NCBI GenBank assembly: GCA_026026165.1
Contig: JAPEUD010000032.1
Coordinates: 186,001-238,964 of the forward strand
Direction: 5' to 3'
Source: Sarea resinae
Lineage: Eukaryota
DNA length: 52,964 nt
Shown: piece by piece, positions 1 through 52,964 of the stretch
Layout of the letters: each line of letters opens with the position of its first letter
Position numbering within the stretch: position 1 is the first letter of the stretch
Notes under the pieces: generated by a model
Seen by the model: only the letters and a program-made list of their open reading frames with translations
Database searches by the model: none
Told to the model about the DNA's origin: nothing
Made by a program: the position numbers and the translations under genes

Positions 1-1023
1 TATATCGCGGATGGCCTCGAGGGGCGGGGCACCAAAGCGGCAATTCACCAGAGCTACGTTACGACATCTACCTACCTTACTGCGTAAGTGAGTGCAGCCG
101 ACCCGCACCGACTAGTGAGGCACGGTGGGCGAGACCCTGATCTCGGATGACGAACATGAACATGGCCCCTGGTTCGGTGATAGCGTGGGGAGCGGTGGAG
201 ACGACCGTTGACTTGCGCGGCATTGCCATGCCACACTGCAAAACACCGGAGATCTCTTCTATCTTGGTCAAGGGGCCAGGCCGATTAGCGCCTGTCAAAG
301 CTTTGATTCCGCCCGGCCATTAGAGTACGGAGTAAACGTTGGAGGAGACCTTAGGACGTAGACGTGGACGCGAGGAAACGATCGTCGCGACAGTCGACAA
401 CTACACGGCCACCTCGTGGGAGACGGGATGAGGGATGAGGCACGACCCGAGCGAGAGAGACAAGGGCTCTCCTGCTAAAACTTTGTTCTCGTTTTCCGCA
501 ACAATGAAGAGCTCACACCTGCGTCGCTTTGGCTGCATTCCGTCTTTGACTCGACCTTGCGGACGGACAACGACTGTCGAGATCATTACCATTTGAGCTC
601 TGGCCAAGGCGGGCGGGCCGCGAGTAGCGCATTGCGCCGCCGCCGACGATGCTTAGCTTCGGGCACCATGTGCGGGAAGCTTCCGCTCGAGGCATCAATT
701 CCGTGTCCGTCGGAGCCAAGTCCGTTTATTCATGTCCGTTCAGCTCTCTGCTCTGCCAAGTTGACCGACAAATCGTCTATCCGCCGGTCCCCCTCCGGAC
801 CGAGAATGAGGTGTGCGCTGCCCATGGTCATGCCGTGGGACAAATCTGGTCATATCGTGATTGCATTTCGCGTCTTTTCATTACATATCGTCTCCTTTGT
901 GCTACTGACCGCCATTAAAGCTCATCACCGACTCTAAAAACGAAGAACCTCGGGTCCTTCTCATCAAACAACATGTTGCGTGCTTTAGTAAGATCAATCT
1001 CTTTCTTCAGGGAAGAGAGAATC

Positions 1024-1030
1024 AAAAAAA
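1024..1030 (-). terminator. RNA polymerase III terminator (T7) of tRNA-Gly
   Basis: A7 on the + strand gives T7 immediately 3' of the tRNA discriminator base. Confidence 0.8.
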
Positions 1031-1132
1031 TGCGTCGGCCGGGAATCGAACCCGGGGCCCATCGAAACTATCACGGAACTCGTAGAGTAATGTTTCTGGC
1101 AACGATGGATTTTACCACTAAACCACCAACGC
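1031..1132 (-). tRNA. tRNA-Gly (anticodon GCC) with a 31-nt intron (1066-1096)
   Basis: The reverse complement reads GCGTTGG TG GTTTAGTGGTAAAAT C CATCG TT GCC A [intron] T CGATG GGCC CCGGG TTCGATT CCCGG CCGACGC A. Acceptor, D, anticodon and T arms all pair. The intron sits one base 3' of the anticodon and the mature length is 71 nt. Confidence 0.95.
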
Positions 1133-2444
1133 CTTTCACGTGACACAGGCTGCCGTATGAATCATGATATCCTAGTCGATGCTGCTACCAGTCTACGATC
1201 GCAGGCTGAAGACCAACCAAAATTTCGTCATTAGTTACAGCCTATAGATACGAGGCATATCCGACTTCATGCGAGCTGAAAGATCAATTGGATAATTCAT
1301 GATCGATTGCAGTCTGTCCACTCGTGACTACGATACGTGCATACGAAAACATGCATCGGAGTACAGTTCACGCGCGACCGAAGAGAGGAAAACAGAAGCA
1401 AAGCGGTAGTCCCGCGGAGAGGCCCGTGCTGGTGCTGGTGCGGAAGGTACCGCCGGCAGATCAAACTGTCACCTAACACCTACTAGGTACTAAACTACCT
1501 CTGTTGTTGTTGAACGCGGTGAACCGATCCGCCCGCTGTTCTATTTAGCATTGCTCGAGGAATGCTTCCGTTGTGGGATGATCGGCCCTTTGCAGGCCAG
1601 GGGCTGCCGTAGAGTACCTTATTACCAGCTATGTAGTCTTCGAATCCGAGGACGAAAGAACCGAATTAGCCAAAACAATCCGGAAGAGCTTGCGGCTTTT
1701 CCTCTGCGCTACGACGGGCACTACTCCTGTGATCGGCGGGGATGATACATCGTAGACTGATGGATCATGTATCAATCCCTGAACGAGATACATCCTGCAG
1801 CATGCATACATGAGATACATGAGATGCGATGCCCGCTCTGCGTCGCTGATGCGTCCTCGGCCGAGCTGCTGAACGCCAAGTTTGGTCTTACTTGGTCTTA
1901 CGTCGTGTGTTCTGTCAGACCTGACGGCGCTGTCGTGTCGTGTCGGGTGGTCGTGTCGGGTCCCTTAAGGACCGACCGTCCGCGATGTGGTGCATCATTT
2001 CGGGCATTTGCATTTGGTCTTCCTGTTGAGTAACGTCGAAAACCCCGTCTGTCTTACCTGACCAGCTGAGTCGCTCCGGGCACCGTCTGTATCCCATCAA
2101 TGGCTTGGCCATCGTGGAAGATGTGGTGGCTGCAGCAATGACTCTGTGGAATGGGTGTGAAGGTGACTCGATTGGGATGCCGTTCTTGGTGTCCCTTCGA
2201 GGGTCGGCGGGAACGAATCTCCTTCACATCTCTTGATCGGCCGCATCGGGACAGTGCATGGAGTCTGGAGGGCCATGGGCAGTGATGCGGATGGACGATA
2301 CACAACAACAATCACCATCAGCATCCCCACTCGGGGGGCATCAAGCATATCGAATTCATTGATTTGGTCACCGTTGTTGCTGCTGTTGCTCGTTCCAAAG
2401 CCTCACTTTCGTACTCCTTTCCTTTCAACACCGTGATATCGGCC

Positions 2445-4016
2445 ATGGACTCTTCCAAGGGCTCGTCAAGGCGAGCGAGCCAGGCCTCCGGGGCACCAAA
2501 GGTTATGAAAACCTCATCTGTAGAGATACGACGATTCGTCGTGGCCTCGATCATCGCAGGCATCGCCATCCTCTGTCTCTTCTTCGTGAACCTCGCCTAC
2601 CTCTACGGATCCACCCATCATCAGACATCCAAATATCATGCCTTCGATATACTGATCGTTGACTATGATGGAGGCCTCGTGGGTAAATCCCTCCTCGGTG
2701 CCTACCAGCAACTCAAAGGTCCGGGCTTTCCCACCTTCACCCTCGAACCCGTCTTCAAATACCCCACCCCAGATGCCGTCCTCCAGGCCGTCCGACACCA
2801 GCACTACTGGGCCGCCATCTACACCACCGCCAATGCCTCCCAGCGACTTTCCGCCGCGCTCAATGGCGGACCAGCAGCGATGGCCTACAATGCCAGCGAG
2901 GCTCTCACCTATGTCTGGAACGAAATCCGCTACCCCGCCACCACCGCGTCCGTCCTGTCCTCGTCGCTCGACCAAATCGTCGCCGTGTCCCGTCTGGCAT
3001 ATAACGCCATCAACGGTACCGCCGCGTTCAAGTCTGTGACGGCGACCTCGCCCGCCGCCATCGCAGCCTACCTGAACCCGATCGCCTCGTCGGCAATCAA
3101 CATCGCCGCGGCGCCGCAGGGCTCCAAGGTCTTCTACAACACGATCAGCATGGCCATGCCGATCATCCAGCAATTCTTTTTCATATTAGCGCTAAACGCC
3201 ATCAGCATCAAATTCCGGCTATACACGAGTCTCTCGTTGCGCCGGCTCGCGCTCGTGCGTCTGGCGGCCTCGGCCACCTTTACCTTTCTCGCCGCTCTGA
3301 CGACGACCGCCTACATCTGGGCCTTCCGCGAGGCCTGGACCGTGCACGCCGGTCAGTTTGCCCTGACCTGGATGCTCCTCTGGCTCCTCATGCACATTTA
3401 TTACTGCGTGATCGACTGCGCGGCGTCGCTGCTGCCCCAGCCGCTCCTACCTTTTCTCGTCGTCTCCTTCATCTTTGTTACCATTACATCGACCTTCAAC
3501 CCGTTTGAGATCAGTGCCGGCTTCTACCGCTGGGGGTATGCTTTACCTGCCTACGAGGCATACGAGCTGCTCACGGACGTCTGGGCCGACGGCCCCGCCG
3601 CCAGGCTCTATCGTGCCCTGCCCGTGCTATTCGCGTGGTGGATCGTCGCGCTCGTGATGGCGGCTTTAGGATTGGTGGTTTCGCGGAGAAGAGCACTTAA
3701 GGCGCTTGCGGGCGGTGCAGTGGGTGAGGCGGATGGGGCGGAGATCACGGTCAATGAGGCCATTGCGAGGGTCGAGGGGCACATGGCTGGGCCTGGTGGT
3801 GAGAAGGAGATTAAAGAGGAGAACGAGAAGGAGAGCGAGAAAGAAAGCGAGAAGGAGAGTGGGAAAGAAGGCGACAAGGACATCAAGAAGGACATCGAGA
3901 AGGAGACAGTGCAGAATCACGAAACAGAGATCGAAGCCAAGAAATCCGACACCATCAATCCTCCTTTGCCTTTACCCGATGACGCCGTTACGGCCAAGGC
4001 CTCGATCAAGGAATGA
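2445..4016 (+). CDS. SNG1/DUF3533-like multi-pass membrane protein (nitrosoguanidine-resistance family)
   Basis: Intronless ORF with the first ATG in good context (gccATGG) at 2445. It has an N-terminal TM helix, 'LYGS', 'IVDYDGG', 'YWAAIY', several C-terminal hydrophobic helices, 'GFYRWGYALP' and a K/E-rich low-complexity tail. Family recognised from motifs. Confidence 0.8.
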   Translation: MDSSKGSSRRASQASGAPKVMKTSSVEIRRFVVASIIAGIAILCLFFVNLAYLYGSTHHQTSKYHAFDILIVDYDGGLVGKSLLGAYQQLKGPGFPTFTLEPVFKYPTPDAVLQAVRHQHYWAAIYTTANASQRLSAALNGGPAAMAYNASEALTYVWNEIRYPATTASVLSSSLDQIVAVSRLAYNAINGTAAFKSVTATSPAAIAAYLNPIASSAINIAAAPQGSKVFYNTISMAMPIIQQFFFILALNAISIKFRLYTSLSLRRLALVRLAASATFTFLAALTTTAYIWAFREAWTVHAGQFALTWMLLWLLMHIYYCVIDCAASLLPQPLLPFLVVSFIFVTITSTFNPFEISAGFYRWGYALPAYEAYELLTDVWADGPAARLYRALPVLFAWWIVALVMAALGLVVSRRRALKALAGGAVGEADGAEITVNEAIARVEGHMAGPGGEKEIKEENEKESEKESEKESGKEGDKDIKKDIEKETVQNHETEIEAKKSDTINPPLPLPDDAVTAKASIKE

Positions 4017-4074
4017 ACCAAAGCTCCACCGTTCCCCCTCAAAAGGACAAAAGCGTCTGCCTCTTTCGTGGCCG

Positions 4075-4098
4075 TGGTTGTGGTTGTGGTTGTGGTTG
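4075..4098. repeat. (TGGTTG)4 microsatellite in the 3' region of the SNG1-like gene
   Basis: Four exact tandem copies are visible. Confidence 0.9.
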
Positions 4099-4627
4099 TC
4101 TGACTTTCTTCATCTGTCTGTTTCTCTGTACGCTAACAGCATTTGCTCCTACATATTCCTTCCAGCTAATCTGCCATCAATCTCTTTCTTTCTTTCTTCT
4201 TTTCTTGTTTCTTTCAGAATGTACGTACGTATGATAAACCTTTTCAATTGACACTCTACGCTGTCTACGCCCGCAAAACACTAAACCCAAATCAAATGAA
4301 ATCTAATGAATAATCGGGATTGGAGATCCATAGATATCTGCGCTTAGATAGCCCTATAAAATGCAGGCACTAGGCGATACCCAGGTCGGCATGTATAGTT
4401 TGAGGTTGTCGCTGTGCCGTGCCGTGAGAGGGTCACGAGAGGAGCGGCATAAACACGTCACCCCCCTCTCCTCTACCTCTCTCATCTACCTACTCCTTCA
4501 TACCAAATCAAACCATATCCTGTCTACCCCGAGAAACAGTATCCCAGCCCTATTAAAATCCCCACAGCCTACAAAAAGGGAACGTGCCCGCCCTTTGACG
4601 GGTCCCTGATTAATGAATGCGGTATAG

Positions 4628-4659
4628 GCTGCCGCTGCTACTGCTGCTGCTGCTGCTGC
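4628..4659. repeat. Imperfect (GCT)n microsatellite
   Basis: gctgccgctgctactgctgctgctgctgctgc. Confidence 0.85.
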
Positions 4660-5274
4660 GAGAGAGGGACTATTATCACGTGATTCCCATTCGTGACTTA
4701 GTCGGTCGTGCTTGAGTAGATATAGCATTACTTCACCTCTTCTACCACGAGAACAGTGATTCCTAAAAGAGTATATAAAAACCGATCGTACCTATTATTT
4801 CTCCTATAGCGACAGCCGACAGACAGACAGACGCACACAACGACCAAAGTGAAAACATAAACCGGAACTAGACTAGACTAGACGTATAACGCTATAGAGA
4901 CAGACCACAAATTTGAAAGGCGGAGGACCCGAAATAGCGGAAGAAACAAGACGGAGAGAGGCGTAAGAAGGGGCAGTGGAGGGAAGATATAGATGGGTGG
5001 AAGAAGGTCCAGGAGAAATTAAAAACGCTTGCGCTCCTCCTCCTCCTCGCTCTGCACGCGCAATCAATCAACCAATCAATCAGAAGCAAAACAGTTGAAA
5101 AACCAATATGGTGATAAATCAACAACCATCCGAGCCAGCCAATTTGCTCGAGATACCGATCTAAGTTCCCTCATCTGTCCATCCATCTTTATTTCCATGT
5201 TGCTCTATTCCCTGTTTTGTGTGTGTGCATGCGTGCGTGCCGCTTTGTTCTATTGCAGTCTATTGAAGACGCCT

Positions 5275-8200
5275 CTATTGCATAAACTTCTTCACCGCTC
5301 CTTGCATAAGGATGCCAGTGTTTGTAATCTGCGTTGATGCACAGGTCAGAAAAGACCTCAAAGAGCTCGTGGAAGTGCTGGAATAACACGGCGAACTTAC
5401 TCTTGGCGGGTTCATCACTGAAAAGTGATCTCCTTCGATAGCCACACATTCCACCTCCCCAACAAGTCTATCCCATCCATTGGGCCCAAAAGTCGTCCGT
5501 TCAGCTTTCAACCAATCCTTACTTAACCCGACTTTCTCCTCGCCATCACCGCTCTCTTCAGCCTTACCATAGGGGTCTTCGGCGGACTTCTTCTCCGCCT
5601 CTGCCGCCTGCTCGGAAACCTGCTGGACCGCATTGCCCAATTCTTCGAAGAGGCCGTTCTTGGCCCAAATGATAAAGACATTGCCTGGTCGGTGTCCTGG
5701 AGACATCGGAATGGGATCGTAGACTTTCAGCGCCTTGACGCAAGAAACGAGATGTTGTTTTGTACCCAGAGGCAGGGGAACGTCGGGCTTCCCGGCACGC
5801 TTGATCCCGACGAAAAGGCCGGTCTGTTCCATTAGCTCGATGGTTGGCGTGGGCATATGGGGAAGAGGTTTCGGGCATGGGCTGTCGATCATGATTATAC
5901 CCTTGATCTCCTCTCCCTGGGCAAGTAGCTGGCGAGCGACTTCGTAGGCGTGAATGCCGCCGAGAGACCATCCGCCGAGAAGGTAGGGACCGTGTGGCTG
6001 AATGTTCCGCATCTCGTCTACGTACATGGTTGCCACGGCCTCGAAGGAGACGTCGTACTCTAGAGGGCAATGGAGGTAAGGGGACTCCAAAGCGTAGACG
6101 GGAAGGCCGGTGGGGAAAGGCGGGAGGTTGATGTAGGAAGCGGCGGATCCGGCACCGTCGGCAATGAGGAAAAGAGCGGGTAGACCGGATGTTGGCCGTC
6201 CTTGGAGAAAGACGGAGTGGCTGGAGTATCTGGGCGTTGTCTTTTTCACCTTGATCTTCAGAGACGAGGAGAAGATAGGAGGCTCCACCGTACTTTTGAG
6301 TGCCTTTCTCACTTCCGCTGCCGTTGGATGCTCGTTGAAGAAAGAAGCCGGCAGTATCCTGCCGGTCTGATCCTTGACAACACCGAGAACAGCAATGCTC
6401 ATGAGCGAGTCGACACCCAAATCCGAGAACATGGTTGACTCATCGATCTCGTTCACATCTATCCCGGTCTCGGCGGCAACAGCGGAGATGAAGACTTCGG
6501 CGACATCCATCTCACCTACAGAGGGTATAGAGGTGTCGAGAGATTCGGATTGCTCCGACGGCGTTTCGAGTCCCACGGAAAGCTCATTGCTGCTGTCATC
6601 GCTGCTATCCAGAGGCTGCTGATCTTGGAGTATACTTTGAAAATAATCTCTGAGTTCGCCAACCGTAGGATATGTTGAGAAGATGGAGGTCGGGATGGGG
6701 ATCGTGAGCTTCGCCTGTATTCGTGACGTGATGGATATCTTCAGAAGCGAATCGACACCTAGATCTTCAAAGTTGGCTTCATCAACAAGGTCTCCAACTT
6801 CTAATCCAGCTTCGGCGGCAATCATGTCAAGGACTTCTCTGAAAGAAAGCCCAAGGTCCGGTGGCGTTGACAGTGCCTGTTGAGGTACCGGATTACGTTT
6901 TCCGGGCGTGTGGGCGACTCGTGCGTCACTGCTCTTGGCAGAACTCTTCGATGCGGCCAGGCCCTTTGTCGTTGCCGACGCCATAGTTGCGGATCCACCA
7001 CTGCTTTGAGCGGAAGACTTGCAGCAGCCAGAGAGTAAAGTCTGGAGAACCCTCTTCTTCATCTCTTGGAATTTGAGACCGCTGCATACTGCAACGACAT
7101 CATCTCCATCAAAGATGTAAACATCTCCGACGAAGACTCCTCGACCACTGGAGGCCGGCTGCATACGAACATAACTGGTGTATGGTCGATCTTCGGAAAG
7201 CGAGTCCGCAATCCGTAGACTTTCCCAGCCATGCGAGATGTATACAGTGTCTTCAGCAGTGGTAACGTTTCCGTTCAGGACAAACCCAGCCAGATGAACA
7301 ATGCTGTCAATCCAATATGGACTGTATGTGAACTCGCCATTTCCTGCACTCGGTTGGAACCTGACGCTCGCAACTGCTTCATTGAGACCGCTGTCCAGGA
7401 ACACCTCCCTCAAACCGCGATACTTTTCGTCGTACATAACAAGCGCAGCGAAGAGCTTGTAGACCATTGGACCAAGTAGCCGATGTGCAACCCCGACACT
7501 GGCAGAACTGACAAGACCATCCATCCGGGTCTTGATGAGATAGGCAGTCTTAGCCCAACCGGACTTCCATTCATTGCCGAGGCCGAAGCCGACTGTACAG
7601 CGAGCATGGTCATGAGATTCGGATCCATCTTCGGAACTGAAGTGGATTTCCACAGAATTCGAGTGTGCTGCTCTCGTGGCGGAGACTCGGACAAGCTGGT
7701 TCTGGCTATCCTTCTGGACTATGAGTGGTCTGAATACCTCCATATGTAACACATCCATAGCCGGAGTTTGTTTTCCAGGCTCCATCTTGGTGTAAAGGTA
7801 ATGTGCTGCAGTGAAAGCCATATCCGAGTACACAGAGCTGGGACATAGACCAAATCCATCCACGAGATGGCCTTGGATTGCTGCCAAAAGCTTCGGTTCT
7901 GAAGGATCTGATCTGAACGTCACTGAAGCACCGTCTTGGGTAAATTTCTCCTTCTCCACTCGTTGTAGACAAGTTGTTGAGAACGCCGGTAACGGGTCGT
8001 TAGTGACTGGTTGACTAGATTTCCTTGAAGTCGTGACGGTTTCATTTTGTATCCAGTAATTCTTAAGATCGAAGGCATAAGTTGGCAGTTCTAACAGACG
8101 GAGAGCGTTCTGGTACGACTTGTGGTAGTCTGCCCAGACGATACCTGCTCCGCTGTTGTAAGCAGTGGTGAGACCCTTCGCTATCAGCTTCCAGCAATCT

Positions 8201-11200
8201 TCCTTGAGTTTGAGAGTAGGAATTGATCTTGTGGGAGATAAATCAAGGGATGACCTTATTAGACCGAGACACACTGGACTCGGACCAATCTCAATCCACA
8301 AAGTATGATTGTCAATAAGACCACGAGTCTTGCAGGCTTGTAAAGCTCCGACAAAGTCGACCTTTTGTCTGGCCTGGCGAGCCAAATAGTTTGCGGTGAA
8401 GATACCTTCATCGTTGACAATTTCGCCTTGAAGCGTAGAGGCGACAGGTATGGCTGGCCGTATGAATCGCACGCTTTCCGCCACTGTTTCGAATTCCTTC
8501 AAGATTGGATCTAGTTGAGGAGAATGGAAAGCATACGGAACTTTCAAAACAGTCGTCTTGACGTTTTCAGCTCCCAGAACAGCTGCCAGCTGTTCGATGT
8601 CTTTGACAGAACCACTTACGACAGTAGAACTAGGGGCGTTAAGACATGAAATACCACAAGATTTGAGTTGTTGGCTATCCAGGACCTTTTGAACCGCAGC
8701 GGCAGGAGATTGGATGGCAAGCATTGAATGCGTATTCGCGGTGCACATCTTCTCCATCATCTCGGCCCGTTTCCCAACGAGAAAAAGCATATCCGTTACG
8801 GATAGCACACCAGCCATGCAGAGCGCTGGATACTCCCCCAGACTGTGGCCAATTACCACATCTGGTTTCAATCCCCACGACTGCCACAGTGTAGCAAGCC
8901 CAAGCTCGAGAGATACAAGACCTAGTTGAATCTGAACAGGTGTCATTGCATCCATGTCGAGCTCGTTCTCAGTGATCATCTTAAGGAAAGACGGTAAGCC
9001 TTGTCGTACACAAATGCTATCGTAACTTAGGATATTTTGTCGGAACGGAGGGCAAGAATCGAAGAGCTCTTTGCCCATCCCAGAATACTGAGATCCTTGG
9101 CCAGTGAAGGCAAAGACGACAGCTGGCTGGCCCACCGTTCGGTTTGGTTCATTGGAGCTAGCCAAGTCTTTTGACAAGTTTCCCACCAGATCTTGGACAG
9201 TAGAAACAGAGAAGGAGGTTCGATATATATGATGCAGCCTTCGAGCAGTTGTCGTATATGACAAGTCGGCCAAATTTGTGTCAGGCTTTGCTTTCAGGTA
9301 CTCAAGAAGACGCTCTTTATTTCGCCTCAAAGAGGTCAAAGTTTTGGCGGACAAAGCAATGGCATGATGAGAGCGGGGATCCTCTCCCTGTATCGAAATT
9401 TGTGGAGGATCTTCTATCAATATGCTTGTATTCCCGCCCTGAGCCCAGGTTAGTATCAAGTAATATCCTCGTATGGGTTACTTACCGTGGCATTAAAGTT
9501 GTTGAGGAGGATCTTCCTCTTCCCATCGCTCCCTGGGCCAGCTTTGAAGTATGTTTTGGTATCGGCAATGCGAAGGTTGCTTTCAGCAAGCGGCGGGAAC
9601 TCTTGATTCATGCGAGTTTTGATCCCGGGATGAGGAGGTATAGTATTCTCTCTCAGCATCAACACCGACTTGATAAGCGAAGTTATTCCGGCAGCCTGTG
9701 AAATGTCAGATTCTCCAACAGTTATGACCGAGAAGACTCATTCCAATCTCACCGCTTCTCCGTGCCCAACATTTGCTTTTACGGCTCCAATATAAAGCGG
9801 ATTGCTGGCCTTGCGATCCTTACCGAAAGTGCTCATTACCGAATTGACTTCTGATGTATCCCCAGCCTGTGTTCCAGTACCGTGCATTTCAATGTATCCA
9901 ACCTCATCAGGCTCGACACCAGCTTCGTGTAAAACCTTTTGATACAGCTTCTGTTGCGTAGGCGCATGTGGATGAGTGATTGAAATAGCATGAGCCGAAT
10001 GATTGGTCGCAACACCACGGATGACACCTTGAATGTTGTCGTGATCGGCAATTGCATCTTCAAGGCGTTTCAAAACAGTAACGCCTACACCTTCTCCTCG
10101 ACAATAGCCATCAGCTTCATCATCGAATGTTTTGCATGATCCCGTCGGAGACAGAAAGCTTCCTCTGCTCAAGCCAGCAAACATCTGCGGTCCAGTCATG
10201 AGATTACCTCCTCCAGCTATGGCGATGTCACAGTCGCGGGATAGGAGTCCTGCCGTCGCTATTTGAACCGATGCAGAACTCGATGAGCACGCAGTATCCA
10301 CGCTATACGAAGGGCCTTCCCATTTGAAATGGTAGTTCAGCCGACCCGGCGCAAACGCCCTCATTCCACCGGGAACATAGTATAGGTCAATATCCTGCGA
10401 GGCGTTACATTCTCGCCAGTCGTCTGTTGTCTGACCAAAGTATGTGCCGATCCGTCGACCGTTCTCGCCGCCATACCCAGCCATTTCCAAAGCTTCATAT
10501 GTTGTAAGCATCAGCAGTCGCTGCGTCGGATCGATTTGTGCTGCTTCTCGAGGAGACATGCTGAAGAATCGCGTATCGAATAATCCAGGGCGGTCGATGA
10601 AGCAACCGTAAGGGGTCATAGTCGAGTTCTTGAGTGCTCCAGACGGATCGCAATGGGATTCTAGGTCAAATCTGTCCTCGGGAACCTGTTACGCAAGTTA
10701 GTCGACAAAGGGCGTTTTTATCAGATATTTGGTTACCTTTTTATGCACATCGCGGCCGTTTTCAAGCAGCTCCCAGTATTCCTTTAAGCTCTCGCTACCC
10801 GGGAATCTTCCGGACATTCCGATGATAGCAATTGCTCCCGAGCTGCCCCGTGGTTCCTCTGATGACAGCTTTGACTTCTCGGATTCTGCTACCTTGATGC
10901 CTGCTTTCTCCAGCAATCGACGGAGCGACTTGCCGACATTCGTAGGCCCGAAGATCGTAATTGCAACTTCTGCCGTGCTGATTTCGGAGATGACTGCCTG
11001 AACTGTTTTGCTCCAGTACAAGGGTAATTGAAGGATATCGTCGAGAGCCAAATCAAGCAACTCACGTATTGATTCTGCAAGGAACGGCTTGCCAGAGCTG
11101 GTGGATATGACGTAAGTATTCTTCCTCAAGCTTGATTCAAGCAGCACCGATGAGCCGATGATCTTATCGGCGTCCAACTTGCCCAAATGACTGGCATGAT

Positions 11201-12038
11201 AGGCAGCTGTTATAGGCAATTGAATTTTGGGAGCTTTAGAGAATATCTCCGAAGATGATAAGAGCTGTTTCAAGACGGAAGGTGGGCCGCTAATGGTAGC
11301 GGACGAATCTGACTGGGCGCTCAAGTAGGCATGCTTGTGAACAGGTATAGACTGAAGGCTTTTAGTAACCCATCACCGACTGACTCTTGGAAATACTCAC
11401 GTGAGCAATGTGAAAGTCATCAATGACACTCTGTTGTTTGCTCGGGATCAGATCTCCAATTGCGATTGCCCAGCTTTCAGAGCTTTGCTCAATGTCCGTC
11501 GAGCGGTGGCTTGTGTCAAGTGCCAAGCGTAGAGCGATACAAAGTATCTCCGGAGCAAGTTTCAACAGATCCGTGCCAGACTTTGCACTTGCAGCAGCAG
11601 CCGAGGGAAGTAAACCCGTGCAGAGACCTAGTATATAGACTTCCGAAGATGAGGACTCGAGTAAAGTCGGATCATTTTCCACCTGACTGTCAAGGAGTAT
11701 ACATTAGCTTCGGGCTCCGACGAGCAGGGAGAAGGATGAGAGATTTACTGAAGGAGAGAACCAAGCTGTGCTATGCAAAGCAAGACGGTAGAGACCACCA
11801 CGTCATTGATGCCGCTTTGCGAGTGTGCCTCGGCGAGACCTAGGATCGACTCGAAAGAGCAGAACCTTTCCCGGTCTGCAGCATATAGTTGAGCGACCTG
11901 AGCCTTCAAAACATGGGCTGTGTCCCGGAGAAAGATAGGCAACAACGAAGAGCTCTGTGATTGACGGCTCAAGAGCTTCAAAGTGGGAAGAGTCTCGACG
12001 GTCTGGTCGCCAAAGAAGAGGAGACGAGTCTGCTCCAT
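5275..12038 (-). CDS. Non-reducing iterative type I polyketide synthase, SAT-KS-AT-PT-ACP-ACP-TE (~2141 aa)
   Basis: Exons 12038-11749, 11686-11401, 11351-10737, 10685-9753, 9695-9486, 9438-5401 and 5328-5275 sum to 6426 nt in frame, and all introns are GT..AG. Motifs: SAT 'FFGDQT' and 'GLCTG'; KS 'DTACSSS', 'EMHGTGT' and 'GHGEAAAG'; AT 'GHSLGEY' and 'AFHS'; PT 'GHLVDG..LCPSS' and '[10 protein letters not shown]'; two ACPs 'LGVDSLL' and 'LGVDSLM'; TE 'GWSLGG' and 'GDHFSVM'. Confidence 0.95.
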
Positions 12039-15000
12039 GATGATTGATGCAGAAGAGTTCAGACGACTGGTCTGGGGGACCAAAATAACCCCATCACCTT
12101 TCTTATACAGATCGTGGAGACAAGGTACGCTAATGGAAGCAGTGAGCAGCAATAAGCCACGAGGGACTCAGACAACAAGCTAAAGCACTCCCACGCATTT
12201 TTATCTGCATTATCGTGATACCGTCATTAAGCATTAAGCATTAAGGTCTGTTAGTTCGCCGACCATACGTTCCTGGTAGTTACACGGCATGGACGACAGC
12301 TGAAGGACTCTTGGCTTTGATTGCTGTCTCTGGATTCTTCTGATTACTCGATCGACGATCACTTGAACCATCCACGATCAAAGATCCATGATCCGCAATC
12401 CGGGACCCCCATACGAAGATAGGAGTTCAGCTCGGCTTGTTCTCGTCGCTGGGACTTCCATCTTGCACATTTGACTGGATTCTGGGATGCCAGAGTCGAC
12501 GTAGTACCGGGAGGCTCTCCCATGGCATTGGGTTTGAGAGACTAGCTTGTATGACCGTCTCTTCCCAATCGGTATATCGTGTGTGGTAGTGTGTCACGGA
12601 CTTGACCATAGTAGATACGGTAGAAGTCCGATGATCCCAAGAAGCATCGGTTCCATCAAACAAGGTTAGCAGTGGCGGACGGGCGCATTCGGGCGGTACC
12701 GGGCCGTCTGAAGAAAGTAGGAACCCTCGTTCAGATCTCTTGTGAGAGCAAAACCACGTTTTAGTGGATGAAGCTGTGTATCGGCAATCTGGTTCGTGCC
12801 ACCCGACTACAACCCTGTCAGATAGCCGCAGCGTTTCACGAAGTTAACTCTTTTCAGGGCGTAGATGGTGTCATCACAATACGAGAGGTAATATTGTTTA
12901 CTCCGTGTAATTTCACCCTGGTTTTGTCCTCTGGGCGGTATCTATATTGTCTTGTCTTATCCACAATTCCGTGCAAGCCTGAATTCAACCGTGGAGACTA
13001 ACGCGGTTGCTTGCATTGAAAATCACTTACCTAACTCATGGCGTCACCACTGCATGATACCCTTACCTTGCCTCCTGTCCGCAACGCTCTCAACCTTTTG
13101 GAGAACGCCATTCTGTTGAATTGCCCAGCCTCAGCCAAGACCGATAGCTTTCGATAGCGGAGGCATCTAGAGCACTCAAGATGGTGAGTAGACTTCATCC
13201 AGCACCAGTGCGCCCAAAATTCACATAACGGATTACAGTGTGGCGTATTGATCCGGCAAGGCTAAAGATGACTTGCAGTAGTCTGGGATCCCTATCCAGG
13301 GATATCTGACCTTGGTCACGCTCGAAATTACACCGCAAATAGAAATGCGACCACTTCGAAGCAGCCAGACAGGGATCTCCGGACGGACACTCATATCATA
13401 ACAGCGCTTGAGGTTGAAATAGATTGGAAACGTCTTGAATACGTTCTGGGTAATCGCATCTCCGGTTCTGTTTCGTACTGTCGATCATTCTGGTGTCTCG
13501 GCCAACCAGCAAGATTAGGGATCAAAGGTCCACTCGCAGTGCTTTGCTTTCCATACTGGAAACTTCAATCGATAACTAGCGCCACCCGCAACGCCTGCTT
13601 CGCCCTCCTGCAAGCCCTTTCGGTCGGCCAGGTTCCTCTGACGACCGTTCCCTAATTTGTGCGGACTGGGCGTATGCTTGAGAGACCTTTAGTATTGGAG
13701 ACACACTTCGTTTTCTTCTATCAAATCATACTTTGCGCAGACGTTGGATATCCTTGTCGAACATATTTCAAACTCCCGAAAGTAGTGGCCTGGGTGGGGC
13801 ACCCAGGGTCATATAGGTAACGATACATATAGCTGATCAGGCGTCGTTCAATACGTCAAGTTCTCGTCCTCGAAGTCGTACAGACCAATACTCGGAGCTC
13901 TTGGAGATTCGTAGAAAGATTTGAGATAACGACTTGAGGCTCAATTACAAAAAGTCCACTCACATCAGCCTCGACACTTGGAACGATGGCAGCCCTACCC
14001 ATAGATCCATGTGGTGCGACACTAGAAGATAGCGATACGGCCGCTCATAATGACTCTGCTGATCGGAAGTTCATTTTAAGCTCGGACCTTGTATTATTGA
14101 GCGGAAGAGAGGGCGTCCCAATCCAGTTGCTGTAGGCAGATTCGTGAGATGAAGCGTACATTGTCCTCTGTGTCCATCTATGATCCATCCATCTATGACC
14201 CATCCATACGCGGAGCACGATGATTAGATATCCAAGGATAAATTCTGTACGGTACCTAGGTACCTACATACAGAAGGTAAGGTACACATGGATGTCGCAT
14301 TGATCGATCCAGCCTGATCATGTGACTATGCCGAATAAGGCAATTCGGACCCCGGCTGTTTTACCGTTTCTTCCCTCACTGCAATTGACAGTTTTCTCCT
14401 ATCCTACGCAGCAGAAATACGCGTTCAAATGCCTCATCTCTAGCTATATAAGGAGCACTATATTCTAGCTATCTCATGGATGTGGGTGTAATCGCTCTCA
14501 CCATCTTACAGCAGACTAGGACCCATCAAATCATACCTAAGGTACCATCGTACCCTCTTTCGCACCCCACCAAAATTCCTGAGCTTTATACAGACAGACT
14601 CATAGCCACCTCAGTTTCATCATCGTCGTCTTGAAATCTAGACAGGTTCAGCCCATCTGAAAACTAACCCTTTTCAACTCAAAGCCACACCATGGAAAAC
14701 CCATCGGCCCACCCCAAAATGCATTGTCGATTCAGTGGAATCGACAGGAACTCGACACGCGATCTCTTCGGACCGGATAGCTTCTATTAGCGTACAGCGT
14801 ACAGCGTACAGTAAGTAGGTTGCAGTCGAGCTTCCATTTGCTTAGGTCCGGTGAAAGGGACGGGAAGACAAGATTAGAAGTTGGCGGTAGTCATGAACCT
14901 AGTAGTTATCAATATCCTCAATGACCTGCCACTCATCATTCACTCCCTCTTCGATGCATGTGACATTTCGCGCACCATCTCGATTTGCGCGCGCAGCATT

Positions 15001-15243
15001 AACACTCACATTACCTCACCTTACCTTGCATTGACTGTCGAGTTGTTTGCTATCAATTCATCTGTTTGAAGTGTCTACCACCTACTTTGTCTTGACACAC
15101 GCAACTTCCTTGTCCTTCTCTCACTTTACTTGCCAACCCTGAGCCTGACGTCTACCATCGCGCTGTCAATTGTCATACTTATCGGAACCACCTTTATCCT
15201 TTCTACACTCTTTTCCATCATCCTTGATGAGAAAATCGTTCCG

Positions 15244-18200
15244 ATGGACTCACCCTCTGCTTCTTCCTCTACTCTGATAGAGTCACTCGTCAACCATGTC
15301 GCCCTACCTCCTCGTCTACCTGGCAAACAGGACAACAGAATCGAGCAGATTGAGCAAGCACTGACAGCTCGCCTGCTGGATGCTAGCCGTATCTTGAGAG
15401 ACCTCACAGATGATAGCCACCGTGATCAGTGGGACCGCCTTCGCCGGATACTCGAGACCTGTAAGATCTTAAACGCCGGTGGCAAACTCAGCAAGAGCTC
15501 TCTTTTGAAGGAGTTGCAGAACCTGGAGCATAATGATTACCTCATCTTACACGTCTCCGAACAAAACGCCGGTCTCCTCATAAGACGGCAGAATGAGTGA
15601 GCATCATTTCCTGTATATGAGTGCACCTGACTGATAGATTGCTCCCCACTCAGTGAACAAGGCAAAAATGTCATTTTTGAGGCATTCGAGGCATCTCCAC
15701 GCTCCGAAAAAGTCCTTGGCTCCGGAAATACTTTACAATGGGGCTTTCCAGGATGCGCTGTTGCCATTTCATTTGCAGACTTCAGCGACCCATCTTTTCA
15801 GGACAACCTTGTCGACTTTCTTGACCAGGCGAGCTCTGAATCAATCAAGCGATTCGCGGCGCGCACGGACAAGGCGGGATCATCTGCATTCGAAAGTCGT
15901 GACACGGTTGAGCCTACGCTAATTACGCAGATACTAATGACACTACTGGAAGCAAATGGGCATCGTACCTTTCCTCCAATACTACGCAAGCGCATTCGAG
16001 ACGATGTTTGCTGGACCGATGGAGCAGAGAAGCCGTGGCGGAGATGCCCATACTGGCTAGTTCTACGTGTCGGACTTCAGAGACAGATACAGCTTGGCGG
16101 TGAAGCAGGCAGAGCACGCTACAAGTTTCTCATATGTCTTTTCATTGCTCGTCTGCTAGACGACGCGCTACACCTTCCTCCAGACTTGATAGTCTTCCTG
16201 AAAGCGAAACTCTGTCGCCGCCTCTCAAAGCTGGAAGTCGACCGAGACAGAGCGCCGCATCATGTTCGAACTGTTTACACACTTCTGTTCACAAAATTGG
16301 GGCCGATTTTCAACAAATCTACTGAAACCGCCATACAGAGTGTTGAAGCAGCCTGGACCAATCTGAAGAGAATGATTCGAAGGCCAGTCACCCTTCTTCC
16401 ACGTCGAGCTGATCAGCGGGATCTGTATCTGTCGCTCCCGAACAGTGGATTATATCTGGAGCGAGTCCTAGCAGAGCCTCTATTAGGAATCAGACACCCC
16501 GTCCCTTACCGACTGCCCGCAAGAAATGATATTTCAGCCCCAGCTAGAAGCAATCTCCGAGCTTTCGCCTCTCTGTACTTCTCACTCTTCGAACTGGAAA
16601 CAAAAATCAAGAGGAGTCATGCGGATATTTTTGTTTTTACCGAGCCCAATATCCAAAGCCAGTGCATAGAGCTGGCAAGAGGAATCGACACATACTTGAG
16701 TACAGTAGCAGGAGCTTATGATGCCAACCCGGAGCAGAAGAGTCTTATGCTGCTGACAGCTATGGAATCTTGGATGTTAATGGACCAACTTGCCACGAGA
16801 ATCTATAGTCTATTAACCAGATTCAACCCTGGCTTTCCACCCGAGATTTTGGACGTTCTGCAACTCTCATCTTTCCAAGATATGGTGCGTCTGCAGAAGA
16901 TTCAAAATTACCTTCGAGACCGTCATATCACAAGTCAACACTCAGGAATGACTGTCTTTGACGATCCCACCAAAGGATGCTTTGCAGAGCTGTCTTTCGA
17001 TAACCTTGAAGCGCTGCAGATACTCCATCAACGGATCGAGACCGCGGCCGAAGTGGCGCGCACTCAAAAAGAGAAAGAATGGCAAAAGCTGAGCCAGGAA
17101 TACGAGGACATGATCAAAACTGTCGCCGAGAGCACTTGTTTGTTCACAACCGATGAGAATTGGCCTTATGCCAAAGTTCATGATGACCGCCAGTGTACTA
17201 AGTGCTTCCTTGAGCGAAAATCTCGGCGCATCAAAATCCGAATCCACGAACATCCTCTGCCATCTAACCTGGTCCAGGCAAAAGCGGTGGTATTTGAATT
17301 GTATTGTCCAAAAGCCTTTTCAGCATATCGCGATGCCACTTGGAGGCTTCTAGGCACGTTGGCACGACCGAAGGGAATCAACTATTCTGAGCCGCGGGTG
17401 CTTCTCCAGGGATACTCCGAACTAAATGCATTCCGAAACTCAAATACTTTCAGCCTCTCCCTCGCATCTACGACCAAATCATTTCTCGACTCTCATTATG
17501 CAAACGTTCGATTTCCCGTCAGTTTGGAGGACGTTTGCCTACCCAATGGACTGAAGTATGGATACTTTGACAAGCTGACCAAAGTGTGGCCTGCACGGCA
17601 AACACAAAAGCCGACATTTGCGCATCATTGCCGCATGAACATCCCCAAGACCTCACCGTTTTCGTCCCTGGCGCCCTCACTCGACCTTGCCGTTGACGCG
17701 GATGGACCGTCTTCTTATGAAATCATCGCTAGTCAAACCAGATGCCCACCCGGACTGAACGTCCACGAGTTCATGGCTTACCAGGGTCTATTTTCGGGGA
17801 AGAATCGCCGATGGCCATCAATACTGATGGAATTAGGGTCATCAAACTTGAACTTCGGTACCGAAGCAACCGCTCTACTGATCTCCCAACTGGCATTACA
17901 AGTTGGTCCAGCGTGCGGAGCAGATCCTCTTCGCTCTGTGCACAGTATATTTCGGGACGTTCCGTTTTGTGAGAGATTGCTTGACCAGCTTGGCCGACGC
18001 CTAGATGCCATATCCTCTAACTGGCGAGAAACCAATTGTATGGAGTTGCTAGTCTCCCTGATGCTCAGGCTGTGTTCCCTTGCGCCCGAGTCTTCTATCG
18101 TCAACGCAGCTGGCCAGCTCCTGCATAAGACACGAATGATTACCTATAGATGGGTCAGCCTTTTACGGGCTGAGCTACAAGGCGCCACAGATGCTGAAAC

Positions 18201-21200
18201 CTCTCAGAAGTGCTCTAGGTACGCGTTTTGGGCGTCGTTACTTTGCAGGAGGACGTTTAGTCTTCATGTTCAGCTCGAGGAAACTCTGCAACCTACAGCT
18301 CTTCGTTGCTTCCTCGAATGTTCCATCACTCTACAGGATAATCTGGTCCGTGACCCCTCGTCGCTTCCAAATTTTCTAAGGAATGCGGTTGTTCGTGATA
18401 CCAAAATGGTTTACGACCTGCGTTTCTTACTCCGGCGATCTCTGGAGGCAAGTCCCGAGACTCTGATGACCGCAATCAACATTGTGTGGCCAGGGCCTGA
18501 AGGGAGTCAGTCAAGATCGTCTCTTGAATTGACATTTCTTCCTTGCCCAAATGAATGGTGGATCCAATCTATTGTTGACGAGACACAGCAAAATACACAG
18601 CAGATCTTACATTATCATCTGCTCCAGGGGACTTTGCTTGTCGACGGAAAGCCTTTAGGCAAGCTGCCAGCAGAGTATAGAACATCGGTGATTTTGACCG
18701 AGCTCTTTGGCGAGCAGAGCCTGCTTACATTCCCGTCCGGACACCGTGGTATGAGTTATACATTAGCCATCCGCATGTACGGGCATCAAATCCATCTTGG
18801 ATTTCGCAACGACAGACTTGTTATAAGGGCATGCGTGCGCGACAAGGTGCTGGAGCTTATCCCTCGCGAAGTATTCTTCAACACAACCACTTTTGACCTG
18901 CCAGCTTCACTCGTTGATGAGTGTGTTCACTGGCTTGACCTCAAGACCGGAATCATGGAGATTCGAAAGAAGTCAAATATATGGAAATCCGTCGCCAGTA
19001 ATTGGTTTGTCAATGTCCGCACTCGTCAAGCACATCGTCGCACGGTCTCCTTAATTGACACCCAGAGTCCTCTCTTCCAAAAGATTGCGCGCCTCTTTGA
19101 TCGATTTGAGTACCGACAATACTTGACTATATTCCAACCAGACAAGAGAAGTCTATCAGTCGAACTGCGCCGATTGGAACTTACGTTCACGGTGAATAGA
19201 AAGGGTCTTCTCGAATCCCCGCAATTACAATCAGAAGTTGATCCTAACCAAGATGCGGGAACCTGGTATGGCCTTAACAGTAAGCTCGTCCTGCGAGAGG
19301 TGGAAAATGCAAGCCGCCGCAGCATCATAGTGCCTCTAGGAAACGTCCTTTACAAGAGAAATAGCTTTCACGTGGAAACAGCGGTCACGAACGATGGCAG
19401 TTATGGCAGATTTATTATCAATGACACCCTAGGGAGACTCGAATGCGCCACCGAGCCACGTCTGCTTTACTTCAAAGCCCGGCTCCATGCATATACTTCT
19501 TTCGTTCTACCGGATCCTCTCACTGGGCGCACGGGAACCGAGGAGAGTTTGCATTGTCTACAATCAGGCTACTGCCAGCCGTGGGCACCATTGAATCCTG
19601 CTTTACATCAAAGCCTGATGGCAATCGCCAATCTCACCCCAAAGAGATATTATTATCCAGAAAATCTGAAGGTCATGCAAAAGGTCCTATGGGACAAAGA
19701 TCTAACAACTACAATACAGCATGATGGATATAGGTCGGCAATTGAAAACATTTATAAGAAGTCCGAGCAATTATCAATATTCGCTCTCCAAAAGGCCGAG
19801 CTTCCCTCACTACAGCCGGCCGGTGACCTACATTTGACTTGCCGCAATTATTCACGACACTGCTTGTACGAGCGACCAAATCCGAGTTTCGATCATCATC
19901 AAGAGTTCGGTCTAACTTATGATTCTCGAGACTGTTTCAAGGATAACCAGCTCTATAAGAACGTCCACGAAAGTACTCTCTTAATTCGTAATTGGTCGTC
20001 TCAACTATCAACTAGCTCTGATTTGGCTGGTATTCTTCAAAACTGGACAATAATTGGCGGCTATGATCGGTCTTTTGACAAAATTCTACTGAGCGATCGA
20101 CTCACTGTTCAGATTCCCCTTGAGTGGGGTTCACTAGTCAACCTTTGCCGTCAAGTAAAACCGAAGGACAAGTTTCGCCTCATGTTTCTATTTGCGGTTG
20201 TCTCAGCGAGCACGGATATTGACATGGTCATTGTAAGGACATTGATTGGCTTTGCCATCTTCGAGGATCTCAAGCCACTGATTCTCCCGAAGTGGCCATC
20301 TTATAAGCAATTTAAGATGAATCAGATTCCACATATTAATTATCTTCTTCAATTGATGAAGGCTTGCTGCCTCCCGTTTGCTGAAGAGTGGAACACTCTC
20401 GGACTCAACATCGGCCCGAAACAGCGCAGGAAGATTGAGATGGCCAAACTAGCGCATGAGGAGCAGACACAGAGTGATTGCAAAGAGCTTGCAAGATTTC
20501 TGTTGGAGCAATGGCCCTGCCAGGAACCAAAGATCGAAGGTTTCTCTAGGCCTGTGCTTTTGAATATTCAGCTGGCTTTGGACGTTATTCGTCCCGAATG
20601 GGAACGTTTGTTCTACAACATAGAGCTTTCACGACACATTCAGCAGGTGCAGCTCGTCTTGGATCGTCATTGTACAGAGATCAAGGAAGAGCCAGACATT
20701 TCTAAGATTCCAAGAAGCGAAGAGGAGCTTGCAGCCCGAATTCGCGGAGGAGAACTTGCGTCGCTTTCTCGGGACCTCTTAAGTAAGGCTTGCCCTGAAT
20801 TCGTCATCGAGTCCGAGATCAAGTTTGGTGACGATAAGATTCCAATTACGAGCCAGGGCTTCACCAGTCCTCTTGCTAAGCTTCCGAATGGACTCATGCC
20901 TCGTCGTTTGCACGAAAGCACGCCAAGGATGCCGGTCGAGGCTACGACTTCTTCAGCATATCCTGAGCTAGACGAACTCAAGAGTATCATACGCACCATG
21001 TCAGAGTCTCGTTCAACTGTCCGGCAGCAGTACGGGTGCGACCTCATGCAGAGCTTGACTGCGTTGGAGTCACTGAAGAGCAAACCAAAGGAAAATGTAA
21101 CTACAATTGATCGAGAAGCGTTATCGGCAGAAATCGCCAAGGCTCGAGAAATGCTTAGACTCCATTTTAATCAGCTTCGCCTGGCATTTGAACGGAATGA

Positions 21201-24200
21201 CTCTCGTGCTCAGTGGCTCCAGAAAGGGGGTTTATGGCCCTCGATAACGCCAATAACGCTGCTAGAGCAGTTGCGATCGACTTCAGACACCATTTATGGA
21301 GAGCGCATGAAGGAAAACTTGATATCATATGCGTTATCTATTACAACTCTTCAACGTCTTCTGAGAATCGAGAATGCCTATCAGAACAACAATGGACAGA
21401 AGTTGACCGATGAACACAAGAACGCTGGTCATAGCAATTGGCAGCCGCGGAAGCATCCTGACTGGCTTCTTTTGGAGATTGACGCGAACATGTTGATTCG
21501 ACCGGAACAAGTCGATGTTGCTCTTGCAACTATCGTTCCAGACTCCGGGTCAAACTCTGTGCTGCAGATGAATATGGGACAGGGTAAGGACACAATTTTC
21601 ATTTTGCAATACCTTTTGATTCCGGGAATACCCATTCAGATGCTTGGATAGCTGATATCAATTTGTGTAGGTAAAACATCTTGCATCATGCCAATGATTG
21701 CCGCAGTACTCGCCGACACGAAGCAGCTCTTGAGAGTAGTGGTCCCTAAGCCTCTGCTACTACAAACGGCGCAGACACTTCAGTCGCGCTGCGGCGGCCT
21801 TCTCGGAAGAGAAGTAAGACATGTCCCCTTTTCGCGGAAGACGGAGACCAAGCCAGATATTATCAAGGCGTATCACCTTATACATTACGAGATCCTCAAA
21901 AGCTCAAGTGTTCTGCTCAGCCTCCCAGAGAACATCCTATCCTTCAGATTGAGCGGACTTCAGAGGTTATCAGACGCCCGCATCACAGAAGCAAAGCAGA
22001 TGATTGCTCTCCAGGACTGGATTTCACAAAAGTGTCGTGATGTTCTTGACGAGTGCGATGTCACACTTGCGGTCCGAACGCAGTTGATATATCCATCCGG
22101 AGCACAAAAGACCGTGGACGGCCATCCTCATCGTTGGGAAATTGCTGAAGCTTTACTGGGATTAGTCGAAGGTCACTTGATCAATCTACAGCACGAATAT
22201 CCTCGAAGCATTGAAGTTGTCCGAAGGACGGGAGGCGGGTTCCCATTCATCTATTTTCTCCGCGGAGACGCCGAGGATGCTTTGGTAGGGCGGTTGGTGA
22301 CCGACATCTGCAGCGGTCGGGCTTCGATTATACCGACAAGAGACTTTGCGAAGTCTGACTGCCTTGTTATCAAGAAATTCATCTCTGATGCTAAGGTCGG
22401 ACAAGAGATAATTCGGAGGGTCAGCCAGCTTTTCTTTGATAAAGCTGCTGCGACTCAAGTTCTCTACTTGCTCCGAGGCTTACTGGTGCACCGCATTCTG
22501 CTTCTGAGCCTTAAAAAGCGATGGAACGTGCAGTATGGAGTACACCCGAGGCGTGATCCGATCGCTGTCCCTTTCCATGCAAAAGGAGTGCCTTCCGAAC
22601 AAGCCGAGTGGGGTCATCCCGATGTTGCCATTCTATTCACGTGTCTCGCCTTCTACTACGAAGGTCTCAATGTCGAACATTTACGTCAGAGCCTCGGGCA
22701 CATCCTGAAATCCGACGATCCATCTAGTGAGTATGATCGGTGGACACAGAACTCGGGAAGTTCAGGTCTTCCAGACTCCTTACGGGAATGGAACGCTATT
22801 AACGTCGACGATGAAGCCCAACTAAGAGAGATCTGGCAAAACGTTCGTTATAATGTCGTGGTCATTGACTACTTCTTGAATAACTTTGTTTTCCCAAAGC
22901 ATGCGAAGCAGTTCCAAATGAAGCTGCAGGCATCGGGGTGGGACATTCCACTCATTTCTCTGGATAACAAGACGCAGAGAAACCCAAAAGGCATCGACAG
23001 AGGCAGCTCAGCCAAAACTACCGGCTTCAGTGGAACCAATGACAACAGAAAAATGCTACCTCTCACTATCGCACAGGAGGATCTTGACGGGCTCTCGCAT
23101 ACCAACGCTGAAGTGTTGACCTATTTGCTACAGACTCGAAATCGACAATATGTACTAGCTGCAGATGCACGTGGGAGACGTCTGTCTGAGCAAGACCTAC
23201 TGAGAAGACTTTGCGACATGGGAATTCGAGTACTAATCGATGCTGGCGCTCAAATCCTGGAGATGGATAATCTAAGTCTGGCCAAAGCGTGGCTTGCTGT
23301 AGATACCGAAGCCCCTGCAGCGATTCTTTTTAACACAGACAACAAGGCCATGGTCTATTATCGGCACGGTCTCCAGATACCTCTATCTGCGTCTCCTTTT
23401 GCAGAGAATATGGTCGAATGTCTCATTTATCTAGACGAGGCCCACACTCGAGGTACAGATTTGAAGATGCCAGCGCTTGCCCGAGGGGCTTTGACACTAG
23501 GTCAAGGCCAGACGAAGGATCATACAGTGCAAGGTACGTAGGTTTCCTCGAGGAAGTTGATAAACCTAACATGCGAACAGCTGCAATGAGGCTGCGTCAT
23601 TTGGCTACATCACAATCTGTCTCTTTCTTCGCCCCTCCGGAGGTTCATCAAAGCATTCTTGACCTTTGCAATAAACAGATGGGCGATACTGTTGACTCGC
23701 ATGATGTCATATGTTGGCTTTTGGAGCAAACATGTAGCGGCAACGAACAACTTCAGCCTTTGTACTACTCCCAGGGTGTCGACTTTTGTCGTCGCACACA
23801 AGCCGCGTTCAACAGTCCAGACTTCCTCGCCAATGAGAATCAACGCCGCGCATATCTTGACTCTCTGAGGCAAAACGAACAACAAACTTTAGAGCAACTC
23901 TATAAACCTCAAGTCAAAACGGCATCCACCAAGAGCTCCGGCCCCATGTCCGCGGACATCGCGGCTTATATGAAGGAACTCGATAATCGGAGGAAAGGAT
24001 TCCAGGATACTGGTAATGCTGTTCAGGGTTCGGCTCTACAGGAAGTCGAACAAGAGAGAGAGGTTGCATATGAGGTGGAAGCTATACGTGAAGTGCAAAG
24101 ACCAATCCACTATACCGCTCTATCATTTCCAGGTCTTCACCGCGATGTTGCTAGCTTTGCGAAAACCGGAAGGCTTGCAGCAGATTCCGCGGGATACGAA

Positions 24201-25069
24201 CAAGCTTTTGTCGCTCTCAGCCGTATGTCCTTGGGCCAAAAACACGGCATCCACAGTGAAGCCACTGTCTCTCTGCTTTATGTATCCACGGAATTTACAA
24301 AGACTATTCGCCTGACGCTTGGACAACCTAATGACAACTTTCAAGTAAGTGACACGTCTGTAATGTCCTTCCGGTATCATCTAAATTTGGATTGTAGCGC
24401 AATGTCAACTGGATTCTGTGGAGCCCGTTGGCGGAAACAGCAGTCGTCATAATCCCAGAAGAGGCAGAACTTATAATTCCTCTTTTACGCGGAAACAAAA
24501 CGCCCACTACTCATCTATTAACATACTCTGCTCCAGTAACACGAAAAATGCTCCATTTCAACCGACTTGACTATTACGCAATGCCAAGCACGCCTGTAGG
24601 ATGGAGAGCTCCGACGTGGCTTACAATTGAGTTGGGCATCTTTGCCGGTCGTTTGTACTTTGAGTACTTTGAATACGACGACATGCGCAGATACCTTGGA
24701 CTGCACCCCGGGGATACTGCAACGGCGTCCCTCGAGCGAATCGAATCAGAAGAGAACGCTGAAAAGGGGGTGAAGGATACCGACACGAGAGCCGGACCAG
24801 TGCGAAGCTTCACGGACAAACCTTTGACGTTCTTACATGATTGGCTTACCATTCGAAGAAAGGGGCAAGACTTTCTGCATACGCCAATGGGATACATATG
24901 TCAAGGAAAATCGTTGATAGAGAGCCACCCATTCTTCACGAGGAGTTCAAGCAGCCATGCCAAGGGTGCCAAAGCTGTCGTGAAAGCAGGGAGTGATATG
25001 GACAGATTTTCTAGCGACGAAGATTTGCCCTTGGACGTGGCTGACGATGAGACCTACTTTACTGAGTGA
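15244..25069 (+). CDS. Giant DUF6606/DUF3638/DUF3645-family P-loop (SF2-like) protein, ~3193 aa
   Basis: Exons 15244-15596, 15654-21583, 21671-23533, 23581-24344 and 24398-25069 sum to 9582 nt in frame. Motifs: N-terminal 'NHVALPPRLP', 'FEAFEASP', 'KRIRDDVCW..PWRRCPYWL', 'HPDWLLLEID', Walker A 'MNMGQGKTS' (split by intron 2), 'DVLDECD', 'KRWNVQYG..AVPF.AKGVPS..AEWGHPDV', 'GFSGTND', 'LDEAHTRGTDL', 'QAAMRLR' and 'EVEQEREV'. Confidence 0.88.
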
Positions 25070-25229
25070 GAGTACGGGACAAAGGGGCTGCAGATGTGAA
25101 GAAGTTTAGTTCTAGAGCTGAGATTCAAAGAGAAGTCAAATTTGATAACCTCTGTAATCGCTATCGAATCTACACAGTAGAAGACTAGATGTTGATCCTG
25201 ATTGCAATCTTCTAACTGCGCTATAACCT

Positions 25230-25860
25230 TGTCGCGTCAATGATTCCACCATACTGGCTTCGAGAGCGATTTCAATCACTTTGCATGACAGGATTATGCC
25301 GTCTCAGCGGAGGAGAAATCAGACGTAGTGAAGTCTCTCCACGAGCCTGCAACCCTATCGTGATTGCTGAACAAAAGTATCATCTGGTGCTTCTCTAGGT
25401 AAGCCTTTCTATAATAGGTTTACAGCATCTAAGTGTCTGATAAACACACAAATATCTTCTGTATTACCCCTTAGTTCCTGTATAGTTGTTTAGAACTACG
25501 CAAGCAGAGGAGAGGCAGAGGCAAATGCTGTAAATAAAGACAGCATCATAATAGACAGTATTTGAAGAAGCAGAGTCAGGGCTGGCAGGAAGTAGACAGG
25601 GCAGTAGCAATAAAGACGACCTCTAGAACACAGCTCAGGACAAAAGAAGAAGAAGAAGAAAGCTGGCAGACCGGGCAGCAATATATAGAAAGCCTAAACA
25701 CAAGGCATTCCTAGGGCGTATTTAGGATCGACTAGCCAACCCACGGCTTGACCCTCCAGGCTTGCACAGAAGGGGGAGGAGTTAGGACAGTATAAGGACC
25801 TTAAAAGGAAACCCCCTCCAAGGGACAACAGTGCATTTGGTTACATATTGGATTGCGACA
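25230..25860. mobile_element. Possible degenerate solo-LTR-like repeat relic
   Basis: Bounded by a 6-bp inverted repeat (TGTCGC at 25230, GCGACA ending at 25860). The segment 25400-25860 appears CpG-poor and TpA-rich. No target-site duplication was found. Confidence 0.3.
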
Positions 25861-26533
25861 GTTTAGCCAGCTAAAGGGTCATTGCTACTGATGAGCTGAC
25901 GAGGATACTAGTCTAGGTCATGAAACATAAGTGAGAGGTCTAGCAAGGTGCGCTACCTTCTGGTAAGGTGAATAGATGCTGAACCATACAGAGGCTTCGT
26001 TCCAGTGCCTTCTGATAAGGCTCGCAGTCAGCACTCTGATTTCTCATCTTAGAGCCTCTGCATTATCTCCCGCCCAGACCGGTGACTTCTTACCACTCCA
26101 ACTTTGCCTCTTATCAATTCCTCCGCCTCAGGTCCCTCATTACCACGCAGCACTTCCTTTTCTTCGTACCGCCTCTTCCTCCCATTGCTACTCTCACCTT
26201 ATTCATCTCCGCAGTCTTACTTCAACCAAGGCCTCGGACTCTTCTTCGACCTGCCAAGAACAACTCATTGACTTCGGCCCGGCTCCTGCATTTTGATCGC
26301 CTTCTGGCCTTTTCCGGTGTTCGGTTGAAGACATGCATGAAGGCTACAGCCCACTTGGCTCGATTGTCTCTTCATCAGGTGTTTAATATCGAATGACACC
26401 TCACCTCACTCTGCGTAACATCACTTGCCCAGACTTAATCAAGGCCAGACCTCTCGCAGACTGAGTCTTCAATTTGAACAGCCATAACTGGCCGTTGTCG
26501 TTGTCAAGTAAGGCTAATTATTTCTCGTTGCAG

Positions 26534-28515
26534 GCTGGAGAGCCAATGCCGCTGTAGTGGTCCGCGAGCAGAATTCAATACGCCCACGGTACCTAGCCTC
26601 TCGAAATTTGGCACACGGAAGATTCAGGCCGCCGGTGATAGACCTGGAGGAGGGAGAAGTAATTCCTGAAAGCAACTATATTTCGGACGACAACACTTCT
26701 ACCAGGCGGTGGGAGAACGAAGTCAACCGAAGCGACAGCCAACCAGCCTTGCCGTTGCGGAACGGGCCTCTCCCTGAGGGATTCAAAGCTTTAGACTGTT
26801 TCTTCTCGGATGGACTCCAACTTGATGACACAAAAGTTGTTGAAATTGACAATGGAGATTTCCTGAGGATTATTCATATTCTGCAGAATCAATTGACAAC
26901 CGAGGTGTTTTTACAAGGCAGGATTTTTCGCCGTGCTGACGCTAAGGGGTTAAGGGGCCTGGATCTGAGGTTGAATGAGGTTGTACAGATTGCCGAAGTG
27001 GAACTTGATGATGGTAGAGCTGAGGACGATCAGAGCATCGAAGGAATCCCGCTTTCAAAAGTCTTGAGGCTACGACAATTGATTCTCACGAATCAACCTT
27101 ACCCGTCGTTTAGTGTGGCAGAGCAGCGATATCAGTACAGAAACGCCACGCACGCGGCCGCGGAGGGTCCACTCGTCTGTCGCTGGAAGTCCACTACGTA
27201 CTTTAAGAATAGAAAATTGCGAGAAAAGCGGAAGGTCGACGAAGAATCCTTACAAGTTCTTACTGAGGAACAATCATCCAAGCATTACGGTGTTGATGAC
27301 GCGACTCTCCGTGAAATTTGGCGCGGCGTGACTATAAGAGGAGGAGCTTGCGACGGCATCTCGCTTGAAGAAAAGCGATTCAATAAGGAGGAAAAGAGAG
27401 CAATAAGAAATTTATCAACTCTGCATAGCTCTGGTAGGTCACATCAACCACATCAACAGAGGAGCACGTCGGCAGATTTGCTTGCTGAGATTGACTATCT
27501 GACATTTGCGCGTTCATTGAATCCAACGCTAAAGCGTCGGTACACTTTCGGGGATTGCTTCTGTGGAGTGGGCGGAACATCTCGGGGCGCAAAGGATGCT
27601 GGCTATCGCGTCCAGTGGGGGTTTGACTTTGATGCAACTGCGATCAATGCGTATTGCCAGAACTTCTACGAAACCACGGGTTACGGCATGGCAGCTCATG
27701 ATTTTATCACTATCAAGGATGATGTCAAGGTTGATGTTCTGCACCTTGGCCCACCATACCAGACACTCTCTCCAGCACACACTATAGAAGGCAAGAACGA
27801 CGATATGAACAGTGCCAGCTTCTTGGCTTCTCGGGAGGCCATCCAGAAAACAAAGCCACGAATTGTTACCTTCGAGAACACTTCTGGGCTACCCGAACGC
27901 CACACGCTTTGGATGGAATCTTTGATTGATTGCTTTACGTCGCTAGAGTTTAGTTTGCGGTGGAAAGTGCTTCATTTCGACCAGTATGGCTTGCCTCAGA
28001 ATAGGAAGAGACTAGTACTCTTTGCTTCGTGGTAAGTTCACATTGTGCTTATCTCTAAATTCCTTTTTTTAAACTGAAGGTCTATGCGCAGCCCAGGAGA
28101 GCCTTTACCAGACTTTCCCCTACCAACCCACACAAGCAACCCGGAGTTCCAACACGAGCGAGGTCTGGCCCCGTGCACAACCGTCAACCAAGCGATCGCA
28201 CCTATCCCCGCCAACTTCCCTAACCACGAGCCCGATGAAGCAATGCTCCGCACGGCGCCTAGCTACGACGGGGACAACCTCTTGCCCTACACTATCACGA
28301 CCAGCGGAGGCGGCAATATCCATCCTTCTGGCGCGCGGGACTTGACGCATCGGGAGCTGGCTTGCCTCCAGGGCTTTCCCCTCGAACACAAGTTCGGACT
28401 CGTGTGTGTCAAGAAGCAGATCGGGAATGCGGTGCCGCCCAGTGTGGCTAAAGTGCTTCTGGAACATATCAAGAAGGCGCTGAGGAAGGCTGATGGGATA
28501 GAACTTGATAGATAG
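26534..28515 (+). CDS. rid: RID/Masc1-family C5 DNA cytosine methyltransferase-like protein with catalytic Cys replaced by Tyr; 5' exon(s) unresolved
   Basis: Motif I 'FGDCFCGVGGTSRGA', motif IV 'VDVLHLGPPYQTLSPAHT' (family consensus recalled as LHLSPPCQ.FSPAHT), VI 'FENTSGL', VIII 'YGLPQNRKRL', IX 'RDLTHRELACLQGFP' and X 'KKQIGNAVPP'. Intron 28032-28091 restores 'ASCPGEPLP'. An acceptor (gctaat...ttgcag) ends at 26533, so an upstream exon is expected but was not located. Confidence 0.88.
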
Positions 28516-29015
28516 TAATGTATTTCCATCAATTAAATCTAAAGAGAATATACAAGCGCCGTCAACAACTAGAAATACCAGGTGACTTTCAACCCCACCA
28601 AAGTAGAGCAGCAATGACACCGGGCGGCCCCCACCCGATCCAAGCTTTAGTAAGATCCTGACGGATTACCTAGTAGGTACGCGGCCCTGCCCTGTCCGCC
28701 GTGCGTCATTGACAAGTGATTTCTATCATTCTTTTCCGCCTCACTCCCTCAACTACATTGCGATGCTCCACACGAATTGTTTGCCATTATACGCTGCGCT
28801 ATAACCTATGTTGTCTACATAAGGTACTCTAGTCTACCTTGATCTGTGTCAGTTGTACATTCGTGCGAGAATCAGCCCAATTGTCGTTGACACTTGCACA
28901 GTAACACACACTGCGGTATGCGATAGTGAATTTCCCTCGACAATAGCCTCGACTCAACACCCCTCTTGTAGATTCACCAGATGCGTTTCTGCCTCCTTTG
29001 AGAGACGAGGAAACC

Positions 29016-29731
29016 ATGTCTCTATTATCTTCATCCTGTAAGTGCGCCTGGCGACAATAGCCATTCACCGCGACGCCAAAGCACAATGCCCCACATGAAT
29101 TGACACCCTACAAATACAAGCATTCTTCTTCACAAACACGACCATCTCAAGTCGGTTCCCGCTTCCCTCATCAATAAGCCACGAGACAGGGCTCTCAGCA
29201 ATGCACGACCACGAGCTGCTAATCTGGCACACATTCGTCCCTCAGCCCATTTCTGTTGAGCAAAAAAAGAAGACGACAGCGACGGGAGACCAAGGTCTCA
29301 GTTACATTGTGCAGACGAAGGCAAAATCGAATGAGATCGAGCCGATGGTCGAGTTGATCGACGAGGTAGACGGGGTGGAGTGGCGAGAGAAGCTCCCATT
29401 GGGATTGGAGCTAAGGCTGCGATGGACCCTGATGAATTACAATGCTGACAACAGAGTCGAAGTTGTTGGCTCGAGCTCTCAGCTTGTCCACGATACTCAA
29501 AGGGGCTGTTGTACCTTGCTCGAAGAGAGAACTATCATTGCGCCAAGAGTACTGGCGTGGTTGATTAAATTCAAGGACGAGATGAATCCTAAGACACGCC
29601 GACTCATGCAACTACTCGAAATCCTTGGATCAGAAGATATATCCCTCGAGTTCATACGAGATTGCCAAGCCCGAAAACCTACCAACGAAGAAACTGCTTC
29701 TAGGTTTGACGATAAGTTCAAGGGTGACTAA
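29016..29731 (+). CDS. Small fungal protein, DUF7053-like
   Basis: Exon 1 is 29016-29037 (ATG...T|GTAAGT). Intron 29038-29120 (ttgac branch, AAG acceptor) joins in frame to give 'MSLLSSSSFFFTNTTISSRFPLPSSISHETGLSAMHDHELLI...'. The 'PLP..IS.E..L..HDH..LI' pattern resembles DUF7053-type proteins. Confidence 0.55.
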
Positions 29732-32297
29732 ATGAGATGACCTTAGAACTTAGAGTGAATACCTATCTAGTCTACTCGTCGAAATGTTGGAGTCTAATCA
29801 TGAAAAACACCATATTATTGAAGCATCGAGACTTTATGAACCACTAGGAATCACGCGTTCATTACTGTTAGTAGTCCATCAGTCTAACTTTCTAGATAGT
29901 CCAGATATTCCACACGGTCCGATTCATTCAGTTTATTGATCCAGTCTAACGGTCATAGAAATACTTTGACTATTTAGATCGCCAAGCTTTTTCAATTTCT
30001 ACGTAGCTGTGAATGCTTTTTGGACCATCAAGAGCATCGGTCCTTGCAAGCTACACTAATGGCACTAGCACACCGAGAAATTCGACTACACGAGAGCTTG
30101 AAGTATTGAGTGGTGCCTTTCATCGAGGTGGCAATTGAGGCCATTGAAGCAATTAACGATAACATTCGGATGCACGTGGCCAGACGCCAACACATTGCCA
30201 AGGTGGATATAAGGAGAAAATATTCCTTGGCTACCAAGGCAGACGCACAAGTACAACCTCTCTTCTCAACTACCTGAGTAAGAGTCGGGTCCGAGCATCT
30301 CCACCAAGGGTAGACATATCCGAGGAATGGCTTGCTTACACCTGCAATGTGATGATCGGCGAAGACGGCATTCTTCGAAGGGGCGACCTGCTCTGTTCGA
30401 AGCTGGGTAGCTCTAGGGCACTGGTGCTAGGCCCCTTCGTGTGGAGATCGCATTGGAGCTACGCGATGCTGCCGCTGTCTATCGGAGTGGCTTTCAAAGC
30501 ATTGCCACGGCTGGTTAGGACGGATACCTGTTTATTGCCCTAAGCTATCTATCACGAGCTTGGGATGAAGGGGACGTAGAGGCAGGATGCGATGTGACTG
30601 CAGAGCTACAAGACTACCTTGACGCAGCCTATGGGGCAAGGGCCCACAGAGGGGCGATGATCGCCCTAGGAAGGGGTCGAAATAGCTAAAGCGAAAGGGT
30701 GCAAGATTAGAGAAGTGCAAGTGTACGCCCAAATACAACGAGCTCGAGTTCCCACACATTGTGGAACAGCTATCAAGGAGGCCGACTGCTTGAGTCTCTG
30801 GAGGAGACTATCAGTGCCAATGGACCATTATTAGATCACTCTGTCACTGCCATACCCGCGCCATAGAACGGATGGAGAGTTGGGAGGAGCTGTCCGAGGA
30901 AAACCTGTTCTATGTCGGAGGAGAAATCACCACGCAGTATGCCTTTGATGGAACCTTTACCGATCTTGTGTCGGACGAGTGCGCAGGGAGGGTAATCGTC
31001 TATTCTTTCCAGAGCGGTGAAGAAATTGACCTGCCTGATTCCTTATGATCATGTTATCTTGCAAAGAGAATCGCAGCACTGAAAACAGAATCATAATACG
31101 CCGACAATTACTGTAAGGGGCTCTAGGAGGCTGTGCAGGAGCAGAGATGCTCCGAGGATACATATGCCTCTGTACTAATTACGCTTGAAAAGCATTCGCT
31201 GTCGCACGTACGTATAAGGAATAGGGTTTAGCTCTTACATGATCGCTTGACCAGTCGGATAAATGTTGGAATGCAAAGTGTGGGCCGAACAGAATGTTGT
31301 CCTTTAGAGGGTGTTCTTTAAATTCTTGTCGTCCGAATCTACTGCTTAACAATCATTCAAAACTCATCCCTCTTTAACATCCTCAGACAATTTACGTTAA
31401 ACCACAATCAAATCAATAGCATATAGTTAAAGGATATGAATCCCAAATAGCTGCTGATTATAAACAAGAGAAGGAGATGAACACGTATAAGATACAAATT
31501 ATGGTGAATGTCCTAACTAAAAGGATAAAATGGCTACATCCGCATCTCTGCCTTGAGAAGCCGCGACAACACCCGCCATCCCTTACTAAGGGCAGCCTTC
31601 ACCTCTTAATCAGTCAAAGAAGCGGTGATGCGGCCCTACATAGAGATCGGTAAACCAAGTCCTTTTGATGCTAGGTCTGGAGCAAAGGCAATGGGTCGCT
31701 CACGGCATCTACTATAAGACAACGCACGCGGAATTGTCATTTTCATTCTGTCGCGGAAAGCTGGTATACAGTATCTTCATGTAGAAGTACTTCTGGACAC
31801 TAGTCGACGGTGGTGAGAGGTTCGTCAGGATGCTTGAATTTTTATTCAAAGCTCTGTGAAAATTATAGCCTTATCGAGGGTTTATATAGTATAGTAGTAA
31901 TTAAGAAAATAATACCAAATGTTTGCAAAAGAAGAAAAGGAAGTCAATTACATAACAAAGTCGAAGGCCTCTCTTAAGAGCGTCTTACCCTTCAAACTTT
32001 ACTCACTCAACCATAGGGAGGCAGACTTCACGACGTTACGACGTCTTCGGAGCGTTGGGCATTCGCAGTCGCTAGATTGAACTATTGCTATTTTAATGGT
32101 TACCTAAGCTTGAATAAAGTTGTATTGGCCCTTTCGGTCCCTGGATCACCCGGAACCGAACCATGGCTGAGGAAAAGGTAAGGCTGAGGATAAGGCTGAG
32201 CGAGAGAGTGGGGAATGTCAACGCAATACCCCGCGGCTACGGCCTCGGCAGTACCCCACCACAGTCACGCATATTTGCGCTGCCTTCGAATTCAAAG

Positions 32298-33146
32298 ATG
32301 GCTCTTGTCAAAACCTATCTCCTCGCCCCAAACTTCAATTTTCGACCGGATGGACCCATCGCATTGGGGAACATCATCGCGAACCCCTTCAGACCACAGC
32401 GTATACTCACCGCCCCTGGTCCAAGCGCACCCCGGCCAGAGATCGAAAGCATCACCGAGTACGACTACCAAATCAGCCGAGGTAGCGGTCGCGATGTCCA
32501 ACTCGGCGTCTGGGCCACTTTCCTACAAACAGTCGGCGGGAACGTGGGACTGAAGAACAGCCACGATCTCCTCACCGAGTTCACCATGGACAGTATGGAA
32601 ACGCGCTATCTCAAACACGAACCCAGCGAGCAAGAAATCTCCGAGCGGGTCAGAGCCCCGCGCGTGCGAAACGTGATCACTTCTGGTACCTTTCGCTCCC
32701 AACCGGTCTACATGATTACGGGCGTGAAGATAGCAAAGGGGTTGAGGACGTCAAAGGAGCGGTCCTCGAACCGCGGCGGCGATGTGGGAGCTACGGTTCC
32801 TGTTTCGGCCGAGGTATCCGTGGGAGCGGGGATTGATCTATCCACTCGGAAATCAGAGAGGGATGCTTTTCGCGCTGGAGACGACGTCGTATTTGCGTAT
32901 CAGCTCATGAAGATCACGGAAAAGGGGTGGAGAGAGAAGAATCTGGTGGTCGATGATTATTATCCAAAGGCTGCGTATCTCAGTGAAGATTTCGAGGAGG
33001 AAAAGGATGAAGATGAGGTCATGGTGGCCTGTCCGCTTACCGTAGCCGATCTCCGCGAGATTGATGGGGAAGAGGTGGCCGTGCGGGGACTCGAATCGCA
33101 AGATGCTGACGGAGAGTGCTTGTGCATTGCTCCTGAAGATGCGTAA
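32298..33146 (+). CDS. Fungal gasdermin (HET-Q1/RCD-1-like pore-forming protein), 282 aa
   Basis: Motifs 'TYLLAPNFNFRPDGPIALGNIIANP..P', 'PVYMITGVKIAKG', 'DVVFAYQL..I' and 'YYPKAAYL', followed by an acidic C-terminal tail. Size and the adjacent S8 protease match the family. An upstream in-frame ATG at 32163 is an alternative start. Confidence 0.85.
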   Translation: MALVKTYLLAPNFNFRPDGPIALGNIIANPFRPQRILTAPGPSAPRPEIESITEYDYQISRGSGRDVQLGVWATFLQTVGGNVGLKNSHDLLTEFTMDSMETRYLKHEPSEQEISERVRAPRVRNVITSGTFRSQPVYMITGVKIAKGLRTSKERSSNRGGDVGATVPVSAEVSVGAGIDLSTRKSERDAFRAGDDVVFAYQLMKITEKGWREKNLVVDDYYPKAAYLSEDFEEEKDEDEVMVACPLTVADLREIDGEEVAVRGLESQDADGECLCIAPEDA

Positions 33147-33280
33147 GTCAAGCTATAATAGAAGATGAGATCACTGTGGTAGAGGCGGATAGAACAGAAG
33201 ACCCTGGGCAGCATCGAATTGAAGCCAAGATTGATATGAGATAGGATATATCTGCTATGTAGATTTCATCTCTTGCATAT

Positions 33281-36079
33281 CTACATACTGCTCAATGCTG
33301 CCTGTAAGATCCCCCAACGAGCCGAATCGTCTTCTCTAAAGTACTTCCACGGCGCAAGATAATAGCACCCAGGGTCACCTGTTGGTGTCGCCAAAGCCTT
33401 GAATATTGCACGCATGCCGCGTCGCGTCCGTAATTTCTCCCTCGCCAAGCGATATCCATGCTGGTCAGATCTCCAATCTAGGTCTCGTAGAATCATAGCC
33501 GCTATCCCTGCCGCGATTGGTGTTGCCACAGAAGTGCCTGACTTGCAAACCTCATCTTCGGAACTGCGTAATCCAGCAGACGGCACATCCTTTCCAAGGG
33601 TACCGAAAACAACGCCTTCATCTAGGTTTCGTGGGGGGTTGAAATCCGCAAAGACACCAGCACTATTGGTGCCGCGTATAGAGATGACAGAATCATGAAA
33701 GGCGGGAAACATCTCCTTCTCGTTTGCTCCATAGTTTGCCGCCGCGGCGAAAAAGAGGATAGCATCGTGTCTTTCATAAACCGCCCATCGTATAGCTTGG
33801 CTGATCGATGGCACTTCCATCGGAAAACCAAACGATAGTGAAATTATATCCACTTTCCATTCCTTAACCGCCCATTCGATAGCCTTCAACGGCCGTTAGT
33901 CCCTGCACACCCGGGGAATATGATTACTCACATCTGCTATTCTATCGGCGGCACCATGAAGACCTGCGGTGTCTTTTGCGACCCGCGCAACATATATATC
34001 TGCGGTAGGGGCTGTCTTCATGACAAGTGATACGACGTGTGTGCCGTGCCCATTGCAATCCTCTGGAGTTGGAGAATCGTCAACCCAGTCCTTCCATTCC
34101 TTTAAACGATTACTACGGCTCGGCGGATGGAAAAAGACAGCCTCGTCGTCGTAGCCGGTATCCAAGATAGCGACTCTAATAGGAGGCTGGCAGCTCTTCT
34201 GGGAACGGGCCAGACTAGCGTTGATTTTCGCAACATTTCGCAACCACTCGGCCGCTTTCTTGCTGTTGCATTCGTCAGCCAGAAACCACATAAAACTTCA
34301 GTAAATACCTTTCAAGGTTCACAAGTCTTTGATTCTGTGAGGAAAGATCAATAATCGACTGTGCTCGAGCCTGGGTATTGGCAGAGTCCTTTTCCATTTC
34401 CATCGGCCCAATTTTGGTAAGCTCATTCGACCATCCCGTCCCTGTGAGCAATTCTTCTAGTGGGTATACGACAGAACGATATAAAATTATCCTCCTCTCT
34501 TCTAAGCCATTCTGGTACTCCTCCTTCGACTGGCCGGGCAGAGAATCAGCGGAAGAAAAAACGTCTCGGTCCAAACAGGCTTTGACTGCTGTCCTATACC
34601 TTGAGTAATCAAAATTAGGCCATGGATTCTCTTCATCTGAGATTTTGCTGGCCATTGTCCAATCGCTATTGATGGTCCATTGCGGCGACTGGCGGTCTAT
34701 TTTTAGAGGATGTCCCAGGCCGATTTCAATGAGCATAATCCCTAATGCCAGAACTCTTGGATAGCGATGGATGATACCGTATGTGTGGCTACTTTCAGGA
34801 GCCTCTGAGCCTGCTTCGTCGAATCGTACGCAAAAGTAGGGTTTGTTTGCGTAAAGGGCGCTATCCTCGTCCAATCCAGGCACAGGCTCCTGCATAAAGT
34901 GGATGTTTTCGCCTGTCCACTTCGTTTTCATCCAATCAGAATCATAATACTGCCAGACTGATCTTGCCAAGGTGTACGCAAGAGCGACCTTCATTTTCGC
35001 TGTCAGATGGCGCGTCTCCAAGGCCGTAGTGAGCGAAACGCTTGGAGTATCCAAAATATTTTCTATTGGCTTGCAGGCCTCAAGTATCGTCAAGGTCTCG
35101 CCTTGAACTTTCATGCGGACTGTCGAACCAAGTCTGCCACTAATGAGACGGCAAAACTGGCCAGACCTTACCACTTCGCAGCCTTTTAAAGCGGAGCATG
35201 ACGGTCTCTGTTTATCGCTGAATCGAGCGGGAACGATGAGCTGTACGTCTTGCCATTGCACGACACGAGAGTTGGATGGCGGGGCAGGCGATGCAGAGAA
35301 TATCAAGTCGAATTGGACGGTGCCAATATATGGTGGATCCTGGCTTGCTCTCAAGCGCAACCTGGCCAGATGATGTTTAGTAGGAGCTCCCGAGGTCCCA
35401 CAGGTGCACGTCTGGTGATTTTGTAGGACAGTATAAGAGAGGTTGTTTATGTGATCAGGATAATCAAATGGTAATTCCACCGGCTTCTTTGTTGACGTCC
35501 ACGGTCCATCTGGGGTGCGTTTAAGCGTTCGCGACGCTTTCTGCTTTGAGAAATTTTGGATGAGGTCGATGAGTTGGTTTACCCGCGATGAGTGTTCCGA
35601 AGCAAAGGCTTCCAATCCACGTCGCACCGTCGATTCGGCTTCTCTGAACGAGGACGTCTCTCTGACTCCGGCAAGGGTGCGTAGCGCACGATACTGATCA
35701 TATCTATCATTCACTGGTCGTATTGCCCACTACAGAAGTCAGTCGAAGGGAATAAGAAAAAGCGAGGTGGGCAGATCCAAGCGAACGTTAGATCTAGGGA
35801 ATCTCTGGAACCGAATCTCAGCAGACGTACCGTGCAAACCATCTCGAGCTTTTTCAAAAGCTTTGGCATTCGACGTCGAAAGACTTCCTCCTGGTCGGGA
35901 GAGGTTGGACTGGCTAGTGTTTCATTCAAGCAGCACAGCTGAGCACCGAGGGCGGCGTAGAAACTGTTAACTTTCTCGACTCCGAGTCGCATTGCAATAT
36001 CGATGATCCTCGGAAACGCAACCTGCGCGAATTCCAATAGGTCCAACGAGTCCGCGTCTGAGTCCGAGTCCGAGTCCAT
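33281..36079 (-). CDS. Subtilisin-like S8 serine protease (HET-Q2-like) with a long N-terminal DUF7580-like region, ~867 aa, no signal peptide
   Basis: Exons 36079-35831, 35729-34309, 34262-33932 and 33883-33281 sum to 2604 nt in frame. The catalytic triad motifs are intact: 'VAILDTG', 'GHGTHV' and 'SGTSVATPIAAG', with oxyanion 'AAAANYG'. The N-terminal part has 'KVALAYTLARSVWQYYDSDW...W....IHF' and 'HRYPRVLALGIMLIEI'. The acidic N-terminus (MDSDSDSD) is not secretory. Confidence 0.9.
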
Positions 36080-36330
36080 TGCGATTCTCTAAAACCAACA
36101 TCACGGCAGTCGTTTGATGGCCAACCGTAACTTGTTCGTATCATACAATGGCTTTGCGAAGAGCGGGGTGGAAGTTGAGTGGAGGCTCTTCGGTTCGACA
36201 ATGCCGATCTTTCAGCCCCGTCAGCCCCACGCGCCGATCAAGCGGGGTGCCAGAGCTGACCGTTTTCACACTTTGGTCTGTGGAGTATGATCGATAATAA
36301 GAGCGCGCTTCATTGCTATGCTCGCGCAAG
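36080..36330. promoter_or_regulatory. Putative bidirectional promoter between the protease and NLR-like genes
   Basis: Only 251 bp separate the divergent ATGs (36079 on -, 36331 on +). No specific elements were identified. Confidence 0.5.
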
Positions 36331-39300
36331 ATGCCACGACCTCCTTTGATCTCCGATACAGTTTCGGCTTGTCGCGAGAGTTTCCACGAGTGCCTGACCG
36401 CCCCCAGTCTCTTCGACCGCGAATGGGCAGAGAATCGGCTTGCCGATCTCAACCTCTGGGCGGCCGGCCTAGGGGTTTTTGCCAGAAAAGATGCCTCTCT
36501 TGATCAACGATTGGCTCTGAAACCCGGGATCCGAGATGTTGTGATTAATCTCTTGTACATCTTGAAAGCATTCGTCGATCAATGCAGACAAAGCGGTGAG
36601 AAAGCGTACTTCACACAGCCGTTAGTCCAGCGTTTGACAGAACATCTTAGGATCCGAAGCCATAGAAAACCTTTCAATCGAAGACTCTGATCTACGAGGG
36701 AGAACGCCTTCCATCACTCTTTCACCTGGGCCACCCACACAACGATCCTTCTCGCCGTGGTCCGATGAATCAAGCTCTGATTCGACTACCGAACGTGAAT
36801 CTTCTTCTCCACCATCGGCTCTTGCCGAAGCTGTCAAAGGCACCGAAACCATCTTGGATCAGCTTGCCAGATTAGCAGTTGCCATTCGCCAATCTGGTGC
36901 CCATGCTCGCCTGCAAAAGGCGGACAAGACTTACAATCCTGATCACCACACAACCCTTCGTGATCATCTTACTTCTATCATACTTTCTCGGTCTTTTCGA
37001 TGGGGGACTACGGAGTTTGTTGCCAAATTCGAGGAGCTGAGCGAAATCCAGAAACGTCTTGTTGATGCCAATCTGAAACGCCGAAATCGATTCATATACG
37101 CACAGAAACACGCAAGGAAGCTTGCAGTAGCTCCGCCGGTACCGGTCCAAGCGATCGAAAAGCCAAAGCCCAAGGACCTTGGATTGCCCAGCAAGGCACA
37201 GGAGCCAAAGGAAACAATACCAACAAGGCCTCCAAATGCAGACCGAACGGTCCAGAAACCCCGATTCCTCACCCCAAATATGGCGGCGATGACCAACACC
37301 ACTGCGTCTGTTGTTGAAGGCTCTATCGCTGTGCCGCGAGCGACGGCACCTTCGCAGCCGGCAAGAACCGCGATAACTTCAACGGGCTCTAATATCGCCT
37401 ACCCTCATCCTCCACGGATAAAGCAAGGCCTGAACACTTTCAAGTGCCCATGCTGTTGCCAGATTCTCCCTGCCATGTTCGCTCAGAGTAGCCGATGGAA
37501 GTAAGTGCTCCCATCTTGATTTGAGTCAAGCACTTATTTCGAAACAGAAAGCACCTTGCAGGAGATATCTCCCCGTACACCTGCATCCTACCCAACTGTG
37601 CAAACCCGGAAGTTGTTTATGTCACCCGCGAGTCTTGGACCAAACACATGAGCAATGAGCACAGAACTTCTCGATCTTGGAAGTGTCTAGCGTGTAGTGA
37701 CGCTGTGTACTTTGACGACGAGGATCAATTTGTGGCTCATACGAAAGCGGAACACCGGGATACCATTTCAGATGAGCAGATCCTCTTTCTGACATCTGTA
37801 TCCTCGCAAACGACTTCTCTCGAAGTCAAATCCTGTCCACTTTGCAGCTGGGGAGATGAACAAGTTGTTAATACGGGCTTTCTACTCGACCATGTTGCTG
37901 AACATGTGCACTCCTTTTCTCTCCGATCCCTGCCCTGGGCACCCAAGGAGGAAAGTGAAGACAAACAGAATATCGAAAAATCTGTCAGAAAGGTAAGGGC
38001 GTGGTTTTCTAAATGGCCGACTTCAGCAGATGGAGACGAACATCGGCCAGTACACACGAAACAAAAACACCCGGAGGACGTTGACGATTATTTTGAAGGG
38101 AGCGATTACTTTGCCGAAAGCTCGGGGCTCTCAAGCCGTGGGAAGTCAACGATCTCTTCAGAGGAGCGGGATCTCACAGGATTTCCTGGAGAAGGATCGT
38201 TGGATTTTGAAGAGGAAGGATATTCACCGGAAAAGGAAACAAATAAACCTGACCACGAAAATACCAAGTATTCCTTTGAAGTAGCGCTTCAAATGGATAC
38301 CCATAGGTCATTATCAAGCGGATGGAACGTTTCCGAGCGGCAGAATGCGATCTATAATGAAACCCTTTGGAGACTGAACGAGACAGAAGGGTCGTGGTTT
38401 CTTTCCCATCCTATGTTTAAACGTTGGAAGGAGGATAGATTTTTTCTATGGCTCTATAGTGATGCTGGATGTGGCACATTAGCTTCCGTCATTATCGAGA
38501 ACTTGCTACAGAGTCGCGTAGCAGATTTGACTGGGTCTATCGCGGTCACCTTTTTCTACTGCAATCCTGAGAAAAACGACTTTCTTTGGGTCGAGGATAT
38601 GGTTTTCTCCCTGATCACCCAGCTCGCGATGCAATGCGAAGTGGTCCCTACGGCCCTCAGGCTTCTGTTTCAATCTTGCAGAGACAAAGATCGAGCGCCT
38701 ACAGACGAGGAAACAATGGACACTTTTAGGCAGATGGTCGATGAGCGCGATGCAACAACGTTTGTCATTCTTGATGGACTAGAAGAGTACAAGGAAAGAG
38801 CTGCACTCTTGAAAGCCATGGAGAAATATTGGCAGAACGGATTGATCCATGTACTGGTAACAAGTACGCATTCCGTGCAACTTAATATGGATGATCACAT
38901 TTGGGGCGAGCTCGAAATCAGAGAAGATGATCAAAACGAAAACCTCCGATTCTATATACGCAGGGTATTAGAATCTGATGTGCGATTGAAAGGTTGGACA
39001 ACTTCGGAGATTCGAGAACAGATTGAGAACAAACTTATCTATCAATCGAACGGAGTGTAAGACTATTTCCGTACCTCCGCTTTGATAAGCATTAATGAAA
39101 TACTAGATACCCGTGGATTTCCCGTCAGCTAAAGCTTCTTGGAGAGACGCATGACATTGAGGTAATATATCAGACGGTGACAGCTCCCTTGACAGTAAGC
39201 CAAATATACGGGCAAATTCTGCTTGAAATTCCTGAACCAAAAATCGATCTTGCACGATCATACTTCGAATGGCTCCTCCTATCTGCACGACCACTGGCAG

Positions 39301-41297
39301 TCAACGAACTTCTTGCTGGAACCGATCCAGGAACGTTATCCCAGGATGGCAGCGCTCGGTACTACAAACAAACTCGAGAAGAAGTTCTAGCCATATGTCC
39401 GAGCCTTATTAGCATATACTCTGGGTTGCGCTTGGGCCGAAGAGATTTAGAAAGTGTCGAATTCGTCAAGACACCAGTGATAAACTCGGACAGCTTATCT
39501 CATGGCGATATAGAGCAGAAGGTTCCGCATTCCGAAAGCACGTCTAAAAGGCTCGGCGGACCTATATTACAGCCTACGTTGAAGGAATTCCTGACCCAAG
39601 AATCGTTCCTAGTTCCTAATTTCCACTTAATTGAAATCGCTGCACATGAGCGCATAGTACGAAAATGTCTCGAGTACCTGTTACAGATTGGCCGGTCTAA
39701 CGGATGGGATTCCCATACCTTGAGGCTATATCCCCTCACAGGGTATGCAGCACAATACTGGGCCTTTCACGCTCAGAGAATGCCGATTTACAGCGACGTG
39801 AATGAGCTGATCATGAAACTATTCTCTAATCAACCGGCCTTTTTGACATGGCTACGGCTTTTCGGCCCAGATAACCCCAGCCGATACCCCGATGAGGAAG
39901 ACAGCAAAATCGATGCTGCAACTCCGTTGTATTATGCGTCGTTGATCGGTCTACTTGAGCCGGTCCGCCTTTTGCTCGAGCAAGGTGCAGATTCGAATGC
40001 GATTGGGGGGGAATGCAATACCGCACTTGGTGCAGCTGCTCATAACGGTCACCATGAGATAGTTAAGCTGCTGCTAGAGTCCGGCGCTGAAGTTGATATC
40101 CGAGGAAACTCTGGTACCGCCTTGTATATGGCTGCGTGCGCGGGGCATGATAAAGTGGTTTCCTTACTCTTGATGCATGGTGCTGACCTCAATGCCTGCA
40201 AGGGGGATCAAGGCACTGCTCTACGAGGAGCAGCGAAACATGGCCATGAGACCACCGTGCGACTCCTGTTGGACGCGGGCGCGGAGGTGAATAATCAAGA
40301 CGAAAGTACCGCTTTGCACGCTGCGGCATCCAGTGGCCATGAGACAATTTGCCGGCTGTTGCTCGAAGCAGGTGCTGAGGTCAATTGTCGAACGGAAAAA
40401 CATGGTACCGCATTACAAGCGGCAGCATGGGAGGGCCACGAATCGATTGTGCGGGTACTTCTAGATTATGGAGCTCTAAGCAACGCCCCACCTGAAGAGT
40501 CCGACACCGCATTGCCAGCCGCGGCTCTCACTGGCTGTGAATCGATTGTGCGCCTACTTTTGGAGAACGGAGCTGAAGTGAACGCTCTCAAGGGAATCGC
40601 ATTGACGGCTGCGGCGAGCGCAGGTCATGAATCAATAGTGCGCCTACTTTTGGATCGCGGAGCTGATGTTGATGCCCGGATAGTCGGAACCATGACCGCA
40701 TTGCAGGCTGCGTCTGTCAATGGCTATGAATCAATCGTGCGCCTACTTTTGGAGAAAGGAGCTGATGTGAACGCTTTTATGGGAACCGCATTAATAGCTG
40801 CGGCATCTAATGACCAATTGGTACTGCAACTACTCAGAGATCTAGGGGCTGATCCCGACACAGTACGCTACTTGATAGAAAGAGGAGGTCTTAAGACAGA
40901 TATAGATGCCGACACGGCGTTACAGATGGCAGCTAAGGAGGGCCACGATGGGATAGTCCAGCAACTCCTTGATCACGGAGCCGACATCAACGCTCCAGGA
41001 AGTCATGGGACTGCCTTGTACTTGGCGTCGAGCAGGGGATATACGTCAACGGTGCGACTGCTATTAGAACAAGGGGCTGATGTTAATAGCTCTGGAAACG
41101 AGCACGGAACTGCCTTGTACGCTGCAGCTTCTAACGGCCACGAGAGCATTCTTAAGATCTTACTAGAACACGGAGCTACTGTAGACAACTCCGGGTTCAA
41201 ACTTGAAACTGCACTACACATTGCGGTTTCTAAAGGCTATGAAGAAATAGTTCAAATCCTACGAGATCGTAGGTCAAATACAAATACTATTTCTTAG
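36331..41297 (+). CDS. NLR-like protein: helical N-terminal domain + C2H2-type Zn fingers + degenerate NACHT-like P-loop + winged helix + ~14 ankyrin repeats (~1604 aa)
   Basis: Exons 36331-36595, 36651-37500, 37548-39056 and 39107-41297 sum to 4815 nt in frame. Motifs: 'NRLADLNLWAAGLG...SLDQRL', 'FKCPCC', 'WKKHL..DI.PYTC...C', 'WTKHM..EH', 'C..C...F..H...EH', 'CPLC..DHVAEH'; NACHT-like 'GSWFL...FKRW..LWLYSDAGCGTLAS', 'FFYC', 'FVILDGLEE'; 'EWLLLSARPL..NEL'; 'YAAQYW..H'; ankyrins from about 39921. Confidence 0.88.
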
Positions 41298-41440
41298 TGT
41301 ACATTAGAGGGCTAAAGAAGGTAGGAAGAGGTTAGGTTAAGGTGAATTAGGAGGGTGCAGTAGGAGGATCGATAGATAGATAGGTACTAGCTAAGACTAT
41401 ATAGAAAGCAGTTGCCCTAAGAGGCATCGCGAGGAGAATG

Positions 41441-41562
41441 CCCCTAAGGGTATAAGTCTAAGCAGCAACAAGGATGCCTCTAAGGGCATAAGTCTAAGCA
41501 GTAACAAGGATGCCTCTAAAGGCATAAGTCTAAGCAGCGACAAGGATACCTCTAAGGGCATA
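41441..41562. repeat. 36-bp tandem repeat, about 3.4 copies (CCTCTAAGGGCATAAGTCTAAGCAGCAACAAGGATG)
   Basis: Units start at 41441, 41477 and 41513, with a partial unit at 41549. Differences between copies are C/T or G/A transitions. Confidence 0.85.
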
Positions 41563-42199
41563 ACACTAGGTAAGTAATTAAAACTGCTAAAGGCATAATT
41601 GATTTAAGGTCTAAAGTTATTGTCTCTAACAAACTATAAAGCCTAAAAAGAAGAAGGAAAGCAACAATATTTGTTTAATCTTAATATTTAGTTAACAAAG
41701 TACTAATTCACAAAACAGTTAGATACAACAATTATAAGAATAAAAAAAAGCCCCTTTAATTAAATTAAATTACAATAGAGATTAAATACTTAAGATCTAC
41801 CTGTTTAAATACTATCTAACTACTTGTATTAATACTTTATAATATCTTACTAGCTAGTACAAACAGTCTATAAGAAGCAAAAAGTATTATAATAATAGTA
41901 GCAATTATTATAGCAATAGTTAGTAGTAGTGTTAGTCTAACTATAGAGGTAAAAGATAGAAAGTAGGTTAGTAAGTTAGTAAGTAAAGTTAGGTAAGTAG
42001 GTAGGTAAGTAGGTAAGGCTTTATAGAGTAGTAGGTAACTTATTAGTAGAGTTATATAAGTGATTTAATTTGCGTTACCTCTATCTAGTAACTTGCTATA
42101 CTAATCTATCTCTACTAACTATATTATATATCTTTAGTGATTTACTATCACTTTCTTCTTAACTAATAAATTAGGAAAATTGTCTTAATATAGATTAGT

Positions 42200-45100
42200 A
42201 AATAATGTAAGGGCTACTACTAATAGAGGTGCTATATATAGCTTAGCGCAGTGTAGAGTAACTACCTAGTGTAGTTTAGCAACGTTTAGGTAAGCTAAGC
42301 AAGGTTATTAGTTATATAGATTAATAGAGGTGCTAGCTATTAGGGCTAGCGTTTAGTGCAATTACAAAGTTAGTGCCTACTAGCAATATCTATATCTATA
42401 GTATTAGTTCTGCATTGCTAGAGTAACGCTAGCACGCTGCAATACACTAACCTATTTAATTATACTATTCCTACCTACTCTACTATAGCTAGAAGTCTAA
42501 GAGGCAGTCTAATAATTCTAAACACTCTACTAATACAGTAATAGACTAAGTAAGATAGTAACAATAAATACATATAATACTATAAGGGCTCTTAATACTC
42601 TACTAGGTAAAAGAGCTAATAGAGATAATAGTAAGATAGTAGCAAGCTAGGTAGAAGGCAAGGTTAAAGAGCCTGTCTCTAACTAGATTACTAATTAATT
42701 ACTAGACTAAATATAGTAAGAGTGTGACGCTAAAGAGCAGCAGGCTTAATATTGTTGACTCTAAAGAGAGATAGCCTAGTTCTATATAGAACAGCAACTA
42801 CAAGCACTTATATAAGTATTACAGCTAGGACAAGGCCTTGCAGCTGCTACACTAGCACCTTACATCACTAACTAGACTAAAATCTAAGCTCTAGAGCTAT
42901 TTACAAGCAAGATAATTAAAGAGCATAATAAATTTATCTAATCCTATAAGATAGCGTTTTATCTAGGTGCTATTATAGATAAAAGTAATAATATAGCAAA
43001 GGTGCTATATGCTATGCAATACTTAAAAGACAAACTAGCGCTAGTATAGCACTAGGTTAAAGAATCTACTAGAAAAGACACCTATACCTAGGATAAATTT
43101 GTCTTATTCCTACTAGACTAAGTAGAAGATCTAGTAAATTAAGGTAGTTTAATATTACAGCTATACTATAACGCTACACAGGCGCTGCACTAGAGTATTA
43201 ATAGCTTTATAGCTTTCCTAGAACAGATTAAACTAGAAGTGCTAAGAGGATAAGATATCTCTAAAGAGCAGTGATACAACTTATTCTATACTAAGATCTA
43301 AAGTGAAATTTACTAGGAACTGCTCTAAACCCTACTAATACTACAAAAGTAGAGCGCTGCTATAGCGTTAGCAAATTAGGTAGAGGAACTCCTTTATATA
43401 AGCAATAAAAGGAATAAGAATAAGAACTCTAATCTATCTAAGCTAGACAATAAGTGATAGTATAGCAATAGCATAGAGAAAGAAAGGAGTTAGAATAAAT
43501 AAGGAACTAAATAAAAGTTTAATCCTACTAAACATAAGGGTAAAAGCCTACCTCTATAAGAATAAAAAACTTCTGCTTAGCCTAAGGATAATAAAGGCGA
43601 TAAGTCTATATAGTAGCCTTAACAGCTCTCTAATAAAGAGTATTACTATAGGTAAGAAGGTAACCTTTGCTTAAACTATAGCTAAAAAGGCTACTTTACT
43701 TCTACTTATAAGAATAAACATAATAATAGGCCTATACTAGCTTTATAACTAGAGCTAGAACCCTACACTATTTACTATCTTAGTGTAAGAGAATCTTAAA
43801 GAGCTCTAACCTTAAAATTAGAGACATCGCTAACTATTTACACCTCTAGTAGTACAGCAGATAGCACTACTTTAATTGACTTAGAAGTAGAAGCTTCTCT
43901 AGTTTTACAATTATAGATTAAAGAGTATAGAATCTCTAAGGCTAAGCTTAGGCAGCTACTTAGCGCAGTGATAATAAACAGCTTATAAGTAGCAATCTAT
44001 AGCTAATACTAATTAGAAATACAAGTTGCTAATAGTAATAGTATAAAGAAGATAGTGTAGTACTAGTTCTTTACCTATAACTTTAATAGTCCTCTATTCT
44101 TACTTAGGTATCTATAGCTGTCCTTATACTACTACAATATACATTAGTTAGAAGGTAAATTTAGCTATGTTAAGCCTATAGATAAGCCTAGGCTTAGTAA
44201 AGAACATTAGAAGAAACGTTAGCTAAACTGCTAAGAGATTATAGTAGTGCCTAAACCTATAGAGGTAGTAAAGCTTTACTAGGTTAGCGCTAGTAATAAG
44301 ATACCTAAATAGTATAAGGAATTTGCTTCTATCTTTAGTAAAGAGAAAGCTAGCTAACTTCCTAAGTATAGTCTAGCTAACTATACTATTAAGTTAGAAG
44401 GTAAAGACTCTCTCTATAGTCCTATATATCTATTATCCTAGAAAGAATTAGGTATTCTACAGACCTACCTAGATAACAGCTTAGTAAAGAGGTAGATCAC
44501 TCTCTCTATAAGCCCTATTAGTGCGCTAATCTTATTTATGCCTAAGAAAGATAGTAGTTTACAACTTTGCATTAACTACTAAGTGTTAAACAAGGTCACT
44601 ATTAAGAATCAATACCTATTACCCCTTATTTCTAAGCTTATAGACTAAATAAGCAGTGCTAAAGTTTTTTTAAAACTAGACCTAAGAGATACCTACTACT
44701 ATATAAGGATCTACAAAGGCGATAAGTATAAGACAATGTTCTGCACTTATTACAGCTAGTTTAAATATAAGGTTATACTCTTTAGATTAGCTAATACACC
44801 TGCTACATTTTAGAGCTATATTAATTATACATTATAAGGCCTAGTTAATGTCTGCTGCATTATCTATCTAGATAACATTCTTATATACTCTAATTCACTT
44901 AATAAGTATAAAAAGCATGTACACTAGGTCTTTAAACAGCTATTAACCTATAGCCTATATATAAAGCCTTTAAAATGTGTCTTTAGAGTGTAGGAAGTTA
45001 ATTTCTTAGGATTTATTATTAGGACTAATAGTATTACAATAGAGAAGAGCTAGGTAGACACTATAAAAGAGTGGCTAGCCTTTAAGACCTATTATAACCT

Positions 45101-48100
45101 CTAAGTCTTCCTAGGATTCGCGAATTTCTACTAATAGTTTATAGAGAAATACTTTGTTAAAGCGCTGCTATTAACTAGCCTGCTTGCTAGAAGTAAGAAC
45201 AGAAAGAAAAGCAGTCTATTCTACTTCTCTAAAGAAGCTAAGGAAGTATTTAAAGCCTTAAAAGAAGCTTTTACAACAGCGCCTATACTGCGCTACTACA
45301 ATCTAAAGAGGCAGATATAAGTAGAAACAGATGCTTCTAGATTTACTGTTACAGCAATTTTATCCTAGCTAGTTAAGGATAAACAAGGTGTAATAACAGT
45401 GTTAAAGTAGCACCTAGTTGCATACTAGTCTAGAAAGCTTACTAATACTAAATTAAGATATAAAGTGTATAACTTAGAGTTGCTAGCTATTATAATAGCT
45501 TTTAAGCAATAGCGCTACTACTTAGAAAGGGCTAACTACTCTATTAAGGTCTTAACTAACTATATAAATCTACACTACTTTATAACAATAAAAGAGTTAA
45601 CTTGTCGCTAGGCTAGATAGGCTAAACAGCTAGTAGCGTATGATTTTAAACTTATATATAGAGTAAAGAAAGCTAATCTAGCTAATAGGCTGTTGTAGCG
45701 CCCTAATTACAAGGTAAAGACATAGAGTCTAGAAGTAATACTTCTTACTCTATAGCAGAAGCTGTAGAACCTGTGTATATTAAAGAGAGATAGCACTACA
45801 CTAGTAATCTAAAACCTTCTTACTAGAACAGATAATAAGTATCTAGGTAAAATAGGCGCTAATACACTAAAGGATAATATATATCTATAAGAGATTAAAA
45901 ACCCCTCTAAGTTAGAGGATAACACTCTACCTACTGTTAATAAGCGATAGTAGTGCGCTAGGATAACACCTAGTCTAAGTGTAAAGAATAATATATATCT
46001 ATAAAGGATTAAAACCCTTTCTAGGTTATAGGATAAAACCTAGCCTAATATTAAAGAGCGATAGAGAGGCACTAGAGTAACACCTAGGCCTAGCCTAAAT
46101 AACAATACTAATAAGCTAGTATTAGGAGATAAGTTTAAACACCTCTATATAAGATAAGTAGTGTATAAAGCAACTACTAATAAAAGAGTGTATAAGCTGC
46201 TAACAGACTAGCTGCTTAATGTTATTCTTAGGACTTAGTAGGAAGATTATTTCGCTAAGGAAAAGATTAAAAGCATTCTTATTAAAGAGGTTACAGGCTA
46301 AGAAAAGTGGAAAATAGACTCTATAGGCCTGCTACACCTAGAAAGCAAAGTATATATACTGTGTAATACAGCTATTAGGTTAGAAATTATAAGTATAAAC
46401 TATAATAACTTGTTTAGTAGCTACTTTAGCGCTAAAAGAACAACAGAGGTAATCTAGTGTAAATACTAGTAGACTAATTTAGCTAAGGATATTAAAGAAT
46501 ATATTAATAAGTGCAATATATATTAAAGGGTCTAGGTGCCTAGGTATTGCCTATATAGCGAGCTACAGTTATTACCTATACTCTACTAGTTGTTTAAAGA
46601 AATCACTATAGATTTTGTAACAGGCCTACTACTAAGCAATATAAGAGATTATAAGGCCTATAATATAATAATAGTAGTAGTTAACTGCTATATAAAGATA
46701 GCGAAATATATTCTATACTAGATAAATCTAAATGCCGCTATACTTGCAGATATATTTATTAACGTTATAATAACAATATATAGTAATCTAAAGCGTATTG
46801 TATTAGATAGAGGCAGTGTATTTACAAGTAAGTTTTAGTTAGCAATATACTATTAAATGCAAATTAAGAACTAGCTTAGCACTACCTTCTACTTGCAGAT
46901 AGATAGCTAGACTAAGAGGTAAAACTAGACATTAGAATACTACTTATAGTGCTATATAAGCAGCTGCTAGGATAACTAGGCTCTGCTATTACTTATAGCT
47001 AAGTATATATACAATAATAGTATATATTTATCTATAGGAATGTTACTCTTCTATACCCTATATAGCTATAACCTAGATCTACAACTTAATATCACAGATA
47101 ATACTATAGAGAGAGAGGTGCTAGCAGTAAACAAGCGCCTTAATATTCTCTAAAGAGTAAGATAAAGACTAGAAGAGGATCTTACTAAGGTATAGCAGTA
47201 CTAAGCTAAGTAGTACAATAAAAAACATAAGCTAATACAATATAAAAAGAGTAATAGAGTTATGCTGTTAGTATACAACCTTAGCACTATACACCTAAGT
47301 AAGAAGTTAGAGCACTACTATATAGGCCTATTTATAGTACTTAACTCTATAGGTAAGTAAGCCTACTAGTTATAGCTCTCTAAGGCTTATAGATCTATCT
47401 ACTCTATATTTTATATATTGCTACTTAAGCGCTACTATAGTAATAGCAATACCTTAGACTAGTACTTTAAGCTAGTTAATAGCTAGGTTAAGTAGATTGT
47501 TAAGAAAATCCTAGGCTATAGAGTACTTAAGAGAGAGCGACAATATCTAGTTAAGTAGAAAGGAGCTCTAGTAGATAACACTAGCTAGGAGCTAGTAAAG
47601 CACCTAGTAAACACTATAGACCTAGTATAGGATTATAAACAGCACTTACTCTCTAACTAGTATAGAGGCCTAGCAAATAAAGAATAGAATACTAGTATGC
47701 TATTAACTAAGCCTTATAGTTAACTAAAAAAGCGACTGCTTAGTAATAGCGCTATAGAGGCGATAGCTAAGAGGCTAAGAGGCTACCTAAAGAAGAATCT
47801 ACTACTCTATAGAGAACCTCTAGCTAGCCTAGAGATACTAGTAACAAAACGCCTATAAGGAAGGCTATAGAAGTATAGCCTAAAGCTATAGGTAATTGTA
47901 AGAAAGAGACCTTACAGCTATCTAAGAAAGGACACGCTGTTGTAGCACTAGTAAGGAGCTGCTATTAGAACTCTTTCTACCTCTTTTACCTATAAAGGTT
48001 TTTAAGTAGTTTTAGTAAGCTAGTAAAGAGGTAGGCCTGCGATGCTATAGCGTGCTAATAGTGTACTATCTCTATAAAAGGCTATTAGGCAATAGAGCGA

Positions 48101-48250
48101 TAAAGCTACACAGCTACAATACTATAGTTATAAGAGGAGATAAAGTTATAGAAAAGAAAAGTGAAATTAACCCCTAGCGCTATTCTAGCGCATAACCTAC
48201 ACAATCTAGTATATAAACAGAAATAAAAAGACTACTATTCTATTACCTAA
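42200..48250 (+). mobile_element. RIP-degenerated Ty3/Gypsy (chromovirus) LTR retrotransposon relic; boundaries approximate
   Basis: The block is extremely TpA-rich and full of stops, with de-RIP-able motifs in canonical order: Gag (about 42800-43100), Zn knuckle C-x2-C-x4-H-x4-C (43665-43709), protease LID(S)G (about 43872), RT YLD(D>N) (44865-44876), RNase H VETDAS (45321), integrase ITMDFVTGLP (46602) / VSDRG / TDGQTER, and chromodomain 'YLVKWKG..SWEP' (about 47493-47640). A possible 3' LTR starts at TGTAAG about 47897. No matching 5' LTR was recognised. Confidence 0.9.
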
Positions 48251-48383
48251 CTACTTTGTCCTACCTGACTCTAAGGGCTCTAATTAGCCTAACCGCATTG
48301 CAGCGGCTAAAGACACTGTCTTCTCGTCGATTTTCGCCGATCTTCGCCTCTTTAAGGCATCGAAGCGAGCCCTAAGCGAGAAT

Positions 48384-48411
48384 CGACGGTGTTTTCGCGA
48401 CGGTGTTTTCG
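48384..48411. repeat. 14-bp direct tandem duplication (CGACGGTGTTTTCG)2
   Basis: Two exact copies at 48384-48397 and 48398-48411, upstream of the helicase element ORF. Confidence 0.9.
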
Positions 48412-48711
48412 CGCCTGTCAAAAAGCGCCCTCTGCCTACCGACCTAACCACCTTGATAGCTGCCTCAATCCTCGCCCGCGCGCCCGCCCTCTGTTCGTTC
48501 GATCGCTAGCCTGCCAGCGTCGATTTCCCACCCTTAGGGTTGCCCTGTCCCTTGGGGTTACTTAGGGTTCGAGGTATATCGAGAGGTGATTGCAGCCAGC
48601 TAAGGCAGACTAACAGCGCACTTTGCCTCTAGCGCCCGCGCAGCGCTCTAAGGAAAGGAGAAGGCTTGCTTGCGTCTGATCTACTAGCCGCCGTTTAAAG
48701 ATTTTAAAAAA

Positions 48712-48730
48712 CTTCTAGACAGTCTAGAAG
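48712..48730. repeat. Perfect 19-bp palindrome CTTCTAGAC-A-GTCTAGAAG (copy 1)
   Basis: The 9-bp arms are exact reverse complements. An identical copy lies at 50788-50806. Confidence 0.9.
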
Positions 48731-48956
48731 AAAAAGCTCTCTATATATATGTACACTGCGCCTGCCTAGCCTGCTAGCTATTTGGCCAGCCTGGCTGGCG
48801 AAATCCACCAGGAGAGTTTAAGCGTCACTTAGGGTTAAAGGAGGAGGATCAAGGTGGTTATTACAGTGAGCCAAGGCATGCTAACTGCGCACTTCGCCTG
48901 CAGCGGCGCCGCCGCCGCCCTTGATAACCGGCAGCGGCAGCCGCAGCAGGCGGCGC

Positions 48957-49024
48957 AAGAACAAGAGCAACAAGAGCAGCAAGAGGAGCAAGAGGAGCAA
49001 GAGGAGCAAGAGGAGCAGCAAGAG
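48957..49024 (+). repeat. CAAGAG(G/C)A(G/A) 9-bp-unit low-complexity repeat encoding QEQ/QEE
   Basis: caagaacaagagcaacaagagcagcaagaggagcaagaggagcaagaggagcaagaggagcagcaagag. Confidence 0.8.
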
Positions 49025-50787
49025 AGATTAGGATCCAGATCAAGATTAAGATCAGGATCGCGATCGTTATTATTCCACTATGAGCCAAACTATCAGGTCC
49101 TAATCTGCTGTCAACATGGCTACGCCCTTCGAAATATAGACCGCCACTTAAAGGACAGTCATGCGATGCCGGCTAAGGAGCGACGTCTGCTTAGAGCGCA
49201 GTATCAAGGCTGCAGCCTACTTGATCCGCATGCCGTGCCTTTGCCACCGCCGAATTGCCCTGCATTTCCCGCTCTAGGGGCACCCACCAACAGCTTTACC
49301 TGTCGAGACTGTAGTTTTAGCACAGCGAATCGCCAGATCATGCAGAAGCACAGCAATAAGCAGCACGCCTAGTCCGCCGATTAAGAGGAGGAAGAAGAAG
49401 AAGAGGACTCGCCGAATTGGCAGCCGGTTCTAGTGCAGACCTTCTTCACTGGCGGGCTGCAGCGATATTTTCCAGTGCGGCCGGCGGAAAAGGAGCACGC
49501 GGAGAGGAGCTACAATGATGATCGGCTAGGCGAAGCAGCCTCTAACGACCTAGCTAGTCAGATCTAGCGCGAGTTCGATGCTCAGCAGGCCGCGCACAAG
49601 CAGAGTCAGGCCCTGACTAAGAGCGAGGTGCAGAAGACTAATCGCACTGGCTGGTTCAGTCGCACCAGCTGGCCGGCCCACCTGCGCCGCCAGAATATAG
49701 CTCACCTTCTCTACGCCAGCGAGCTCTCTAACCAGCGACTTAGGCGGCCGCGGCGGCAGCGGCAGCGGCAGGATTTAGACCGGATCCTTAGCTAGGCCGC
49801 CAAGGTCACCCGACTAATAATCGAGCGCTACGTGGCCAGGCTAGCTACCTTACCGCTCGAGCTCTGCCGCTGGCTGCGCAGCGAGAAGCGCACCAAGGTG
49901 CACCCAAAGCCATTAGGTTGGCTGCAGACCGCGGAGGCTCAGGTGCGCTATGCTAACTATTGGGCGCGTCTGATCTGCTATTGCCTGCGCGTCTTTGCCT
50001 ACCGCACCTTCGCTGCCCACGCACCTGACGCGCGGCTGAAGGATGCCGACAAATTGCTGCATCTGACAGCAGAGCAGAACGAGCGCTTGCAGGCTGTCTA
50101 GGAGTCGCTCAAGCTTGATAGCGACGAGGCCCTGCAGGTCGACCAAGTGCTAGCCTTCTCGCAGGCGCTTATCTTTGACCCACTACTAGTAGACCCCTTT
50201 GATAGCGCGCTGGTCTACTTCCTCGCTGTGCTTAGCATCGACCCCCTCACTAAGCGGCTGCACACAGCGACAAGCTACTCCTACCAGCTAGCCAGGGTGG
50301 TCTACTGCATGCAGGTGATCAGGGTCAAGGTGCTGCTGCCAGCGGCCGCGCAGGAGCGGCAGGGCCGGGCTAAGCAGAAGCGCTTCCTAGGGCAGCGCAA
50401 GATATTCCTAGCCGACGGCTCGCTGACCCTGATAAGCACGATGATCAGCCTGCTCGCATACGCTAAGTACATCGGCTGGCGGCAGCCGAGCACAGCGACG
50501 ACAAACTAGGCCTAGGATGCTCAGTCGCTGCGCTTCTGCAGCAAGCTGATCGTGATCGCCCACTTCTAGCAGATAGCGCACTAGGCAATCGAGGCCGCCG
50601 AGGCCATCCTCTAGCCTGAGCTGATGTGGTGCCGCGAACCAGGCGACCGCTTCACTGTCGACCTAGCCGGCATCGAGGACGACATAGCGTTCACGCAGCG
50701 GAATTAGTCCTTCCTTAGCAATCTAGCGAACCAGCTAGATCAGGGGCTCTCCTCGATAGTGGCGCGCGTCGCCTGCACGGCTCGATA

Positions 50788-50806
50788 CTTCTAGACAGTC
50801 TAGAAG
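50788..50806. repeat. Perfect 19-bp palindrome CTTCTAGAC-A-GTCTAGAAG (copy 2, inside the ORF)
   Basis: Identical to 48712-48730. The shared match extends to ACTTCTAGACAGTCTAGAAGAAA. Confidence 0.9.
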
Positions 50807-52964
50807 AAAGAAAGGAGGGAAGACAAAAAACCGCTCTGACAGCGCGACAGCACTGGCTGGGAACCAGGCCTGGTCAGGGACTACTGCCGGCGCGTGCAGG
50901 CCTTTCTCAAGCTGCTACTCTTCAGCTGCCATGTGACTAGGGGCTAGCCTGGCCGCGGCACCAAGGAGTTGTCGGTGCGCTATCGCAACAGCCTGCTGCA
51001 GGATCGCAATGTCTATGTAGTGGATAGATCGGTTGTGCTAGTGACCTGCTACTATAAGAGCCAGGCCTAGTACAATACCCTGAAGGTGGTGCCGCGCTTC
51101 CTGCTGTAGCGAGTCGGCCAGCTCATAGTCGTCTACCTAGCCTACGTGCGGCCGTTCTACAGCCACCTGCAGACCGCGGTCAGCTTAGGGGGCGGGCTTG
51201 ACAATGAATTTATCTAGGGCACAGCCGAAGGGCAGCCGTGGCCGACAGAGCAGCTGACCTAGGTCCTTAGCCGCGAGACGTCCACGCGGTTGAAATGTCG
51301 GCTGACCACGCAGGACTATCGACATGTGGCGATCACGATCGGCTAGAAATTCGTGGGCAAGGAATTCGCCGCCGGCGAGGGGCGAGCGCTGCATCGTAGG
51401 GACAAGGCCGAGGATGTGGAGGAGCCGCAGCTCGAGCAGGAGGACGAACTCGAGCTGCAGACCAGGCACACCACCGCTATCAGGCAAATTCGATATAGCG
51501 TTTCTAGGGATATCGTCTGGAATCTCAGCGCGCGCTCTCTCGACGCGTTTAGCCGAGTGAGTCAGGCGTGGCACGCATTCCTACAGCTTGATAGTGGCAG
51601 CAGCCTGGCTGGTGCAGCGCAGCAGAGCGAGTCCTAGCCTAAGCTTAAGGGAAAGCTGAAGCGCAAGCAGGAAGCAGAGGAGGAGCAGCCGCTAGAGGAG
51701 GAGCAAGAGGAGAGAGAAGAAACAAGAGTTCTAGTAATAGGCTGTGGCTGCCGCAAGCGGTTTCGGCTGCTAGAGGATGATAATAGTTCGAGGCAAGAGA
51801 TTAACGTCGACTTAGAGGAGGTTGTTACTAGCATGCAGCAATTGCTAGGGTTAAGTCGAGTGGAGTTTAAGTCAGCAGAGCAGCGCGTGGCATTGCAAGC
51901 GATCTTACGACATAAGACGCTGACTGTAGTAGTGCTGCCTACTAGAGGCGGGAAGAGCCTGCTGTTTATGCTGCTGGCTTAGCTCGAGCAACAGCAGCAG
52001 GAGAAAGGGCTGCAAGGGCTGCTAGTGACAGTGGTAGTAGTGCTGTTCCGCGCCCTAGTGAACGATCTAGTCGGCCGATTGCAGCGGGTCGGCATTAACA
52101 GTCTTGAGTAGAGGCACAGCGATAGCAGCTTCGCTGCAGTGGTAGTGGTCAGCGCTGATCTCGCTAGTGGGTCGGGTTTCTTAACGTACGCCACAGCGCT
52201 GCAGCGGCACAGTCTGCTGCAGCGGATCGTCGTGGACGAGTGTCACCTGACGTTCACAGCTAACTATTACTAGCCGCGGCTCAACAATCTCAAGCATCTG
52301 TAGACAATGATGTGCCTGATAATACTACTGACCGCGACATTGCCGCCCGCTCTAGAGCAGGAGCTAGCTGACAGCATGCTGATGCTAGTGGCGCGCTGCA
52401 TTCGCGCTCGCACGATCCGGCCGCGCACCCGCTATCTAGTAGTGCGGTGCGAAGATAGCTAGCTGCTTGAGAGCGCGGCGCACCTCTGTCGACAGCAGCT
52501 GCAGCAGCGACTGCGGCGGCAAGGGAAAGGGGTGATCTACTGCCGAACCTAGGCGGCGTGCGAGGCCTTGGCTGAGACTCTACAGTGCGGCCACTATCAC
52601 TCGACATTAGAGGAGAAGGAGCGCCAGCTTAGGCGGTGGATGTCTAAAGGGGGCTGGATCGTCGCCACTAGCGCGCTCAGCACCGGGGTCGACTACAGCA
52701 GGATCTTGATGACGCTGCACGTCGGGGTGCTGTATAGCATGATCGACTTCGCGCAGGAGTCAGGCCAGGCCAGGCGCGCTGGCGAGGACGTGGATGCTGT
52801 CGTGCTTGTAGAGGCCGGCCAGCTCACAGCGGCGGCCGTCGTGGAGCGTACTGTCGACCAGCAGGCGATGTGGGAATTTATCACCACTTAGGGCTGCTGG
52901 CGGCAGATTATGAGCGGCTACCTTGACAGAAAGGGGGTGCGGTGTGGCGAGGTCGACTAAGGCA

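Follow-up and report, generated by a model that had tools for sequence, protein, structure and literature searches.

The RID-like proteins, among them RID of Neurospora crassa, Masc1 of Ascobolus immersus, DmtA of Aspergillus nidulans, and PaRid of Podospora anserina, are all fungal-specific DNA methyltransferases of the C5 type. According to the published description of PaRid, the Masc1/RID group has a motif VI that reads EQT or EET instead of ENV and a short TRD, about 80 amino acids long in PaRid itself (PMC6709928). The same source describes a version of the Podospora protein with its cysteine replaced, C403S, which is expressed yet rescues no transformants (0 of 89 and 0 of 55); the developmental role of RID in this fungus accordingly requires the cysteine (PMC6709928). 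Across fungi, Rid1 is reported to have been lost many times, with homologues in 48% of species, and in Neurospora a second route of repeat-induced point mutation (RIP) that depends on Dim2/Dim5 has been described (PMC12543289). Here we describe a two-exon methyltransferase gene found in a stretch of DNA of 52,964 nucleotides (the whole of which we call the window). Judged by its sequence, the gene fits the RID/Masc1/DmtA group by descent but has a tyrosine where the group has its catalytic cysteine, and the enzyme thought to drive RIP would probably be chemically dead in the fungus studied.

The two exons lie on the forward strand (Table 1) and form an intact ORF after removal of a 60-nt intron. 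The main exon proper starts at 26534, after the acceptor AG at 26532-26533; the codon translated at this point takes 26533 as its first base. Pfam matches this exon to PF00145 (E=2.8e-24, residues 338-498), and in tblastn residues 8-705 of the homologue from Sarea resinae (P0001) map onto 26539-28509. The position of the intron is supported because homologues read ASCPGE across the junction; unspliced database models stop with ASW there. The spliced product reads LVLFASCPGEPLP, its counterpart in Sarea is IVIASCPGEALP, and several lichen fungi agree. Motifs I, VI, VIII, IX, and X can all be located, in line with the first-pass annotation, which had described the ORF and the methyltransferase motifs other than motif IV as intact. 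At the 5' end, a point absent from that annotation, the ORF list gives no in-frame ATG upstream of motif I in the large exon, and homologues start within about 6-25 codons of the 5' end of this exon. A candidate first mini-exon (26333-26378) might supply the ATG; it would be followed by a 155-nt intron with the donor GTGTTT at 26379, a branch-like CTAAT at 26514-26518, and the acceptor AG at 26532-26533. The donors of this candidate and of its alternative (GTGTTT and GTAACA) are both weak, and a lost start codon is possible as a second lesion of the gene.

Table 1. Features of the methyltransferase gene and of the RIP-degraded retrotransposon in the window
Feature	Position	Strand	Basis or remark
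Candidate first mini-exon with ATG, MHEGYSPLGSIVSSS + 1 nt	26333-26378	+	Inferred from sequence
Alternative candidate mini-exon, ATG 26393, donor GTAACA at 26415	26393-26414	+	Sequence
Main exon: conserved N-terminal region and motifs I-VIII	26533-28031	+	ORF list, Pfam, tblastn
Motif I, SAM-binding, YTFGDCFCGVGG	27541-27576	+	All near-invariant columns kept
Motif IV catalytic loop LHLGPPYQTLS	27739-27771	+	Sequence, homologue alignments, HMMER vs PDB
Gly406 (ggc)	27748-27750	+	Ser in 246/247 listed homologues
Tyr409 (tac)	27757-27759	+	Cys in 247/247 listed homologues
Leu412 (ctc)	27766-27768	+	F/W/Y/H in 247/247 listed homologues
Motif VI FENTSG, E-N-T triad, Glu kept	27871-27888	+	Homologue alignment
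Motif VIII QNRKR	27997-28011	+	Both Arg kept; conserved in 100% and 99% of homologues
Intron, 60 nt, GTAAGT...GCGCAG, phase 2, TG|C giving Cys500	28032-28091	+	Sequence and homology
Last exon: short TRD, motifs IX and X, stop TAG 28513-28515	28092-28515	+	PF00145, E=3.8e-10
Motif IX RELACLQGFP	28351-28380	+	In last exon
Motif X GNAVPP	28423-28440	+	In last exon
RIP-degraded Ty3/gypsy retrotransposon	41300-48300 (approximate)	+	GC, RIP indices, Pfam
RVT_1 domain of gypsy element	44541-45020	+	Pfam, X-read-through translation
RNase H domain of gypsy element	45228-45641	+	Pfam, X-read-through translation
Integrase Zn-binding domain of gypsy element	46368-46532	+	Weak: E=6.2e-4, 20.3 bits, Pfam cut-off 25.5
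Tf2-1 SH3 domain of gypsy element	47256-47435	+	Pfam, X-read-through translation

The domain architecture and the motifs point to the RID group. PF00145 is the sole domain found by Pfam on the two exons, where it is preceded by some 330 amino acids of conserved N-terminal sequence. The Pfam scan of the two main exons revealed none of the accessory domains BAH, RFTS, chromo, and SNF2, and we take this to distinguish the protein from Dim-2, Dnmt1, and Dnmt5. The nearest Atlas clusters (0.96-0.97) are made up of ascomycete PF00145-only proteins, as against 0.81-0.84 for the BAH-bearing Dnmt1/Dim-2-like clusters. The C5-methyltransferase motifs I (core FGDCFCGVGG), IV, VI, VIII, IX, and X follow one another in canonical order, and HMMER matches the protein to M.HhaI and M.HaeIII. 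A search of 5.8 billion proteins yielded 112 homologues, and a HMMER search of 1.84 billion representatives, from which the best 150 were listed, added 135 new ones; the resulting 247 listed homologues were aligned with MAFFT. Their motif VI triads are EQT in 118, EET in 77, ENT in 46, EEV in 2, and EQV and EEA in 1 each, with a gap in the remaining 2. The triad of the present protein is ENT, with the family's Thr at the third position and Asn at the second, and its TRD comprises the 93 residues between QNRKR and RELACLQGFP. The ExT motif VI, the short TRD, and PF00145 as sole domain support the RID/Masc1-type identity that had been proposed for this gene.

A quick IQ-TREE phylogeny of 45 rows (the query with 28 named and 16 unnamed homologues out of the 247), which took in no named RID, Masc1, or DmtA sequence, the database names (the cluster names of six hits among them) being generic, follows the ascomycete classes and pairs the query with Sarea resinae as its sister (SH-aLRT 99). 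Against a median end branch of 0.5 in the tree, that of the query measures 0.58 and that of Sarea 0.35, and the two proteins share 42% identity in BLASTP and 54% over the 590 tree columns. No relative nearer than Sarea resinae was present among the listed matches of the 5.8-billion-protein and 1.84-billion-representative searches. Likewise, a scan of JGI metagenome contigs for close relatives produced 122 pattern matches, 0 of which were confirmed by tblastn.

The anomaly of this gene lies in motif IV, where the codons ctg cac ctt ggc cca cca tac cag aca ctc tct encode the catalytic loop. In the HMMER comparison with PDB sequences, Tyr409 pairs with the catalytic cysteine of M.HhaI (GFPCQAFS). 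The column is occupied by Cys in 112 of 112 homologues in the first MAFFT alignment and in every sequence of the larger one, and the sister homologue from Sarea resinae has a standard motif IV, LSPPCQIFS. The tyrosine codon is a single G>A transition away from TGC, the changed base being 27758. Beside it stand two more family-unique changes that the first-pass annotation had passed over, Ser>Gly at -3 and aromatic>Leu at +3, and the three departures are confined to seven residues of motif IV. In the open-access literature (subscription journals lying outside the scope of the search) no published Cys-less RID was found.

We favor, with a probability of about one half, the reading that this is a RID-type gene with a genuine genomic TGC>TAC catalytic null, which would have arisen by a fairly recent spontaneous transition unrelated to RIP. 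The sequence data show the substitution, its uniqueness, the conservation of the remaining protein, the RIPed element, and the RIP context; that the enzyme is catalytically dead, that the change is recent, and what follows for RIP and for sex we infer as below. With motif I, the Glu of motif VI, the Arg of motif VIII, and motifs IX and X intact, the protein should fold and probably bind SAM and DNA. In the absence of the thiol, the covalent C6 adduct needed for C5 methylation would not form, and the deamination proposed for RIP would fail likewise. By analogy with the Podospora C403S protein, whatever function depends on catalysis should be lost in the Tyr protein. The history would then be that of a spontaneous transition in a sex-specific genome-defence gene, and a fairly recent change is the most likely because the remaining ORF is unbroken and conserved. 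Such an allele may represent an early stage of the loss of RID, which is recurrent in ascomycetes. The RIPed gypsy element in the window would either predate the Cys>Tyr change or stem from a RID-independent route; since both a second RIP route and the recurrent loss of Rid1 are known, it is plausible that a genome with RIP scars should contain a dead RID. Against this reading, a Cys-bearing paralogue may exist beyond the window.

Outside motif IV the protein is well conserved. Across the first 499 residues, 39 of the 41 columns that are at least 95% invariant are kept, the departures being Ser406>Gly and Cys409>Tyr (37 of 39 near-invariant columns with the 247 sequences), and the C-terminal exon keeps all 14 columns conserved at 90% or more. 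Overall, 53 of 55 strongly conserved columns are retained, and both departures fall in motif IV. Ten outgroups were used in relative-rate tests against Sarea over the full length, and a single one gave p<0.05. Private departures, counted at 153 outgroup-conserved columns, number 16 in the query (one of them an uncertain first residue) and 10 in Sarea (p=0.33); in the methyltransferase half the counts are 9 and 3 (p=0.15). There is, on these mostly non-significant tests, no significant signal of acceleration relative to Sarea. In a model of ORF survival in which 3.7% of random substitutions are stops and the indel:substitution ratio is 0.1 or 0, the intact ORF of 1920 nt limits any neutral period to at most about 0.013-0.042 substitutions/site (P(intact)=0.05; ratios 0.1 and 0, respectively). 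Any drift of the entire gene must therefore have been short.

The same conservation would also be expected if the cysteine had been lost long ago and the protein retained for a non-catalytic role, with the catalytic loop alone drifting. Catalytically dead relatives of methyltransferases have precedents in DNMT3L and plant DRM3, and the roles that might be proposed here are, just as tentatively, SAM or DNA binding, action as a scaffold, or partnership with another methyltransferase. We consider such a pseudoenzyme possible, if doubtful. It agrees with the unaccelerated overall rate, with the retention of the conserved columns outside motif IV, and with the intact ORF, which speaks against long neutrality of the whole gene. 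It also agrees with the clustering of the family-unique residues, since two random changes among 39 columns would both fall within the 5 loop columns with a chance of about 0.013. That Gly406 and Leu412 share a seven-residue loop with Tyr409 is indeed evidence against a single very recent change, and suggests either an older relaxation specific to the loop, with the rest under selection, or earlier changes that were tolerated. Bearing on the latter, active M.HhaI has Gly at the -3 position in the HMMER alignment, and DNMT3A reportedly has Leu at +3 of motif IV; both residues may therefore predate the loss of the cysteine and be harmless. A further point against a non-catalytic role is that the developmental function of RID described for Podospora needs the cysteine, as the 0/89 and 0/55 complementation shows (PMC6709928).

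The next reading attributes the lesion to RIP itself, and the window offers a local record against which it can be set. In keeping with the earlier view that this lineage had strong RIP, the window contains a strongly RIPed Ty3/gypsy retrotransposon, damaged by point changes without frameshifts and with all its domains in one frame. This frame holds 59 stops in 965 codons (41 TAG, 18 TAA, and 0 TGA). The block, at about 41.3-48.3 kb, has a GC content of 30-36%, a TpA/ApT index of 1.8-2.3, a (CpA+TpG)/(ApC+GpT) index of 0.36-0.69, and a composite RIP index of 1.15-1.97; no LTR pair was recovered by a repeat search or by a sensitive blastn of the two ends. Relative to densities elsewhere in the window, CCA falls to 0.01x, TCA to 0.08x, CCG to 0.01x, TCG to 0.08x, and ACG to 0.11x, whereas GCA is mildly depleted (0.66x) and ACA stands at 0.89x; as a comparison of densities rather than of ancestral states, these values are approximate. 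The methyltransferase gene shows nothing of the kind, its RIP indices being normal (0.71 and 1.24, composite -0.53) and its preferred sites occurring at background density (per kb, CCA 17.65 vs 16.72 and TCA 18.15 vs 18.49). The two caveats of the first-pass annotation, that GCA/TGC is relatively spared in the local transposable elements and that the gene is free of other RIP damage, thus both hold.

On this record it is very improbable that RID was itself hit by RIP at this base, through leakage from the nearby repeat or through a transient duplication. The G>A change does occur at TpG, which pairs with CpA, the dinucleotide typical of RIP, and a RIPed element is at hand in the window. Moreover, among the contigs of the sequencing run X1 considered below, another contig of equal depth has about 165 nt of diverged similarity to 27121-27284. 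However, RIP as the cause is disfavored because the changed G pairs with a C in GCA context, the class spared by the local RIP, because three CCA sites within 8 nt of the changed base are all unmutated, and because ggc (Gly406) and ctc (Leu412), if derived from AGC and TTC, need A>G and T>C, which run in the anti-RIP direction. Further, the RIP-like block begins some 12.5 kb downstream of the methyltransferase stop codon, and is not next to the gene as had been stated; and blastn and tblastn found no second copy of the gene within the window. The suggested RIP-type origin of the change is consequently disfavored, and the notion that RID RIPed itself is not supported.

Equally improbable is an artefact or a minority allele, in which the tyrosine codon would be an error, or would represent one genotype of a mixed thallus in a population that otherwise has TGC. 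A Logan contig from run X1 (1944 nt, word depth 338), produced by an independent assembler, spans 26500-28172 with 0 differences and 0 gaps, although X1 is possibly the assembly's own source and the sample may thus be the same. A base-call or assembler error is unlikely because this contig reads the same base; in the window itself, TAC at 27757-27759 is confirmed as first reported. Run X1 contains 0.99 of the sampled words, an adapter remnant suggests short accurate reads, and no alternative contig over the motif IV region is present among the Logan contigs listed for this run. The single run containing the sequence, possibly the source, does favor a minority allele to some extent, since contigs drop rare variants and the support for the Tyr allele amounts to one sample; two further runs from that study, X2 and X3, had no contigs matching the stretch. 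On the sequence evidence, the Cys>Tyr substitution is real, and none of the 247 relatives compared shares it. A real catalytic-null allele is the most likely interpretation.

The least probable reading, to which we give hardly any credence, makes the tyrosine codon a switch: RID would be dead while the thallus is vegetative, and A-to-I editing, by turning UAC into UGC, would restore the cysteine in ascogenous tissue, so that the enzyme would be active only in the sexual stage. A>G at the middle base is the exact change needed, RID acts in the sexual phase, and restorative editing of pseudogenes is described for the sexual development of Fusarium (PMC10776026, PMC11156358). Yet of the features given for fungal A-to-I sites, namely U at -1 (the main preference), A or G at +1 and +3, and an adenosine in a hairpin loop (PMC11156358), 27758 agrees in its -1 U and +3 A and departs in its +1 C; no hairpin loop is predicted at the site, where the local fold is weaker than that of shuffles (z=+1.58); and genome-wide editing is, in the account of the same source, known only from Sordariomycetes and Pyronema, with A. 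nidulans and B. cinerea among the fungi that lack it as far as has been seen (PMC11156358). Even a long-retained dead pseudoenzyme, itself doubtful, would be likelier than such a switch.

A natural and otherwise conserved RID without its nucleophile, lying in a RIP-scarred genome, provides a ready-made test of what RID does. To our knowledge, neither methylation nor deamination of DNA by RID has ever been shown in vitro. If RIP is still active in this fungus, either the catalysis of RID is dispensable or another pathway, of the Dim-2 type, acts in its stead; if RIP is inactive, the first step of RID loss would have been caught ahead of the decay of the gene. Surveys that score RID by its presence would mistake such genomes for RIP-competent ones. 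The editing switch, if true, would be a case of restorative missense editing of a genome-defence enzyme, and we know of no report of mRNA editing in the fungal class concerned.

A parallel to a different class of methyltransferases can be drawn from the loop itself. The N6-adenine and N4-cytosine methyltransferases have (D/N/S)PP(Y/F/W) as their motif IV, in a structurally equivalent loop, and an ancestral SPPC with a C>Y change would give SPPY; the present loop is GPPY. Unlike the amino-methyltransferases, the protein has Gly as the first residue of the loop and C5-type sequences in all its other motifs, and the likeness is probably a coincidence. We rejected an identity as an amino-methyltransferase, given that GPPY does not conform to their motif, that Pfam assigns the domain to PF00145, and that C5 enzymes are what the protein matches in the PDB.

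The closest described systems remain the RID-like proteins, with which the present one shares a single PF00145 domain after an N-terminal extension of about 330 amino acids, an ExT motif VI instead of ENV, and a short TRD (93 amino acids here, against about 80 in PaRid). Its ENT triad is common to 46 of the 247 homologues, where the description of the group names EQT or EET (PMC6709928), and it differs from the group in motif IV, where Tyr stands in place of the invariant Cys, Gly in place of Ser, and Leu in place of an aromatic residue. The engineered PaRid C403S offers the nearest counterpart to the lesion, in that a RID-like protein has there lost the same class of residue from its PCQ triad; in that case, however, the mutation was made in the laboratory and is null for fertility, whereas here it is natural, introduces Tyr rather than Ser, and has its effect predicted from sequence (PMC6709928). 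As a natural loss in a fungal DNA methyltransferase linked to genome defence, it also resembles dim2 of Zymoseptoria tritici. That gene, though, belongs to the Dim2 family and is described as inactivated by amplification followed by RIP, with many RIP mutations (PMC8016269), in contrast to the one missense change seen here, in a poor RIP context and with no RIP signature. Finally, the predicted outcome, no RID catalysis, is the same as that of the whole-gene losses of Rid1 reported across fungi (PMC12543289); unlike in those cases, the gene is here still present and intact.

The start of the RID/Masc1-type methyltransferase gene lies outside its main exon or has disappeared. Upstream of motif I, the 1.5-kb main exon (examined over 26518-27687) contains no in-frame ATG; the ATG at 26546 is out of frame with the methyltransferase and opens an ORF of only 3 codons. 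The start codon must either be supplied by a mini-exon with a weak donor or have been lost.

A contig of 3069 nt from X1, a sequencing run that is a possible source of the assembly, resembles part of 27121-27284 and has a depth of 342, the same as that of the methyltransferase contig. It matches 27121-27153 with 2 mismatches and 27248-27284 with 4 mismatches, with 37 letters separating the two matched stretches as against 94 in the window, and the matched part is flanked by AT-rich sequence dissimilar to the window. The contig may carry, from elsewhere in the source, either a fragment of the methyltransferase N-terminal region that has diverged or a paralogous piece of it.

The other features of the window are listed in the table. 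The immediate upstream neighbor of the methyltransferase gene is the very large DUF6606/DUF3638/DUF3645 gene. The polyketide synthase combines SAT, KS, AT, PS-DH (product template), two ACP, and thioesterase domains, a set typical of lichen-type aromatic polyketide synthesis.

Other genes and repeats in the window
Feature	Position	Strand	Details
Non-reducing polyketide synthase	5278-11372	-	pieces with introns between
Very large gene, ~10 kb	15070-25066	+	domains DUF6606, DUF3638, DUF3645
Subtilase (Peptidase_S8)	33284-35729	-	two ORF pieces; comes after DUF7580 ORF on same strand
NLR-like gene	37525-41294	+	NPHP3_N NTPase domain, then many ankyrin repeats
Tandem repeat, 36-nt	41435-41568		edge of RIPed block; 3 overlapping 62-nt copies, 87-100% identical
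Tandem duplication, 114-nt	45868-46095		within RIPed element; 75% identity
OrsD-like ORF	48839-49369	+	

The 3' end of the NLR-like gene adjoins the RIPed Ty3/gypsy retrotransposon, and composition changes sharply where the two meet, at ~41.3 kb. The region 48001-52964 is GC-rich (49-60%) and free of CpA/TpG depletion, with an unusually high TpA/ApT of 1.1-1.9, versus 0.4-0.8 elsewhere in the non-RIP window.

Within 41400-48200, trinucleotide densities relative to the rest of the window, which are approximate because they do not record ancestral states, fall to 0.01x for both CCA and CCG, 0.08x for both TCA and TCG, and 0.11x for ACG, with GCA (0.66x) and ACA (0.89x) mostly spared. Both CpA and CpG are thus hit by the RIP-like process in this block, with a strong preference for target Cs preceded by a pyrimidine. 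The preference of RIP is usually quoted as plain CpA, and the context rule in this element is unlike it.

Follow-up and report, generated by a model that had tools for sequence, protein, structure and literature searches.

A zinc-finger-bearing module coupled to DUF7580-type HET-Q2-like proteases beside a gasdermin gene in Sarea resinae

The window analyzed here, a stretch of 52,964 nucleotides from the fungus Sarea resinae, carries side by side a gasdermin gene, the gene for a subtilisin-like (S8) protease of the HET-Q2 kind, and a third gene encoding zinc fingers, a NACHT-type domain and ankyrin repeats. The first ~500 aa of the third gene, comprising helical N and MID segments and three C2H2-like fingers, are referred to below as the module, and there is strong support for the view that this module is genetically coupled to proteases of the DUF7580 type. 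The three genes are very probably linked in function. Their features are arranged as follows:

32298..33146, plus strand: gasdermin-like gene, 282 aa plus stop, the database protein P0001
33147..33280, no strand: gap between the convergent gasdermin and protease genes, 134 bp, stop to stop
33281..36079, minus strand: HET-Q2-like protease gene, 867 aa, the database protein P0067
36079..35831, 35729..34309, 34262..33932, 33883..33281, minus strand: protease exons, splice sites read, 3/3 introns GT..AG
34446..35453, minus strand: DUF7580 (PF24476) of the protease, aa ~176-511, Pfam E 3e-31
33446..34177, minus strand: Peptidase_S8 (PF00082) catalytic domain by Pfam, split by the intron 33884..33931
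36080..36330, no strand: head-to-head intergenic region between protease and third gene, 251 bp, ATG to ATG
36331..41297, plus strand: third gene (zinc-finger/NACHT/ankyrin), 1604 aa
36331..36595, 36651..37500, 37548..39056, 39107..41297, plus strand: third-gene exons; introns of 55, 47 and 50 nt, all GT..AG
36331..36603, plus strand: module segment N, aa 1-91, helical, by jackhmmer
36806..37171, plus strand: module segment MID, aa 141-262, helical, by jackhmmer and alignment A7
37391..37944, plus strand: module zinc-finger segment (ZNF), aa ~336-505, three C2H2-like fingers by pattern
38389..38865, plus strand: NPHP3_N (NACHT-type P-loop) domain, Pfam E 2.5e-22
38458..38487, plus strand: degenerate Walker A 'SDAGCGTLAS', aa 676-685, by pattern search and alignment
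40032..41294, plus strand: ankyrin array of about 13 repeats, Pfam Ank and Ank_2 (Ank_2 E 8e-120)

The gasdermin-protease pair is of the published het-Q1/het-Q2-like kind. A sequence-only reading of the window had described a gasdermin (plus strand) converging on a protease (minus strand) that stands head-to-head with the third gene, and the coordinates of the 134-bp and 251-bp gaps agree with it exactly. The 251-bp region may serve as a promoter common to protease and third gene. Among the best 80 of at least 384 related loci, the tail-to-tail arrangement of gasdermin and protease recurs in the closest relatives (L001, L003, L004, L005 and L008). A RIP-like AT-rich block lies directly 3' of the third gene.

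The 282-aa protein begins at 32298 within an ORF at 32163..33146 (plus strand), is identical to P0001, and has 66 homologues in a database search. Its M1 is nearly invariant in a 56-sequence alignment (A2), and translation therefore probably does not begin at the upstream ATG (32163). The protein matches RCD-1-2 among PDB sequences (8jyz_B, E 1.1e-7), and Foldseek places its AlphaFold2 model (pLDDT 78.3, pTM 0.68) closest to the RCD-1 pore (8jyz_A, E 2.5e-12); gasdermins of bacteria, Trichoplax and mammals come next. Its proposed identity as a gasdermin is therefore confirmed by both sequence homology to RCD-1 and fold. The model predicts a beta-rich pore-forming core to about aa 220, a low-confidence acidic linker (aa 231-248) and, at the C-terminus, a short tail (aa 249-279). 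A role as the pore-forming executioner, kept inactive by this short tail, is strongly supported.

The spliced protease equals P0067 letter for letter. The S8 motifs AILDTGYD (D591), NGHGTHV (H629) and SGTSVATP (S785) are present together with N717, all four residues being invariant or nearly so in 15 homologues (alignment A1), and no signal peptide is obvious by eye at the N-terminus. From its Pfam domains and conserved catalytic residues, the protein is, as had been supposed, an intact HET-Q2-like S8 protease; its N-terminal region spans ~560 aa. The DUF7580 domain in this region is probably kinase-like: a 2025 review mentions “predicted kinase-like domains” fused to gasdermin-linked proteases (PMC12881547), and the structural likeness of DUF7580 to protein kinases is weak (TM 0.32-0.45). 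Atlas clusters with DUF7580 also bear S8, PNP_UDP_1 or HeLo domains. The evidence strongly supports this DUF7580+S8 protease as the cognate HET-Q2-like activator of the gasdermin, and its DUF7580 region is proposed here as the receiver for the third-gene module.

The exon model of the third gene was built in this analysis and has no confirming database protein; related loci have introns 1 and 2 at identical points of the protein, and the fingers and the NACHT domain lie within a single uninterrupted ORF (37525..39060), the first finger being split by the intron 37501..37547. In the module, C14 and W43 of segment N are invariant in a 26-sequence alignment (A6), as are the Cys, His and Trp residues of the fingers in a 22-sequence alignment (A3). 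The fingers reach the cut-off of no Pfam DNA-binding C2H2 family, and a profile made from them retrieves 8833 cluster representatives at E<=1e-3 and 3989 at E<=1e-10. There is strong support for placing the third gene in a family whose hallmark is the N-terminal module, with fingers of the AcuF type. A model of the module (homologue P0092, pTM 0.76) predicts a helical bundle in the N region. Aligned with 48,161 chains by VIA-align, it is nearest to the potato Rx CC domain (Z 11.7, rmsd 2.5, 106 aligned), then the Sw-5b N-terminal domain (Z 10.9), NRG1.1 CC-R (9.4), MLKL (8.7) and the HET-S N-terminal domain (7.5), all below the Z of ~13 under which a match between helical bundles may mean just a common arrangement. 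Foldseek gave the module model no match at E<=0.001, the sole rows being DNA-binding zinc-finger arrays at E 0.4-2.

The C2H2/NACHT-like/ankyrin architecture given in the sequence-only reading is present in full, but the NLR part does not stand as the conserved element. At the position of GK[S/T] in relatives (P0156 with GMPGAGKS, P0083, L028 and P0127, aligned), the Walker A site of the third gene has a two-residue gap; the P-loop of L042, read by eye and unaligned, is GSGKT. Since the Walker A lysine is absent, it is doubtful that this copy behaves as an NTP-driven NLR; judging from its sequence, it may be no NTP-driven switch or may be decaying. Among the best 80 of at least 384 loci, a module joined to a nucleotide-binding domain is confined to the window, L042/L045 (NPHP3_N+ANK, as in the window) and L028 (NB-ARC+DUF7779+TPR); elsewhere the module is followed by WD40 (L005, L037 and L062), TPR (L004 and L008), ANK (L064 and L052), HET or nothing. 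Because the C-terminal parts vary in this way, the conserved partner is the module and not the NLR as such. Among 53 full-length database representatives, 5 carry WD40, 2 NPHP3_N+ANK and 1 ANK, and 33 lack any Pfam domain; other C-terminal partners are HET, PNP_UDP_1, PI-PLC, Pkinase, annexin and PUF. Partners beyond sensor-type repeats, and the 33 of 53 without a Pfam domain, indicate that the module is not simply a receptor head. In addition, it occurs fused to DUF7580 (P0131) and to Pkinase (P0145, P0153 and P0182).

Linkage was examined in metagenome contigs retrieved with a pattern from protease alignment A1; the best 80 of at least 384 confirmed relatives (at least 598 pattern matches) were analyzed at the level of ORFs, not of curated gene models, by jackhmmer with the three separate segments on 736 kb of loci. 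Segments N, MID and ZNF occur in that order in 35 of these 80 loci, always within ~6 kb of the protease, and match nowhere else in the 736 kb or in the rest of the window. Where at least 2 kb upstream and at least 3 kb downstream are available among these 80, the module is found in 15 of 17 DUF7580-type loci (the two without it are L060 and L079) and in 0/6 TPR-type S8 loci, 5/6 of which have a gasdermin. Grouping at 85% nucleotide identity gives 64 non-redundant groups; among those with enough flank, again from the best 80 of at least 384 loci, the module is present in 19/22 DUF7580-type groups versus 1/14 other-S8 groups (Fisher p = 3.0e-6), and with both flanks adequate in 12/14 versus 1/5 (p = 0.017). 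The linkage is thus specific to proteases with a DUF7580 N-terminus. The module gene is divergent from the protease in 30 of these 80 loci and is found on the far side of the gasdermin in 6, two gene orders which indicate that the linkage outlives rearrangement; moreover, L008 contains a further module gene, transcribed divergently from a DUF7580 ORF that stands alone. Across the 80 loci, the proteases are 26 to 57% identical to that of the window, and this spread, together with the 64 groups, argues that the loci are not copies of one mobile segment. Consequently, related gasdermin-protease pairs are indeed linked to relatives of the third gene; what had been suggested for the whole gene holds for the helical and zinc-finger module, whereas the NACHT-ankyrin part varies.

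The module recurs beside the same kind of pair in many fungi and is therefore a good candidate for the upstream switch that has so far been missing. A feasible model may be that a cue is perceived by the variable C-terminal part (NACHT-ankyrin in the window; WD40, TPR, ANK or NB-ARC-TPR in other loci), and that the module, as the signalling end of the sensor protein, acts in trans on the kinase-like DUF7580 region to unleash the S8 activity; cleavage of the gasdermin by the protease, in the linker at about aa 225-248, would then free the core to form pores. Other fungi would encode the same chain in cis, in fusions of the module-kinase-S8 or module-S8 type. Activation of the protease in trans is suggested by the linkage of the genes, by fused domain architectures and, weakly, by one complex prediction. 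The predicted sensor/protease complex gave an ipSAE of 0.40 versus 0.00 for the best of 3 controls, in a job that differs from the calibration because it comprised four chains (three cut from one and the same protein) and used no alignments. The ipSAE mark is met by 51/78 solved complexes and 2/108 mismatched pairs; at 0.60 or under it is met by 5/78 solved complexes and all 4 passing mismatches (of 180), so that 0.40 lies in a range oftener wrong than right unless the guess is already likely. At least 44% of the predicted contacts agreed between runs, with a partner pLDDT of at least 71. On balance, one conserved cell-death unit, in which a module-bearing sensor acts on the protease, is narrowly favored as the best explanation of the whole; the direction from sensor to protease to pore is advanced tentatively, at somewhat under an even chance.

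The opposite sign of regulation must be weighed against such activation. As a negative regulator or guard, the module protein would bind the DUF7580 region and hold the protease off until its loss, modification or sequestration (e.g., by a pathogen factor bound by the repeats) freed the protease. Linkage, fusions and the weak complex signal fit this reading as they fit an activator, and the evidence here accords equally with activation and inhibition; module proteins without a sensor domain (33/53 representatives) would likewise suit either, and stable co-residence of protease and gasdermin in one genome needs tight repression. However, proteases with long N-termini are already thought to be self-inhibited, and activation of Q2L-6 needed truncation (PMC8851545), and a guard is regarded as unlikely. 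It is less probable still that the module protein acts in parallel to the gasdermin, as a further effector or a further substrate, either attacking membranes as a four-helix bundle of the HeLo/CC/MLKL type or releasing an active fragment on S8 cleavage. The VIA-align matches of the P0092 model to Rx CC, Sw-5b, NRG1.1 CC-R, MLKL and HET-S, the frequent fusion of DUF7580 to HeLo in an MLKL-like layout, and the HET, PNP_UDP_1 or PI-PLC domains of some module proteins point that way, but every Z stays below the helical-bundle bar of ~13 and Foldseek finds no match at E<=0.001.

Three conserved C2H2-like fingers, divergent transcription from the protease across a short intergenic region in 30 loci (of the best 80 of at least 384) and the non-significant Foldseek rows (E 0.4-2), all DNA-binding zinc-finger arrays, would suit a cluster-specific transcription factor controlling expression of protease and gasdermin. 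Fusions to WD40, ANK, TPR, NACHT, NB-ARC, kinase, HET and S8 or CHAT proteases would nevertheless be atypical of such a factor, the fingers in the window fall below the cut-off of every Pfam DNA-binding C2H2 family, and linkage goes with the presence of DUF7580 in the protease and not with the gasdermin locus itself; this role is accordingly quite improbable. Fungal NLR genes are often located in variable, repeat-rich regions, and the RIP-like block 3' of the third gene and the degenerate Walker A site would fit an unrelated NLR that came by chance to lie beside the pair. Yet the module in 19/22 versus 1/14 groups (p = 3e-6), its two gene orders and its fused forms make a chance neighbor highly improbable, and the synteny test indicates that the three-gene adjacency is not accidental. 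The reading retained here is that of a module-bearing sensor acting on the protease.

In the published survey of fungal gasdermins, 80% of 1,884 het-Q1 homologues have a gene for an S8 or CHAT protease no more than 10 kb away, one gasdermin-protease pair was shown to be functional, and proteolytic activation was proposed as a rule (PMC8851545). These pairs resemble the present one in that a short gasdermin is stably co-resident with an S8 protease that has several domains and a long extension at its N-terminus (PMC8851545). Gasdermin-protease pairs and 88 clusters with two protease genes were described (Clave 2022; PMC8851545), and the main-text passages on these clusters make no mention of a conserved non-protease third gene or of zinc fingers. 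Protease N-termini were Pfam-annotated in 493/1,499 cases in 2022, and the DUF7580 type of the window belongs to the unannotated 67% (PMC8851545). Dataset S2 of the same survey, in which 'c2h2' appears 21 times, includes gasdermin-linked 'C2H2-zf | Peptidase_S8', 'C2H2-zf>TPR | CHAT' and 'C2H2-zf>NACHT_N>TPR | CHAT' entries, and the module motifs are recognizable by eye at the N-termini of its 'C2H2-zf' and 'PKinase' HET-Q2-like proteases, the latter in two 'PKinase | Peptidase_S8' entries (PMC8851545). In those entries, module and protease form one polypeptide, whereas in the window and in 35 loci two neighboring genes encode them separately, the module gene carrying a variable C-terminal domain of its own. 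What is new here is therefore the coupling of the third gene's module to DUF7580-type proteases, the gasdermin-protease pair itself being already known.

S8- or CHAT-headed fungal NLRs beside gasdermins (such as S8/NACHT/WD40) also couple a nucleotide-binding domain and repeats to a protease, but by fusion, whereas sensor and protease are separate in the window, as in mammals (PMC8851545; PMC12881547); the pathways of fungi have been described as seemingly simpler than those of mammals, since the protease is carried directly on the NLR (PMC8851545). In clusters such as NWD2/HET-S, PNT1/HELLP and the PP three-gene cluster, a sensor is likewise located beside its effector and signals through its N-terminus, via a short amyloid motif in place of the ~500-aa folded module seen here (PMC12881547; PMC9815663). 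Sequence comparison revealed in the third gene no short motif that recurs in the protease or gasdermin, and blastp no similarity between the N-termini of third gene and protease. Bacterial gasdermin operons are multi-gene, with separate proteases and NLR-like or ATPase upstream sensors, but belong to another kingdom, have other protease partners and domains, and are not known to carry a zinc-finger module. Bacterial gasdermin partners can be NLR-related (PMC8851545). MLKL and the fungal HeLo + kinase-like proteins combine a four-helix-bundle-like domain, to which the N part of the module is weakly similar, with a (pseudo)kinase-like domain; here the two domains would be on different proteins, the output is a protease, and the fold likeness is under the helical-bundle bar. 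In mammalian inflammasomes (NLRC4/NLRP to CARD/PYD to caspase-1 to GSDMD), as in the present proposal, sensor and protease are separate and joined by dedicated interaction domains, although the locus has no death-fold domains, a subtilase takes the place of the caspase, and the proposed coupling is heterotypic, from module to DUF7580.

The gasdermin gene (+) converges on the protease gene (-) across a gap of 134 bp, and the third gene lies head-to-head with the protease, starting 251 bp from the protease start codon. This is the layout described by the sequence-only reading, which is confirmed with both gaps exact. The genes are structured as follows.

32163..33146, forward strand: gasdermin open reading frame (ORF), containing a 282-aa protein that starts at 32298 and is identical to database protein P0001
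36079..35831, 35729..34309, 34262..33932 and 33883..33281, reverse strand: protease exons, separated by introns of 101, 46 and 48 nt, all GT..AG
36331..36595, 36651..37500, 37548..39056 and 39107..41297, forward strand: exons of the third gene, separated by introns of 55, 47 and 50 nt

The 282-aa protein matches no family in Pfam scans; its assignment as a gasdermin holds at the levels of both sequence and predicted fold. A phmmer search of PDB sequences matched it to the Neurospora protein RCD-1-2 (8jyz_B, E 1.1e-7) and to RCD-1-1 (8jyz_A, E 7.6e-6). An AlphaFold2 model built from a 56-sequence alignment (A2; pLDDT 78.3, pTM 0.68) retrieved the RCD-1 pore 8jyz_A as the first-ranking Foldseek match (E 2.5e-12, TM by target 0.68), followed by a bacterial gasdermin (8sl0, E 4.3e-9) and the Trichoplax structure 8jyw (E 3.3e-8), with the mammalian GSDMD pore 6vfe at E 1e-6. 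The model contains a low-confidence linker at aa 231-248 followed by a tail of ~30 aa, and such a tail, as modelled, would be consistent with the ~5-kDa fragment that HET-Q1 loses, according to a recent review (PMC12881547).

The spliced protease product comprises 867 aa and is letter-for-letter the database protein P0067, with DUF7580 (E 3e-31) in its N-terminal half and Peptidase_S8 (PF00082, encoded by exons 3 and 4) in its C-terminal third. In an alignment of 15 homologues (A1), D591, H629 and S785 are invariant and N717 is nearly so; the subtilisin is intact, as had been proposed. The long N-terminal region noted beside the S8 domain is likewise present, its length being ~560 aa, including DUF7580. 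DUF7580 (PF24476) occurs in all 16 proteins recovered in a search for relatives of the protease, and PF00082 also occurs in 15 of them. Pairs of this kind are common: in Clave et al. (2022; PMC8851545), a gene for an S8 or CHAT protease lies no more than 10 kb from 80% of 1,884 fungal het-Q1 homologues, and 93% of gasdermin-linked proteases carry long extra termini, only a third of which could be annotated in 2022, one gasdermin-protease pair having been proven functional. By these statistics, the window pair is an ordinary het-Q1/protease pair, whose protease N-terminus is now named DUF7580.

The third gene encodes a product of 1604 aa, in which two helical stretches, the first of them N-terminal, precede three C2H2-like fingers, an NPHP3_N domain of the NACHT type (E 2.5e-22) and an array of ~13 ankyrin repeats (Ank_2, E 8e-120). 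The helical stretches and the fingers form a module of ~500 aa in the N-terminal position of a signalling or effector domain. One uninterrupted ORF contains both the fingers and the NACHT domain, and introns 1 and 2 fall at identical protein positions in related loci. A search with exon 3 returned five proteins covering 26-49% of the query, none of which is the window's own protein; the 1604-aa gene model is therefore unconfirmed by a database record. The name zf-C2H2_AcuF (PF26082) was reported by Pfam neither on the window pieces nor on 53 full-length relatives, and appeared only as a 32% share of one structurally similar Atlas cluster. A homotypic or amyloid-like motif shared by the third gene and its neighbours was rejected: in blastp, the only match of the first 640 aa of its product to the protease N-terminus or the gasdermin spans 15 residues (E 1.6).

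The earlier description of this gene as an NLR stands as regards the NPHP3_N domain, the ankyrin array and the N-terminal module, and fails at the P-loop. The Walker A motif GxxxxGK[S/T] is absent from the window NACHT domain, which reads SDAGCGTLAS (38458-38487), and in an alignment a two-residue gap falls where the database proteins P0156 and P0083 and locus L028 have GK[S/T] and P0127 has GKT; the P-loop of locus L042, read by eye in the unaligned ORF, is GSGKT. The degenerate P-loop of the window copy argues for caution about protease activation by ligand-induced oligomerisation.

Just past the stop of the third gene, a short tandem repeat occupies 41395-41603, one frame of which gives repeated 'KGISLSSNKDAS' units. 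Directly after the gene, a 6.7-kb block (41600-48300; 31.5% G+C) has a TpA/ApT ratio of 2.04 and a (CpA+TpG)/(ApC+GpT) ratio of 0.47, the corresponding ratios for the cluster being 0.64 and 1.27; this RIP-like signature probably marks a degraded repeat. The rest of the window contains no other NLR-like genes, and its recognisable content is as follows.

5278-12167, reverse strand: non-reducing polyketide synthase (SAT, KS, AT, PS-DH, 2x ACP, thioesterase), several intron-split ORFs
15070-25066, forward strand: very large gene with DUF6606, DUF3638 and DUF3645, one ORF alone of 2006 aa
26518-28512, forward strand: C-5 cytosine DNA methylase in two ORFs, of interest given the nearby RIP-like block
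48.8 kb: OrsD-like ORF

The conservation of the three-gene arrangement was assessed in metagenome contigs. At least 598 stretches were matched with A1 and 384 were confirmed, of which the best 80 were kept with flanks of up to 10 kb (loci L001-L080). The fetching patterns were derived from the protease and one was a DUF7580 motif, so that this sample leans to the DUF7580 protease class. A gasdermin ORF was recognised by the A2 profile in 42 of these best 80 of 384 relatives. In tblastn with the spliced third-gene protein, loci were matched by the first ~560-600 residues and in some cases by the ankyrin repeats; the NACHT part found no match in the same 80 of 384 loci. Three segments of the module, N (aa ~1-92), MID (141-262) and ZNF (336-505), were then used in jackhmmer against all six-frame ORFs of the loci. 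They occur together on one strand with their order kept in 35 of the best 80 of 384 loci, always within ~6 kb of the protease; neither the remainder of the 736 kb that these loci comprise nor the remainder of the window gave a hit.

The distribution of the module follows the type of protease N-terminus, as assigned by Pfam on 145 ORFs that precede the S8 domain. Among the best 80 of 384 loci, the module is present in 32 of 53 DUF7580-type loci; it is present in 15 of the 17 whose flanks extend 2 kb or more upstream and 3 kb or more downstream (L060 and L079 lack it). TPR-type S8 loci in the same sample have the module in 0/6 cases and the gasdermin in 5/6, and loci with other or unrecognised N-termini have the module in 3/19, these three (L050, L052 and L059) being redundant with one another, in a single group whose S8 match is truncated. 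In five module-bearing loci (L028, L051, L064, L075 and L080), tblastn matched the S8 part only and Pfam gives DUF7580. Merging of loci with a nucleotide identity of 85% or more over 800 bp or longer left 64 groups, 25 of them with the module. With either flank adequate, 19 of 22 DUF7580-type groups contain the module versus 1 of 14 other groups (Fisher p = 3.0e-6; best 80 of 384), and with both flanks adequate, 12 of 14 versus 1 of 5 (p = 0.017); these counts rest on domain calls made on stop-to-stop ORFs and on flank adequacy estimated from tblastn coordinates, and related groups share ancestry, so that they are not fully independent events. All three genes occur in 22 of the best 80 of 384 loci and in 13 of the 17 DUF7580-type loci with both flanks adequate. 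The linkage of the pair to a third gene is thus domain-specific and concerns the module; the NACHT-ankyrin part of the window gene is not conserved with it.

Two gene orders were found in this sample of 80 from 384: 30 loci show the divergent arrangement of module gene and protease that the window has, and in 6 the module gene lies beyond the gasdermin, which indicates that the module-protease linkage survives rearrangement. L008 has both layouts. Upstream of its main protease-gasdermin-module trio, a second module gene (reverse strand, 4184-6871) and a stand-alone DUF7580-like ORF (forward strand, 8285-9103) are transcribed away from each other, the two together spanning 4184-9103, and a similar DUF7580-like ORF occurs at 256-999 of L004. 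These stand-alone ORFs suggest that module and DUF7580 can be paired where S8 or a gasdermin is absent. In L037, two in-frame stops split the module (reverse strand, 6673-8601) into same-frame ORFs at 8167-8601, 7759-8163 and 6673-7755, and no gasdermin was found in this 21-kb locus, which is possibly a decaying cluster. In L032 (3126-4145) and L044 (3118-4200), a PNP_UDP_1 ORF shares the reverse strand with the module and lies ~2.7 kb downstream of it; a local profile detected no DUF7580 between the two and no second DUF7580 beside these ORFs. One named genome encodes both P0092, a stand-alone member of the module family, and the protease P0080, the longest contigs of which measure 200,475 and 1,040,404 bases, respectively, so that the two add no synteny evidence.

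Only the N-terminal module is conserved across the loci, and the part that follows it varies, as listed here from Pfam searches of the locus ORFs.

Tails that follow the module in metagenome loci
NPHP3_N + ANK: L042/L045 (the same architecture as the window)
NB-ARC + DUF7779 + TPR: L028
TPR: L004, L008
WD40: L005, L037, L062
ANK: L064, L052
HET: L058
Ubiquitin-like domain: L054
Unrecognisable or cut off by the contig end: remaining module loci

Stretches of 800 bp or more with a nucleotide identity of 85% or higher connect L004, L005 and L008, yet their tails are TPR, WD40 and TPR, respectively; unlike tails in loci so related suggest that the C-terminal repeat domain of module genes is swapped rapidly.

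The module family extends far beyond these loci. At E<=1e-3, a profile of the finger region (A3) matched 8833 cluster representatives, with 3989 matched at 1e-10 and 156 at 1e-30, these being proteins without genomic context, so that adjacency to gasdermin clusters cannot be read from the counts. N, MID and ZNF occur in order in 65 of the best 150 representatives, and ten full-module proteins are from Sordariomycetes, Leotiomycetes, Lecanoromycetes and Orbiliomycetes according to their source names. Pfam (E<=1e-6) was applied to 53 of the 65, a size limit setting aside the remaining 12. Among the 53, repeat tails comprise WD40 (5), NPHP3_N with ANK (2) and ANK (1); a kinase domain (Pkinase) occurs in three, one of which also has HET; annexin and PUF occur in two each; DUF7580, PNP_UDP_1, PI-PLC, WW and PH occur in one each; and 33 match no Pfam family. 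The protein with DUF7580 (P0131, 1190 aa, Thelonectria olida by source) carries the full module at aa 16-548 and DUF7580 at aa 925-1150, without S8, and is a one-protein fusion of domains that separate genes encode in the window. A different kind of finger protein, the 342-aa gasdermin homologue P0020, has two C2H2 fingers (PF13894 and PF00096) in place of the gasdermin C-terminus; by eye these are classical and unlike the module, and P0020 may result from gene calling that merged two genes of a Logan contig.

Fusions of the module to the protease itself are already on record. In Dataset S2 of PMC8851545, some gasdermin-linked proteases have an N-terminal 'C2H2-zf' ('c2h2' appears 21 times), for example 'C2H2-zf | Peptidase_S8', 'C2H2-zf>TPR | CHAT' and 'C2H2-zf>NACHT_N>TPR | CHAT'. 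The N and finger motifs of the module can be recognised by eye in these N-termini, and module motifs are also visible in two 'PKinase | Peptidase_S8' entries of the dataset, so that module-(kinase)-protease fusions appear there as judged from their sequences. The same source includes two DUF7580-type proteases, of Botrytis and Aspergillus niger, with unannotated N-termini. No mention of the split form, in which a conserved gene of its own encodes the module, occurs in the available text of PMC8851545, of the review PMC12881547 or of a survey of NLR effectors (PMC9815663). A full-text search did not find 'zinc finger' in any of four fungal-gasdermin papers, and a wider literature search gave nothing closer. 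Thus, judged by the literature searched, a third gene that recurs apart from the protease, is defined by its module and is tied to DUF7580 is a new form of a known kind of cluster.

DUF7580 is itself not confined to proteases. ESM Atlas clusters with this domain also contain S8 (70 members), PNP_UDP_1 (105 members) or HeLo, and the 901-aa protein P0078 is a fusion of DUF7580 to PNP_UDP_1. Given its fusion to both PNP_UDP_1 and HeLo, DUF7580 seems to serve generally as a regulatory domain in cell-death effectors of fungi. A DUF7580 profile (A5) gave no match at E<=10 among PDB sequences, and a full-text search for 'DUF7580' had no literature match. A kinase-like reading of the domain accordingly draws on Atlas structure comparisons, in which it resembles protein kinases weakly (TM 0.32-0.45), and on the phrase 'predicted kinase-like domains', used of fungal gasdermin-linked proteases in the 2025 review (PMC12881547).

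For the module, a model of P0092 (527 aa; 45-sequence alignment A4; pLDDT 80.2, pTM 0.76) has long helices at residues 10-210, a disordered linker and a finger region at ~300-470. Foldseek found nothing for it in the PDB at E<=0.001. In VIA-align against 48,161 chains, the CC domain of potato Rx ranked first (Z 11.7, rmsd 2.5, 106 aligned), with the Sw-5b N-terminal domain (10.9), NRG1.1 CC-R (9.4), MLKL (8.7) and the HET-S N-terminal domain (7.5) further down, and helical-bundle Z scores below ~13 may reflect a common arrangement only; the modelled likeness to the Rx CC, MLKL and HET-S bundles is a lead. In a predicted complex of the window N, MID and finger pieces, supplied as three chains, with protease residues 1-556, ipSAE was 0.40 (0.40-0.42 in three runs) versus 0.00 for the best of three controls, in a job that ran without alignments or interface output and was unlike the calibration set. 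At least 44% of contacts agreed between runs, and partner pLDDT was at least 71. The outcome counts as weak support for contact between the two proteins. In that calibration, 51 of 78 solved complexes and 2 of 108 mismatched pairs passed the mark; scores of 0.60 or less account for only 5 of these solved complexes and for each of the 4 mismatched pairs, out of 180, that passed.

The interpretation of the cluster as a sensor-protease-pore relay is partly supported by these observations. The module and DUF7580 may couple to each other as heterotypic partners: a cue would be sensed by the variable tail of the module protein, the module would switch the protease, and the protease would cut the gasdermin in its linker. 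On this basis we tentatively propose, at somewhat less than even confidence, a widespread and hitherto undescribed three-component pyroptosis-like system of fungi, in which module sensors with interchangeable tails act in trans on the kinase-like DUF7580 domain of a subtilase and gasdermin cleavage follows. Its sensor family would combine a four-helix-bundle and AcuF-type zinc-finger module with WD40, TPR, ANK or NOD-repeat receptors.

Two observations weaken a simple 'NLR sensor' reading of the window copy, namely the SDAGCGTLAS sequence at its Walker A position, which lacks GK[S/T], and the presence on module proteins elsewhere of enzymes (HET, PNP_UDP_1, PI-PLC and kinases) as frequently as repeats. 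The module protein might instead be a second effector of the cluster, or a second substrate, a reading that we regard as improbable. Repression of the protease by the module protein, rather than activation, would involve the same partners and appears unlikely. That a protein with three C2H2-like fingers is a regulator of the cluster seems very improbable, the module being present with DUF7580-type proteases and absent from the six TPR-type loci.

A relay through DUF7580 would bear on a recognised gap. Fungal gasdermins and the proteases encoded beside them are well established. PMC12881547 describes the activating stimuli as a major open question and the regulation of protease-bearing proteins as yet to be uncovered. 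As a gene that travels with the large DUF7580 class of pairs, the third gene is a concrete candidate for what acts upstream of the protease; its tail alternates between WD40, TPR, ANK and NOD-repeat forms, and some fungi have it joined to the protease in one protein. Its recurrence makes the question of protease control directly testable, and the module and DUF7580 provide a defined domain pair for binding tests. If the relay is true, module-DUF7580 would be a general coupling device, used also with PNP_UDP and HeLo effectors.

In PMC8851545, the fungal pathways are viewed as simpler since the NLR itself carries the protease. If the relay is real, this view would be revised, in that the fungal sensor and protease can be separate proteins, as in animals. 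By comparison with the mammalian inflammasome, the heterotypic module-DUF7580 pair of fungi would then stand where the CARD-CARD interaction acts.
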